From the NCBI GenBank assembly GCA_001179505.1, contig CDMY01000571.1, positions 1-64,000 of the forward strand: a DNA stretch of 64,000 bases, in the 5' to 3' direction. Made by a program: the position numbers and the translations under genes. Numbering within the stretch: position 1 is the stretch's first letter; each line of letters begins with the position of its first letter. This document shows positions 1 through 64,000 of this stretch, in pieces. The notes under the pieces were generated by a model. It was not told the origin of the DNA. It saw nothing but the letters and a program-made list of their open reading frames with translations, and did not search any database. The DNA comes from Vitrella brassicaformis CCMP3155 (taxonomy: Eukaryota > Protista > Chromerida).

Positions 1-187
1 ATTTCGGCGCCCTGGATTGCCTGCTCGAGCATCAGCAGGTATGAGCACGACGTGCACTCGACGCGTCTGCACTCACCCACCCATCCGGCCATCCAGCGAG
101 ACGAAGCAGCACGGTAATGCGTGGAGTGCAGAGCGTCAGTCATTCGTGTCTCTGATCGTCTGTCTGTCTGTCTGTCTGGCCATTTAT

Positions 188-516
188 TTACCCGAATCCG
201 TATGCGAGCCATCCGCAGCCAATCGACGGGTCGTCGCAGTCGCAGTCCTGGCAGAACGAGTAGTCAGTCACCAGCCTCCCGTGAGACTCTTCATCAAACG
301 CTTCACAACACACACACACGAGACACAGACACACACCTGATGGATGGATGATGCCTGTCTGTCTGTCCGAGTGTGTGCGTTCTCACCGTTGGTGCAGCAG
401 GAGGGCGTGGCGGCACAGCAGCGCTTGCACACCTCCGGCGAGCAGCCAGCGTTGCACACCGACACACACATCGTCACGGCAATCAACACCGACACAAGGA
501 CTGGTGTCGTCATCAT
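188..516 (-). CDS. Small secreted cysteine-rich peptide, 80 aa, 2 exons (516-387 and 300-188)
   Basis: Exon 1 encodes a hydrophobic signal peptide (MMTTPVLVSVLIAVTMCVSVCNA) followed by GCSPEVCKRCCAATPSCCTN. An 86-nt GTGAGA...AG phase-1 intron joins it in frame to AFDEESHGRLVTDYSFCQDCDCDDPSIGCGWLAYGFG-stop. The predicted mature part has 10 Cys. Confidence 0.7.
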
Positions 517-929
517 CGTGCTTGCTCGACTGGGTCAGATGATGTGAAACACAGCACTCGATCAGCCGATGCTTGATTTGTCGATCTTTGTGTGTCGCTG
601 TCTGTCTGTCTGTCTGTCTGTACACACATGTATGTACACGTGCAGTCACTCGCTCAGACTAGATCCGAATGGACGAGTCTCACTAATATATTGACTCGAC
701 TCGCTATGGAGATGGAGGCCGTGCGTCGAGAGATGGAAGGATGGCTGCATGCATGTGCTGTCAACAAAGCGATTGATGAGGGTCCGTGCATGTGTGATTG
801 CCAGTGTGTGTATGAGGGGATGGATGGAACATCGAGCGAATGCACTCATCGAAAGTGTGCACACGGTGATTGATCGTCAATCAAACACAAACCCGGACAC
901 ACGGAAAATCCGTCATTGAGCTCGCTCAC

Positions 930-3321
930 TCAGCGCCTCCCTTCATTATCGACACGAAGCCCTCTGCGTGGCACAGGCTGGTCTCCTGCGCCACCTTCGT
1001 GAGGGGCCCCTGCTTGTGTCACATCTTGTGTCACTTGGGAAGCTTCATTCACAACCTTGACCACCCCACCGCCACCCTCAATCGACGCCGATACCTCCTC
1101 ATCCTTGCCACCCCTCTGCTCCTCTCCGTTGCTGTCGCTCGGCAGCCAGAGGCTCAGCCCCACGCCGCTCCCCAGCAGCGACGTTACCACAGCCAGCTCA
1201 GCTGCGGTAGGGATTTTGAAGCCACCGAAGTCGAGGCATATCTTCCCTCCGATGAACCCCAGCACCAGACCGATGGCCGGCTCCAGGTACTGCAGCGACG
1301 CCAGACCCTCAGCCAGCAAAAAGTACAGCGAACGGAGGCCCAGGATGGCGAACAGGTTCGAGCTGTATGACACGAGCACGTCCTGACATACACACACACA
1401 CACACAGGGAGGGAGGGAGGGAGGGAGACGACAGGTGACACACACAGCGGATCCATTTGCGCGTTTGTAGCGATTCATTCGTTGCTACCTGTGTGATTCC
1501 CAGGACTGCGGGCACTGAGTCCGTGGCGAAGACGATGTCCGACAGCTCGATCACACACAAAGTGAGGAACAGCGGCGTGGCCACAGTCTTCAGCACCATG
1601 TTGCCCGTCGATGGATCTTTCTCCTGTCAGTGACACAACACAACACAACACTGCGCACACACCGACCAGCTTCGTGGGATCGGGTCTCACCTCGATCTCA
1701 GTGAAGAACTTCTCGCCGTCGTAATGGTCGCTAAAGCTCATGAACCGCTTGACGAACTTGACAATCTGCACACACACGCACAAGCAGATGAATGGAATTC
1801 CCACATGTGTGTCGTGTGGTGGGTGCGAGCATCACCTGGTTGTCAGCGAGGTCCTCGTTGTCGTCCTCGTCCTTCTCACCGACGCCGAAGTAAGGCAAGA
1901 GCGTCTGGACACGCACACAGTCACAGATGTTGCCGTCATCGGCGTCAGCTCGCCGGCTCGCTGGCTGGCTGCCTATAGCTGCCTGGCTGGCTGGCACGCT
2001 CACTGAAGCGCTATTCCACAGCAGGACAGCGGCAAACACCAGGAACAGCGGCCTGAACCTTTCCAGGAGCTCAGTGCCGACAAACAGAAAAGTAAACCTG
2101 TACACGACACAAACACAACACAAACACAACGGACAGATATATGCGTCCAAATCGACCGGCTGCGGTACATGTGTACCTCAGGACAGCTGCGGTTAGAAAC
2201 CCCCAGTTCAGCACTCTCGGTTGACTCGACAGGGGCACCTTGAAGTAACTGACGACACACATGGATGAGACCGACGGGACGCATTCGCCAGGTTGCGTGT
2301 CACGTCACTGACTTGAAGATGATGAGAAAGACAAAGAGATTATCCACAGACAGGCTGCATTCGGACACGCAACGCAACGTCCATCACACACCGGCACACA
2401 GGCAGAGTAGTGTGGTGTGGCGGAGAGATGGACATACGGCCGAACATACACACCTGTACTCAGTAAGGTAGGCAGCAAAGAACTCGAGACCAGCTTCCGG
2501 AGATTTGAACACAAAGACGCCTACATGACCGAACCAGACAGACCCACAGTCACACATAACGGCAGGAAAGATGATGGAAAGCGCCGCTCTACCTGCGCCG
2601 AAGAGGACTGCAGCCAGCACGTAGAGCGACAGGTTGCGGACAGCTGCCTGTATCTCGCCTGCATCGGCTTCCCCAGCCACCAAGGTGCTTCCAGGAACGT
2701 TGCCTGCGACGAGCGAGAGGCAGCAAACCGCAAGTGAGAAGAGCACAGTGACAGCTCTGCAGGCAACACGCACACGCACCTCTCCCGTACGACTGTACAA
2801 GCGCCTCAAGCTCCTGAGTAATGAATGACACACAAAACATACACGAACGAAAGGCATGACGCCGAGCAATCCGCCGTGACTGTTGCGTCCTCGGTGCTCA
2901 CCTCAGATTCCCCGCTGCGCTTGGTCTCCACTTGACTCGCAGGAGCGGCAGCTGGGCTGTGCTCCCTTGGCTCCATTGGTTGAGCGTTGACCTTCCTCTG
3001 CGCCCCCTCGTCGGAGGGCGACGCTGACATTGTCAGCCGCAGAGGACCCCTTCCCCTCCATCTGCTTTGCAGATCCATTGCATCGCCCGAGGGCGCCATC
3101 GGTCTCGGTATTCTTGAGAGCCGTGGAGGCCTCGACAGCGACGTGACAGCATGTCCTGAACGTAGAACGGAGTTGACGAACGATGCACCAGAAGGCATTT
3201 GACGCGGGAGAGCAGCTCCTTCTGCCCTCAATAACACGCCATCGTCTGCCCTTGCTCCTCTGCTCGACATCCACCCAGTGCAAACGACGAGGGACAGACC
3301 GACCCATCCTTGTCCAGCCAT
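930..3321 (-). CDS. terC: TerC/Alx-family integral membrane protein, multi-exon, probably plastid-targeted
   Basis: Spliced exons give typical TerC motifs: AGLEFFAAYLTE, YFKVPLSSQPRVLNWG, IELSDIVFATDSVPAVLGIT, SSNLFAILGLRSLYF. There is a long N-terminal leader (hydrophobic stretch, then a Ser/Arg-rich segment). The start codon is not certain. Confidence 0.9.
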
Positions 3322-3629
3322 CGCAGCTGTCGAAAAATCGTCGAATGCCCAAGATCAACAGCAATGACGCATCCTCCAGGGCAGGGTCCGCAAAAAGCGC
3401 GTATTGCCGGAAGGACACGGGCGACCACCTACCTGCAGTGCGAGCTCAGCCGACAATGGATCGCAAGCTGAAGCTTGCGTGGCAAGGATTGGAGCAGTAT
3501 CGCAAGGAGTAGAGCCCAGATCTCTGTGTCATGAGTTGTCAGGCACGGATTCAGGCACGTTTGTTTCTCATTCGTCAGACTTCTGACCATGGAATGAGCA
3601 GCCCATGGTGAGCAGCCTAGTGAGCAGGC

Positions 3630-6562
3630 ATGCGCTCGGCCACCATTATGGGATCTGAACGGAGGAATGCTCTCATCGGCCTGGCGGTGCTCTCGTCCCA
3701 CATCTTCGCCGTGGCCTTCCGCGTCCCTCTGCAGCGGCACCGGCTCTGCAGCCTCGCGAGACCAAGAGCTCTTGGTCTTCCGAGAGCCATCTCGCAAGAC
3801 CAAGACCTCGGATTGTCCCGCGTCAGCCAACCTCCGCTTCCGCCAGGCGGCGAGAGCCACGACGCCAGCTACTCATCCACGCCGCCGTTCCTCCCGGTGG
3901 CTGCTGCTGTCAACCGGACGATTGGTTATGATGCAGACGACGAGGATTACGAGATTGTGTACACTCGAGAGTCGGCAGGGGAGCCGCTGTCTGTCGATGA
4001 TGTCGTCCTTGTGGACGTGCTTGACCAGAAGATGGAGCCACTGGAGCTCCTGAGCGGCAGGGAGCTGAGGCAAGCCCGCCAAGATGCAGGCCTGAAGCGC
4101 CACCGCCCTGTGCTGCAAGGCATGCTTAAGCGAAGGAAGTCGCTGAGGAGCCTCTTCGCTTCAAGCCCTCGTCGATTCGTCGTTCGGCTGCTAAAGGGAC
4201 GTCTGCCGCCGCCAGACCACCTTGCCGAACGCTCTTACTCCTTGATGGCCGATGCAGATGACCCTGCTCTACTCAGGTGCGTGCTGTCCCTCCAGGAGGC
4301 TTTACAGCGTCACGGCTATGCGGTGTATCCCCTTCGGCTGGAGCATGCCATCATCACGCCCAACGAGAAGGGCCGCATCCGCGAGTGGTGGTCCAGGTGT
4401 GTCAGCAGCCGCAGAGGGCAGGGGGGCAAGGCTGAGTCAGAGTCACGATACGGCTGCAGGATCGCCATCCCCTGTCAGGTCTACCGCTCTGCCGACCCAC
4501 CCTTGAGGCTTGTTCATGAAGCGATCCCGCGTGCGTCAAACACAGGCCCTCCTGCTGCGCCGCGAGCGTTCAGGACGAAGGCAGACTCCCTGACCAACGT
4601 CATCGGTTTGCAGCCCGGCAAGCCCTTCCGTGTCGTGAGAGGCAGGTGGCGCAGCATCGACAAGTCGGGCATCTTCGAGCCCCTCAGCAACACGTCCCTC
4701 GCGGCCGTAGCGCTCAACCAAACCGGCAGCCCTGTGCCCAACATCCAGCTGCTGCTGAGGGCAGCTGAGCGACCCAGTCGGTCTATAGAGCCCGGCATCT
4801 CGTTTACTGTGGACAATCTCAAGGACGACTGGCTGGGGGAGGTGTCATTCAAAGATCGTAACTTCCTGGGGCGTGGCAAGGAGGTGGGGGTAGACATCCG
4901 GCGGTCTCCGCGACTGCTGAAGCAGCGGCCAAGTCAGGAGGAAGATCGCAGCGGCACTGGCGACGAGAGTGAGGGGACTGGTGGACAGGCGGCAGGGGGC
5001 GGGCCGTCGATCTTCTCGGTCAATCTGCGCTTCCTAGACAATGTTTTCTCATTTGCTGATGGCCGCGGCTTCAAAGGCAATGCCTACGTCCAGCTCGATG
5101 GCTCGGTGGCCGAGTCATCTGGAGACAAGAAGAGCCAGGAGCAGGCCTCTGCGCTGATTGGCGGCAATCTTGAGTGGCTCACAGGTCCGAAGCGATGGGG
5201 ACAGACGGTGCTAGGGCTGGAGCTGCAGCAGAGGCGGCGCATCTGCGAGTCGGGTGGGATACAGGCGCCGAAACCATGTGCCTCGCAACCGCATTCCAGC
5301 GATTTCGTAGCCATGCTGCGTGAGAAGTTCGGGAGCCGCATGACGACTGAGGCCAAGACCAGCCTCACCTACCTGACGCCACTGAAGGTAACCAGCCAGA
5401 AATGCCGTCACATGATATGCATCTGTGTGTCCCGTCTGCCTTTCAGGAGCTGGCTGCCGCCCTGCAGACGACAGGCCAAGCGAAGCTGTCGACTGCAGTC
5501 GGTCTCCACGACTACAGCCCGCCTCTCGGCCAGACGAGCTGCCAAGTTGACCATGACCGCCCTCTTCGAAGCTTCTTGAGGCTGGATCTCACCAGCACTG
5601 AGACCCTGCGGCTGGGGGCACTCTTGCCCCCTCGACAAGCTTCATCATCCCGCCCTCCCCCTCCCCCTCCCCCTCCCGCAAGCAACAACAGCTCGTGGCC
5701 TGTTGTGCTGCGCATGGGCATGGATCTATCCAAGACCATGGGTGTCTTCCGGCAGCAGGTTGGAGGCATCGTCGGGGTGGACCTGCCGGCAGCAGGGGAG
5801 CCCTCCGATGAACAGCTGTGTACCGACACTCAATCGTGGCCCTGCGTCACTCCGGGTCCGCTCCCTCCCTGGGAGCGCTTCTATCTGGGCGGCATCGGGT
5901 CGGTGAGGGGCCACGGCTACCACGCTCTCGGGCCCTTCCACGCGAGCGGGAGAGCCGTCGCGGAGGTGCGTGTGCCGACGACGATCGACGTGAAAGTCAA
6001 TCGGCCGCACGTCACCTTCCACCGAGATGCGATCCGCTTCGTGCGCAGGCGAATGGGCCGTCGCGATGATGCCGACGATGGGGGCGGTGCGGCAACGCCA
6101 GCTGGAACCCGTGAGAAGGGGGGCAACCCGCTTTTCGCAAAGAAGCTGTCACTCGACGTCTTTGCGCATGCCGATGCCGGAGTGGGGGTCGACTGGAGGG
6201 ATGGGTCGGCGGTGAGTGATACGTCTGTCACTGACCTGCTCGACGCGATTAGGCCAGGCCACGACAGCGGGACCACGTCTGCAGCCAAAGGGAAGCGCGC
6301 AATGACAGGTGTGGGGGTCGGTGTTGGCCTGCGGTGTCGCGGCGTGATGCTGTGCGCCTCTGTCAAGCTCCCGGTGGCAGCGAGTGGCGGCCGCAGCGGT
6401 GCTGACGAGGGTAGTGTGTCGATGAGCGTGGAGCCAGGGGGGCTGATAAGGCCTGCAAGGAGTGGGGTTGGTGGCGGCGGGGGCAAAGAGAGGCGGTCGG
6501 TGTTTGGGTCGCTCAAGTTCCATGTTGGGATGTCCCAGCAGGACGGGCTGGAGCCTCTGTGA
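3630..6562 (+). CDS. Omp85/BamA (Toc75/OEP80-like) beta-barrel protein, about 957 aa, 2 exons (3630-5387 and 5447-6562)
   Basis: The 59-nt GT-AG intron is in phase 0. The protein shows a POTRA-like segment (GLQPGKPF...IDKSGIFE), the barrel-start motif FKDRNFLGRGKEVGVDI, the loop-6 motif ERFYLGGIGSVRGH and a terminal KFHVG strand. The N-terminus has a signal peptide ending AVA-F plus an Arg-rich transit-like region. Confidence 0.85.
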
Positions 6563-6599
6563 GCTGGTTGGTGACCAGATAGACGGTGGCTGTTCATCA

Positions 6600-9500
6600 T
6601 TCCATCCGTCGTATGTAGATACGTGTTGTCTGTCTGCACGGTGGGTGGACCGATGGATGGAGGGATGAGAGGACACATCTTCATTCATTTGGAAAGGTGT
6701 GTTCACTTACTGACTGAAGGTCGGCGACTTGAGAGTGCGATAGTACGCAATGCAACAACGCATATGGACATCCATCCATCCATCCATCCATCAGTCAGTG
6801 CTGTCTGTCTGTCTGTCTGGCCAGGCCATGCCTTGCCATCCAGCTATCGATAATTAAATCGATCGCCACACCACATCAGTCACGTCACACCATATCTCAT
6901 GTCATGTCATTTCGACACACACTCACTCCAAATAGCACGCGCAGGTAGGTAGGTAGGTGGTAGAAGGAGAGACACACCCACCACCAGGCCCACAACTCAT
7001 CATCTGAAATGCCTGCCTCTCTGTCTGTGTCCTTATCTGCTTCCTTGCGTCAATCAGAGCCTCCCTGCCTGCCTGCATGCCTCGTAGTATGGCGAATTGC
7101 CCGCTCGCTCACTCACCCCTCCACCAAACCACTCAGTCTTTCATTCATTGATTCATTTGGAAGACCCGACACGACCAAATCACCCCCTCCCCTCCCCTCC
7201 CTGGACTGACATACTGACGTACTGCGCAAGACCGACAAACGAACCAATAGAGTGTGTGTGTGTGTGTGTGGCGAGCGAACCAATAAGGTATATGGGTGTG
7301 TGAGTGCGAATGGGGAGACGAAGGGCATCTGGTTCCTCTCTCTCTCCTTCCGTCTCGCTCGCTCTCTGTCTGTCTGTCTTGTCTGTCCGGCCCGATGGGC
7401 TCCTCTGCTCCCTCCTTGGCCCAGGCCGCCAACGCCCCGCCCCCACTCATGTCATGCCCGCGAACACGCGGTAACTAGTATATACTTGACACACTCGCAC
7501 GCACACGCACACGCACGCGACACACGCCATGCAATCGATCAGATACAACACAACACGCATACAGAAACAAACGTGCTCCTCTCACTCCACTCCCCGCCGC
7601 CCGCTCCATCCATCCAGCCATTCTGTGCACACCACGTCATCGCAGGCAGGTCAGCTGAGAGCGGGACACTTACTGCACTGACCGAATCGATCATATCCTC
7701 CACACGAAAAAAGCACACAGACAGACGTACGCAGCCTACATCCATCCATCCATTTGTTTGTTTGGTAGGTATACCCCTCATTGATTTCATTGGCACGCAC
7801 CACAACCCCCCACCACCCCGTCCCGCCCCTTTGGCCCCCAGATGGATGGATGGATGCATCAGCAGCCATCGTCAGCAGCAGCACCCCACCAGCACCAGCA
7901 CCGCCAGCCGACCAAAATCACTACAGCAGCAGCGAGGCGAGGCAGAAGGAAGACACACACACACACACACGGGCAGGCAGGCACGGAGGCAGGCGGGCGG
8001 GCCAGCAGCTGTCTGTCAATCGACGAACGAACCAAGAGCCCTGAGGGGGAGCGACGAATTATCCTTTTCTCTCTGTGTGTGTTAGGAACTAGCGGGCCAA
8101 AATTGCTTGACGCATAGTTAGTAGTAGTCGCTTGCTGGCAGGGAGGGAGGGAGGGAGGGGGAGGGAGAAGGAGGGAGGGGGCGAGACACATCCATCCATC
8201 CAGCGCTGCAGGCGTGGCGCGACGTTGACAGAGCTACCGCCACACCACCCACTTCCCCCGCCCCCACACGTACTCATTCATGCACTCAATACTGTATAAA
8301 AAACACCGCAAGCCAAGCCACGGGCGTTTTAGCCCGCCTATCACCAACCAACCAACCAACCAACCAAAGAGAGAGAGTCACTCATGTGAGTGAGTGAGAG
8401 AGTCAGACCAGACCAGGGGCCTCACCGACCGACCGACCGACCGACCGACAGACCAACCAACCAAGAGGCCTCCCTCCCGCCGCATTTATGCCCCTGCCGC
8501 CTCGCCTTGCCGCTGCATTGATTCGTCCATTCAATCCATCCTGCCTGCCATCCATCCATCAGTCAGGCCATAGTTAGTGCCAAAAATGTGGGCAGTGGTT
8601 AGATGAGGGCGTGTGTACGTATGGTGGTCAATTGTGCGTGCGGTGGGGCCTCTCGAGGCGTGCCACAGCCAGGCAGTCAGTCGGACGGCCGCACCGCACC
8701 CCACCCGTCCCATATATCCCATGCCATCCCCCCAAGCCATTCACTCACTCCACCACCGACCCGCCCCCCCACACACGTATAGAAAGAGAGAGAGCAGTGG
8801 CACGAAAGACAGAAGTAAGTAATCAGGGAGAGAGTAAGCAGCACCCACACACCATACACACACGGTACACCCACTCACCATCCGTCCCGTCACCCACCCG
8901 TCAGCCGTCCGCAAGCCGGCAGGCACCCCACCCACAGGAGGTGAGGCATGGCATCAGAGAGAGGGAACGCGGGCCTGTGCAAGGCAGACCCGCCTTAATT
9001 ATTAAAATGTGCCTCGAGCGGATCTGATCGCTCTCCTCGTCTCTGTCGCTTGGGTGTCCTTGTCTGTCTTGTCCATCATCGTATCATCGACCCTCTACAC
9101 ACATGACTGACACGACTGACTGACAGACACCCTTCGCACTCGAAGCACGTCCAACGACTACTTACTGACACCCACCACCCCACAGTCTGCCTGCCTGCCT
9201 GCCTGCCCGGCTCTCCTCTCCCCCTCCCAATGCACCCATAGACACACTTATATACTTCCGCCGCCCCGCCCCGCCCCACCCTGCCCCATCCGGCCCCACC
9301 ACACACACACTTGCCGAACTGCCATGCCGCCGCACCGATGCGCGTATGTAGGATAAAGAGAGAGACAAAGAGAAAGAGAGGCCGAGGGAGAGCATGGCAT
9401 GCAACTAGGGACAACCTTTTATCGGAGACAGTTTGGTCTCCTCTGTGTGCTGGCTGTCTAGTGCACGCAAACATACACACATACACACATACAGAAATAC

Positions 9501-10090
9501 ACACATGCACCGTACACACGCACAAGTAGGCAGGCAGGCGGGCCGGCAAACGAACAAGATATTCCACGCGCGGCCGCTCCGTTTGGTGCGTAGACTCGAC
9601 GCACTCGCTGCGATAGACGCAATCAATGTAGCTTAGCTGGCTGGAGTGATAGCATAAATGCCTGCCTGCATGCGATCGTATGTATGTATGTGTGTACGTA
9701 TGTGTGTGTATGTGTATATATGTATCCATTTTATACAGACGTACGTGCAGGTGTATGTCAGTGGCTGGCTCGGCTGGCTGCTTGGCGGGGAGTGGGTGGG
9801 TGAGGTGACTGAGTGACTGAGTCAGTGGGGGGGTGAGAAAGCGGTTCGACCGACCGACCGACCGACCGACCGACAGGCAGACAGACAGGCAGACAGGCAG
9901 ACGCACATGACATAAATGTATGTATGTCTGTCTGTACGTACGTATTTTGCATGCTAGACAGACAGACAGGCAGGCAGCTGGACTGGACGGATGATACACA
10001 CCCCTTACGTTAGCCACACCACACCACACACACACTCACACTCACACTCACACACACAGCACCACACCAACCAACCACAGCCCCCATTCA
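6600..10090. repeat. Microsatellite-rich convergent intergenic/UTR region: (CA)n, (GGAT)n, (CCGA)n, (GTCT)n, (GGGA)n
   Basis: Directly visible arrays, e.g. (CCGA)n at about 8425-8447 and 9848-9873. No convincing coding exon chain. Confidence 0.8.
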
Positions 10091-10095
10091 TTTAC

Positions 10096-13000
10096 TCACA
10101 CAGTAAGTATCCCCCCTCCCATTATCCCTCCCGCCACAACATGGGGCGCCACGCCCCTCAGATGACCGTCGTCGCACAGCCAGCCACCAACCGTCCTCCG
10201 GATGCACACATCTGGGGGGCACACAGACAGACGCACACAAGTACGGTGGGTGACGCTTGACGCTTGCCGTGCTGCCTGCCTTAATTGCCGCCTGGCTGGC
10301 TGGCTGGCTGGCTGACCTTCAGCGATTGCGTTGAGTAGTGCGGGTGTGGCGACCAGCCTGGGGCTGCCCTCTATCGGCCACGGCCCCAACCGACGAGCCT
10401 CACCACACTGCACACAGCACAGCACAGCACATGCCGGAAACGATACACACACCGATAGGCATCGCATCATAGCATCAATGGCTGTGCGGTGCTGTCTCCT
10501 CACCAGCAGTAGGTTGAGCCCCCATGCTCTTGCGAGGGGCTCTTCGGTCTCCGCCGGCGGCACAGGATGGTGGGCGGGGTGTGTATGTGTATGTGTGTGG
10601 TGTGTGTGGCCGCTGCCGCTCTCGACGGACGGCGCCTCTCGCCCCACACAGCCATCGGTCGCCCCGCCTGCCGGCACGTCTGACGTGTGTGCAGGGGCCC
10701 TCCGGTGATGGCCCACCACGATCTCGACCTTGACTGAATGGAGCACACACAGTCCCACACGGTGCAAGGATGGATCTCGTCTGTGTGCTGTTCGCACCCC
10801 CCCACCTTGTGTGTGGCAGAGGTGTGGCCCCTCGAGGGCCTCACAGACGCACCGACACGGCCACTCCCACCGCACCGGCACACGCGTCACCGCCCCGTCC
10901 TGCACCGCCTCACGCACGCGACGCGCCAGGCCGACAGGGTCGACGGGCAGCAGCACGGGCAGGTGGGCCCATGTGGAGTGGCTCTCCAGCTGGCTCACGC
11001 GGATGGACCTCAGGAGGTTGAAGGCCACCATGCTCTGGCACATGGGGGGCGACGGAGAGGGCGCTGCGGGAGGGGTCTTGGCCACCATGCCTAGCCTTAC
11101 AAGGCTCGAGAGGTAGTCCTCGGCTGACTGGCTGCCAGTGCACCTCTCCCTCTCCCTCACACCGGCCTTGCTGCTGCTGGTACTGGTAGGGGTCTTCTTT
11201 GCCGAGAGCGCCCGGAGCCGGCTCTGTTCGACATAGGCGTAGCACTGCAGCTCCTCTGGGAGAGAGAGCGCCCCACAAGGCAGCAGGGGCCCGTACTCGC
11301 TCTGCGCCGGGTGGTCCCTGACGACAGGCAGACCGGCCCCTGCCTGGCCCCCTTGCTGACCCTGGTCCCTGTTGGGCCCCACTCCTATGTCAGATGACAT
11401 GCTGTCGGTGGTGGGCTGGTGGTACGACACGCCCTGTGAGGGGGCGGGGAAGGGGCTCTCCTCCGTCTCGTTCTCGGTGTCCATGCCGAGGTCGGTCTCC
11501 ACGTCGATGACCTCCATGTCGCCGTCACCTGGCTTCAAGTCTTTCCGACCCGACAGGGCCCTCTCGCCGGTCGGCCCGCTGCCCTTGTGGGTGTGCACCA
11601 CGACGAGCGGCGCGGGACGCCTGTCGTCGCTCCGGCTGCGGCTGCCCCGGCTGTTGTGCCCGCTTCCGCCTGTGGTGCTGGTGCCCTCGCTGCTGGTGGT
11701 GGCGGTGGTGCCTCCTGACTTGGCCGTGCTGACCTTCTCGTCGCCCTCCTCCTCACTGCCGTCCACTCCCGCGCCCCGCCTGACCTTCTTGAGGGTGGTG
11801 CCGTGGTGGAGGTCAGAGTGGGTGATGCTGTTGCGGCCGCACTGGAAGAGGCCGCACAGCATGCCCAGCAGCCGCTGGGAGAAGGGGCGGGGGCTGGGGG
11901 GATGGTGGGCCTTGGGGATGGGGCACGGCGCTGTCGCCGCCTTCTTGTTGATGGGCAGCGTCGGAGGCGACACCACCTTGCTGTAGACCTCACCGGACGA
12001 CGGCTTGTCCCTTGTCGACGGGGGGAGGCCATTCAGCTGCCCGTCGACGGATGGCGGATGCACCCCCATGGGTATGGGGGAGTTAGCCGCCACAACGGAC
12101 GATTTGGCCTCTTCTCCTCTGCCCGCTGCTGTCGGGCTGCCGACGATGCCATGCTCCGTACGCTGTGGGTCCTTGATGGCCTCGCTCGGCAGGTAGGGCG
12201 GGACTTCATTGGGCAGACATGACGGCACTGTGGGGGTGGAGATGAGAAGGGGCAGGGCGTCGGGGGAGATGGGCCACCGGTGTGTGGCGGGCTGGTCACC
12301 GTGACAGCCTCTTTCACCCAATCTCCTGCCGCTGCGCCGGCGGCTCGGTGACTGCGGCGACTGTGTGGAGGAGTGCTGCAAGGCCTGCGGGCGGGTCGGG
12401 GGCGACTCATCGGGCTTCTTGACTTGGGGGATGGTCATGGTGATCCAGCTGTAGGCCAGCAGCAGGGCCTCGATGGCCGACGCCGGGGCAGCCAGCTGCT
12501 TCCTTTGCAGAGACTCGATCAGCTGGGACTGTGACAGCCACTCGGCGCCGCCAGACGATGTCGCCACGCGGTAGGACGCCTGCACACAACACCACACCCA
12601 ACACACACAGACAGTGACTTTGGTGCGAGACGGCGGGAGGCGAGACGAATCGCTACTGACCGCTGTGGGCCTCAGGGTGTCAGTGCCGACGAGAGCCCGA
12701 ATGGCGAGCCCCGCCGCAGGCCCCACGGCATGCATCTCCAGCTCCCGGCTCTCGCCAGCCCCACTCCGACTGGCCACCCACACGGCCGTCAGGTCGTCAT
12801 CGGGCGCGCTGCTGGTGGTGCTGGCCGCGCCACTCAGCACGGGCCCCACCCTCCTGCTGCCGTTGCCGTGATCGCCGTCCTTGTGGGCCACCGCAGAGGT
12901 GATTGGCGTACACACCGGTGTGTTTGAGCTGGTGTGTGTGGAGCCCTTGGACACCATGGCGGCGATGGGCCGCTCCAAGATCTCCATCAGGGTGGCGTTG

Positions 13001-16000
13001 GACGGTGAGTGGACGTCCAGCGTGAAGGATGCGTTGGGGGCCGTGACGTGGCGCGCCTGTGTGTCGGGTGTCGGTGCTGCTGCAGGGGCCGGGGCGGCGG
13101 GTGGTTGGGGTGTTGTTTGTGGTGGTGGTGGTGGTGGTTGCCGCTGATTGGCTGCTGCTGCTCCGTGGCTGGGAGAGCTGCCGCGGCTGCCCTTGCGCTC
13201 CTGATGACAAACAAGACACAGATACACACGCATGAAGGTCTTCCTTGCTCTCCATCAATGGTCCTGCCTGCCTGTGACACACCCACCATGAGTTTCTCCT
13301 CGATGAATTTCTCGGCCGACAGTGCGATGGCCATTCCCACATCGCCATCCATCCCGTCGCCGCCCGCCGAGGACGCGGCACACGACGCCTGCTCGCCGAC
13401 CCTCCACACTGTACGGCCCGCCTCAGCCTGTCCCTGCCCCTGCCCCTGCCGAGACATCGCCGAAACACCGGGCGAGTAGGTGTGATGGGTGTAGAAGCTC
13501 ACGAAGAATCCCGACTGCCGGTCATCGAGGCCCATCGACACCTCCTCGCCCACACGAGCGAACTGGACGAGAGAGAAGCCCGGGACGGTCTGCATGGCGG
13601 CGAGGAGCCGCTTGACGACGCTACTAAGGCGCATGGCCGAGCAGCTGAGGGGGTACTGCAGCTTGACGTGCATGCCTTCTTGGGCTGCTGGCGGGGGAGA
13701 GCTGCCCGTACTGGTGTTGGTGCTGGTGCTGGCGGCCGCCACCTGAAGCCTTGGAAGCAACGGGTGAGAGGGCGGCAACAGGCTGGCGAACTGGGGCACC
13801 ACCCACTGTTCCCCTGGCCGAGACACATCCCGCCCTCCGACGCTGCCGCGAGGGGCGACAAAGACGCTCGAGAGGGGCACCACGACGCCCGCATTGATGA
13901 GGTCGGTGAGGGGCCCGCGGAACCCGGTGGGCGATGATGATGACGAGTGGTCGCTGCCACCCAGACATCGCAGGAGGGGCCGTGTGGACACCACCCCTGA
14001 GTGTGTGGGGGCCAGGTAGCTCTGGCTGGACGTCAGGACCCGCACAGGGCCGATCAGCGTGGCGGGGTTGTAGCAAGGGGGAGCCGTGGGCACCATGTGG
14101 TGGGTCGTGTAGGGCTGCTCCTCGCTGGAGCTGCCTCGCAGGACCGTCACGACCTGCTTGATGAGCACGGCCTCCTTGTCCTTGGTCCGCCTGGTCTTGC
14201 CAGGTGTGCCGTTGTGAGAAGAGACCACCTCGCCCAGCTCGGCGAAGTTGCCCTGCCACACCTCCAGCGAGTTGCCGCCCACCTTGTTCAGAAAAGGGGA
14301 GGGCGGGCTGTGTGTTGACGGCGCAGCGGGCGGAGCGGGTGTCTGTGAGGGGTCGACAGGCGACGGCATCGTGGTGACCCGGGGAGTGGCCGACTCGCGT
14401 CTGGTGTTGCGGACCACCACCACCTGGGCCCCGTGTCGGCCGGGCGCCACTCGGTCGCAGACCATGCGTACATAGTCGTCTCCTCCATCTGTGTCGCCAT
14501 CGAGCACCACAATCACCACCACCCGACCACACGCCTCCCGCCGCAGCCGGAACGAGTGGTCGAAGGGCCATGCCGGCGCATCCCCCGAGTGCCCATCCTC
14601 CTTGTGGTGCGACGGCTGCACGTAGGGGGCTGTGCTCGCGTCGGCTGTCTGGAAGAGGATGGGGCCCATGACGGGTATGAAGTCGCAGAAGGCGGGGCAG
14701 TCAATGACGGTGACGTTGACGGCCTTGGTGTTGGTGCTCGGGTGGTTGGTGTGCCTGTTGCCGCCGTGGCAGGTGGGTTTGCGGTGGAAGAGGGACGTGT
14801 GGAAGCGAGGGTGGTGGATGGCCTCCTCGGACAAACGGACATGATGCACCTTCACCCCGCCCTCAAGGTGGGCCTCTGTGTGGGTGTCTGGGTAACCACC
14901 CTCGCGGCTGGTGGTGGCGGTGCCCTTGCCGTCGATGCCATGCAGGTTGTCGACCAGCCACTTGGCCACTGTGGACTTGCCCACACGTGGCGGGCCCACC
15001 ACAATGAAGCGAGCGCTCGCCCCACCACCAGCACCCAATGCGGCGTGCCGGTGTGTCTGTGGAGGTCCCCGGTGTCCCTCTGCGTCCCGCTGCTGGTACG
15101 ACTTGGGGGTGAGTCCGAAGCTGCCCGTCACCACAGTGTCCCGCAGCGGGGGCAGCTCCAAGTTGCTGCTGCTGCTGGATGTCTTGTTTCTCTCCCTGCT
15201 GCTGCTGTTGGTGCCGTGCGGGTGGCGGTGCGTGGTTGCGGTAGTGGCGGCGGCGTTTGTGTCGCGGGGGAAGTGGGAATGGTGGTGGTGCTCACGCAGA
15301 GGAGAGCAGCCGTCCAGCAGGCTCAGCCGGCCCTGCTGCCGCAGCTGCCGCAACGCCTCCAACACCTGAATGAACAGAGAGAGAAAGTTGGTCAGGTGCA
15401 CCCCCCCATCATCATCAAATCAAGCTTGCTGAGCTCTTTTGTTTGTGTGAGCTGAGGTGTGTGCTGTGTTGCTCCCTCCCTCACGATGTCTTTGTAGTTT
15501 TGCTGTTCCCTCTGCTCCCTCAGGTAGGTGTGCATGGTCTCATGACACATAAGGTGCCGGTCATTCAGCACCGCCAGGCACTCCATCAGGCCCGCAAACC
15601 GCTGCTCATCGAGCGCCTGATACAGATCCACAGCTGCGGACGACGGCACGTTCGCGGCTCCCTTGATGCTGCCGCTGCTGGCCTTGGCCCGCTCGAAGCC
15701 GAATGACCGTTGCAGCATGAGCATGGCTGCCGAGAGGTCGACATTGAGAGGGCAGTCGGGCCGCGGTGTCTTGATGACGTGACAGAAGGGCGACAGGAGG
15801 GATGCCGCGACGGTTCGGAAGAGTGGCGGGCGGAGGAGCCCGATGTCGGGGTGCCGGAGGCCGCCCACGCCCTCGTCGGCCGTGCCCTTGAAGCCGCCCT
15901 TCATCTCCCACCCCAGCCTGACACACAGGAGAGAGACATCCCATCACTCTCGACAGCTGGCTGGTGCGATGTGTGGTGTTGCTGTGTCGTTCGTTTGTGT

Positions 16001-19000
16001 ACGTACCTGTAGCTGGCTGTGGGTGTGGGCGTGGGCATCTCGCCGAATATGGGGTCGACCGAGACCTGCATGGGCGGGGAGATGCTCCTGTTCCTTACGT
16101 CGCCCGGCATCCCGTGCTCCCCACCACCACCGCCGCCGCCGCCAACGGGGCGGTCCGGCCCGTTGATGAAGTGCTCATAGAGCTGGGGCGAGTTGAGCAG
16201 CGCCACGGGGTTGCTGCTGTTGGTGTTGTATGCGCCAGGGGCGGACACAGCCGTGGAGGTGTAGGAAGCCGTCCACTGGGGCGCGTCTGGCCGGAGGTTG
16301 GTCACGTTGGAGTAGGGGCTGCGAGGCGGGCTGGGGTCCTCCAGGATGGCCGGCAGCGCACGTATCGCATCCAGCACAGCCTGAGTCGTCACGTGCGCCA
16401 CGTCAACCGACCGCTCGCTGCCGCGTGCCGTGGGGGAGGATGCTGCCCCTGCTGTGGCCCGCCTGGGCACAGATGCCAGCAGCGGCCCGTTGGGTGCGCT
16501 TTGGTGTGCGGTGGTGAGCGAAGCCACGCCCAGTGCCTGCGGGACGTCGATGAAGGGTGCCTCCTGCAGGAGACAGGCCGCCACGTCGAATGCCCCCACC
16601 CTCACCGCCGCTTTCAGCGGCCGGAATGACAGGTCCGTGGCCGTCAGCGCCGCACCGCCTCCTCCTGCCCCTGCCCCTCCGCTGATGGGCTGTCTGTCGG
16701 GTGAGGGTGTCTGTGTCTGTGTGGACCCCTGCTTGGGTTTGAGGGCGGCGCGCAGGGGGGGTACGATGGGGTCGGCGCCGCAGTTGAGGAGCAGGGACAC
16801 CAGGGGCCGACTTTGCGACATGATGGCGAAGGCCAGAGGGGAGTAACCCATGCGGTCCTGTTTGTTTCAACACGCGGTCACACACAGAAGGAATGCAGGT
16901 TTGCAGGGTGGGTGCGTGACGGGGAGTGTTGCTGGCGTGATTTCTGTCTGCTCTGCCCGCCTGACTGACTGACCCTTTGGTTGAGTTTGACGGCGTCTGT
17001 GCCGTTTGTCTGCAGGAGGTGGGCGGCGATCTGGGCCGCACCACTCAGACACGCCCAGTGGAGACTCGTACGGCCGAACGAATCTGCACATCAGAACGTC
17101 AGACACACCGACATGAGTAAGACATATATCGATAAGCGCCGCGTGTTCGTTGCAGGGGTGTATGGGAGGGAGTGAGCGAGACAGACACGTACCTGTACCG
17201 CCGGGCTTAGCGCCCTTTCGAATTAGGTAGCGCACGAGCTTGAGGTTGATGGCCTCAGAGTTGCAGAAACTCCCGCGCGCCGCCCACATCAACAGAGTCA
17301 TCCCACACGCGTCACGCAGCGTACCCACCGCCAAACCCTGCACACACACACACACACACACGCGCACGCGCCCCAATATACCTTGACGTATAGCAGGCAT
17401 CGCATCATTCATTTTGTGATACGTACCGGTATGTGCTGTTCGAACGCCTCGATGACGGGCGTGATGCCGGCCCATGCGGCGAGCGACAAGACAGTCAGCC
17501 GCAGCGGGGGATCGCCGCCATTGCCACATCCACCACCAGCAGCAGCCTCAGTAGCAGGTGAGCACGGGGAGCCGTCGGCAGCAGCCGCCCCTGAGGCTGG
17601 CGCTGCCGTCGGGATGGCCTGACCACCCAAGTCAGCCGCCAACAGCTGACGCGTCACCTGCACACACATAGTTGGTGCACACGCGACAGGAAGGTCACTT
17701 CTGTCTGTCTCTGTGTGGTTTGTTTGTGCAGTCAGTGTGCTGTGGTGTCCTCACTCACCGCTCCGCAGAAGGTGTACAGCTCCGTGACGAGGGTCCTGGC
17801 AGCGACGTCCGTGCTGCCTCTCGAATTGAGGACCTGCTGGAAGGACGCCGCCAGCTGGCCGAAGCCACCGAGCCCAAGCAGCCCCTCGTCTCTAGACACA
17901 CCACTCTCTTCGCCCCCGTCCGCACCCGCCCCCGCCCCCCTGGCTCTCCGCTGCTTCTGCAATGGCGAGGGCAGGTAGCAGTCCATGAGCACCCGTCGGG
18001 CCCACGACACCGTCAGCAGCACCAGCAGCGTCACGGGACACCGCTCCGCACTGGCCTCCGCGGGCCCCTTGCGTGTCGACTCCTCCATATTCCGCCCGGC
18101 CCTCGGGGTGCCCGGTGTCTTTGAACGACCGCCGGCGTTGTAGCGGTAGAGCTTCGGCACCGCACTGCCCGCCACTCGAGGGATCAGAGGCCCCTCGCCG
18201 CCCAGCGCGCTAATGCTCACGTTGGCCGACTCGGGCCCTTCGTCTGAGCCCCCCGCCTCGGACATGATGTCGTCATGTCCTGGTGAAGGTGGGCAGCTGG
18301 GGGACCGCTGGCTCATGGGGTCCAGCAGGGGACTGGAAGGGTTCAGGTGGGTGGACGGGAGGCCCACGGCCACACAGCCCCGCCGCCGGCTCTCCAGGGT
18401 GTCCATCAAGGCCAGCTGCGTCATCAGCTGCCGCAGGGGCGAGGCGGCTGCCATCTGGTGGGTAGAGGAGGATGACCCAAGGTGCAGCTGGTCTGCGGCC
18501 TGCGGCAGGGGTCGTAGCCTGGTGCCCCTGTGCTTGTTGTGGGAGCTCTCGTGTGCAGCATTCGATGTGTCCTCCATGACGGCCCCCGTGGCTGCGGCGA
18601 GGAGCGTGGCAAACGAGAAGACCAGTGGGGTGGCGGACGGCTTGGCGGTCTCCCAGATGAGCGGCAGGTCGCACATCGATGCGAAGCTGCGAAGGTCGAA
18701 CAGCCCCGACAGCCAGCCGTCGAAGTCGTGAGCCGTGAGGGTGACGGCCACCTCCAGGCTGGGCAGGAAGATCGGGCGCATCAGTGCCCTCCCGCCCTCA
18801 ATCTCCAGCCGCAGGTCGGTGGCCCGCAGCTGCTGCTGCAGAAAGGCCGACAGCTCCACGGCCTGCTCACCTTCATCGTCATGCTTGTGTGCGGGCGGGG
18901 GCAGGAGGGCCAGACAGGTGGTGGGCAGGATGCAGTTGACCCGCAGAGGGGACCACATGCCGCCCCTCAGCGTCTTCCACAGCAGGTCGGGCAGCGATGA

Positions 19001-22000
19001 GCAAGGAACGCTGGGGGGCGCCCCGCCGTTGGGCGTCTCGTAGGCGTGTCTGAGCTCCTGCAGGCCCAGGCTCATGAGCCACAAGGCCACCTGGTGCGTG
19101 CCGTCAGGGTGGACGGGCACCAGCAGGCGCTCCCCCAGGAGGGCGTGGAGGTACCCTTCCCACGGGTAGCAGTTCCATGAGGACCCCGGCGTCATCAGCA
19201 GCTGCAGATAGGCGAACACCAAGCCATCCAGCTCCGCCACCGGGATGCTCACAGGCCCGTCGGGCGGGCCCGCCACAGACCCCACTGGCGAGTGGCCGCT
19301 CAGCCACGCGCCGTCACTGCGGGCCACATGGCAGGTCAGCCTCACTGCCGGCACGCCGCCCACCGACACCTCGGCGCCCGCCCGGCTGCCGCTGCCGCTG
19401 CTGCACTGGGACAGCACCGGGACGAACCTTCCGGTGGCTGCCGAGAAGGTCCGTAGGTCGTGGTAGGGGTCGGGCTGCTGCGGGGAGGGCGGGGGGATGG
19501 TCATGCCGTCGCACTCCATGACGAACGACGAGCAGTACTCTGCGGGGGTGTCGGTGATGCGGAGGTGCAGCGGGGAGAAGACCTCGAGGGCCAGGGTGGC
19601 CTCGCTGCCCGCCACTGACGGAAAGAGTACCGCCGCGCCCTGCGCCAGGGAGGCGTTCTTGGCGTCGTCTGTGTGTGCGGTGTCGGTGTGTGTGGTGGAT
19701 GGCGGGTGGTATGGGGGCGGCGGGCGGGGCAGCCTGTGCCGCCATCTGAGTCCGGCGGCGAAGAGGAGGTCCCACTTGACCATGAAGATGACGTTGTGTG
19801 GCGGGGGAGCCGGGGGGGAGTTGAAGATGTGCTGGTAGTTCTCGTGCAGGTGGTAGATCTCCTCCTGCGTCAGCAGCCGAGGGCCCGCACCGGGGTTGCG
19901 ACCCACAGACTTGGGGCTACCCGGCAGGCGAAGCGACCACGATTCCCTGCGCACACAAATACAACACAAAAAAAAGGCGAACAGACAGACCATGAGTGGG
20001 CGCGTGTTTGTGTGTCGAGCGAGACGGTGGCGAGCTGACCGACCCAGTGCCGTCTTTGCTTGAGGGGCTGGAGAGCGCCGCGTTATTGAGTTGCATCTCC
20101 ATCCTCAGCTCGATGTGCGCCATCAGCCGCCACAGCAAGATCTGCTCGGGCCGGTACTCCAACTCTATGTCTGCAAGCCATCCATCCATCCATCCAACCA
20201 ACACACAGAGCGCGGTTTCCGTCTTGTTCCTCTGCTGTGTTGTGTGGAAAGGCTGCTTGTCAGCTGTCTGACCTGTGAGAATGTGTTGTGCGACTCGGTC
20301 GATGGGTGGGAAGTTGCGCCTCCAGCTGCAGATTGACTCAGGCCCGTCGAACTTGCGCTTGTACACCGCTATGTACCGCTTGCAGTGAATCCGCATCGCC
20401 AGACCCTCGCGCAACCTGCACACCACACCATACACACACAAGGCCGTCTGGAGGTCTGTCTGTCTCCCTTTGCCAGGCAGGTTCTTCTGCTCGCTCAGCT
20501 CACGTGATGGGCGCCCTCCGTAGGTATCGCTGCAGCCTGAAGAACTCCCGCACCCGCCGCCACCTAAGCTTGCTGCTGCTGAGGTTGAGGGGGTTGTCCT
20601 GCGGGTGGTAGAAGTGGTGGCACCCCTCCATGGCTGGCATGAGGGGCTGGCTGAAGGCCATGGGGCCGCCGGGAGGGAGGATGCCGCTCTGGTGGTGGTG
20701 GTGGTAGTGGTGCGGCTGCTGGTGGTCGTGGAGGTGTCTGGTGGGCACGGGGGGTGAGAAGGAGGGCCGTGAAGGGGTGTGAGTGTGTGGAGGGGGGAAG
20801 TGGGTGTTGTGTGAGGGGAAGGACACGTGGTGGGGGAGGGCCGTGTACGGGCTGTCGGCCTCGTTGGGGTACAGCGAGCTGCGGCCGTGCAGGTAGTGCC
20901 ACAACTGGAAACTCGACATCCTGAACCACCCCAAGCGACCGACATACACACAATGTGCCATGCCACCCTGATCATGCTTCTGTCCGCCCGCCCGCCTGCC
21001 TCCATGTCTGTCTGTCTGTCTGTCTGCCCTTCCTCGCTCACCTTTGTTCCAGGAAACGGATGGCCTTGAGGACCTCCTGATTGGTCGAGAGGTCGACGGG
21101 CAGCCTCGCCAGCACGGGCGGGCAGGTAAAACCGTCGGGACAGCCGCCTCCCTGCCCCTCCTGCGACTGTGCAGCCGGCCACACGCCGTAGAAGCTGTTC
21201 CTGCTGCCCTGGGTGGCCGCAGGGAGGACCGGCGCAGAAGTGTCGGGCTGCACCCGGAAGGAGAGGTTGACGCTGTTGTACTCTAGGTCCCTGTCGGCCT
21301 CCTTGGCGCGTCCCTCGCGCACGTGTGGGTTGGCGGGGTATGCAGGGGGCGGGGGGCGGTCCTTGGCCATGTGGGCGGGGATGGTGTTGAGCTGGGCGTG
21401 CAGCTGCACCCACAACGGCAGCACCATCACTGCCGGCCGCCGGTCGAACGTCGCCCGCCGACTGGATGCGTTCCTCATGGGGTCCTCCTCTGCATCGACG
21501 CAGCCGAGGTGACATGGCAGGAGGGGAGGGGGGAGGGAGGGGGAGGGGCTGCCGGGGCGGTTGGAGTTGGCAGGGGGCTGCGTGAAGGGTCGCTGGGCAA
21601 GTGACTGACCCTCGGGCCAGTCCGTGTGGAACAGCGACACTATCTCGGACGCCTCAATGGCGGCGAAGATCTGACAGCCACGCCATACACACAACCATCA
21701 TACACAGGCAGATTGATGAGGCCGGTCCGGTGGTAAGCCAACAGGGGTTGTTGTGTGTGTCGATTCGGTTCAGTGTTTGGTTTACATACCCCGTTGGGTT
21801 CCTGTGCGGTAGCTTCGTAGAGCGACCAGGGCACGTACAGCGGGCACATGTGGTGGAAATGGAGACTCACGCCACGCAGCTCCAGCTTCTCACCAAACAC
21901 TTTCCAGCCCTCACCCTCGGGGTCCTCACTCCCCTCCTCCACACCACCAGAACCGCCCAGCCGCACAATACGCCCGCGCTGGTGGCCCCGAGGCTCGCGG

Positions 22001-22971
22001 GAGAACTTTGGCACCTGAGGGCAACATTCACGCCACGCAACCAGCAGCACGTCAAGCCCTTTTTCTTTGCGTGTCTGTGTGGTGTGTGTGGGTTGGTGTG
22101 TGGCTCACGATGAGGTGTTCGGCGGGAGCTGTGGGTGCGAGGTAGGCCGACTCGATGACGAGCCCGAAGGCAAAGGAGGAACCCTTGACATCGACATCAT
22201 CGCACTGCAGTCGAGAACACACACCACACACGACAAACAGCAAAGGAGAGACGGCCGTTGTGAGGCGACCCTTGGCAGTGCTCCCCTGTCTGTCCGCTTC
22301 TCTGTGGTTCGCTACTGACCTCTAGTCGAATGTGTGCCCGGGTGAGCTTGAGTGAGAGTTTGCTGAAGTAGTCCCTGAAGGCGTTGCGGATGACCTCCAT
22401 CTCTGCACTACCACACCCGTCGGCGGCCCTGTTGGTGGCGTCCGAGCGCCCGCCCCTGGTCTGGAGCAGCTCCAGCTGGCTGATCTCCTGGCTGCGGTGC
22501 GTGGATGTCTCGCTCCGGCCCAGCACCTGACACGTCGGCGCCACCACGGCATACAGCCCGTCGATGGCCACCTCCACATGGCCCGTGACAATCGACGTCA
22601 CGCGGAACGACAGCGACGACACGAAGCCGGCCTTGAGCGTCAGGGGGAGGCTGCACTGCAGGAAGAACTTGTTCACCGGCTCCGGCTTGAACGCCAAGTC
22701 CCTGAAGGAAGCAAGGAAACCACACACCACACACCACGACACACACAAAAGGCACAACACACCACCCACAGGTAGCGGTGCCAAACAGAGAGAGTCCCGG
22801 TGAAAACAGCCGTGTCGGTCGGTCAGTGCGGCAAAGGTTTTGTGTGTGTGTTTTGCTATGTCACCTGAGTGTGACTTGTCCGGCGAGTAGGCTGATTTTG
22901 AGCTGGTCGGAGCTGAAGCCATAGAGGAAGGCATCCAGCTGCGTCCGGATGGTATCCAGCAGCTTGTCCAT
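10096..22971 (-). CDS. Giant multi-exon protein (about 20 exons, roughly 3,600 aa): Chorein-N/VPS13-like N-terminus, ankyrin repeats, Roc-COR-like P-loop domain, low-complexity C-terminus
   Basis: The N-terminus reads MDKLLDTIRTQLDAFLYGFSSDQLKISLLAGQVTLRDLAFKPEPVNKFFLQCSLPLTLKAGFVSSLSFRV...VEVAIDGLYAVVAP (Chorein-N pattern). Ankyrin repeats include GMTLLMWAARG, DSFGRTSLHWACLSG and DRMGYSPLAFAIMS. The P-loop is GPPRVGKST (14970-14996). GT-AG junctions checked from 22971 to about 13200 all keep frame. Downstream introns are only partly checked and the 3' end is uncertain. Confidence 0.75.
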
Positions 22972-23391
22972 CCTCGGCCACTCAAGTCACACAGCTACGC
23001 GGTGGGCGAGGCCAGAGAGGCTGCACGCGGCATCACAGCGCCAGCGCAGAGGAAAGCCACGCAAGGCAGGCCGCTCGTGTGATCTGGCCAGCAGGGAACT
23101 GGAAAGCGGTCCTACCGACAAAGGGCCGTATCTGACTTGCTCTCTCTGTATGTTGGACACCAGTTGTGGAACAACGTGCTTTTGTTTCGTGCGGGCTGAG
23201 CTTGCAGATTTGAGCTCGCATCAAACGCCGGGCTCCCCCTCGTGCTGAAGGGTAGCCTTTAGGCCCTTGACAGTACTGGAGTACTGCAGTGGTTGACTCC
23301 CTGTGCCGCCCGACATGCAAACTGGGGGCGTCTCCAAACGCCAGGGAGCTGCGTGGCTCAGTCTTGCGTGTGCGTGGAGGTGTGACTCACA

Positions 23392-26300
23392 ATGAGCCAC
23401 TCCCCTACCCGCCCATCTCTCGCACGGGTCGGCAGCCGACGCACAGCGACCAGCATAGACCACAATTGACGGCTTGTGTTGCGTTGTGTGTCAGGTTGGG
23501 ACAGCGTCCTCTGCAGACGAGGGAGGGCAGCAGCCGACGATGCTGTCGCCGACCGCTGCGGCGCGTGTCACACCGTCGAGCCGGCGGTCCAGCAAACTGG
23601 ACCGCAGCTCCACAAAGAAACTTGCCATGGTACGAGTGCACCCAGTCTCGCGCCAATCAGCGGTGTCTTCCATGTGTGTGTACGTCTGTCTGTCGCCTGG
23701 CTGCAGATGATAGAGAAGGAAGACGATGAAATGGTGTCTGTCATGCGGCGGCGGCAGGTATTGTTTGCAATGGGACTCCGTGTGTTGTGTGTGTGTGTGC
23801 GTGTGCGTATGTGTGGCGCGGGTCCATTTGTCTGGGCCTTTCCGTGTGTGTGCCAACAGAGCATGTTCCAGAGCCAGATCCAGGAGCTCGAGGAGACGCT
23901 CGCTGAGAGGGACGACGAGATCGAGCGGCTGCAGGTGGGCAGCAAGAGAGAGACAAGCAGCACTGCTTCACCCGATGGATGGCTGCGTGCAGGGGAGGAC
24001 TCGTGAGTTGGAGGAGAATGGTGCGGCGCTCGAGGACAGGAACGGGCAGCTGGAGGAGAGTCGGCAGGACTGGGAGGACAAGGCGCGGGCCTGGGAGGAC
24101 AAGTGCCACGAGTGGGAGGGCAAGAGCCACCAGTGGGAGAAGAACAGCAACGAATGGGAACGGAAGAGCGGAGACTTCCAAGCCAAGTGGCAGAACACCG
24201 AGGCCAAGTGGCACGCGGCCGAGGAGCGCGCACACTCGCTGGAGGAAAAGCTTCACGAGGCAGAGGTAGCTGAGCTGCATGGAACATCACACACACGCAC
24301 CAGGTCCCCCTCCCTCCCTCCCTCCCTGCCTGCGGGTGGCATGAATGAATAATGACCATCTATGTATGTGTGCAGGACGAGCGTGACAGCCTGCGTCGGA
24401 AGTTGGGCGAGAAGGATGGCCAGTTCAGCGAGGAGAGGAAGCAGCGGGTGGCGTGTGAGGACAGGCTGGAGGAGGCGCAGAGCCAGCTGCAGGAGAAGAC
24501 GCTGCAGATCCAGAGCCTCGAGGGCAAGCTGTTGCGCGCTACGGAGGCGGGATCGCAGCACCAGCGTACCCACGAGGAGGACATGCAGCGGATGCACGAA
24601 ACACACGACAAACAGGCACAGGAAATACAAAAGGTGTGGTCTGGTGTGGTGTGGTGTGGTGTGTCGGTGCCCACACACAAAGGAGGAGACACATGCTGGC
24701 GTGCAGCCCACGTCCTACTATCATCTCTTTCTCCCTCTGTGACTCCTCGTCTGTCTGTCTCAGGGTCGTGAGGCGTGCACCAAGCTGTCCATAGAGGTTC
24801 AGAACCTTGCTGTGCGCATGCGTGAGACGGAGGAGAAGCACGTGGCGGAGATCCGCCGCTTGGAGGGGCTGCTTGACCAGGCGCACCAGGACCTTGAGAA
24901 GGAGCGTCACTCCAACACGGCCCTCATCAGCAGTCAGGAGGAGCTGCGCCAGAGCATGTGGGACGAGAAGCGGAAGGACACAGAGGAGAAGCAGACACTC
25001 AAGGCGCAGCTGACCATGAAGGCCGAGGAGGACAAGGAAAGCGTCAAGCAGCAGATGGAGGCAAAGCTCAACACCACGGTGGACGAGTTCCAGCAGGAGA
25101 GGATGCGCCTCAATGACCAGATCACTCAGCTCCGCAACGACCTGGCCATGGAGCGACAGCGGTGCATATCACTCGACGAGGCACGGGAGACGCTTGAACG
25201 AGGTCAGACTCCACTTCCAGTGCATCCCGGCTGAACACACATGACATGCGGACGTCTCTCTTTTCGGTCGCTCAGATTTGAGTGGTGAGCGGCGCCGTGG
25301 TGCCTCGCTTGACGAGTTGGTGGCCAACCTGCGCAGCACACTCGACCAGCTCACCCGTGAGAAGCAGGACATCGAGGCCAGCGTTGTGGCATCGCATCAG
25401 AAACTGAACACCACTGAAGCACAGTTCAAGGGTAACTAAGGCACGGAAGGAGAAATGACAGACAGCCACATCATGACATGCCTCAAGCGCACCCCTTCTG
25501 CTGATTGCCTCACGTGTGCAGACGCCCAGCGCCGCCACTCATTGGAGCTGGAGCGCATCCATCAGCAGCAGGCACAGACGCTGAGGTCGTCTGCCGACGA
25601 CAACCACAAGCGTCTCACACAAATGGGGCAGGAGCACGCCACACAAGTGAGTAGGGGACTTGGTTCTGCCTTCGCTCTCGACGACTTGGCTGTGGACGAG
25701 CTCTTTGGTCAGATCGACGACTTGAGAAGCCACCACGCGGCCGACTTGAAGAAGGTGCTGGAGGAGTACGAGGTGGCGGTGCAGAACGTGCGGCTGGAGA
25801 GCGACAGGCAGATGTCCGCCGTGCAGAAGCAGCACAGCAAGGAGATCGACGAAATCACCGCGGCACACCACAGCGCACTGCAGGACATGCGCAACGAAAT
25901 GAGCCGGCTGCAGAACGTGAGATAAACACCACAGCAGGGAGGGAGGGTGGCTCAAGGTGACTATTGTAAGTTGTGTGTGGTTGGGGCGTAGGAGTTGTAT
26001 GACGAGCGCCAGCGGCATCAGCTGCGACTGGAGGCCGAGGCTTTGGAATATCGGCGAAAGGTGGGCGTTCCCTAACATGCTCACCACTCATGAAGCCATC
26101 CATGTGTGTCAGGATGAGGAGACGAATGAGCTCATCGGCAAGCTCAAGCACATGGAAACCAAGATCTTGCCCGACATGAAGAAGAAACTTGAGGTAAGTC
26201 GCCGACCTCCCTCGTGCTATCGACCTACCTGTGTCGTCTTGCTGCTCGTACGTTGCAGGAGACGGGCATCGAGGCCATGTCAGTGCGGCAGCAGCTCGAG

Positions 26301-28480
26301 TCGGCCCGGCGGGACGCGGAGGAGCACAGGCTGGCCGCCATCGCATCAAAGGAGCAGCTAACCGATCACCTGAAGAAGTAGCCAAGCACACAACAATAAA
26401 TGGTGTGGCAGGCATTTTAGCGATTGGCCTTTGTGCTGTTAACACAGGGCCGACTTTCAGCTGACGGAGTTGCAGGGTGAGCTGTCTCGCGCCAAGAGCG
26501 AGAACGTCTCCCTGCAGGCCCAGCTGGAGACGCTCCGCTCCTACGTCAAGACACGCGCCGAGGCGCAGAGCCCCACCGTTCTGCAGAAGTCCATCGACGA
26601 CCGCAAGGAGGTGCAGGCGGCCGAGAGGGCCGCTGAGCTCCAGAGGGCACGCGACGAAAACGTGCAGCTCAGGAGACGGATTGAAGACCTCGTGAGCGAA
26701 GCGAGATAGGCACAACCAGACATTGGTGTCTGCTGCTCACCTGTTTGGTCGTCCGTCCGTCTACTGGCATACATGCAGGAGACGCACAACGAGCGGTTGC
26801 GCTACGTAGTGGACGCCAACCAGCAGAATCTGGACAAGATCACCTCACCCAAACTGGGAGATCGGGACACTGTCGGACAGACCGGAGAGGTCAGTCAGTC
26901 AGTCAGTCACTCAGTCAGTCAGTCAGTGGGCGGCAGGGAGGGAGGGAGGGAGGGCTAGGCTGCCTTCCCATCATCATCCATCGCCCTGTGTTTGCTCATG
27001 AATCGGTCAGGTTGCCCGCTTGGCTGCCTTGTTGTCCCGCAAGGAGAAGCAGGTCGCCGACATGCTCTCTGAGAAATCCAGGATACAGTGCCAGCTGGTG
27101 GTAAGATAGATAAGGCAAGCAATGTGCCCCTCTCGGGAGGCGCGGCTGGAGACGTACGTGCGTGGTGCACATCAGGAGAAGACCGCCGAATGTGAGCGTC
27201 TGCGCCGCCAGTTGGAGGCGCAACAGCACAGCCTATCAACCATGGTAGGCTGCCACACTGTCTGTCAATGGATGGCTTTCTTTGCCACCGAAGGCATCCC
27301 TTCCTCCCTCCCTCCCTCCCTCCTGCCACACTGTGTGCAGGAGCTGCATGAGAAGAATGTTGAGTGTCAGCAGCTGAGGAACCAAGTGGACAGCCTCAAG
27401 GAAGAAGTGGAACGACTGCATGTATGTGGACACACACACACACACATGCGCACACACGCACACACGTGTGCATTCTCTCTCTCTCTCTCTCTCTCTGTCT
27501 CGTGTGTGTGTGTGCGCCTCTGTGTGTCTCTTGTACAGGGCGATCGCATGAGGCTGATGGACATCAGCAACCAGCTGCGCGCCGAGCTGAAGCGGGTGCT
27601 CCGTGCCCAGGAGGAGATGGGCACCTCCGCCGCCACACAGCCCCAAGCCCCCCTGCCTGGCGTGTCGTCTCCTGGCTTCGTGATGCCCCCTCCCGCCTAC
27701 CAGCCGTCATCCTACCCCCCCTACCCATACAGCCCGCCACACACATCAAACAAGTACGCAGGATGGTCGGTCGTAGTAGACACACCCATCCCACACATGG
27801 AATGTGTGTACCGCTTGTGTGCTCCGGCAGGCTGCAGCAGAAGATCGAGGAGTGGGCTCAACCAACATACACCAACATACACACATGACATGTCTTGTCG
27901 TGTGATGGTTTCTCCTTCCCCCTCGGGGGCCTGTCTGGCTGTCCGTCAGGTTTCAGAAGTCGCTGTCTGCTCTTCAGGAGACCATCGACGTCGCGCCCAT
28001 CTCACGATCCAAACGGACAGGCACACAATGCTGCATGCCGTGTCTCTCACTACTGCCACCATCACGTGTGTATCCGTGTCTCCCTCCCTCCCTCCCTCCC
28101 TCGCTCCCTCCCTCCCTCTGTAGGTGCCCGCATGTATCCCACGGTTGGTACTGAGGAGGACGACGCCGACGCCTCGCCCCTGCCGCGAAGCAAGGCCAAT
28201 GGGCGAAAGGGCCGCAGAGCCATCGATGTTGCCCTGCCACCCACACAGACACCCAGCCCCGCTCGCAGACTGACGGGTGCCGCAGCTAGCGGCCCTTCAT
28301 CCTCCTCACGCGCCAAGTCTGCGGGCAGGACGCGACCCAGGGGTCCCTCCGACTACGTACGAGTCTGTCATATGTATAAGGCACACAAGGCTTCCGTGTG
28401 AGCGCATCTGGGGTTTGTTGTGTCTCTCTCTGCTCGCTGCGTGTCGGGTGCAGACGGTGCCTGGCGGGCGGCCTTTCTGA
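23392..28480 (+). CDS. Long multi-exon coiled-coil protein (centrosome or cytoskeleton-like)
   Basis: Many E/K/Q/R-rich heptad exons joined by GT-AG introns (e.g. ELEETLAERDDEIERLQ, RLMDISNQLRAELKRVL). A Pro-rich tail ends TVPGGRPF-stop. The start is inferred from a phase-0 splice (MSHSPTRPSLAR|VGT). A resemblance to CCDC57 is only a guess. Confidence 0.75.
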
Positions 28481-28773
28481 TTGATTGCCTGGACGAGAGC
28501 AAGGCTGGCTGTTTACAAGTATGGGCTGGTTGATCCCATTGCACTGCATGGACGAGCGTCGATCACTGCTTGAGTGAATGAGCGGATAAATGGGACAGAC
28601 AGACAGACGAGTCGATCTGCCTCTACCAAACGCCATGTGACCTCAATCATCATACGCACATGCTCCTCGGCCGGTTGATCCAAACAACACGCAATCGCGT
28701 CTCTCGTGTGTGTACACACACGCACACACTCCTGTGTGTGTCACAACGACACAAAAAGAAGCCATTTAGCTAG

Positions 28774-31700
28774 CTATAGATCCTCCCACGACTCGACGGC
28801 TGGGCTCTCATCCCGTGGGGCCTCTCTGTCTCTGCTGGTCTGCCTTTCGCCTTTCTTGTCCTCTGCCTGCGCACTCCTCACCGCCCCTTGTGTGGCACCG
28901 TCCCTCGCTGCACTCTCCCCGTCCGGGGGCGGCGGCTCGGCGGCCTGCGGCGACGCACTGGGGGCCTGCGCTGGCAGACTGGGGATCTGACAGTTAGAAC
29001 CGCAGAGCAGAGCAAGCACATACAGACAGTGTGGCGAAATGGATGAGATGAGTGTGTCATTCATCTGACCGACCTCGACTCGCAGGCTAGTGAACGGGTG
29101 TGACTTGGTCTTCAGGTGGCGCATCGCTGCCTGAACACACATAAAGAAACACACAACTCGGGTGTGCGTGCCGGTATGTTCGTGTGCGTGGCGTGGGTCG
29201 TACCCCCCCGGTACGGTACCCACCTGAGCGGCTGAAGGCACGAGGAACTCGGCGTACATGGTGTCGCCCTCTGCCCGGACCCGCAAGTCGCCCCTGAACG
29301 GCTCCAGCAGGTCGCTCAGCGTCTTGACTGTCGTACGCCGATCCACGTGGAAGAAGACTATACGTGGAACCAGCTGGCCGAACCGAATCACGTTCTTCTG
29401 CAGTTGACACAAGGACAGACAAGGGCCCCACACACATGCACACACATGGATGCTCAAAACACGTACGTCCATCCGTCAATTTCCTCACCTTCTTGAAGCC
29501 AGTTAGAGGACGGGCAATGGCGCCCAATGGAGGAGTGCGATCAACAACCACTGAGCAGAGTCAACAAGTCAACACAGAAGGAAGGCTCCTTCTTCTCCCT
29601 CCGTGGCCCTCGCTCTCGTGGCTCTCTCACCCACACGCACGCACCTGACAGAAGTGGGTTGGGTACCCTCGACAGCCTTCCATCGAACATCACCACTGGG
29701 TGGGCATGGTTGTCGTCCCCGTCTTTGGCCGTGTGCACTGCGAGCCCGTAGTGCAGCTCCGCATAAGACTGGATGAACTGCCGACGACGGCCGTCGCAGG
29801 GGGCCAGGTGCATGCCCGAATGGCGCGTTTTGACGACCATGTCGAGCTTGGCCTCGATGCCCTCCAGATAACGGCGGAAGAATCTCCCTTCCTCCACCAG
29901 ATCGTCCACGTAGAACTCCTCCTGCACTGGCTCGTCTTTGCGAAAGGCTGACGCCAACCGGCGGGCGCGGTCTGCCTCACCACACGCATCCTCGCACGGC
30001 AGCTTCGGCAACTCACCTGACAAGACAACGTCAAATGCAGCACATAGCTGTCGGCGAGTGAGTATGTGTATGTGTGTGTTGGTGGTGTCTGTGACCTCTT
30101 CTGGGGTCGGCTGAGCAGCCGCCACACGGCACCTCCCTCTTGAGATGGCCGCACCGGCACTGCAGCTGCACCTTCACCGGACAGGGCACATCGGGGCAGG
30201 GCGAGCTGCCGTGACACGTAGCCTGCATGGTAAGCATGCACACACATACAGACCACCTTGCAATGCCTCCCTCCCCACGTGTGGCGCTCGCTCGCCTCGC
30301 AAAGGTGTTCGCAGTGCAGCCTCAGCTTGCCACACTTGTGATTGCAGGGCGGGCAGGGCGGCGCGTGGCACGTCCGAGTGCATTGGTGCTTCCCACAAGC
30401 GAGCGTCTTCTGGCATAGCCGACCACACGAGACCTTCTCGCTCCTGACGAAACACGGCACGTTGGGCTTGACCACGTGGCCCCCGGCGCACATTTTCTCG
30501 GTCAACACAGCACACGGCGGACAGTCGCCGAAGTGGCATGTCGACTGCATTGTTCACACACCACACACGACAGAGCAACAAATGTCACGTGAGGTGTCGA
30601 ATATCCACATGCCCATTCTTCTCGTACCTGACACTGGTGGCCACAATCAAGAATCTTTGTACACGGCAGGGTGCAGTCGGGTGGCTTGGTGCCGCAGGGG
30701 AGTGGGGGCTCCAGGGCCGTCCGCCCGCACGCACACGTCAGCGGCTCGCGAAGGGTGATGGGACACGGCGGACAATTCCCCAAGTGGCAGAAGTTGGTGC
30801 ACCGATGGCCTTCCACGCCGCAGCTGAGCGGCTTGCCACACACTAGCAGGCAGAGGTGTTCCTCAACGAGCACGTCCGAGGGCGTGTTGTATGCCGGGCA
30901 GCACACGACGGTGCACCTGTGGCGGCCGCACGACTTGCGCCGCTTGCACTCGAGGTTGCAGATGTACGGGCCCTTCTCCGCCTCACTGCATGTCGTCCTG
31001 CGCGACTTGCGCCCGCAACGACAATCCTACACCAACACACACACACAGAGAGAGAGAGATGGCAGGTGCTGTGTTGGTCTGCTGGCGTCCTCCCTCCACC
31101 CCCTCAGTGACTGACCTGTTTGACCTCAAATGAGCAGGGAGGGCAAGGGCCCTCATGGCAGAGTGCCGTGCAGCCGTGCCCACACTCCCTCAGCCGACCG
31201 CACACCTCGCCACACGTCGGGATGGGGGCCGTGCAGTCGACCCGTGCCGCCCTCTCATCGCTGGTCAGTCGCCTCTTGCCGCACGGGCAGGTGACGACCC
31301 GGCTGGGGCTCCATGGGCACGGGAAACACATCCCGCCATGGCACGTCCGCCGACACGTGTGCTTGCCGCAATCGAGAGGCTGGAAGGAAGAGACAACAGA
31401 CAGACGGAAGATCTTCGTTCGTTAGTGCGTGTCAGTCATTTGTTGCGTGCCGCCGTTGGTTGTGGTGGTCACCCACCCCCCCACCCACCCACCTTGCCGC
31501 AGACCTCTCCGCAGCTGAATTTGGGTGCAGGGCATGGCCGTGGCTCGGTGACCTTGCCGCAGTGACACGTCTGCTCATCCATCTCGCCACACGGCCCACA
31601 CGCACCCGGATGGCACTCCTACACACACACATATGTGGCAGTGTTTGTTCTAGTGCTCTTCTCTCTCTCGTCCGTGCGCACCTTCTGGCATTGGTGTATC

Positions 31701-32974
31701 CCGCAGTTGAGGGTCTTGCGACACTGCTCCCGGCAGCTGAAAGGCTCCACGTCGCCGCAGAGCTTCTGCACTCCCGTCCTGCCGCAGTGGCAGCGGATGA
31801 CCAGGCCCATCGCAGTGCATGGCGGACACGGTCCAGGGTGACATCTGGACACCATTCACCACACCATCACAAACACGCAGTGCACGTGTGTTCCTTTCTG
31901 CGTCCACTTTGTCGCTTGCGTACATCAGAGGGCCTGAGCAAGGCAGAGCAGCAAGGCAGCGTGTGTGTGTAAGTGCGCACACAGCTGATCTGACATGTCC
32001 GGCGGCAGCGTTGCTTACATGGGTGTGGGCAGGCGCCGACGTTGTTGCCTCCGGTGCTGGGTGGTGCCCCGCTCTGTGACGCCGGAGTCCTCCTCCTGGA
32101 GCACGGCTCGCCGCACGAATGGGGGCACTGCGAGAAGTCAACTGGAGGAGGATTCTGGTGCACAGACAGACATCACACAGTGCACAACAGCAAGCAGTGG
32201 CCATTCCTCGGCTGGTTTAGTCACCCAACCCACCCCACCAACCTTGCACCGTCCACAGAAGCACTCGTACTGGGGCAGCTTGTCAGCCAGGTGGATGTAC
32301 TGACACTGACGTCAACGAACCAACCAACCAACCATCACACACACACGGACAACAGCCAGGAGTCAGACTGTTGCCACACTCAAGCGAGAGTGCACTCACT
32401 CACTCCCTCACCGCCGGGCATCGCCAGTCGAGTGTTTCTGTGCCGTGGTCGGTGTTGGACTTGCGTATCCAGCTGTGGATGCACCGCAGGTGGAACATCG
32501 CAAAACACGACGGGCAGCTCCAAATGGCCGTGTGCCTACACACACACACACACACCACATCCAAGACAGACAGCCGTTTTGTCTCCTCTTCCACCCACCC
32601 CACCCCTCGGCCGACCTGCCGACACGACCCATGCAGATCATGCAGTCGTAGTTGCCCTTCTTGAGCAGGCGAGTCAGCCGCTCTGTCAGCTGACTCCCGC
32701 CAGCTGGCAAGTCCTGATCCTCTGTTTCTCCTGCTGCGGGAGGTGTGACGACCCTGTTTGGCCGATGGTTGTCCCTCCTGCCTCCTTGTCCGCGGCCATG
32801 GCGCCCGCCTCGATGCTCAGACGGTGCCGGTTGGCTCGACGAGGTTGATGAAGGGACGTATGGAGGGATCTCACCTTCAGCACTCCCTGCCTGCCGCGAA
32901 GTCCCTGGCTGCCGCTGTTCCTGCCGGGGTCGCCAGACGGCGGCGCTCTGGCCCTTCGGGCGCCACGACTTCAT
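28774..32974 (-). CDS. NFX1: NF-X1-type zinc finger protein with RING/PHD, R3H domain and a C-terminal RRM-like domain
   Basis: YDCMIC...WSCPSCFAMFHLRCIHSW...WRCPAC forms the RING/PHD. There are repeated CGxHxCxxxCHxGxCxxC NF-X1 motifs, an R3H-like segment (RRQFIQSYAELHYGLAVH) and a C-terminal alpha/beta segment, ending VESWEDL-stop. Confidence 0.9.
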
Positions 32975-33235
32975 CCCAAAGAACCGCCGAATGCTCTGAT
33001 CGCCTCCCTATTCTAAGCTCGCAGACGCACGACGAAAATGATGCGAAGGAAACCCCCCAAACTGCACGAGAGTGGCACACAGGCGATGCCTCAGTCGGCT
33101 TCTTCGTGCCGCTGTGTGCCGCTGAGGTCACTTTTTCGGAGGGGCCGGGGGAAGGACCTCGACAAATCGTCACAAAACGGGCAAGCCCCCGAGCCAATCA
33201 GGTGAGGATGGGAGGGATGCAGCCAGGGGGAGGCA

Positions 33236-35385
33236 TTGGACACAGCAGAAACCGCCCCCACTCGCTCCACAGCTGCCCAGAGGAGCTGGGGCCGGCTGAG
33301 CACCTCTGGACGGGCGATGCGTGTCTGTGGTGCTTTCAGTCACCCCGTGGTGGTCCAGGAGGCCCTGGTTGAGGACCAGGCGCCCGCTGAGCCGGCAAGG
33401 ACCTATCTGCAGCCACCCAAGGCCCCTATTGCGTCGCCCACACCGTCTCCTCCTTCTGAGGACATCGGCCTCACCCTTCCCCTGCCTGACTCGCCCATCC
33501 TGCCACCGGCATTCAACGTGCCCTTGGAGCGCTTGCCAGACCAGGACATACTCGATGAGCCCGCCGACGAGGCTGCCGTGGCTGCAGCTGGGGAGGAGGA
33601 CCAGCCCCACCTGCGGCTCGATGACATGGAGCCGCCATCGCAGCTGCTGATGCTGGGAGAGGAGCGCATTGTGGAGCTCACTGGCCTGCTGGACTCAGGA
33701 AGGCTTGACGACCTGCTGGAGGAGGGGGGCCTGCCCTCTTCGCCGCACGAGACCACCCCGCCCAAGCCTGCCTCACCGCAGCCCTCCCTCTCGCCCTCTC
33801 GAGTGAACTTCATCGCCGGCGGTGTCGGCAAGGCATTGGACGACGACCTCCTCAGCAACGGGACCTTCCTGGACAACGTCGAGGAGGAAGAGCCGCCCCA
33901 GGCCACGCCCGTCATGGTCATCCCCCCGCTCTCGCCCACATCCACACCCGAGATGCGACGGCTAGAGGCATCGCAGCAAAACCGCCAGGCCGCTGGCGCG
34001 GCCGCAGAGGAGGCAGCGGGCGACGCGACGCGGCAGCGCAAGAGAAGAGACCACCTCAAGGACTTCCGGGATGGCTGGCAGCGGTTCGTCAAGCGGGGCC
34101 GGGAGATGATGACGCCCGCCAAGGTGCGGCAGAGATCCAAGCGCCCAGCCAAGGACAGAGCGGCCGATGCGTCAGCAGGAGGCGGCGAGGCGGCAAAGGC
34201 TCACCCTCGTCAGGCGTCCATCTGGGACTTCCTCGCCGGCCGCTCCTACACCCAATCGCTGAGCTCGTCCAACTCTCGCCCCGGCGTGTGCTGGTCCATG
34301 TTCGTGCACAACGACAGCCCGCCGCCCGACACAGGCGAGGAGAACTTCGACCGCACCGCCCACACACAGTACTACGACAAGGCAGAGGAGCCTTCCCACA
34401 GTTTGTTCCTCCACACCGAGGCCGTCAAGCTCAAGAGAGAGGAGGCGACCAGTGCGGCCGAGCCCGCCTCACCTGCTGCCGCCGACAGGACGGCGCCGTT
34501 GGAGGCCATGAGCGACGGCAGCCCGCGCGACAGTGAGACGGGTGGCTTCATCCGGTGCTTCTCGCGCGTCCGCCGCAAGTCGTCGGGGACCTTCACTGAG
34601 CGGGGGTCATCCCGGGACATCCGAGATGGCTCGGGGGTGGGGCTGGGAGTGGGCCTGGGGGTGGGGGATTCGCCCGGCAGGCAGCCACATGCCAATGACC
34701 CGTTGCGTGGTTTTTTGGCGTCGCTGCCCGACTTGGAGTCGTTGACGCCGCGACAGGTGGTTAACCACCTGGAGGACATCAAGAAGGAGGTCAGCCAACC
34801 GGCCTGGCCTGCTCGTGGATGGACTGACTGGTTCAGTCAGTCCGCGGCACTCCACTCCCTGTGCTTGTGTATGTGTGTGCGTGTGATTTGATTCAGTTTT
34901 TGAGTCACTATGAGGCCGAGAAAGGGCTGACGGCAGATAGACTTTATGGTCTTCTGATCAAGAGAGTGGTGAGTGAGACCACGCACGCTGAAGCACCCAC
35001 CGATGTGCCTGCCTGCCGGCCAGCATGTCATGGCACGTGTGTGTGATTGTGATGCTGCTGATGGTGTCTGTCGTGTCTGTCGGTTTGTTGGTTGACCAGG
35101 AGGGGGCACAGGCGCTGGCGGACAAGCAGCGGGTGGGTGGGTGTGGGTGGGAGGGATGGAGGGAACAGACAGATGGCATACAGACAGACACATAGAGCTC
35201 ATATGGATGGATCCCTGTGTGTGTTGTGGTCATGTTGTGTGTGCGCTGTCCACCCCGCCCATCCATCTACTGAGCTCAGTGGCTGGAGCCTGAGAAGGAC
35301 AAGTTGAATGAGTGGATCGAGACTTTCAGGAGCGAGCCAATCCTGAAACTGGCGGAGCGCAAGGTGGGTGAACCATCCACACGCA

Positions 35386-35439
<54 letters not shown>

Positions 35440-37627
35440 TACTGACGCACAGATGCGTCAGTCTATCTGTCTGTCTGTGTGTTTCTCTGTGTACGTATGT
35501 ACAGTTTCAGGTATGGGACATGTCAGTCGACCACTACAAACTCATGAAGCGCATGGAACCCACCGAGGAAAACAGAAAGGTGGGTGCACAAACCTCACAC
35601 ACACACACACATACACGGCATCGCTTGTGTCTGTGTGTGTGTGCCTTCTAGGGTGTGGACATCGACCCCAACGACTGGTCTCAGCTGGAGCCCATCCTGC
35701 GGCTGGCCGAGAACCCCGACGAGCAGCCCGTCTACCCCAAGCCAGAACCAACTAACGACCCACAGTCGCCGCAGCACCACCATGGCAGAGGCCACCGGCA
35801 CCACAAGCGCGGCTTTGGGTTAACGCACAAACAGCGCACTCGGGGAGGGCCGACCTCGCCAGAGGCGCAGCACAACCTCACACTCGAGGAACTGCAGGAG
35901 AAATATGTAAGGGGACATACAGACACACAGGTCAGACACACACGCCTGTATGTGTCTCCCTCTGTGTGTGTGGGTGTGGTTCGTTCGTTCGGTTCAGCCC
36001 GCTCACGCCTGGACCGAGTCCATCGGCAACAAACAGAGGAAGTTTCATTACAGGTGAGTGAGGTGAGTCAGGGGGCGGGCCGCAATCGACACACACATGT
36101 GCGGCTTGCCTGTGTGTCTGTGTGTCTGTCTGTCAGGTACCGTCCTGAGCCGGACCGTTCGGTGACGACGATCTGCAAGGGGTTCATTCCCAAGAACACC
36201 TACGACGTCGTCCAGATCATCAACGACAAACAGGAGCAGTGGGCGCCATTCTGCCACCGTGCCAGAAAGGTGAGTGGAGTGGGCAGAAGGCACTGCACTT
36301 GCCGTGGGGCGAAGATTGGAAGGTGACAACGGGTGTGTGTGTGCAGTTGAAGAGTCTGGATCGGGTGACGCAGGTGATCCAGCAGCTGTATAAGCTGCCC
36401 TGGCCGCTCAACAATGTGAGCGACCTCAATCCATCAACCAACCAACCAACCAACAACCACCTGTATGCTTCACCCCGTGTGTGTGTGCCGTGTGCCTGCA
36501 GAGGGACACCATCATCTTTGGCTACGGCAACGACGCTCTTGATGAGCTGGTACGACTACACACACATACACACAGCAGCAGTGCGGAAGCGGCCACGTGT
36601 GTGAGAGTGTGTGTGTGTGTGTGTGGTTATCGCTTCAGAACACTCTGGTTCTGGTGTGCGTCAGCCCTGACGAATGGGTCGACAAGGTGAGCAGAGCAGA
36701 GCAGGGCTGTGCATTGCACCGCAACCCTCGTCTCTCTTTCTGTCTTGTCGTCCAGGAGACCAACATGTTCCACGGCGTGCACGTGCCGCCGGAGGGCAAG
36801 GCCATGCCCCGCGTGCCCATCCGGTCACTGCTATTCTTCCTCAAACCTGTGAGCAACACACAACACAACTGCTGCAGCAATGGATGGATGGATGGATGGA
36901 TTGCTGGCTTTATGATGTGTGTGTGTGCTCTCCATTCATGTGTGTCCACAGTGTGGGCCTGACGGCACCATTTTGGAGGTGTATTCCAACGTCGACCCCG
37001 GCATCTCGCACGTCCCCATGTTCATCATCACCGAGATCACCAGACGGGTAAGGGAAGTGACTGACGTGAGGGGGGNNNNNNNNNNNNNNNNNNNNNNNNN
37101 NNNNNNNNNNNNNNNNNNNNNNNNNNNNNNNNNNNNNNNNNNNNNNNNNNNNNNNNNNNNNNNNNNNNNNNNNNNNNNNNNNNNNNNNNNNNNNNNNNNN
37201 NNNNNNNNNNNNNNNNNNNNNNNNNNNNNNNNNNNNNNNNNNNNNNNNNNNNNNNNNNNNNNNNNNNNNNNNNNNNNNNNNNNNNNNNNNNNNNNNNNNN
37301 NNNNNNNNNNNNNNNNNNNNNNNNNNNNNNNNNNNNNNNNNNNNNNNNNNNNNNNNNNNNNNNNNNNNNNNNNNNGGGGGGGGGGGGGGGGGGGGTAGAT
37401 AACTAACGCATCAGTCAGTCAGTGAGTAGGCCAACAGAGAGGGAGAGAGAACACTCCGTGACTGCCTGTCTGTCTGTCTGGTCTTGCAGATCGTTGTCCG
37501 CATGTTCAAACACATCATCGAGGCCTGCAAAACCTTCAAGGTATACGTCAACATCCTCACACCATGACGAGTGCGGCTCTGCCCGCTCCCGCAACCGCCT
37601 AAGGGTCTCTCTCTGTCTCTCTCTCTG

Positions 37628-37674
<47 letters not shown>

Positions 37675-37816
37675 CCCGTTGACCACTGAACGGTTCCATC
37701 AGGGTGAGAGCAACCCCCAGTTGGAGTTCCTGAGGGCTCGGCTGGCTGACGTGGTGGAGCGCAAGGGCAGACCCCCTCCCCTCAAACACAATGAGCCTGC
37801 CGCAGAGGGGGGCTGA
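33236..37816 (+). CDS. START-like lipid-binding domain protein with a long disordered N-terminus
   Basis: A 1.55-kb acidic/Pro-rich first exon is followed by small exons encoding a START-like fold: QWAPFC, YKLPWPLNN|RDTIIFGYG, EVYSNVDPGISHVPMFII...RMFK. The 37076-37375 gap lies inside an intron whose flanking exons join in phase. Confidence 0.75.
37076..37375. other. Assembly gap (300 N) flanked by poly-G
   Basis: N run with G homopolymers on both sides. Confidence 0.99.
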
Positions 37817-38815
37817 CCGACTCACCCACTGACCTAGGTGGATGGACTACAGATGGAGGCAACGGTCGAAAGGGGGTAGGGGGAGGGTGGGAGGGGGTTT
37901 GCTGCTTTGTCAATGGGGGCCGTGGGTTTTGCTGCGGTTTTTGCTGGCTGCGTGTGAGGGAGGGAAGGAGCGATTGAAGGGCCAACCAACCAAGCAACGG
38001 CGTCCAGAGCGCCGTTTATGTGTGAGCAAGCGAGTGGAGGGGAGAGCTCGTGAGTGAGACTTCTTTGGCGACTGCATGAAGGATACGCACAAACAAGTGC
38101 GTGGCGTGGCGTGGCGTGGTGGATGGTGTGCGGTTTGGTGTGATGTGGTGGGCTGCCGTTTTTTTTCAAATTCTGCGGGTCTGTGGAGGGCCGGGTGAAC
38201 CATTCACCCCCCCTTCCTTACTAACCCACTTGGCACGTTTGTATGCGCCATGAAGGGCTCGGCTTACTCGGCTCAGTCGTGGCGTCGCCAAGTCTCTTTT
38301 TTCGCCCGCCACTGATAAACTCTCTCTCTCTCTCTCTCTCTGCCTTAGTCTAGTCCAATCTAGTTGCTGTGCCGTGGGAGTGTTTTTGTAGTCTGACTGC
38401 CTGCGTGTGTGTGTGTGTGTGTGTTACGCTCTGCTAGGCAACGTCCCTATAGAATGGCTGGCTGTCTTGCTGTGTTTGGCTGGCTGGCTGGCTGGCTGGC
38501 TGTTTGTTTGTGTGGCCGCTTGCTCCCATCCTGACTGACTGACTGACCGGCAAACATACTGACTGTATCCTGACAGGTCCGACAGACTCTTTCCTGGCTT
38601 GACCTTTGGCTGATAGACCGACAGACGGCTCCCTGTTAGTTCACTGACCGGCATTGACCGTACACACACGAAGCCAACACGTCAACGGCATGCACATGTC
38701 GTGTGCACACCCACACACCGAGAAAGGCTGGAGAAAAGGTCCGAGAAACCCATTCCACACCACACTACCAAAACCAAGGAGAAGTCACCCACTCCCTCCC
38801 CCCTCCCTCCCTCAT

Positions 38816-40261
38816 TCAGGCGTATTTGACTTTGTCTAGAACACTTTTGAGCATATCGACCTCCACCGACACGTCGAGTGGCAGCTCGTGCGGGTCGACC
38901 TCGGCCCCCGTGGGCTTGTTGCGCTCGGCCTCCCGCCGGCTGGCCAGGTGGTGCCGCTGACACTGACCCAGGTACTGCAGCCGGCCCTCCACTGCCTGGA
39001 TGCCAAGAGACGGATCACGGTTTGCACACATGAATGGGATGCGGTGGCTGTGGTTGCTCACCCACCTCACCTGTTTGATGATGGGCAGCTGCTTGGTCTG
39101 CTGCAGGACATCTCTGCACACGGACACACACAAATGGATGGAAGCGCTCCCCGCGACGAGTGGGTGGCTGACCTGTGCGTCGCCACCAGCGCTTCCAGGA
39201 AGCCAGCGATGACCTCACCGTACTCCAATCCTGATTGGTCGACGTTACGGTCGCCAAGGCACGACTGCACGGCCAGCGACACATCGCTACTCCCTACCTG
39301 AAGCAACCCAGCCAACCATACGCACATCAATCACAGACCCGCACTTGTCGACTCTGTCTGTCTGTCGGTACGTCCGCATCGCCGTATTCACGTACGTACT
39401 TGTTGCGGCGGCACTCTCTGCTCGTGCACCAGATGCCTCGCGAGGGAGGCGGCCTTCTGGCTGTCCTGCAGCCAGCCAGCCGGGACACACACACACACCA
39501 AGGTCACTCACGTCCATATCTCTGTCTGTGTGACATGACATGTGTGTGGGATCTCTCACCCTGGGGTTGCCACTCGCGACTGCATGCATGAGGGTGGCGA
39601 AACCGTTGCGGTCGACCAGCATCTGAAGGTGCCAGGCAGACAAAACCAGCCAGCATGTACACACATGGCATTGCATGGCTGGCCTGGGTTGTTGTGCCGT
39701 TGGCTCCACCCACGCACCTTCTCTGCCCTTGGGAAGTGTCTGGTGAGTGCGGCCAGGGCGCTGAGGGCTCTGAAGCGCACCATGTCCTGGGAGTTGCTGT
39801 CGACGAGGGCGAGGAACTTATCCAGCCCGTTGCGGTTGCATGTGGCCTCCTGAATCTCAGGATTGTGCGCCAACAAAAGAGAAAATATCTGACGTACATT
39901 CACAGGCACAACACGTAACAAAGCGGCCATGCGCAGCCGCTCGTTCCCGTCCCCTCACTTCGCAACTTTTCTCCTGGACGTCATGGTTTTGGTGTGAGAG
40001 GCACCCGAGCAGCGGCTGCACACCGTCCAACCTGAACCAACCAAGGCATGCCCACATTCCCATCCTCTTGTCGCTCAGATGGCGAACGGACATGCATCAG
40101 CTTCTCCGTACTTTTCTATATTCCTGGCGGTCTCTGGGAAGTCGAGGCACCGCTCGAGGACGGCCAGTGCCGTCAGCACCTCCTCATCTGACAGACACAC
40201 ACGGGCACACACACGATCTGACCTGTCCCTGTCATTTATATGACCTGTCGGCCTGTCTGTG

Positions 40262-40292
<31 letters not shown>

Positions 40293-40668
40293 GTGTCTGT
40301 CTGTGTGTCTGTGTACCTGATTGTGATTTGAGTTTGGGCAGTGTTTCTTGGATGGCCTGGAAAGGGTCCTCGATGTTCTTGAGAGCTTCTTGGATGGCAC
40401 TCGAGAGGAAGTCCATGTCCTCCTGCATCACACAATCACACAACACATCAAAGCATCTTGCATCTTGCGTGTGTGTGTGTGTGGTGTGAGTGCAGCACCT
40501 GCGACATTCGCCGGACGTCTGTCGTGCCATCTGTACACCACCACCGCACCATGATGACAGACAGATTCACACGCTTGCGTGCATGTGCATCTAAGTGTTT
40601 GTGGGTGCAGCCTTACCTGTGTGTCGGAGGGACCACTTGAGCAGCCCGGGCCAATTGATGTTCGACAT
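38816..40668 (-). CDS. FES1: Hsp70 nucleotide exchange factor, Fes1/HspBP1 family
   Basis: Diagnostic N-terminus MSNINWPGLLKWSLRHT|DGTTDVRRMSQ|EDMDFL, followed by armadillo-type helices (LAHNPEIQE, RFRALSALAALTRHF). Confidence 0.9.
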
Positions 40669-40824
40669 CCTCGCGCAAGGAGCCGGGATGGACACACTGC
40701 AGACTGGATCTGATACCTCCCTTTGGCTGCTGACAGAACTGCCAGATTGAGCAGATCTCCTTCCAAAGCGCCTCTTTTGCGAGCTTAGCTGGACGATCCG
40801 AGCTGCGAGAAGCGGCGCGACGCG

Positions 40825-41869
40825 ATGACAGAGAGCGTCGATGAGCTACTCGACATGCTTGATGAATGCCTACAAGAAAGACCACATCTACCGACAAAAA
40901 ACAGAGGCCCCAATTGCGCGACGTCATCCGGCAGAAAGAAGGAGGCTGTCGAAGCAGCTGCCGACTCATCTCAGGCATCTGTGGCCGCCAGGCAGCCGTG
41001 TGCACCCTCTGCTGTGGATCAGCTGCTATCGGAGCTGGCCCTCGCGTCGGATGACGCACTACAAGAGGGCCGTCCACTGCACTCCCTTGATGAATTCCGC
41101 ACGTGAGGCGTGTCATGCACACACTGGAGACATATGTATGCCGATGATCTTGCACTGTGCGTCCTTTGTGCGCCAGGTCCCCAATTCGTTGCGATCCCCC
41201 CATGCTGGGAGGTGAGTGAGAGGGTCTCCCCCATGGCACGCTAGGTGTCCCGGGCCATGGAGTGACGGCCCACGTTGTCTGTCTACTGCAGGTTCATCTT
41301 GTCGTAGGGGCCTGTCCTCTCGGGCCGCCGCGTCGCAGGGAGCAGCAAACGGACAGGCCGATACGTGCTGTGACAACATGAGGTGCGGGAGACGCCATCA
41401 TTGATAGAGCTCTGACATGTGTGTGACCTGTATGCTGTGGTCAGGTGTCTGGCCTGCGACAAACAGGTGCTGCAGTTCTCCGGCGTCGCGTGGTCCGGGT
41501 GAGTGATGAAGCCCCACGCCACACACACACACACACACACATTCCCTGGTCGAACGATGCAGGCGTGTGGATTGCATGTTCTTTCGCAACCATCATCCCT
41601 CACGGGAGCGACTTAGCAAGGTGGGGAAGCCAGAACAGGCTCCTGTGTGATGTGTATCTGTTGTGCGTTTCATGAAGGGGTGGAGGGCGTCTCTTGTGGA
41701 CGTGTCGTACTGCTGTCAGTGCTCCTGGCTGACTGTCTCATCTCTCCTGCCTCTGTCCAGCAGGTACATACACGGGAGACCAGCACATGCGGTGTGCGTA
41801 TCATTTTTGGTGCGTGCTCGGTTGTGTGTCCACAGGCCTGAGCTGCGCTGGAGATGTTATGGCCATTAG
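40825..41869 (+). CDS. CFAP418: Cilia- and flagella-associated protein 418 (C8orf37-like)
   Basis: N-terminus VDELLDMLDECL. Spliced motifs CCDNMRCLACDKQVLQF, CMFFRNHHP, YCCQCSW and C-terminal LRWRCYGH-stop match the family pattern. Confidence 0.8.
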
Positions 41870-42110
41870 TGGCCCTTTTGGCTGACTTGCAGCCCTGTGT
41901 ATATGCATGTGTGTTCATGTGGGATTCGATACACTTGGGGAACAGGGTGTGGTGTGATTGGCAATAAAGCGCGCAAGTCAGTATATACATACACAGGGAG
42001 GGCTACAGGGCACCCACCGAGACTGTGTCACATTCACTGTCCGACACGACCAAACTCTACCGCAACAAAGCGTTCTCACACATAAATGCCTGCCTGGCTG
42101 GCTGGTGCCT

Positions 42111-43791
42111 TCATCCCGCCTTCTTCTCGCCCTCTTCCTTGCCTTTGCTCTCTTCGCTGTCTTTCTTCTCTCCGCCGCCTTCATCTGCGCTGTCTTTTCC
42201 CTCGCCTCTGTCTGTGTCTTGGCTCTCCTCTGTGCCTTTCCCCTGCTCAGTCGCCTGGGCACCTTCTCCCTTCTGCTCCGCTTCCGACTTCTCTTGCTGC
42301 TGCTGCTGCTGCTGGGGCGGCTGCTGCTGCTGTTGTTGCAGCTCCCTCGCCCTCTCTTCGACTTGTTTCCACAGCGGCACCGTCTCGGCGATTAGCCTTT
42401 CAGGGTCGGCGGACGTGAGCCCCTCACGCGGCGTGATGGGGTAGTTGCGGTCCTCTCCAGACATGCCGTTGATGTCCACCAGGTACCAGTCGGAGGCCTC
42501 GAAGTCCGGTGGCCGCATCATGCTGTCCCAAGACTTCTGATCAGGGGAAGGGGTGAACGACAAGTGGGGGTTCCTGACAGACAGACAGACAGACAGGCAA
42601 TCACACACAGACAGCAGAGGTGGATGGGTGAGTGGTCTGGCGGTCGGTCAGAGACCCACCTCAGTGTGAGTGACGCCTCAAATCTCAGCCGATGTGTCGC
42701 TTCACTTGGATCCGGAGAACCCAACACAACCTGCATTCACACGCACAAGGGGCCACAAGAGGATTCATCAAGCTGCTGCCATTTATTCAAACGCACAGGC
42801 AGGCCGCCTCACCTTTCTGTCTTTGGTCGCGACAGAGAAGATCTGGGACACGGTGACCTCACAGTCGACGAGAAGGAGGTTGCCCCTGTCGAGGATCTCC
42901 CGCACGTGTTCGGAACCCATGCCCTGCCTGGCCTTCTCCACGTCTGACTTTTCCTCCACTATGTGGTGACCTGAACACTCCACAGACAGGTCGGTCGTCA
43001 GGCAGAATGGTATGGTGCCGATCTGATGTGCTACTCGCTCACCGAAGACGGCGCGTATCCTTCGATCGCGCAGGGCTTCGCCACGCTGAGCACCTGGCGA
43101 GATGACGAATGCGACGCCCATCGAGAGATGTGACTGTCGGTGCGCGTGTGTGGTTGTGCCGGCCTTACCCATGATGAGAACGACCTTGTCTAGAGTGATC
43201 TTGTGCACCTTGAGGATCTCAAAATGCACCTGACACACACACACACACACAGACGGTGATAATGGGTCGGTCTGCGGTCTCTCTGCTCACACCTTGAATT
43301 CATTCTCCTTGACGATCCGCAGAACCTCCTCGAACGGTCTGCACAGGGTGTTCTCGAGGCAGTCCTGCAATAAGACGCATGCACTCATCGTGATGTCAGG
43401 TCCCTTCCCTCTCCTTCAAAATTGACACACACCGAGAGGGCGTCAACATCTGCACTCGACAGCTTGTCCGCCAGGAACCTCAAGGCGCCTTCTGCGCCCC
43501 GTGGGAGGTCCTCGTCGAAGGACCGAAAAGTCTGTGGCGCCATCACCGCCAGCTCCTTCTTGATCAGATGGCGCTGCATCATCAAGCTAAGGGTCCTGAA
43601 AGCAGCAAAAAGAGGAAGAGAGCGGGTCATTCAACGCAGTGCCCATGCTGACGTGATCAGATCTTGACTTACTTGAGCCATCCTCGTGGCGTGACACTCA
43701 TTCCCGCTGCGAGAGCTCGGAGCGGCTCCACACTCGTGGCGGCGGAGCAGAAAAACCGCCTCGCCGGCAAGCATGCCCTCATTCGCTTCAT
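42111..43791 (-). CDS. Putative mitochondrial Tim44-like domain protein (MAIP1/Mba1-like)
   Basis: A presequence-like start (MKRMRACLPARRFFCSAATS) is followed by spliced FDEDLPRGAEGALRFLADKLSSADVDAL and DWYLVDIN, then a polyQ/acidic tail. The domain call rests on motif resemblance only. Confidence 0.55.
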
Positions 43792-44272
43792 TTTCGAGTG
43801 TCATCAACGCAAACCGCCAGCGTAGGCATTGTTCATGCTGATGAATGCAAGGCGGCAAAGATTTCCTCCGGCAGCAGCGGTTTCAGGGAGCACCCTAGGC
43901 GGCCTTGCGAGCTTATCAGGCGATCATCCTTATATGGTGGTGGTGGTTGCGTTAACGGGGACCTTGCCCATATGAATTTTAAAACCCGGGTTTCCTCTAC
44001 CTGGAATTCCGATGTGTGTAGGCAGCGCATGCGAGAGCTGTTTTCGTTAAGCAAAACTAGACAGCATGTCCTCGCTTCTGATGGCGTTTCCATGCTGTCG
44101 GCAGCCACAAAGGGAGGAAAAAAGGAAAACGTTTGGTGAGCCTTAGGGCATGCGTAAAAGTGTGTGGTGACTGTGTGGAGAAGATGGTGAAGCAATCGAG
44201 GAGAGGTGAGCCGTAGCGTTGCGTTGACACTGAACGCTGCTCTGGGGTGAAATCGGACTCGAAATCGGGAAC

Positions 44273-44819
44273 GTGGCGAGGGCTGCGCGTTCAGTGACTC
44301 TGGCAATCGAAGGGAAGGGTGGTTCGGAGTTCTGTTGCATCTGTGTGCGCGTGGTTACGTGTGTGTCTTCGGGTGTGAAGAGGACACGTGGAGAGGCGGA
44401 CGAGGAGGCGGAGGAGGTCGAGACGAGAGCTTCGCGGCAGCTGCGTTTGTCCGTCGAGGGGGTGTTGAGGCGGCCGCAGGTGCGAGTCTTCTTCCCGGGA
44501 GACAGGAACAGGCTGACACGGGTGCTCCGTCGGCTGGCCTTCCCTCTGACCGTTGTGCGACAGCCTGGCGACGGGGACTGCTTCTTTCACTCTCTCAGTT
44601 ATCACATCTATGTGTTCGAGGGCCAGCGATTCAGCCCTCGGGAGCTGAGACGGACAGCGCTGGAGCGTTTAGAGCTCAGAGACGTCAGTGGACGGACCGT
44701 CTTCGACACGGCTCGGTGGCGAGTGGGAAGCCTGGAGGCGCCTAGCGACGTGCTGTTCAAGACCTGGTTCCCGAACGCCTTGACGAAGCTTCGGCGGATG
44801 GTGGCGGACGATTCGGCGG
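44273..44819 (+). pseudogene. OTU-like cysteine protease segment, copy 1 (cut by gap)
   Basis: Contains PGDGDCFFHSLS and is near-identical to 45300-45846. Confidence 0.7.
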
Positions 44820-45119
44820 NNNNNNNNNNNNNNNNNNNNNNNNNNNNNNNNNNNNNNNNNNNNNNNNNNNNNNNNNNNNNNNNNNNNNNNNNNNNNNNNN
44901 NNNNNNNNNNNNNNNNNNNNNNNNNNNNNNNNNNNNNNNNNNNNNNNNNNNNNNNNNNNNNNNNNNNNNNNNNNNNNNNNNNNNNNNNNNNNNNNNNNNN
45001 NNNNNNNNNNNNNNNNNNNNNNNNNNNNNNNNNNNNNNNNNNNNNNNNNNNNNNNNNNNNNNNNNNNNNNNNNNNNNNNNNNNNNNNNNNNNNNNNNNNN
45101 NNNNNNNNNNNNNNNNNNN
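44820..45119. other. Assembly gap (300 N)
   Basis: N run. Confidence 0.99.
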
Positions 45120-45299
45120 TTGTCAGCAGTCAAACAAAAGGAGGGAAAAAGGAAAACGTTTGGTGAGCCTTAGGGCATGCGTAAAAGTGTGTGGTGACTG
45201 TGTGGAGAAGATGGTGAAGCAATCGACGAGAGGTGAGCCGTAGCGTTGCGTTGACACTGAACGCTGCTCTGGGGTGAAATCGGACTCGAAATCGGGAAC

Positions 45300-46901
45300 G
45301 TGGCGAGGGCTGCGCGTTCAGTGACTCTGGCAATCGAAGGGAAGGGTGGTTCGGAGTTCTGTTGCATCTGTGTGCGCGTGGTTACGTGTGTGTCTTCGGG
45401 TGTGAAGAGGACACGTGGAGAGGCGGACGAGGAGGCGGAGGAGGTCGAGACGAGAGCTTCGCGGCAGCTGCGTTTGTCCGTCGAGGGGGTGTTGAGGCGG
45501 CCGCAGGTGCGAGTCTTCTTCCCGGGAGACAGGAACAGGCTGACACTGGTGCTCCGTCGGCTGGCCTTCCCTCTGACCGTTGTGCGACAGCCTGGCGACG
45601 GGGACTGCTTCTTTCACTCTCTCAGTTATCACATCTATGTGTTCGAGGGCCAGCGATTCAGCCCTCGGGAGCTGAGACGGACAGCGCTGGAGCGTTTAGA
45701 GCTCAGAGACGTCAGTGGACGGACCGTCTTCGACACGGCTCGGTGGCGAGTGGGAAGCCTGGAGGCGCCTAGCGACGTGCTGTTCAAGACCTGGTTCCCG
45801 AACGCCTTGACGAAGCTTCGGCGGATGGTGGCGGACGATTCGGCGGTCCGAGCAGGATGGATGGCGGTCGCCTGGGCAGAGGAGGACGTGGTGGCAGCGG
45901 TGTGCCTCGCGCTGGGATACAGCTGCATCTCGCTGGTGTACAGCGTCATGGAACAGGCGTTGATGACGCAGTTCCCGTGGAACCCGGTGGCTTCAACGAC
46001 TGCCGATGCGTTCCACTGCCAGTCGAGGGCGTTCTGTCCGTCGACCACCCTGACTGTGCTGAACTACGAGAACACACACTTCGACTACCTGAAGTGGAGT
46101 GCCCCGGCACCTGTATCTTCGACTCGCAGCGCAGGAGTCGGGCAGTCAGTGGGGAGCGGCGTGACGGTTGGCGGGGGGAGCGACGAGCCGAGCAGGTCGG
46201 GCATGGGACAGAGCAGCACGACGAGCGACGGTGAAGGGAAGGAGACGCACCCAGCCATGTCGGTCGAGAGTGGCGCCGAGGCAGCCAAGATGGATACGTC
46301 GCCCGATGAGCCAGGTGTGGAAAGAGAGAAGGGGCGAGATGGTGGCTGGGGCATGCATGCATGAACGATGTGTGTGCTCATGGTTGCTGGGTAGGTCGTG
46401 TCGAGATCTGTTCCGTGTCTGTCCATCTATTTGCGCAAGCACTCGTGTATGAGTACAAGGCGATGGTGAAGATGAACGCGGGTGTGGCGACACTCCTATG
46501 GGATCGGGAGGCGGGCGCGTTCTGTGTGAGGGCGGGTGGTCCAGCGAGGGTGTTTCGAGCCGCTCAGCCGCAGCGGGCAGACATACAATCGGCGTTTGAG
46601 GTTGCCAGAACAGCTTACGAGGCTTCGTTCTTTTGACTCACCGGGCAGTCGCCGATCGCTGCGCTGCAGGACGGTAGCGGGGCCGAGCTGGACGAAGGCG
46701 AGGCGAAGCGGCTGGCTGAGGGCCTCATCCGAAGCGAGCTCATGTATCCCGGCGTGCGCCTGGCCGAGAACTGCTGGAGCGACGGGTTCTCCTGTGAGCT
46801 GTGCATAGTGAGATGGACCGTAATGAAGAAGAGGTATTGTTTCGAGCTCGAGCTGGTGCTTCCGGACCGAAGAGTGGAGAAGCACTGGCTATGGCCCTTC
46901 A
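45300..46901 (+). pseudogene. OTU protease exon plus second exon, copy 2, with a premature stop
   Basis: The OTU motifs GDGDCFF...W...HFDYL are complete. The next exon has TGA at 46634-46636 where copy 3 has AGA. Confidence 0.75.
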
Positions 46902-47201
46902 NNNNNNNNNNNNNNNNNNNNNNNNNNNNNNNNNNNNNNNNNNNNNNNNNNNNNNNNNNNNNNNNNNNNNNNNNNNNNNNNNNNNNNNNNNNNNNNNNNN
47001 NNNNNNNNNNNNNNNNNNNNNNNNNNNNNNNNNNNNNNNNNNNNNNNNNNNNNNNNNNNNNNNNNNNNNNNNNNNNNNNNNNNNNNNNNNNNNNNNNNNN
47101 NNNNNNNNNNNNNNNNNNNNNNNNNNNNNNNNNNNNNNNNNNNNNNNNNNNNNNNNNNNNNNNNNNNNNNNNNNNNNNNNNNNNNNNNNNNNNNNNNNNN
47201 N
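46902..47201. other. Assembly gap (300 N)
   Basis: N run. Confidence 0.99.
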
Positions 47202-50200
47202 ATCACATCTATGTGTTCGAGGGCCAGCGATTCAGCCCTCGGGAGCTGAGACGGACAGCGCTGGAGCGTTTAGAGCTCAGAGACGTCAGTGGACGGACCG
47301 TCTTCGACACGGCTCGGTGGCGAGTGGGAAGCCTGGAGGCGCCTAGCGACGTGCTGTTCAAGACCTGGTTCCCGAACGCCTTGACGAAGCTTCGGCGGAT
47401 GGTGGCGGACGATTCGGCGGTCCGAGCAGGATGGATGGCGGTCGCCTGGGCAGAGGAGGACGTGGTGGCGGCGGTCTGCCTCGCGCTGGGATACAGCTGC
47501 ATCTCGCTGGTGTATAGCGTCACAGAACAGGCGTTGATGACGCAGTTCCTGTGGAACCCGGTGGCTTCAACGACTGCCGATGCCTTCCACTGCCAGTCGA
47601 GGGCGTTCTGTCCGTCGACCACCCTGACTGTGCTGAACTACGAGAACACACACTTCGACTACTTGAAGTGGAGTGCCCCGGCTCCTGTATCGTCGACTCG
47701 CAGCGTAGGAGTCGGGCAGTCAGTGGGGAGCGGCATGACGGTCGGCGGGGGGAGCGGCGAGCCGAGCACGTCGGGAATGGGACAGAGCAGCACGATGAAC
47801 GACGGTGAAACGAAGGAGACGCACCCAGCCGTGTCGGTTGAGAGTGGCGCCGAGGCAGGCAAGATGGATACGTCGCCCGATGAGCCAGGTGTGGAAAGAG
47901 AGAAGGGGCGAGATGGTGGCTGGGGCATGCATGCATGAACGATGTGTGTGCTCATGGTTGCTGGGTAGGTCGTGTCGAGATCTGTTCCGTGTCTGTCCAT
48001 CTATTTGCGCAAGCACTCGTGTATGAGTACAAGGTGATGGTGAAGATGAACGCGGGTGTGGCGACACTCTTATGGGATCGGGAGGCGGGCGCGTTCTGTG
48101 TGAGGGCCGGGGGTCCAGCGAGGGTGTTTCGAGCCGTCCAGCCGCAGCGGGCAGACATACATTCGGCGTTCGAGGTTGCCAGAACAGCTTACGAGGCGTC
48201 GTTCGCCAGACTCACCGGGCAGTCACCGATCGCTGCGCTGCAGGAGGATAGCGGCGCCGAGCTGGACGAAGGAGAGACGAAGCGGCTGGCTGAGGGCCTC
48301 ATCCGGAGCGAGCTCATGTATCCCGGCGTGCGCATGGCAGAGAACTGCTGGAGCGACGGCTTCTCCTGTGAGCTGTGCTCAATGAGGTGGACCGTAATGA
48401 GAAAGAGCGAGGGGTACTGCTTCATGCTCGCGCTGGTGCTTCCGGACCGAAGAGTGGAGAAGCACTGGCTACGGCCTTTCACCGGAGCGTTGGGCAGCAT
48501 GGCAGCGCCAAGTCAGAAAGGCTTTCGCAGGGGGGCGGTCCGTGGTGCGTTCCTCGCCTTGCTGGACCAGAAGCGGCTCTTCATGCAGGCTCACTACCCA
48601 GGTAGGTGTGGTGGTGAGCCCAACGGCACATGCCAGCTGTGATTGTGTGCTGTGGTGGTGCAGACAGCTGGAAATGTAATCAGCCCCTGCTGGACCCCTC
48701 GCGCACCTTTCCGAAGCAACTTTGGCTCGGTCCTCGAGTGCAATGCCAGCACTGCAAGGCGTGGGTGTGGAAGAGCGAGGGGAGCTCATTCTGCTGCGAA
48801 GGTGGCCGGGCAGTGCTTGAGCCTCTGCCGTGGGCGAACGACTTCAAGGCGCTGATGTCGGATCCTACCTTTGGGCCTGAGCTGCGGAAGAACAGCCGGT
48901 GGTACAACAACACGTTCTCGATGACGGCGATGGGCTTTCACGCGCGCTCCAGCGTGGCCCTGTCGTTTCCTCCCGGCTTCAGTGAGGTGCAGATGTGTGG
49001 ACGCGTGTACCACCGCGTGCTGTCGGCGGAAGAGCAGCCTCTGGTGTGGATGGTCTACGAGACTCCTCGGGCGGACGAGGAGCGCACCAAGCGCATCAAG
49101 ACGATAGCTGGAGTGGAGGGGGCGACAAAGGGGAGGAGTCAGCGGGTGTTGATGGTCCAGCAGCTGGTCGATCGGCTGCATCTGATGCTGCTCAAGGAGA
49201 ACCCGTTCGTTCGGCAGCTGCGCATGTTCGGCGAGATTGCGCAAGCGGAGGGCTGTCAGGTCGTCCTGGAGTTCCAGTACAGGCCACATCCAGACGAGGT
49301 CTGCGTGCTGCTGCCGGACTCCCCTGCCTATGACCCGTGCGAGCGGCTCGTGTGCATCCGTCCCTACAGACGGACCACCACCGGCCACGACGAAGACTTC
49401 GTTGACTGCAAGAGCCCGGCCTACGAGTCGCTGCAGTACCCGCTCATTTTCCAGAAGGGGTGGCTGGGCTGGTGTCCGTCGATGCCTCTGTCGTCCAGGT
49501 AAGTGGGGAGCGACGGGAAGGCGGACGGTTCGATTTGTTGGGTGAATGGTCGTGTCGGTGTGCTGTGTGTGGCGGCAGGACGGGCAACGATTACTTCGAC
49601 GACGTGGAGCTCGACCAGGTTATCAATCGACGTTTCTACACCCGGGCGTTTCGCGAGGACGACATCACGAGCGGTGAGCTGAAGCCCAGCGATAAGTACT
49701 GGACCTCGATGCGCTACGCGCGTCAGCGGCTGCTCAAGGAGCCCCTCGTGCACCTCATGCCCCGCCTCGGCCAGGAGTACCTGATCGATCTGTGCGCGCG
49801 AATGGAGGACGAGCGGCTCCAGTACCACCGTCGGCACCAGCTGCGGCTTTGCACGCTGTCTGAGCTGGAGAGGCAGCAGCATCCCCTGACGCGGCAGCTG
49901 CAGGAGGAGCTCGCCTCGGAGGGGATCGACTTCGAGTCGCAACCCAAGGCCGGCTATATCTACATGCCTGGCAGCTTCCTGGGCGGGCCTCGCTACTTTC
50001 GGTGGCGTCTGCGCGACGCCCTGGCGCTAGCGGGCAAGTTCGGCAAACCGTCTCTGTTCATCACGATGACGTGCAACGACAAGTGGGACGAGATCGTCAA
50101 TGCGATTGAGCCAGGTACGTGTGGAGACACAGAAACGGCGGCTACGCGGATGTGTACGTATACATGTGTGTGTGATGTGGGTGCTTCTGTGTGCGTTTGC

Positions 50201-50270
50201 AGGCCAGACCGCCTACGACCGTCCCGACATCTCATCTCGCGTGTTCTATGAGAAGCAGAAGGCGCTGCTT
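47202..50270 (+). CDS. Helitron OTU-linker-Rep spliced ORF, copy 3 (5' end in gap, 3' truncated)
   Basis: Four GT-AG introns (about 47889, 48602, 49499 and 50115) each keep frame from the OTU C-terminus through the Zn-binding motif into Rep motif 1. Homology stops after RVFYEKQKALL. Confidence 0.75.
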
Positions 50271-51977
50271 TCCCGCTCGCAGGGGGACAGAGGATCAGCG
50301 AATGGACAGGAAACCGTCCGCCTCCCTGCCCCTCTCCCACCCGCCCGTCCTGCCTTCCCCCTGTATGTACGTGTCTGTCTCTCTCTGGTTACCTGCACGA
50401 CGGGAATCATCTTGAACGCCTTGGTCATGTCGATCTCGCTCATCTTGGTGGCCGCGTTGAGGAAGATGTGTTCTCTGGCGTGCGGGCCGTGGCTGGCGAT
50501 GTTCTTGATGTCCTCGGCGGTGATCTTCTCCTCGTTCTTGNNNNNNNNNNNNNNNNNNNNNNNNNNNNNNNNNNNNNNNNNNNNNNNNNNNNNNNNNNNN
50601 NNNNNNNNNNNNNNNNNNNNNNNNNNNNNNNNNNNNNNNNNNNNNNNNNNNNNNNNNNNNNNNNNNNNNNNNNNNNNNNNNNNNNNNNNNNNNNNNNNNN
50701 NNNNNNNNNNNNNNNNNNNNNNNNNNNNNNNNNNNNNNNNNNNNNNNNNNNNNNNNNNNNNNNNNNNNNNNNNNNNNNNNNNNNNNNNNNNNNNNNNNNN
50801 NNNNNNNNNNNNNNNNNNNNNNNNNNNNNNNNNNNNNNNNATACACAGGCGTATACACAGATACACAACACAGGTGTACGCGTCAGTGATAGCTTCTCTG
50901 CCTAGCTGCCCTGCTCCCGCGCTCACGTGGCGTGTGATGACGCAGCTGTCGCAGGAGTACTGTGCGCCGACTTTGTAGTCCTTAGCGTTGACGGCCCTCA
51001 CCACGGCATCCATCGTGCCCCCATCCCACATCCCCACCATGGAGTTCTTGACGTGCTCCACTCTGTCCACCACCACAACAGGGGCAGGGCAGGCCTCCAG
51101 ACGCTCGGCGAGCAGCAGGTCCCGAACCGCTTTGGCCTCGTCCGACTCGTCGATGTCGGCCGGCAGCGATGCGCTGGGGATGCCGATGTCCTGTCGCACC
51201 TCCTCCTGCACACACAGACGCATAGATGCGTGTGGAGAGGAGGCACGAGAGACCCTACGTACCTCGTCTTCAACTGCCTCGTCATCTGCGGACTGCCCAG
51301 CCTGCCCCTCAGCAACGCGTCCTGCACACAGCACAGCCAACGAGCTGCGCAGTGTCGAACCGTTCGTTTCTCTCCCGATTCCTCCTTGTACCTCTCTTGC
51401 GCTGGCGCTCAGCGGCCTCCTTCAACTGTCGCTCCATCTCGTCGTACGTCTGCTCCCAGTCGGCCTTGGGCTCGTCCGACGCCGCCTGTGCAGGCGCCTC
51501 AGCGCAGGCTGCGTGCGACTGCCAGCGAGACACAGACAGACACACCCACCAACATGTGACATCCCCTCACCACTTACTGAGAGACACCTCCCTAGCTGCC
51601 ATCTCCTTACTCGCTTGAGGCGCTGCTGGTGTAGTCCCTTGCGCACGGCGCTGCTTGAAGCCGCCAACTCTCCTAGCAGCTGCGCGCCTCGCTCCGACGC
51701 CCAGGCCAGCGCCTTGCTGCGCTGGTTCATGCAGGGACGGACCTTATCGATCTCCTCAGCGAGTCGACACACCTGCAGGACACACACCTCACACACCAGC
51801 ACTTGCCTCCCTCCGAATGGTGTTCGGGTTCCGTGGTCCGCTCACCCCTGCCAGGTCATCACAGCGCACTGCCCGGTTATAGTCGCTGATCAGCGCCGCC
51901 AGCTGCTCCAGGTCCTCACCACCAGCTCCTTCTGCCACTTCTTTTGCGGCCTTCTCTGGGCTCTTCTGGTCACTCAT
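50246..51977 (-). CDS. Hypothetical multi-exon protein, interrupted by a gap and apparently truncated at the Helitron junction
   Basis: In-phase GT-AG junctions link MSDQKSPEK..., VCRLAEEIDK..., SHAACAE..., EEVRQDIG... and, after the gap, KNEEKITAEDIKNIASHG. No recognisable domain. Confidence 0.55.
50541..50840. other. Assembly gap (300 N)
   Basis: N run. Confidence 0.99.
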
Positions 51978-52546
51978 GACTGCCGACAGATCTCAAGAAA
52001 TCTTGGCGAAGCTCAGAATCACAGTCACAGCCGAGACAGGCGTTCCTCGGCAGAAAAACAGCCACAGGCGTGCAGCGAGCAAGTCCCAATGATTCAGTGA
52101 AAGACTGCCGCCTCGATTCTCGACACCTGAACACACACACACCAGGAAATCATACTTCCCATAAAACCACACCTCTGCTCTATCCCCTTTTGCTGTTTTT
52201 CGCGCCTGCCTGCCCGAAGGGCAGGCACTCACGCCACTTGTCCTTCAGGAAACCGCTCTCCCCCTTCCATGAAACCGCCGCCTCTCTGTCTTCCAATCGC
52301 CTGTTTCCCCTGTTTGAACCGATTCAGGTGCGCGGAGGGGACTCCGAGGCGGAGAGGTTCGAGGGCACAGTGTACGACACTGTGTGTTGTTCTGTGTGCT
52401 TTCCAGGACATCTTCCTCCTTCGCTGATGTCGGTACAAGGGAAGACTGACTCGACACATCACAGGCTCATTGAGGTGCGAATGGGTGCACAGCGATAGAG
52501 AGGGCAGGAACCCCCTTTTGGTGTACTGTGTATGCAGGCCGCCTGA

Positions 52547-54361
52547 GTGATGGCTGCCAGTGCGCCAACCCAGCTGCCTGATGGCTGGCTGCGGCTCGAT
52601 GACATCGACATCATACACAGTGAGGGCGGAACGGCATCGTCAGGAACCAGACAGCTGGCTGACGGCATCATTCGTCGGACCTTCACTCACCCACAGCAAG
52701 TGACGGATCTCATGGAAGAAAGATTCTCAAATCAATTCTTCGATCTCATGCGGCATCGTGCCGACCCGAATGCCGAGCTCTGCCTGTGTGTGCGGGGGGA
52801 CAGCGTCCATTATGGGCTGACGTATCGGCTGCTACAGCTCGCCATCGACAATTTCAGCGACAACGCCATCTCCACCGTCCACGTGAGGGACGGCAGCTAT
52901 AATTGGCATCCTGTGGCCTTGCCTCATTGGTCATCGCCGGAGCTCGAGACGGCCATCTTGAATGCCCTCATCGACGGCGGCGCCAACGTGGATGAGCCGA
53001 TCTCTACGGACGACCGGCCCATCAGGATGGCAGTCCGTGGGGGCAATGTGAGCGCTGTGGAGGTCTTGTTGGCGCGCGGTGCTGCGGTGCGCCGTCCCCA
53101 TAGCCCTACTTTCGTCATGGAGCTGCCCAGGCTCGTCACCGGCCGAGTCGGCATACAGGTGTCCCCGGGCTATGAGGAGCGGCTGCTGTCGATATATCGA
53201 CGGCTTCTCCAGCGTGACGGCACACTCGCCACCGAAGGAGACCAACGTGGCCTTCTGATCCACAGTGCAGCCAACAGCGAGCGAGGAAGCTACTCGCAGG
53301 AATTCATCGATTCATATCTCGACCTGCTGGTGGAAAACGGGGCCGACGTGACGGCGGTGGATTGGTCTGGATGGACGCCTCTGCACAATGCGGCACGTGC
53401 CGGCTCTTCCCGTGTGGCGGACTTCCTCGGCCGCCACGTGCCAGCAGCCGACATCAACAGAGGGACGACGGGCCACCCCAACACGACGCCCCTGAAAGAG
53501 GCTGCCTCACAGCTCGACGACGCGATTCGGCGTTCGCAGGACGCCAGCAATTCGCAGCACTTAAGAGACCGAGCCACCAGTGAGATCCCCCCTTATGAGG
53601 CCATCATCCGCAGCTTGCTGCGAAGCGGAGCGGACGTCAGCCGTATCCCCAGACCCAGAGCCCCCGTATGGCGGCTGCGGCGCCGTTGCCGCGAGCTGGT
53701 GCTGACCCGTTACACGACAATGCTCAACACCGACGTGCACACGGGGGCGATGGCGGCCGTGAATGCGGCCCTCGCCCCTCAGCGGTCGCTGGCGGCCTTC
53801 CTCATGAGGTCCCTCCCGACCCTCCTCCCCCACCTGCTACAGCCCCCGGGCACACCTGCGGCTGATCCGCCCCCCGCCCCCAATGGGTACGGCCCACACG
53901 AGGCAGAGGCCATCGGCTGGAAGATCGCCGCCATGTGCTTCGACTGGGATGCCGCTGTGACGACCATAAGCGGCAGCATCGGCCTCCGCAACAGTGCCCT
54001 CGCTCGTCGCATCACCGCAGCAGCGGAGCACTTCGTCAAGTCGGCTGTGTTCGAGGCGAGCAGCAACAGGGAGGTGGTGGGCGGGACGAGGCAGCAGCAG
54101 CAGCAGCAGGGCAACAAGCGCGTCAAGGTCATCGTGCCCCGGCTGCAGTGCTTCGCCGTCAACGGAGGGCAGCATGGCACACACAGGCGGCTGGGGCTCA
54201 GTGAGGTGGTCCACAGGGCGCGGCTGGACGAGGCGGCCCGACACGGCATGGAGGAGGGGGCCATCACTCATCTGGGCGCTGCCGACTGTGAGTTTGGTGG
54301 GTGGCAGCAGCTGGGCCGCATCGACGAGCGGGGGCAGTGGGTGACCCTCGGCATCAACTGA
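52547..54361 (+). CDS. Intronless ankyrin-repeat protein, 604 aa
   Basis: Continuous ORF with ankyrin repeats PIRMAVRGGNVSAVEVLLARGA, GADVTAVDWSGWTPLHNAARAG and NTTPLKEAA. Confidence 0.9.
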   Translation: MMAASAPTQLPDGWLRLDDIDIIHSEGGTASSGTRQLADGIIRRTFTHPQQVTDLMEERFSNQFFDLMRHRADPNAELCLCVRGDSVHYGLTYRLLQLAIDNFSDNAISTVHVRDGSYNWHPVALPHWSSPELETAILNALIDGGANVDEPISTDDRPIRMAVRGGNVSAVEVLLARGAAVRRPHSPTFVMELPRLVTGRVGIQVSPGYEERLLSIYRRLLQRDGTLATEGDQRGLLIHSAANSERGSYSQEFIDSYLDLLVENGADVTAVDWSGWTPLHNAARAGSSRVADFLGRHVPAADINRGTTGHPNTTPLKEAASQLDDAIRRSQDASNSQHLRDRATSEIPPYEAIIRSLLRSGADVSRIPRPRAPVWRLRRRCRELVLTRYTTMLNTDVHTGAMAAVNAALAPQRSLAAFLMRSLPTLLPHLLQPPGTPAADPPPAPNGYGPHEAEAIGWKIAAMCFDWDAAVTTISGSIGLRNSALARRITAAAEHFVKSAVFEASSNREVVGGTRQQQQQQGNKRVKVIVPRLQCFAVNGGQHGTHRRLGLSEVVHRARLDEAARHGMEEGAITHLGAADCEFGGWQQLGRIDERGQWVTLGIN

Positions 54362-55132
54362 GAGGGAGGGAGAGGGAGGGCTGTGGGCTGGCTGGGGGGC
54401 GTTTTACGCTGCCGAGCGGTCATTATGGACCAGAGAGGGACTGATGGAGGGAGTCATTTATGCGTGTGAGCGGATAGCTGAGGAAATTGATGACAGTTTG
54501 ACGTTTTCGTGCGGCAGTGTGATCGGATTCATTGCTGCGTGCCGATATTCAAGCGTTTCCCAGCGTCATTCTGGTGGTGAATAGTCCGTTTCTGATGGTG
54601 GAAGGCATCGTGCATTGCCCCACACGCATTCACGCATCTGATGGATACGTTACACACATGACTGAATGGATGGATGGACACGCCACACGGAGGAAGGAAC
54701 GGACAGACAGACAGATGGCTAAAAAACTCGGCAGCTGTCAATCGGTCGATATCCACCAAGCCCAAACAAAACACCAAAACAGACATTCAGACAGACAGAC
54801 AGACAGGCACTGACAGACACGGAGACAAAAACCCCTTCAGCCATCAGCCACGCTGCATATGCCATGATCATGTACTCGTGTGCGCTGTGCTGTGCTCTGC
54901 CGCAACACCACGCCCCACTTCATTTCTCAGTCGAAAACGGCACACATGGCAGGCACCAGCACGAAAAAGCCATGTGCAGGCAGGCAGACAGCCAGGCCCC
55001 ATCAACGATGCACTCACTGCACAGCACAGCACACCACTCGCACATCTGTCCGTCCGTGTGTCGTGTGTGTGGTTGAGGGGGAGGGTGTGGGTGGACCGTT
55101 GGCTGCTTCATCGGGTCATTGGGTCGGGCCGT

Positions 55133-55269
55133 TCAGGGTTCCGAGATGCCGAGTTTGGACCGGACGAACGTCTTGAGTTTGTCGAGGTCCTTGTTGAAGT
55201 TGCGGATGCCCTCGGCGAGCTTGTCGTTGGCCATGGCGTCCTCGTTCAACATCCAACTAACCACACACA

Positions 55270-55300
<31 letters not shown>

Positions 55301-56171
55301 AGGTATGTGTTGGGGAGAGAGAGGGAGGGGGGGGAGTGCATCTGCGGCTCACCGGAATGTCTTTTCGTCCATTTTGATCTTGGGGATGTCCTCATCGTCG
55401 ACCATGTCTTCGTAGAGCTTCTTCTCGAAGTGCCGCTTGGTGCTGTGCAGCTCCTCCAGCAACTTGGGGGAAATCGTCAGCTTGTCGCAGCCTGCTCACA
55501 CGACAGACACACAACGAGACACCCACGTGTTTGTGTGTGTGTGTGTGGATGGATGGATGGATGGACAACGCACAGGATACATACCGGCAAGGAAGATGAT
55601 CTCTTCGATGTTTCTGAAGGACGCGCCCATGACGATGGTCTTGTGGCCGTGCTTCTTGTAGTACTTGTATATCTTGGTCACGCTCTGCACACCGGGGTCC
55701 TCGTCGCCAGCGTACTCCGTCTTGTCCTTGTTGTTGGCCTTGTGCCACTTAAGCCATCCATCCATCCATCCATCCACACACACACAGAGAGAGAGAGAGA
55801 GATGCATCCGTCCACTGGACGCGTCTGTGTGCTCTCTGCCTCACGTCGAGGATGCGTCCGACGAAGGGCGAGATGAGTGTGGCTTTGGCCTCGGCGCACG
55901 CAACGGCCTGGCCGAAGCCGAAGAGCAGAGTCATGTTGCAGTGGATGCCCTCCTGCACGTACACACACACACACACAGACACAGAAGGAGAGAGAAGGAG
56001 AGAGAGAGAGAGAGAGAGAGCATTGTGCAACACACAAAAGGGTTGCCTTGGTAACCATGACTGACCGCTTCGAGTTTCTCGCACGCCTTGATGCCCTCCC
56101 ACGTCGAGGCCATCTTGATCAAAATGCGCTCCTTCTCAATGCCTTCCTCCTTGTACAGCTACACACATAGC

Positions 56172-56202
<31 letters not shown>

Positions 56203-56859
56203 GCTCACATCCGCGCTTCTCTCGCGATGGATCAGTGGAGAAAGGAGCGGACCTTGATGAAGTTCTTGGCCTTCTTGATGGAGGCGTCCTTGTCGAAGGA
56301 CAGGCAGGCGTCGACCTCTGTTGACACCAGGCCCGGCACTATCTTCAGGATCTCGCAGCCAAACTTGACCGACAGCCGGTCGCACACCTGCACTCACAGC
56401 ACAGCCACAATCACACGAGGGAGTGCAGTGCATCAGTCCACACCACAGTACCCACAGCACACGCAGAGGCTCTTGAATGACATTGTGTGGTTGCCCTTGG
56501 TTGCCCACCGACCTCGCTGACGAGGTCTTCGCCCTTCTTGTTGGTCTTCTTGGCGCCAGCCATGGCCGCGTCCAGCAAATGGGCGTACTCGGGCATCTGC
56601 GCGGCCTGAAACCACAAAAAAGGCCCAGACACAAGACGCATTCTCTTCTCTCTCTTTCCCTCTCGTTGCCGATGGCACCTACCTGGAACAGGAGGGTGGG
56701 GTTGGTGGTGGCGTCCTGTGGTTTGTATTTCTTGAGTTGGTTGAAGTCTCCCGTGTCGGCCACCACAATGGTCATCTGCTTGAGCCGCTCCAGCGCCGGC
56801 ATGTCCGCCCGCTTGGCGGGAGACCCTCCCTTGCTCGGAGAACCCGCGCGCTTCGACAT
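55133..56859 (-). CDS. TAL: Transaldolase (eukaryotic type), multi-exon
   Basis: Motifs [26 protein letters not shown] (catalytic Lys), [32 protein letters not shown] and KLAEGIRNF. Confidence 0.97.
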
Positions 56860-57096
56860 TGCTGCAGACTAACGGGATTAATGGGCTGGGCTGTGGCCGG
56901 GCAACACGAAGTCAGGGCGCTGTTGTGGGAGAGAGTCTGTGCCAAAACAACAAAGCTCGCAGAAAAGCTCGCAACAGTTTTATCGCCAAATGGGACGCTT
57001 ACCATCGCCAAAGTAGCTGGAGTATTCGCCGTCTCGCCAGCTTCATCATCGACGTGGTGACTGAGGTGTGGTGAGTTGAGTTGAGTAGCGCCGAGC

Positions 57097-58480
57097 ATGG
57101 GCAGCCTGCTGCAGCCCAAGACTCTTTTTAGCATCCTGACGGTCGTGGCGCTCGTGTGGAGCGTGCCCGAGACCGGCAGACTGATCAGACACATACGCGA
57201 GAGGGACAAGGGGCCGCCGCCACCGCGGCTGCCGGATGAGGACGCCACGTATCCGGAATACGGAGATCTGTGGTGGTGCTGCGGTGTGGCGGCGCTGCTC
57301 ATCGTCGTGAGGCTGGCCACCATCTACTTGCTCAAGCCGCTCGGCGAAAAACTGATACCAAAGGGGTGAGATGAGAGTGACTGAGGGCGGAGAAAGATCA
57401 CTCCGGGAAAGATGCTGCTACTCCCGTACCTGTGTGTCTGCTTAGGCGGTGGTCGGACCGTGTTCGTGATATGAAGGTCGAGCGGTTCGGCTCAGCTGCC
57501 TTCAAGACCACCTACTTCGTCTGCGTCGTGGCCTTCGGCTACCGAGCGGTTCGCCACACAGACTGGCTGCCGGCCTCTCTGGGCGGCAGCGGGGCCACCA
57601 TCCACTTCTGGAGCGCCGATTACGTGCCAGCCGCTGTCAAGTGGTACTACGTGGTCAACATGGGATACTACCTTCACTCGTTTGTCTACGACATGGCCAT
57701 GTCGCCGCGCCGCCCCGATTTCGCCGAGAACACGCTGCACCACATCGTGATCCTGCTGCTGATGGTGTTCTCCTTCCTCTACCGCTCGTGGGTGCGTGTG
57801 GGCAGCGCGGTGATGCTCCTGCATGACGCCTGCGACGTGCTCGTGTACCTCTGCCGCACTTTGGTCGACACACGGTTCACGCGCGTGACGTTTGGCTTCT
57901 TCCTGGCCCTGCTGGGGGCGTCGTTCTACCTGCGGCTGTATGTGTTCAAGTGGCACGTGCTCGACAGCATCATCTACGAGATGGCCGTCGAGAGGCGACA
58001 TGGCGACGGGGTGGCCTGGCTGGCCTACCTCCTCGCCACATTAGGCCTGCTACACGTATATTGGTTGGTACTCACACACACACAGGCAGACTCCTTTGGT
58101 GCTCACTGTCTGTGCATTCTCCCCCACTGTGTCCGTGCGTGTGTGTGTGTGGGCTCACCAGGTACACTCTGATGGTCAAGATGTTTTGCGTGTACGTGCA
58201 GTCGGGCGAGACCACCGACCTGCCCGCCAAGCTCACGGACGTGCAGCCCGTCTACAGTGAGGACGACCGCCCCCTGATGCCCCCTCCCAGCGACAACAGC
58301 AGCCTGGCCTTCCACCTGTCCGCCAACACCACCACCAAGAGGCGAGAGGCACCACCGCACGACAACAGCAGCAGCAGCAGCCAGGGGTTCTCGCGGATCA
58401 GCACGAACGAGGGCAGCAACGGCAATGGCGTCGTAGCAGCTGGAGCGGGACCAGGGGGCAATGACGACAAACACATGTGA
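57097..58480 (+). CDS. LAG1: TLC-domain ceramide synthase (LAG1/LAC1 family), 3 exons
   Basis: Lag1p motif RRPDFAENTLHHIVILLL...RVGSAVMLLHDACD and several transmembrane segments. Confidence 0.9.
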
Positions 58481-59194
58481 CAGTGGGATGGCGTATCTGT
58501 GTGGGCGGGGTGGTGGGTGGGGTGGTGGGTGTATAGGGGTACTTGGGTAGAAGTACGGTCTGTCAGACGCACAAGAGAGAGAGAGAGAGAGAGGAAAGGG
58601 GCGAGGGGGGCACATAGATACGCAACTAAAGTACCTCCGTCTGTCTGTATCAGTATGTCTCAATGCGGCTGACTGTTTTGCTGTGTGTTCGTTTCTGTCC
58701 CTGCTGCTGCTGCTGTTTCTGCGGTGTGTGATGTGGTATGGTGTATGTGTGATGAGACAGACAGACGGACGGGCTGCTTCTCCGTTTTGCTGATGGACTG
58801 ATGGAGAGCGCACGTGTGTGTAAATAAACCTATGCCGCCAAGTCTCTTCATTCAAAGTCTCATTCGCTCACCCATCAGTGTACCCATCAGCGTCCGTCGT
58901 GTGCGACCAGAAACTAACCACTAAATGCAGTCAATGGACCGTCACCCCTTCCACCCACACCCACATCCACACCCACACATACGAATCTGTCAACCAACTC
59001 AATAATAATTGAGAAATATGGGAAACGAGAAATACGCCGAGACCGAGAGAGACGCCACCTCAAACCTCAAACCTCGCTGTCTTGTCGACGTCTTTCCCCT
59101 CCACATGCGAATCGCGTGTGCCATCAGGTACGTATGGTGAATGGATGCATCAGCAAGGAGCCTGTCTGTCTGCCTGTCTGTCTGTCTGGCTCAT

Positions 59195-60880
59195 CTAGAT
59201 CATGACGACAGACGAGCTCTGGGGCGAGCCATGGGTCTCCGTGAGCGTCAGACAAACGGTGTCTGGTGGCCCTTGTGCGTGTGCGGCCCCTGCCCCTGCC
59301 AGCAATTGAAACACCTCCTCTACACCTGTAAGCACAACACACACACACTCATTCATGGACGTACGGATGAATCGATGGACGGACTGATGGATGCGCCCAC
59401 CGATCCCGTGGTGGTCGAGCTCAAGCCTCATGAGCGGCGTCAGGAGCCCGTTCATCACCTCCACACTCAGACCCTCCTCCCCTCCCTCCCTCTGGCCCAC
59501 CTGCACACACACACCCGACCACACACACCTGATGCGCCGGTCCACGCAAGGCAAGCAGACACAAACAACGTCCGTACCATCCGTCGCAGCTGCCCAACCA
59601 CCCGCCTCAGAGCCTGCTCACGCTCGCCGACAGCCTCAGGGGGCTTAGCGGCCACAGCGTTGTCAGCATCGCCGTCGCTGTCGTGTGAAGATGACGATTC
59701 TAGCACTGGTGGCATGGCTGGAGTGTGTGTCTTGAGTGGGACGCAGTAGTGGTACTGGATCTTGTAGGCGGGCTCGTTGTTGTGGAGGGTGTCGGGGGGC
59801 GAGCATGGGACGGACAGCAGCCGCTTGACGAAAAAACGAGGGTGGCTGTCCAGGAACTGACCCACGTCTGCACGAACGAACGACACCGCACGCACCACAC
59901 AGCGCCGCACAGAGTGAGGTGGCAGGCAGGCAGGCAGGAGACCGACGGACCTACCTACCTTGGTGTAGACTCTTGAGGGTTTCAGACAGGGCGGGGGAGC
60001 TGCTCACAATGCCTTCAAGCTGCGGAAGAGTGAAGCCTGCACGCACACACACACACACACGCTCTTCCACACACAAACATCCTGGTGGACGGATGGACGG
60101 CCTGCCTCACCCTGCCGCGACGCTCCGACGAGGAACAGCAAGTGTGACAGCAGAGCGGCTTCCAGCTCTTGAGGGTCCTCATCGGCAGCAGTGCCCTCCT
60201 CTAGGAGTTCCGTTTCGCGTGGGACCACCGCCCGGCCACCGTGCAGCAGCGCCTGTCCGAACTGATGCGGCGACGTCTGCGGGGTGCCATTACCTGCACA
60301 CACACCCGGGCACACCACACACGTGTGTGGCAACAAGGCAGTGTGTGTACTTACTTCTGGCTCCTTTCTTCCTCTGGTCGGCCACCAGCCTCCTCAAGTC
60401 GTTGACGTTGGCCAGCTGCAGATGCTCTACATCCTCAGCGCCATGCACCAGCCCCATCATGCCGTCCACGCCATGCTCGTCGACATGGTCATGGTCATGG
60501 TCATGCTCGTCGCCCACCACATCCAGCAGCCGATACGCCTGTCGGCCGTCGCCGCGCCGATTCCTCCCATGCGAAGAGGAGACCATCATCGACCTGTGCG
60601 CACCACCAGGTGCACTGTCGTCCTTCTTGCGCAGGAATGGCAGGCAGGGAGCGCACAGGCATCTGCAGAAAGCCAGCGCCATGAGGCGGGAACGGCAGGA
60701 GGCGCCACGAGGAGGGCTCCGCGGTCGACCTCTGCTCAGCGGTCGTCTGCTCTTGAGGGTGGTGTCTGACTCATCGCGTGAAGGGGCGGCAGTGTGGTTG
60801 TTTTGGCTCGGTCGGCCGACGAGTGCTGAAGCATGAACAAGATCTCTTGGTTGACGAGTGCTCTTGACACTGAGATGCAT
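59195..60880 (-). CDS. Hypothetical multi-exon protein with a possible winged-helix (LOTUS/Egal-like) segment
   Basis: In-phase junctions join about 6 exons. It contains FTLPQLEGIV...DVGQFLDSHPRFFV, an HD-repeat tract and a Cys cluster. The start could be 60880 or 60682. Confidence 0.55.
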
Positions 60881-61174
60881 CACGCCTCCTCTTCCCCCTC
60901 CCATTCGAGCGAGGGCGGTTTCACATAATGTCCTAAGATCTGCGAGCTAAGCTTGGGAGAAGAGGGAGAGCTGTCTGTCTCCAACGTCCTTCGCCGCATC
61001 TCCAGGCCCGGAGGCTCCAGAAGGCAGACAAAATCTACAGATTAGCCGGCTGCAGGCGGCGCTTCAAGGCAGGATGGTCTCAGCGCGGCTTGCTGCGGAG
61101 AAGAAGCACCATGTGCGTGGCGACGCACAAGAGGGGCATAAACGCGGTATGCGATGGACGCCTGAAAAGATGAC

Positions 61175-62767
61175 ATGTGCAATTCCCGCGGCAGTGCCAT
61201 GCGCTTATTTGTGTGTCCAGCAGCGATGAGCCATCGTCGTTGTGAAGGTGTAGATCTGCCTGTAACAGTCCCTGCCATCGATGGAGATGCGCTCTCCCAG
61301 TCGGTCGACTCGCTTTCATCTGATTCCGACTCCCCGACGGCGAAAGTCGGCACAACTTCAGGCGTCAGGTGGGGCTTGATGGTGCTTGAACTGCGGCCTG
61401 GCTGGCACGTGCAGCTGGTGGACTATCCGGCGGAGCACTTCTTGTGGATATTTGGGCTCGTGGCTGTCATCTCAGCTTACTTTCTTGGCAGTTTATTCGG
61501 CCTGATGCCCTCTAACTTTCCCTGGAGCGCATTTGGGTGGTCTTCGGTGTGGGTGTGGTACCTGCTCTTCACCCTGCCCCCGTGTCTGGTGACGCTCATG
61601 GGCCTGCTCACCCTCTGTGTGCCGTCTAACGCCTGGCTGATGCGCATCCTCAAGAACTGCATCCTCACAGGCAGCTTCCTATTGTGGTACCTCCTCTACC
61701 TGAGCTGTCGGCAGGTCGATACGCTTTATGAAGACTGCATTCCGGCGCGCAGAGACGACGACCTGTGCGAGAAGCTCGAGCAGTGGCCTGGCCTGCCGGG
61801 ATGGCAGAGCGTCCTGGTGTGCCTGTGGTTGCTCGGAGCGTCGTGGCTGAATGTCCTACTGAACACAGTACTGAATCAACCGCGAGTGGTCTCTGAGGAT
61901 GGCTGGAGGACCCCTTCATCGTTCTGTGGCTTGCCGGTCCATGTGCACCGCACTGCACGCGCAGAGAGCATCGGCACAGAGCGGTTGGAGCAGAACGGTT
62001 TCTACACCTATCTGGTGAAGAAACGCCTGTGGCCTGATTGTTGGGACTATCTCTGGTTTGTGCGGCATCTGAAGGTGGTTATTCTGACGTGCGGCGCGAT
62101 GGATTTTTTCTCTGACTGGCTGGTGGCCTTCGATCTCATGTTCGTCCCCCAGGAAGACCCAGAGTGGCGGTCGTCTTTCGCAGTGGCGCACATATGGAAG
62201 CCGCGGCCCACTTTTGCTGTGGGATTGAGCATCATGGTCTTGTCGATCTGCGATCTCATCTTCATCAACATACACGACAGTGTCGGGGAGCTCTCTCTGA
62301 GGCAGCGGGTCTTCGTCCTGGCGATCACGGCTGGGGAGGCAGTCATCTTCGTCTTGACGGTCATCTTTGCCCAAGACAAGAGCATGTGGGTCTATGTCGT
62401 CTCTGCCCTCATAACCCTCGCGACGGTGCTGATTCGGATCGTCAATTTCACTATCGACTTCCCTCGGCTGACGCAGAAAGGTAAACCATCAGTCGGCAAG
62501 AGGGAGGGGGTGACTCGCATCATCTGTTCTTGGCGTGCATGTCTTCCAGGCCGAAGCAGCCCGCGTGGCGCGCCATCACCTCGTTGCGCATTCTCGTGGC
62601 CAAGGCTGGTGCGCAGGCAGCCGAAGCGCCATCCGTCCCTTGCCACCATGCCCACCACGTCGACGCGGTGCTCAGAAACCGATCTCTCAGCAGGCGACAG
62701 AGAGAAGGGGGCCGAGGGGAGACGTCAGGATGGTCATGATGGGGAAGCGGGTGGGGGCATTGGTTAG
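61175..62767 (+). CDS. Multi-pass membrane protein of unknown function, up to 530 aa
   Basis: Long ORF with many hydrophobic segments. A possible in-frame 69-nt intron lies at 62481-62549. Confidence 0.75.
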   Translation: MCNSRGSAMRLFVCPAAMSHRRCEGVDLPVTVPAIDGDALSQSVDSLSSDSDSPTAKVGTTSGVRWGLMVLELRPGWHVQLVDYPAEHFLWIFGLVAVISAYFLGSLFGLMPSNFPWSAFGWSSVWVWYLLFTLPPCLVTLMGLLTLCVPSNAWLMRILKNCILTGSFLLWYLLYLSCRQVDTLYEDCIPARRDDDLCEKLEQWPGLPGWQSVLVCLWLLGASWLNVLLNTVLNQPRVVSEDGWRTPSSFCGLPVHVHRTARAESIGTERLEQNGFYTYLVKKRLWPDCWDYLWFVRHLKVVILTCGAMDFFSDWLVAFDLMFVPQEDPEWRSSFAVAHIWKPRPTFAVGLSIMVLSICDLIFINIHDSVGELSLRQRVFVLAITAGEAVIFVLTVIFAQDKSMWVYVVSALITLATVLIRIVNFTIDFPRLTQKGKPSVGKREGVTRIICSWRACLPGRSSPRGAPSPRCAFSWPRLVRRQPKRHPSLATMPTTSTRCSETDLSAGDREKGAEGRRQDGHDGEAGGGIG

Positions 62768-63327
62768 GTCAGTTAGTTATCGTCCTTAGCGGCTCGGTTC
62801 GTAGCGGTAGCAATCAGCTTACGTACGAATAAGCGTGGCTTGAGAGCATTTGTCTGTCTGTCTGTCTGGTCCTTTCGGCTGCATTGCATCGTCCTTTGGT
62901 TGTCTTGTCGTGTGGTGAGGCAGAGGCAGAGAGGCTGCCTGGTAGCGTATGGGTGCATGTCAGTCAGTGTTGCTGGCAGTTTTGGGTGGGTTTTATGTGT
63001 CGGTAGCGTAGCTGTGTAGTCGTAGGATGCTCAGCTCATTTCGATCTGAACATGACTCGATCCAGGTGTGCATTCGGCAGCACGGTAGGGCCTAAACGAT
63101 ATGGTCTTCATGACGCGGAAGGTGTCACCCGTTTACTCAATCGTGCATCCACAAGCAATCGTCTACTTTGTCTGTCTGCATCTCGCACACACGGTAGCTA
63201 AGCGACGTCCGTTAGCAGTGAGTGAGTCAGCTCCCATATGCACATCCACACATAAGTAAGGCACCATGCGCCATCTCTTGTCTCTCGCTCTTTCTGCCCT
63301 TGTCTATCCATCCATCCATCCACCCTA

Positions 63328-64000
63328 TCATCTGGGAATCTTGCCCTCGACGGCCTTGAGTGCCTTGCCCGTCAGCCCCAGGTGCGCCTTGATGGCGCCA
63401 ATCAGGTCGCCCACAAACCCACACAAAGGCCCGTAGATCAGCGACAAGGGCGACAGCGTCTGGTAGAGGTACACCACATCGAAGGCATAGCGCTCGGGCG
63501 GCGACGGCAGGTTTGGCACTGCTGAAGGGGGCTGGGGGGACTGTGCCTGCTGCTGCTGCTGCTGCTGTGTGCCGCTGGGAGAGGGGAGGGGGGACGGCTG
63601 TTGGCCACTGAGGTGGCGATCAAAGCGCTCTGAAATGTCATGGAATGAGCGGGCGAAGATCTTCTTGGTGTGCTCCGGATCGAGCACCTTGACCAACACC
63701 TGCACCGTCCATCCACCCACCCATCCACAGGTGTGTCAACTTGTCTGTCTCTGTGTCTGTCCCACCTTGTAGAGCGCATTGACGTCCTTTGCGAAGGCCG
63801 CGACGGCCTCGTGTGGCGGCATCACCTTGCCCTCATCGGACGCGGTGATGTCGCCCGGCTCCCCTCCCTCTCCCTCCCGATCAGCCTCACTCTCGCTCTC
63901 TTCGTCGTCGTCTTCGCTCTCATCCCGATCGCTGTCCCGCGCGTGCGGCCATGAGAACCACTTCTGGGCATGGAAAGTGTACCTCTCAGTGAGGATGTCG
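63328..64000 (-). CDS. 3' end of a VPS54-like (GARP subunit) gene; continues beyond the window
   Basis: FAKDVNALYK|VLVKVLDPEHTKKIFARSF...RYAFDVVYLYQTL resembles the Vps54 C-terminal helical domain. Confidence 0.55.

What the first reader, a model, noticed from the sequence alone, without database searches (positions are those of the whole stretch)
10096..22971. One giant gene appears to fuse a VPS13/Chorein-N lipid-bridge cap with ankyrin repeats and a Roc-COR-like GTPase
Seen in sequence: the ORF track splits this region into many pieces, but consecutive GT-AG junctions from the ATG at 22971 to about 13200 all keep frame. They link Chorein-N (22971 to about 22530), a region of about 1,400 aa I cannot assign, at least 4 ankyrin repeats (about 16600-17500) and a P-loop domain with Roc-like strand order (about 14400-15030), followed by a COR-like region. 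Established knowledge: Chorein-N caps bridge-like lipid transfer proteins (VPS13, ATG2, BLTP3), and Roco proteins (LRRK2, DAPK1) pair Roc-COR with ankyrin or LRR domains. LRRK2 and VPS13C act sequentially at damaged lysosomes in mammals. Inference: I know of no described protein carrying both modules, so this could be a GTPase-gated lipid-transfer or membrane-tethering protein.
Basis: partly seen in the sequence, partly recalled or inferred. Interest (0 to 1): 0.85.

Follow-up and report, generated by a model that had tools for sequence, protein, structure and literature searches.

The report
Giant VPS13-cap, ankyrin, P-loop gene
This alga (Vitrella brassicaformis) really does make one giant 3,637-residue protein that starts like the lipid-bridge protein VPS13 and also carries ankyrin repeats and a nucleotide-binding loop, but no test here could show that the loop belongs to an LRRK2-type (Roc-COR) switch, and no relative of the protein turned up in any other organism.

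Summary
The gene is real, single and expressed. The public model CEM23551.1 / A0A0G4G5B5 (Vitrella brassicaformis, "unnamed protein product", 3,637 aa) maps exactly onto the minus strand as 20 exons, from the ATG at 22971 to the stop at 10096. All 19 introns are GT-AG and 72-163 nt long. Spliced contigs from two runs reproduce ten of the eleven introns in the 6 kb I could lay.

Chorein-N is confirmed: Pfam VPS13_N covers aa 12-187 at E 4.8e-12, and human VPS13A matches at E 0.0017. Ankyrin repeats are confirmed (E 1e-18; about 5 repeats).

The P-loop is real, but "Roc-COR" is not supported:
- Pfam gave no Roc or COR-A/B hit on the whole protein or on 20 sub-pieces.
- The PDB sequence search gave no such hit.
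- Two single-sequence AlphaFold models were unusable (pLDDT 36 and 39).
- The only support is a weak language-model neighbourhood (0.85) and motif resemblances that I read by eye.

Nothing shows that RBG groove repeats follow the cap, and VPS13's C-terminal modules are absent. phmmer of the P-loop exon against 1.84 billion proteins found only this protein, so it is a lineage-restricted orphan. I found no paper describing this architecture.

Verdict: a genuine, undescribed domain combination. The "GTPase-gated lipid bridge" reading remains speculation. Interest is moderate.

The parts
10096..22971 (-). Whole gene, ATG to stop: 20 exons and 19 GT-AG introns (72-163 nt), encoding 3,637 aa (CEM23551.1 / A0A0G4G5B5). 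Exons (high-low): 22971-22865, 22701-22320, 22204-22109, 22014-21790, 21670-21042, 20920-20504, 20415-20273, 20170-20044, 19946-17759, 17657-17427, 17337-17193, 17083-16974, 16857-16007, 15917-15485, 15365-13287, 13200-12661, 12579-10806, 10733-10504, 10407-10317, 10211-10096.
   Evidence: Exact mapping of P0001 onto the window. Protein identity. Splicing.
22972..23156 (-). Approximate 5' UTR. Inferred from the 292 letters of the 1,120-nt spliced contig that lie upstream of exon 2; 107 of them are exon 1.
   Evidence: table 8 (X4 record 2). An in-frame TGA lies 6 codons upstream of the ATG. The upper end is an estimate.
22109..22971 (-). Exons 1-3, aa 1-195: Chorein-N / first VPS13-like unit at the extreme N-terminus.
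   Evidence: Pfam VPS13_N PF12624, aa 12-187 against profile positions 14-189 of 1317: E 4.8e-12, 44.9 bits, below the cut-off of 80. ATG2 model E 6e-7. Human VPS13A 9yg4_B, aa 5-185, E 0.0017.
17514..22014 (-). aa 196-1486: unassigned, insert-rich region with Pro-, His- and Ser-rich tracts. It may continue the VPS13-like beta-groove; this is not shown.
   Evidence: No Pfam hit in four sub-pieces. A language-model search of aa 1-1438 returned VPS13/ATG2/BLTP3 clusters at 0.93 with 179-182 shared features. My own test for beta-type amphipathic periodicity gave z = 2.0 for aa 710-1180, against 2.5 for the Chorein-N control. Exons 5-10 are confirmed by spliced contigs.
16543..17513 (-). aa 1487-1705: ankyrin-repeat block. 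Three canonical repeats (aa 1520-1632) plus a degenerate flanking repeat on each side, the last after a Gly/Pro-rich insert.
   Evidence: Pfam Ank_2 E 1.3e-18 on the whole protein and 1.1e-22 on aa 1500-1700; also Ank_3, Ank and Ank_4. Repeat register read.
14130..15014 (-). aa 2146-2440: divergent P-loop NTPase domain with four low-complexity inserts. Walker A GPPRVGKS lies at 14996-14973. A G3-like DCPA lies at 14702-14691. The strand RVVVIVVLDG lies at 14525-14496. A G4-like NTRR lies at 14408-14397.
   Evidence: Pfam gives only Walker-A-level hits (AAA_22, AAA_18, MMR_HSR1, nSTAND3; E 0.005-0.3) and GTP_EFTU at E 0.007 across G1-G3. NCBIfam gives EF-G at E 0.07. There is no Roc hit. phmmer against 1.84e9 proteins finds only this protein. 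Coordinates.
It is probably helical. Its family is unassigned.
   Evidence: No Pfam COR-A or COR-B hit in six sub-pieces. No PDB hit. The language-model search of aa 2425-2900 alone gave no usable hit. The alpha-type amphipathic signal is z = 3.3. The COR-like motifs are read by eye only.
10096..13200 (-). aa 2722-3637 plus the stop codon: C-terminal tail, largely low-complexity, with no recognisable domain. Its four annotated introns are multiples of 3 without stops and were not tested with reads.
   Evidence: Pfam found nothing. Composition. Intron phases.

Best explanation
This is one expressed, lineage-restricted gene of Vitrella brassicaformis encoding a 3,637-aa mosaic protein.

Shown here:
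- A VPS13-type Chorein-N / first groove unit at the very N-terminus.
- About 5 ankyrin repeats in the middle.
- A highly divergent P-loop NTPase at about aa 2146-2440.
- Long low-complexity inserts and a disordered tail.
- None of VPS13's C-terminal modules (VAB, ATG_C, PH).

Inferred:
- The protein works as a membrane-contact or lipid-handling scaffold.
- The chorein end engages a donor membrane and lipids, by analogy with VPS13, ATG2 and BLTP3, where this cap is the lipid entry at the ER side.
- aa 196 to about 1180 may extend the groove with diverged beta-strands broken by disordered loops, as reported for Plasmodium VPS13-like proteins.
- The ankyrin block and the NTPase take the place of VPS13's adaptor-binding end. 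They would supply partner binding and a nucleotide-dependent conformational or dimerisation switch.
- The order of motifs (G1; a beta-hairpin; hhhhDxxA followed by an aromatic; A-x-G-hhhhhh-D; hhhh-x-N) looks Ras-like to me, so a Roc-type origin is possible. G3 lacks the Gly and G4 lacks Lys and Asp, so I expect slow, non-guanine-specific or purely structural nucleotide binding rather than a classical GTPase cycle.
For: Gene model and expression.

Chorein-N: Pfam E 4.8e-12 and the ATG2 model E 6e-7; VPS13A E 0.0017; language-model neighbours VPS13/ATG2/BLTP3 at 0.93 with 179-182 shared features.

Ankyrin.

P-loop: Walker A hits. The G1-G3 stretch aligns to GTP_EFTU at E 0.007 and to EF-G at E 0.07. 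All top language-model neighbours of aa 2120-2721 are Roc/COR clusters, but at only 0.85-0.78. Both AlphaFold runs give the same order of secondary-structure elements, with a run of strands directly after helix 1, although confidence is low.

Context: Plasmodium has six VPS13-like proteins, and two of them were found only by structure prediction (PMC13036008).
Against: - No profile match beyond aa 187 to any RBG family, so a groove is not shown.
- The VPS13_N score of 44.9 is below Pfam's cut-off of 80.
- No Roc, COR or any other family-level assignment exists for the NTPase.
- After about 30 sub-piece queries, the GTP_EFTU E-value of 0.007 is not significant.
- The AlphaFold models are unusable (pLDDT 36 and 39), and the fold searches returned unrelated folds.
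- No orthologue was found anywhere, so conservation cannot argue for function.
- G3 and G4 are degenerate.
Confidence: 0.5

Rival explanations
1. One reading: aa 2146-2721 is a true Roc-COR tandem. The protein would then be a Roco family member fused to a bridge-like lipid transfer protein, that is, a GTPase-gated lipid bridge or tether.
For: All ten best language-model neighbours of aa 2120-2721 carry Roc, COR-A or COR-B. Ankyrin repeats lie N-terminal to the G domain, as in LRRK2 and DAPK1 (established knowledge). By eye, and from my memory of Roco sequences, I see Ras-like beta2, G3 and beta4 patterns. I also see four COR-like motifs in the right order: LTDLINAGVVV at aa 2514, EQWVVPQFASLL at aa 2547, KLQYPLS...VKRLL at aa 2594-2619, and FARVG / VWRVG at about aa 2630 and 2681 (for positions). 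The region after the domain is amphipathic-helical.
Against: Pfam found no Roc (PF08477), COR-A (PF16095) or COR-B (PF25497) on the whole protein or on 20 sub-pieces at E up to 10. No hit came from the five P-loop/COR-region queries against the PDB sequence set, a 2026 copy of all entries. The language-model score is below the tool's 0.9 line, with 147 shared features against the 170 typical of true members. The tool states that a third of shuffled proteins also get ten concordant hits. The COR candidate queried alone gave nothing. G4 has no Asp. No RBG repeats are shown.
Confidence: 0.25
2. The P-loop domain is an ASCE-type ATPase (STAND/NACHT-like or AAA-like). On this reading VVLDGDTD is Walker B and VVVVRNTR is sensor 1, and the gene encodes an NLR-like ankyrin-NTPase scaffold that happens to carry a chorein cap.
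For: The Walker A form GPPxxGKST is typical of AAA, STAND and nucleotide kinases. The best P-loop hits are AAA_22, AAA_18, NTPase_1 and nSTAND3 and adenylate kinases. The hhhhDG.D motif followed by hhhh.x.TR about 30 aa later resembles NACHT / NB-ARC kinase-2 and RNBS-B (from memory).
Against: All those hits cover only 20-30 residues around Walker A. Walker A and the proposed Walker B would be 159 aa apart. Both models place a run of beta-strands right after helix 1, which suits TRAFAC GTPases better, though confidence is low. No STAND family reached its threshold. The language-model neighbours are Roc/COR, not NACHT.
Confidence: 0.15
3. An evolutionary chimera without a lipid-transfer role. 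A young or fast-evolving Vitrella-specific gene picked up the 5' exons of a VPS13-like gene. The chorein piece would serve at most as a membrane-binding cap, and the degenerate P-loop would be a relic.
For: No homologue of the P-loop exon exists in 1.84e9 proteins, and the other searches found none either. Only the first 190 of 1317 VPS13_N positions match. G3 and G4 are degenerate. More than half of the protein is low-complexity. Earlier notes of this scan describe other species-specific fusions in this genome.
Against: The gene is transcribed and precisely spliced in two studies. A 10.9-kb reading frame with GC3 of 0.82 is maintained. The chorein part is not a recent copy of another gene: no similar protein of 2,000-6,365 aa shared words with it. 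The language-model signal over aa 1-1438 is strong.
Confidence: 0.25
4. Two or more neighbouring genes wrongly merged by the gene predictor.
For: No single RNA contig bridges 21467-21544. Introns 12-19 were not tested with reads.
Against: The untested gap lies inside one exon with an open frame. The contigs on either side have the same depth in both runs: 49 against 55.6 in X4, and 7.07 against 7.68 in X5. One 4,754-nt contig joins exon 5 to exon 12 and, by its length, reaches about exon 14. All introns are 163 nt or shorter, which leaves no room for an intergenic region.
Confidence: 0.03

Closest known systems
VPS13 / ATG2 / BLTP3 (bridge-like lipid transfer proteins, RBG superfamily)
   Same: A Chorein-N-type N-terminus starts at residue 1 and aligns to VPS13_N positions 14-189 and to human VPS13A residues 8-184. 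The protein is very large and has disordered inserts, like the VPS13-like proteins of myzozoans.
   Different: No profile match after aa 187. No VAB, ATG_C or PH modules. Instead it carries ankyrin repeats and a P-loop NTPase, and neither word occurs in the text of Levine's survey of RBG proteins and their accessory domains.
Roco proteins (LRRK2, LRRK1, DAPK1, MFHAS1, bacterial and Dictyostelium Rocos)
   Same: Ankyrin repeats lie upstream of a P-loop domain whose motif order looks Ras-like, followed by a helical region. The language-model neighbours are Roc/COR clusters.
   Different: No Roc or COR profile hit. G3 is DxxA and G4 is NTRR. There is a linker of about 440 aa between the ankyrin block and the P-loop. 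No LRR, kinase or death domain. No Roco protein is known with a chorein cap.
STAND NTPases with ankyrin repeats (NACHT-ANK, NB-ARC type)
   Same: A GPPxxGKST Walker A, a possible hhhhDG.D Walker B, and a giant multidomain context with repeats.
   Different: The repeats lie N-terminal rather than C-terminal. Motif spacing is far too long. No family model reaches its threshold.

Membership tests
RBG / VPS13-like bridge lipid transfer proteins | Chorein-N domain at the extreme N-terminus | tested here: met
   Pfam PF12624, aa 12-187, E 4.8e-12. VPS13A 9yg4_B E 0.0017. The start codon is preceded by an in-frame stop. Exons 1-5 are joined in RNA contigs.
RBG / VPS13-like bridge lipid transfer proteins | Score above Pfam's curated cut-off for VPS13_N (80 bits; the model spans 1317 positions) | tested here: not met
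   44.9 bits. Only profile positions 14-189 match.
RBG / VPS13-like bridge lipid transfer proteins | A series of repeating beta-groove units forming a long hydrophobic groove | tested here: inconclusive
   No Pfam hit on aa 188-1438. Language-model neighbours are VPS13/ATG2/BLTP3 at 0.93. The beta-amphipathic signal is weak, z = 2.0.
VPS13 proper | C-terminal VAB repeats, ATG_C helices and a PH domain | tested here: not met
   No such Pfam family on the whole protein or on the C-terminal pieces.
Roco (Roc-COR) | Roc G-domain recognised by profile (PF08477 / Ras clan) | tested here: not met
   No hit at E up to 10 on the whole protein or on the sub-pieces covering the domain. No PDB GTPase hit.
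Roco (Roc-COR) | COR-A and COR-B directly after Roc | tested here: not met
   No PF16095 or PF25497 hit in six sub-pieces. No PDB hit. The language-model search of aa 2425-2900 was blank. Resemblance is by eye only.
Roco (Roc-COR) | Canonical G1, G3 (DxxG) and G4 ([NT]KxD) motifs | tested here: inconclusive
   G1 is present (GPPRVGKS). G3 reads DCPA. G4 reads NTRR, without Lys or Asp. Some Roc domains have variant G4 motifs, from my own knowledge.
Roco (Roc-COR) | Ras-like fold followed by the COR fold | tested here: inconclusive
   Single-sequence AlphaFold gave pLDDT 35.6 and 39.2. Foldseek and VIA-align matches were unrelated folds. No homologues exist from which to build an alignment.
Ankyrin-repeat proteins | Tandem 33-residue ankyrin repeats above the Pfam threshold | tested here: met
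   Ank_2 67.8 bits (cut-off 27.3), Ank_3 40 bits, Ank 37.5 bits.
STAND / AAA-type ATPases | A family profile covering Walker A, Walker B and sensor 1 | tested here: not met
   nSTAND3, AAA, AAA_22 and AAA_18 match only 20-30 residues around Walker A, all below their cut-offs.

The most novel reading that the evidence does not exclude
This would be the first bridge-like lipid transfer protein with a built-in nucleotide switch. A VPS13-like groove (aa 1 to about 1200) would be coupled in one chain to an ankyrin plus Roc-COR-like GTPase that dimerises or changes shape with nucleotide state. That would gate tethering or lipid flow at a chromerid membrane contact site.
Probability: 0.12. Interest if true: 0.8.

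Novelty: new variant of a known kind. Interest (0 to 1): 0.45.

Why it matters
Bridge-like lipid transfer proteins are thought to be controlled by separate adaptors and small GTPases. No RBG protein has been described with its own NTPase or with ankyrin repeats. A natural fusion would give a direct handle on how lipid bridges are switched on. It would also add to the unusually rich and divergent VPS13-like repertoire of the apicomplexan lineage, where such proteins build the inner membrane complex. Against that, the protein is so far confined to one alga. Its NTPase motifs are degenerate, and neither the groove nor the Roc-COR identity is shown. For now it is a well-documented curiosity and a good target for structure prediction, not a demonstrated mechanism.

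Tried and rejected
1. Homologue searches all returned only the protein itself:
- phmmer of the P-loop exon against 1.84e9 representatives;
- word-indexed searches with region 1-300, region 1-200 and aa 1-1438;
- two metagenome scans.
No alignment could therefore be built for profile searches or for AlphaFold.

2. Single-sequence AlphaFold of aa 2120-2900 and aa 2140-2445 gave pLDDT 35.6 and 39.2. Foldseek and VIA-align on them gave unrelated folds, such as PolG2 and spermine synthase. I discarded these as meaningless.

3. Pfam on raw exons, on the whole protein and on 20 sub-pieces, and NCBIfam on 5 pieces, gave nothing beyond Chorein-N, ankyrin and Walker A.

4. PDB sequence searches on six pieces gave only VPS13A, His-tag artefacts, low-complexity matches and adenylate-kinase P-loops.

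5. My own dynamic-programming gene finder reproduced 12 of the 20 annotated exons exactly. It skipped the first ankyrin exon (annotated exon 10, 17657-17427) and invented two introns inside the P-loop exon, so I dropped it in favour of the exact mapping.

6. A self-BLAST for internal repeats found none.

7. An insert-trimmed G-domain query would be the obvious way to help HMMER. It has no reference and would have had to be typed, so I left it out.

8. The two-gene artefact was considered and rejected on the RNA contigs.

Full report
**What is there**

The window is GC-rich eukaryotic DNA. Earlier notes of this scan call the genome Vitrella-type. My searches confirm this: the protein encoded here is CEM23551.1 / UniProt A0A0G4G5B5 of Vitrella brassicaformis CCMP3155. 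It is an "unnamed protein product" of 3,637 aa on a 331.7-kb contig.

An exact spliced mapping places it on the minus strand as 20 exons, from the ATG at 22971 to the stop at 10096. All 19 introns are GT-AG, 72-163 nt long, and have consensus donors and acceptors. The ATG is preceded by an in-frame TGA six codons upstream. The CDS has 67 % GC (GC3 82 %) against 55 % in the introns.

**Is it one transcript?**

I could lay reads once, on 6 kb, and chose 17001-23000 (Chorein-N to the first ankyrin repeats). Runs X4 and X5 come from different studies and hold spliced contigs.
- Joints at the annotated sites remove introns 1, 2, 3, 4, 6, 8 and 11 in both runs. Intron 9 is removed in X4 only.
- The contig pieces also skip introns 5 and 7.
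- X6 comes from the same sample as X4 and holds unspliced contigs. The skips are therefore splicing, not deletions in the genome.
- One 1,120-nt contig carries the 5' UTR and exons 1 to 5.
- One 4,754-nt contig runs from exon 5 through exon 12 and, by its length, on to about exon 14.
- The two contigs leave 78 nt uncovered (21467-21544), inside the Pro/Ser-rich part of exon 5. Depth is the same on both sides in both runs.

With introns no longer than 163 nt there is no room for an intergenic region. I put the two-gene artefact at about 3 %. Intron 10 fell in a repeat the tool skipped. Introns 12-19 lie outside the stretch laid. Introns 16-19 are multiples of three without stops, so sequence alone cannot tell them from retained coding sequence.

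**Domains that hold up**

On the spliced protein, Pfam gives VPS13_N (PF12624) for aa 12-187 against profile positions 14-189 of 1317, at E 4.8e-12. The ATG2 model also matches the same stretch.

The score of 44.9 bits is below the curated 80 because only the cap and first unit of that long model match. Human VPS13A (9yg4_B, residues 8-184) matches at E 0.0017.

Ankyrin repeats are clear: Ank_2 at 67.8 bits, with three canonical repeats at aa 1520-1632 and a degenerate repeat on each side.

A Walker A motif (GPPRVGKS) sits at aa 2152-2159.

**The Roc-COR claim**

This is where the reading fails its own test. Pfam finds no Roc, COR-A or COR-B on the whole protein or on 20 overlapping sub-pieces at E up to 10.
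- Around the P-loop there are only 20-30-residue Walker-A hits to AAA, STAND, kinase and GTPase models.
- One longer alignment runs from G1 to G3 against GTP_EFTU (E 0.007) and EF-G (E 0.07). It is driven by the DCPA motif resembling DxPG. After about 30 queries it is not significant.
- The five P-loop/COR-region queries against the PDB sequence set return only adenylate-kinase P-loops and low-complexity noise.
- phmmer of the whole 810-residue exon translation against 1.84 billion representative proteins finds this protein and nothing else. No alignment could be built.
- Both single-sequence AlphaFold jobs were unusable (mean pLDDT 35.6 and 39.2). The fold searches on them returned unrelated folds.

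In favour of Roc-COR there are three things. First, all top language-model neighbours of aa 2120-2721 are Roc/COR-A/COR-B clusters. Their scores are 0.85-0.78 with 147 shared features, which the tool itself rates as a lead only. The COR candidate queried alone gave nothing.

Second, both poor models repeat the same order of elements, with several strands straight after helix 1, as in TRAFAC GTPases.

Third, I compared the sequence by eye with motifs recalled from memory. These include a Ras-like beta2, hhhhDxxA with an aromatic at +7, an A-x-G-hhhhhh-D strand like Rab's YYRGAxGhhhVYD, and hhhh-x-N in place of NKxD. There are also four COR-like motifs in the right order (positions).

These are leads, not tests. 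G3 lacks the glycine and G4 lacks Lys and Asp, so even a Ras-like domain here would be an atypical nucleotide binder. I put true Roc-COR homology at about 25 %. A STAND/AAA-type reading (VVLDGDTD as Walker B, RNTR as sensor 1) gets about 15 %. The rest is unassigned.

**Is it a lipid bridge?**

The cap is there, but nothing after aa 187 matches any RBG model. VPS13's VAB, ATG_C and PH modules are absent.

There is indirect support for more groove. Language-model neighbours of aa 1-1438 are VPS13/ATG2/BLTP3 clusters at 0.93 with 179-182 shared features. My own beta-amphipathic periodicity test is mildly positive for aa 710-1180 (z = 2.0, against 2.5 for the chorein control).

In Plasmodium, two of the six VPS13-like proteins were found only by structure prediction, and disordered inserts disturbed the models (PMC13036008). 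A hidden groove is therefore plausible, but it is not shown.

**Comparison with what is known, and novelty**

The text of Levine's survey of RBG proteins and their accessory domains contains neither 'ankyrin' nor 'GTPase'. The only paper in the library that holds both "chorein" and "Roco" is a Parkinson's disease review that treats separate genes. A search on chorein plus ankyrin gave nothing relevant.

The sequence itself has been public since the 2015 genome, with Chorein_N and Ank listed as precomputed Pfam domains. Nobody appears to have described it.

No orthologue turned up in any collection I could search. As far as I can see the gene is Vitrella-specific. Earlier notes of this scan report other species-specific fusions in this genome.

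**Verdict**

I class it as a new variant of a known kind.

The headline interpretation, a Roc-COR GTPase gating a lipid bridge, is not supported by any profile or fold result. It rests on weak leads: probability about 0.12 for the full claim, with interest 0.8 if true. Overall interest is 0.45.

The decisive work is HHpred or AF3 on aa 2140-2900 and aa 1-1450, a long-read cDNA, and searches of chromerid and colpodellid data.

Noticed in passing
window 21467-21544 (inside exon 5): RNA-derived contigs of two independent runs both break in this Pro/Ser-rich stretch, and a loose end at 21443 in X5 leads into unrelated sequence. This is probably a low-complexity repeat shared with other loci that splits the assembly graph, rather than a transcript end.
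   Followed up: partly
window 10212-10316, 10408-10503, 10734-10805, 12580-12660 (annotated introns 19, 18, 17, 16): The last four annotated introns are all multiples of 3 and contain no in-frame stop. They could equally be retained coding sequence. Intron 7 is also a multiple of 3 and stop-free, but spliced contigs confirm it.
   Followed up: partly
window 17333-17376, 20166-20212, 20683-20736 and several intron ends: Several introns end in (TG)n tracts just before the AG acceptor, and the read-laying tool skipped three repeat-like stretches. CA/TG-rich tracts also flank the gene (9500-10000 and 23400-24000).
   Followed up: no
window 17557, 17921, 18825-18840, 19386-19404, 22458: Extra loose ends of RNA contigs lie inside exons 2, 9 and 10, and four of them recur in both runs. 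They could be assembly chimeras at repeats or minor alternative isoforms. I did not resolve which.
   Followed up: no
window 47202-50270: Another first-stage note on this window (s1-201897) flags an intron-containing Helitron with an OTU-like protease spliced to Rep. I did not examine it.
   Followed up: no
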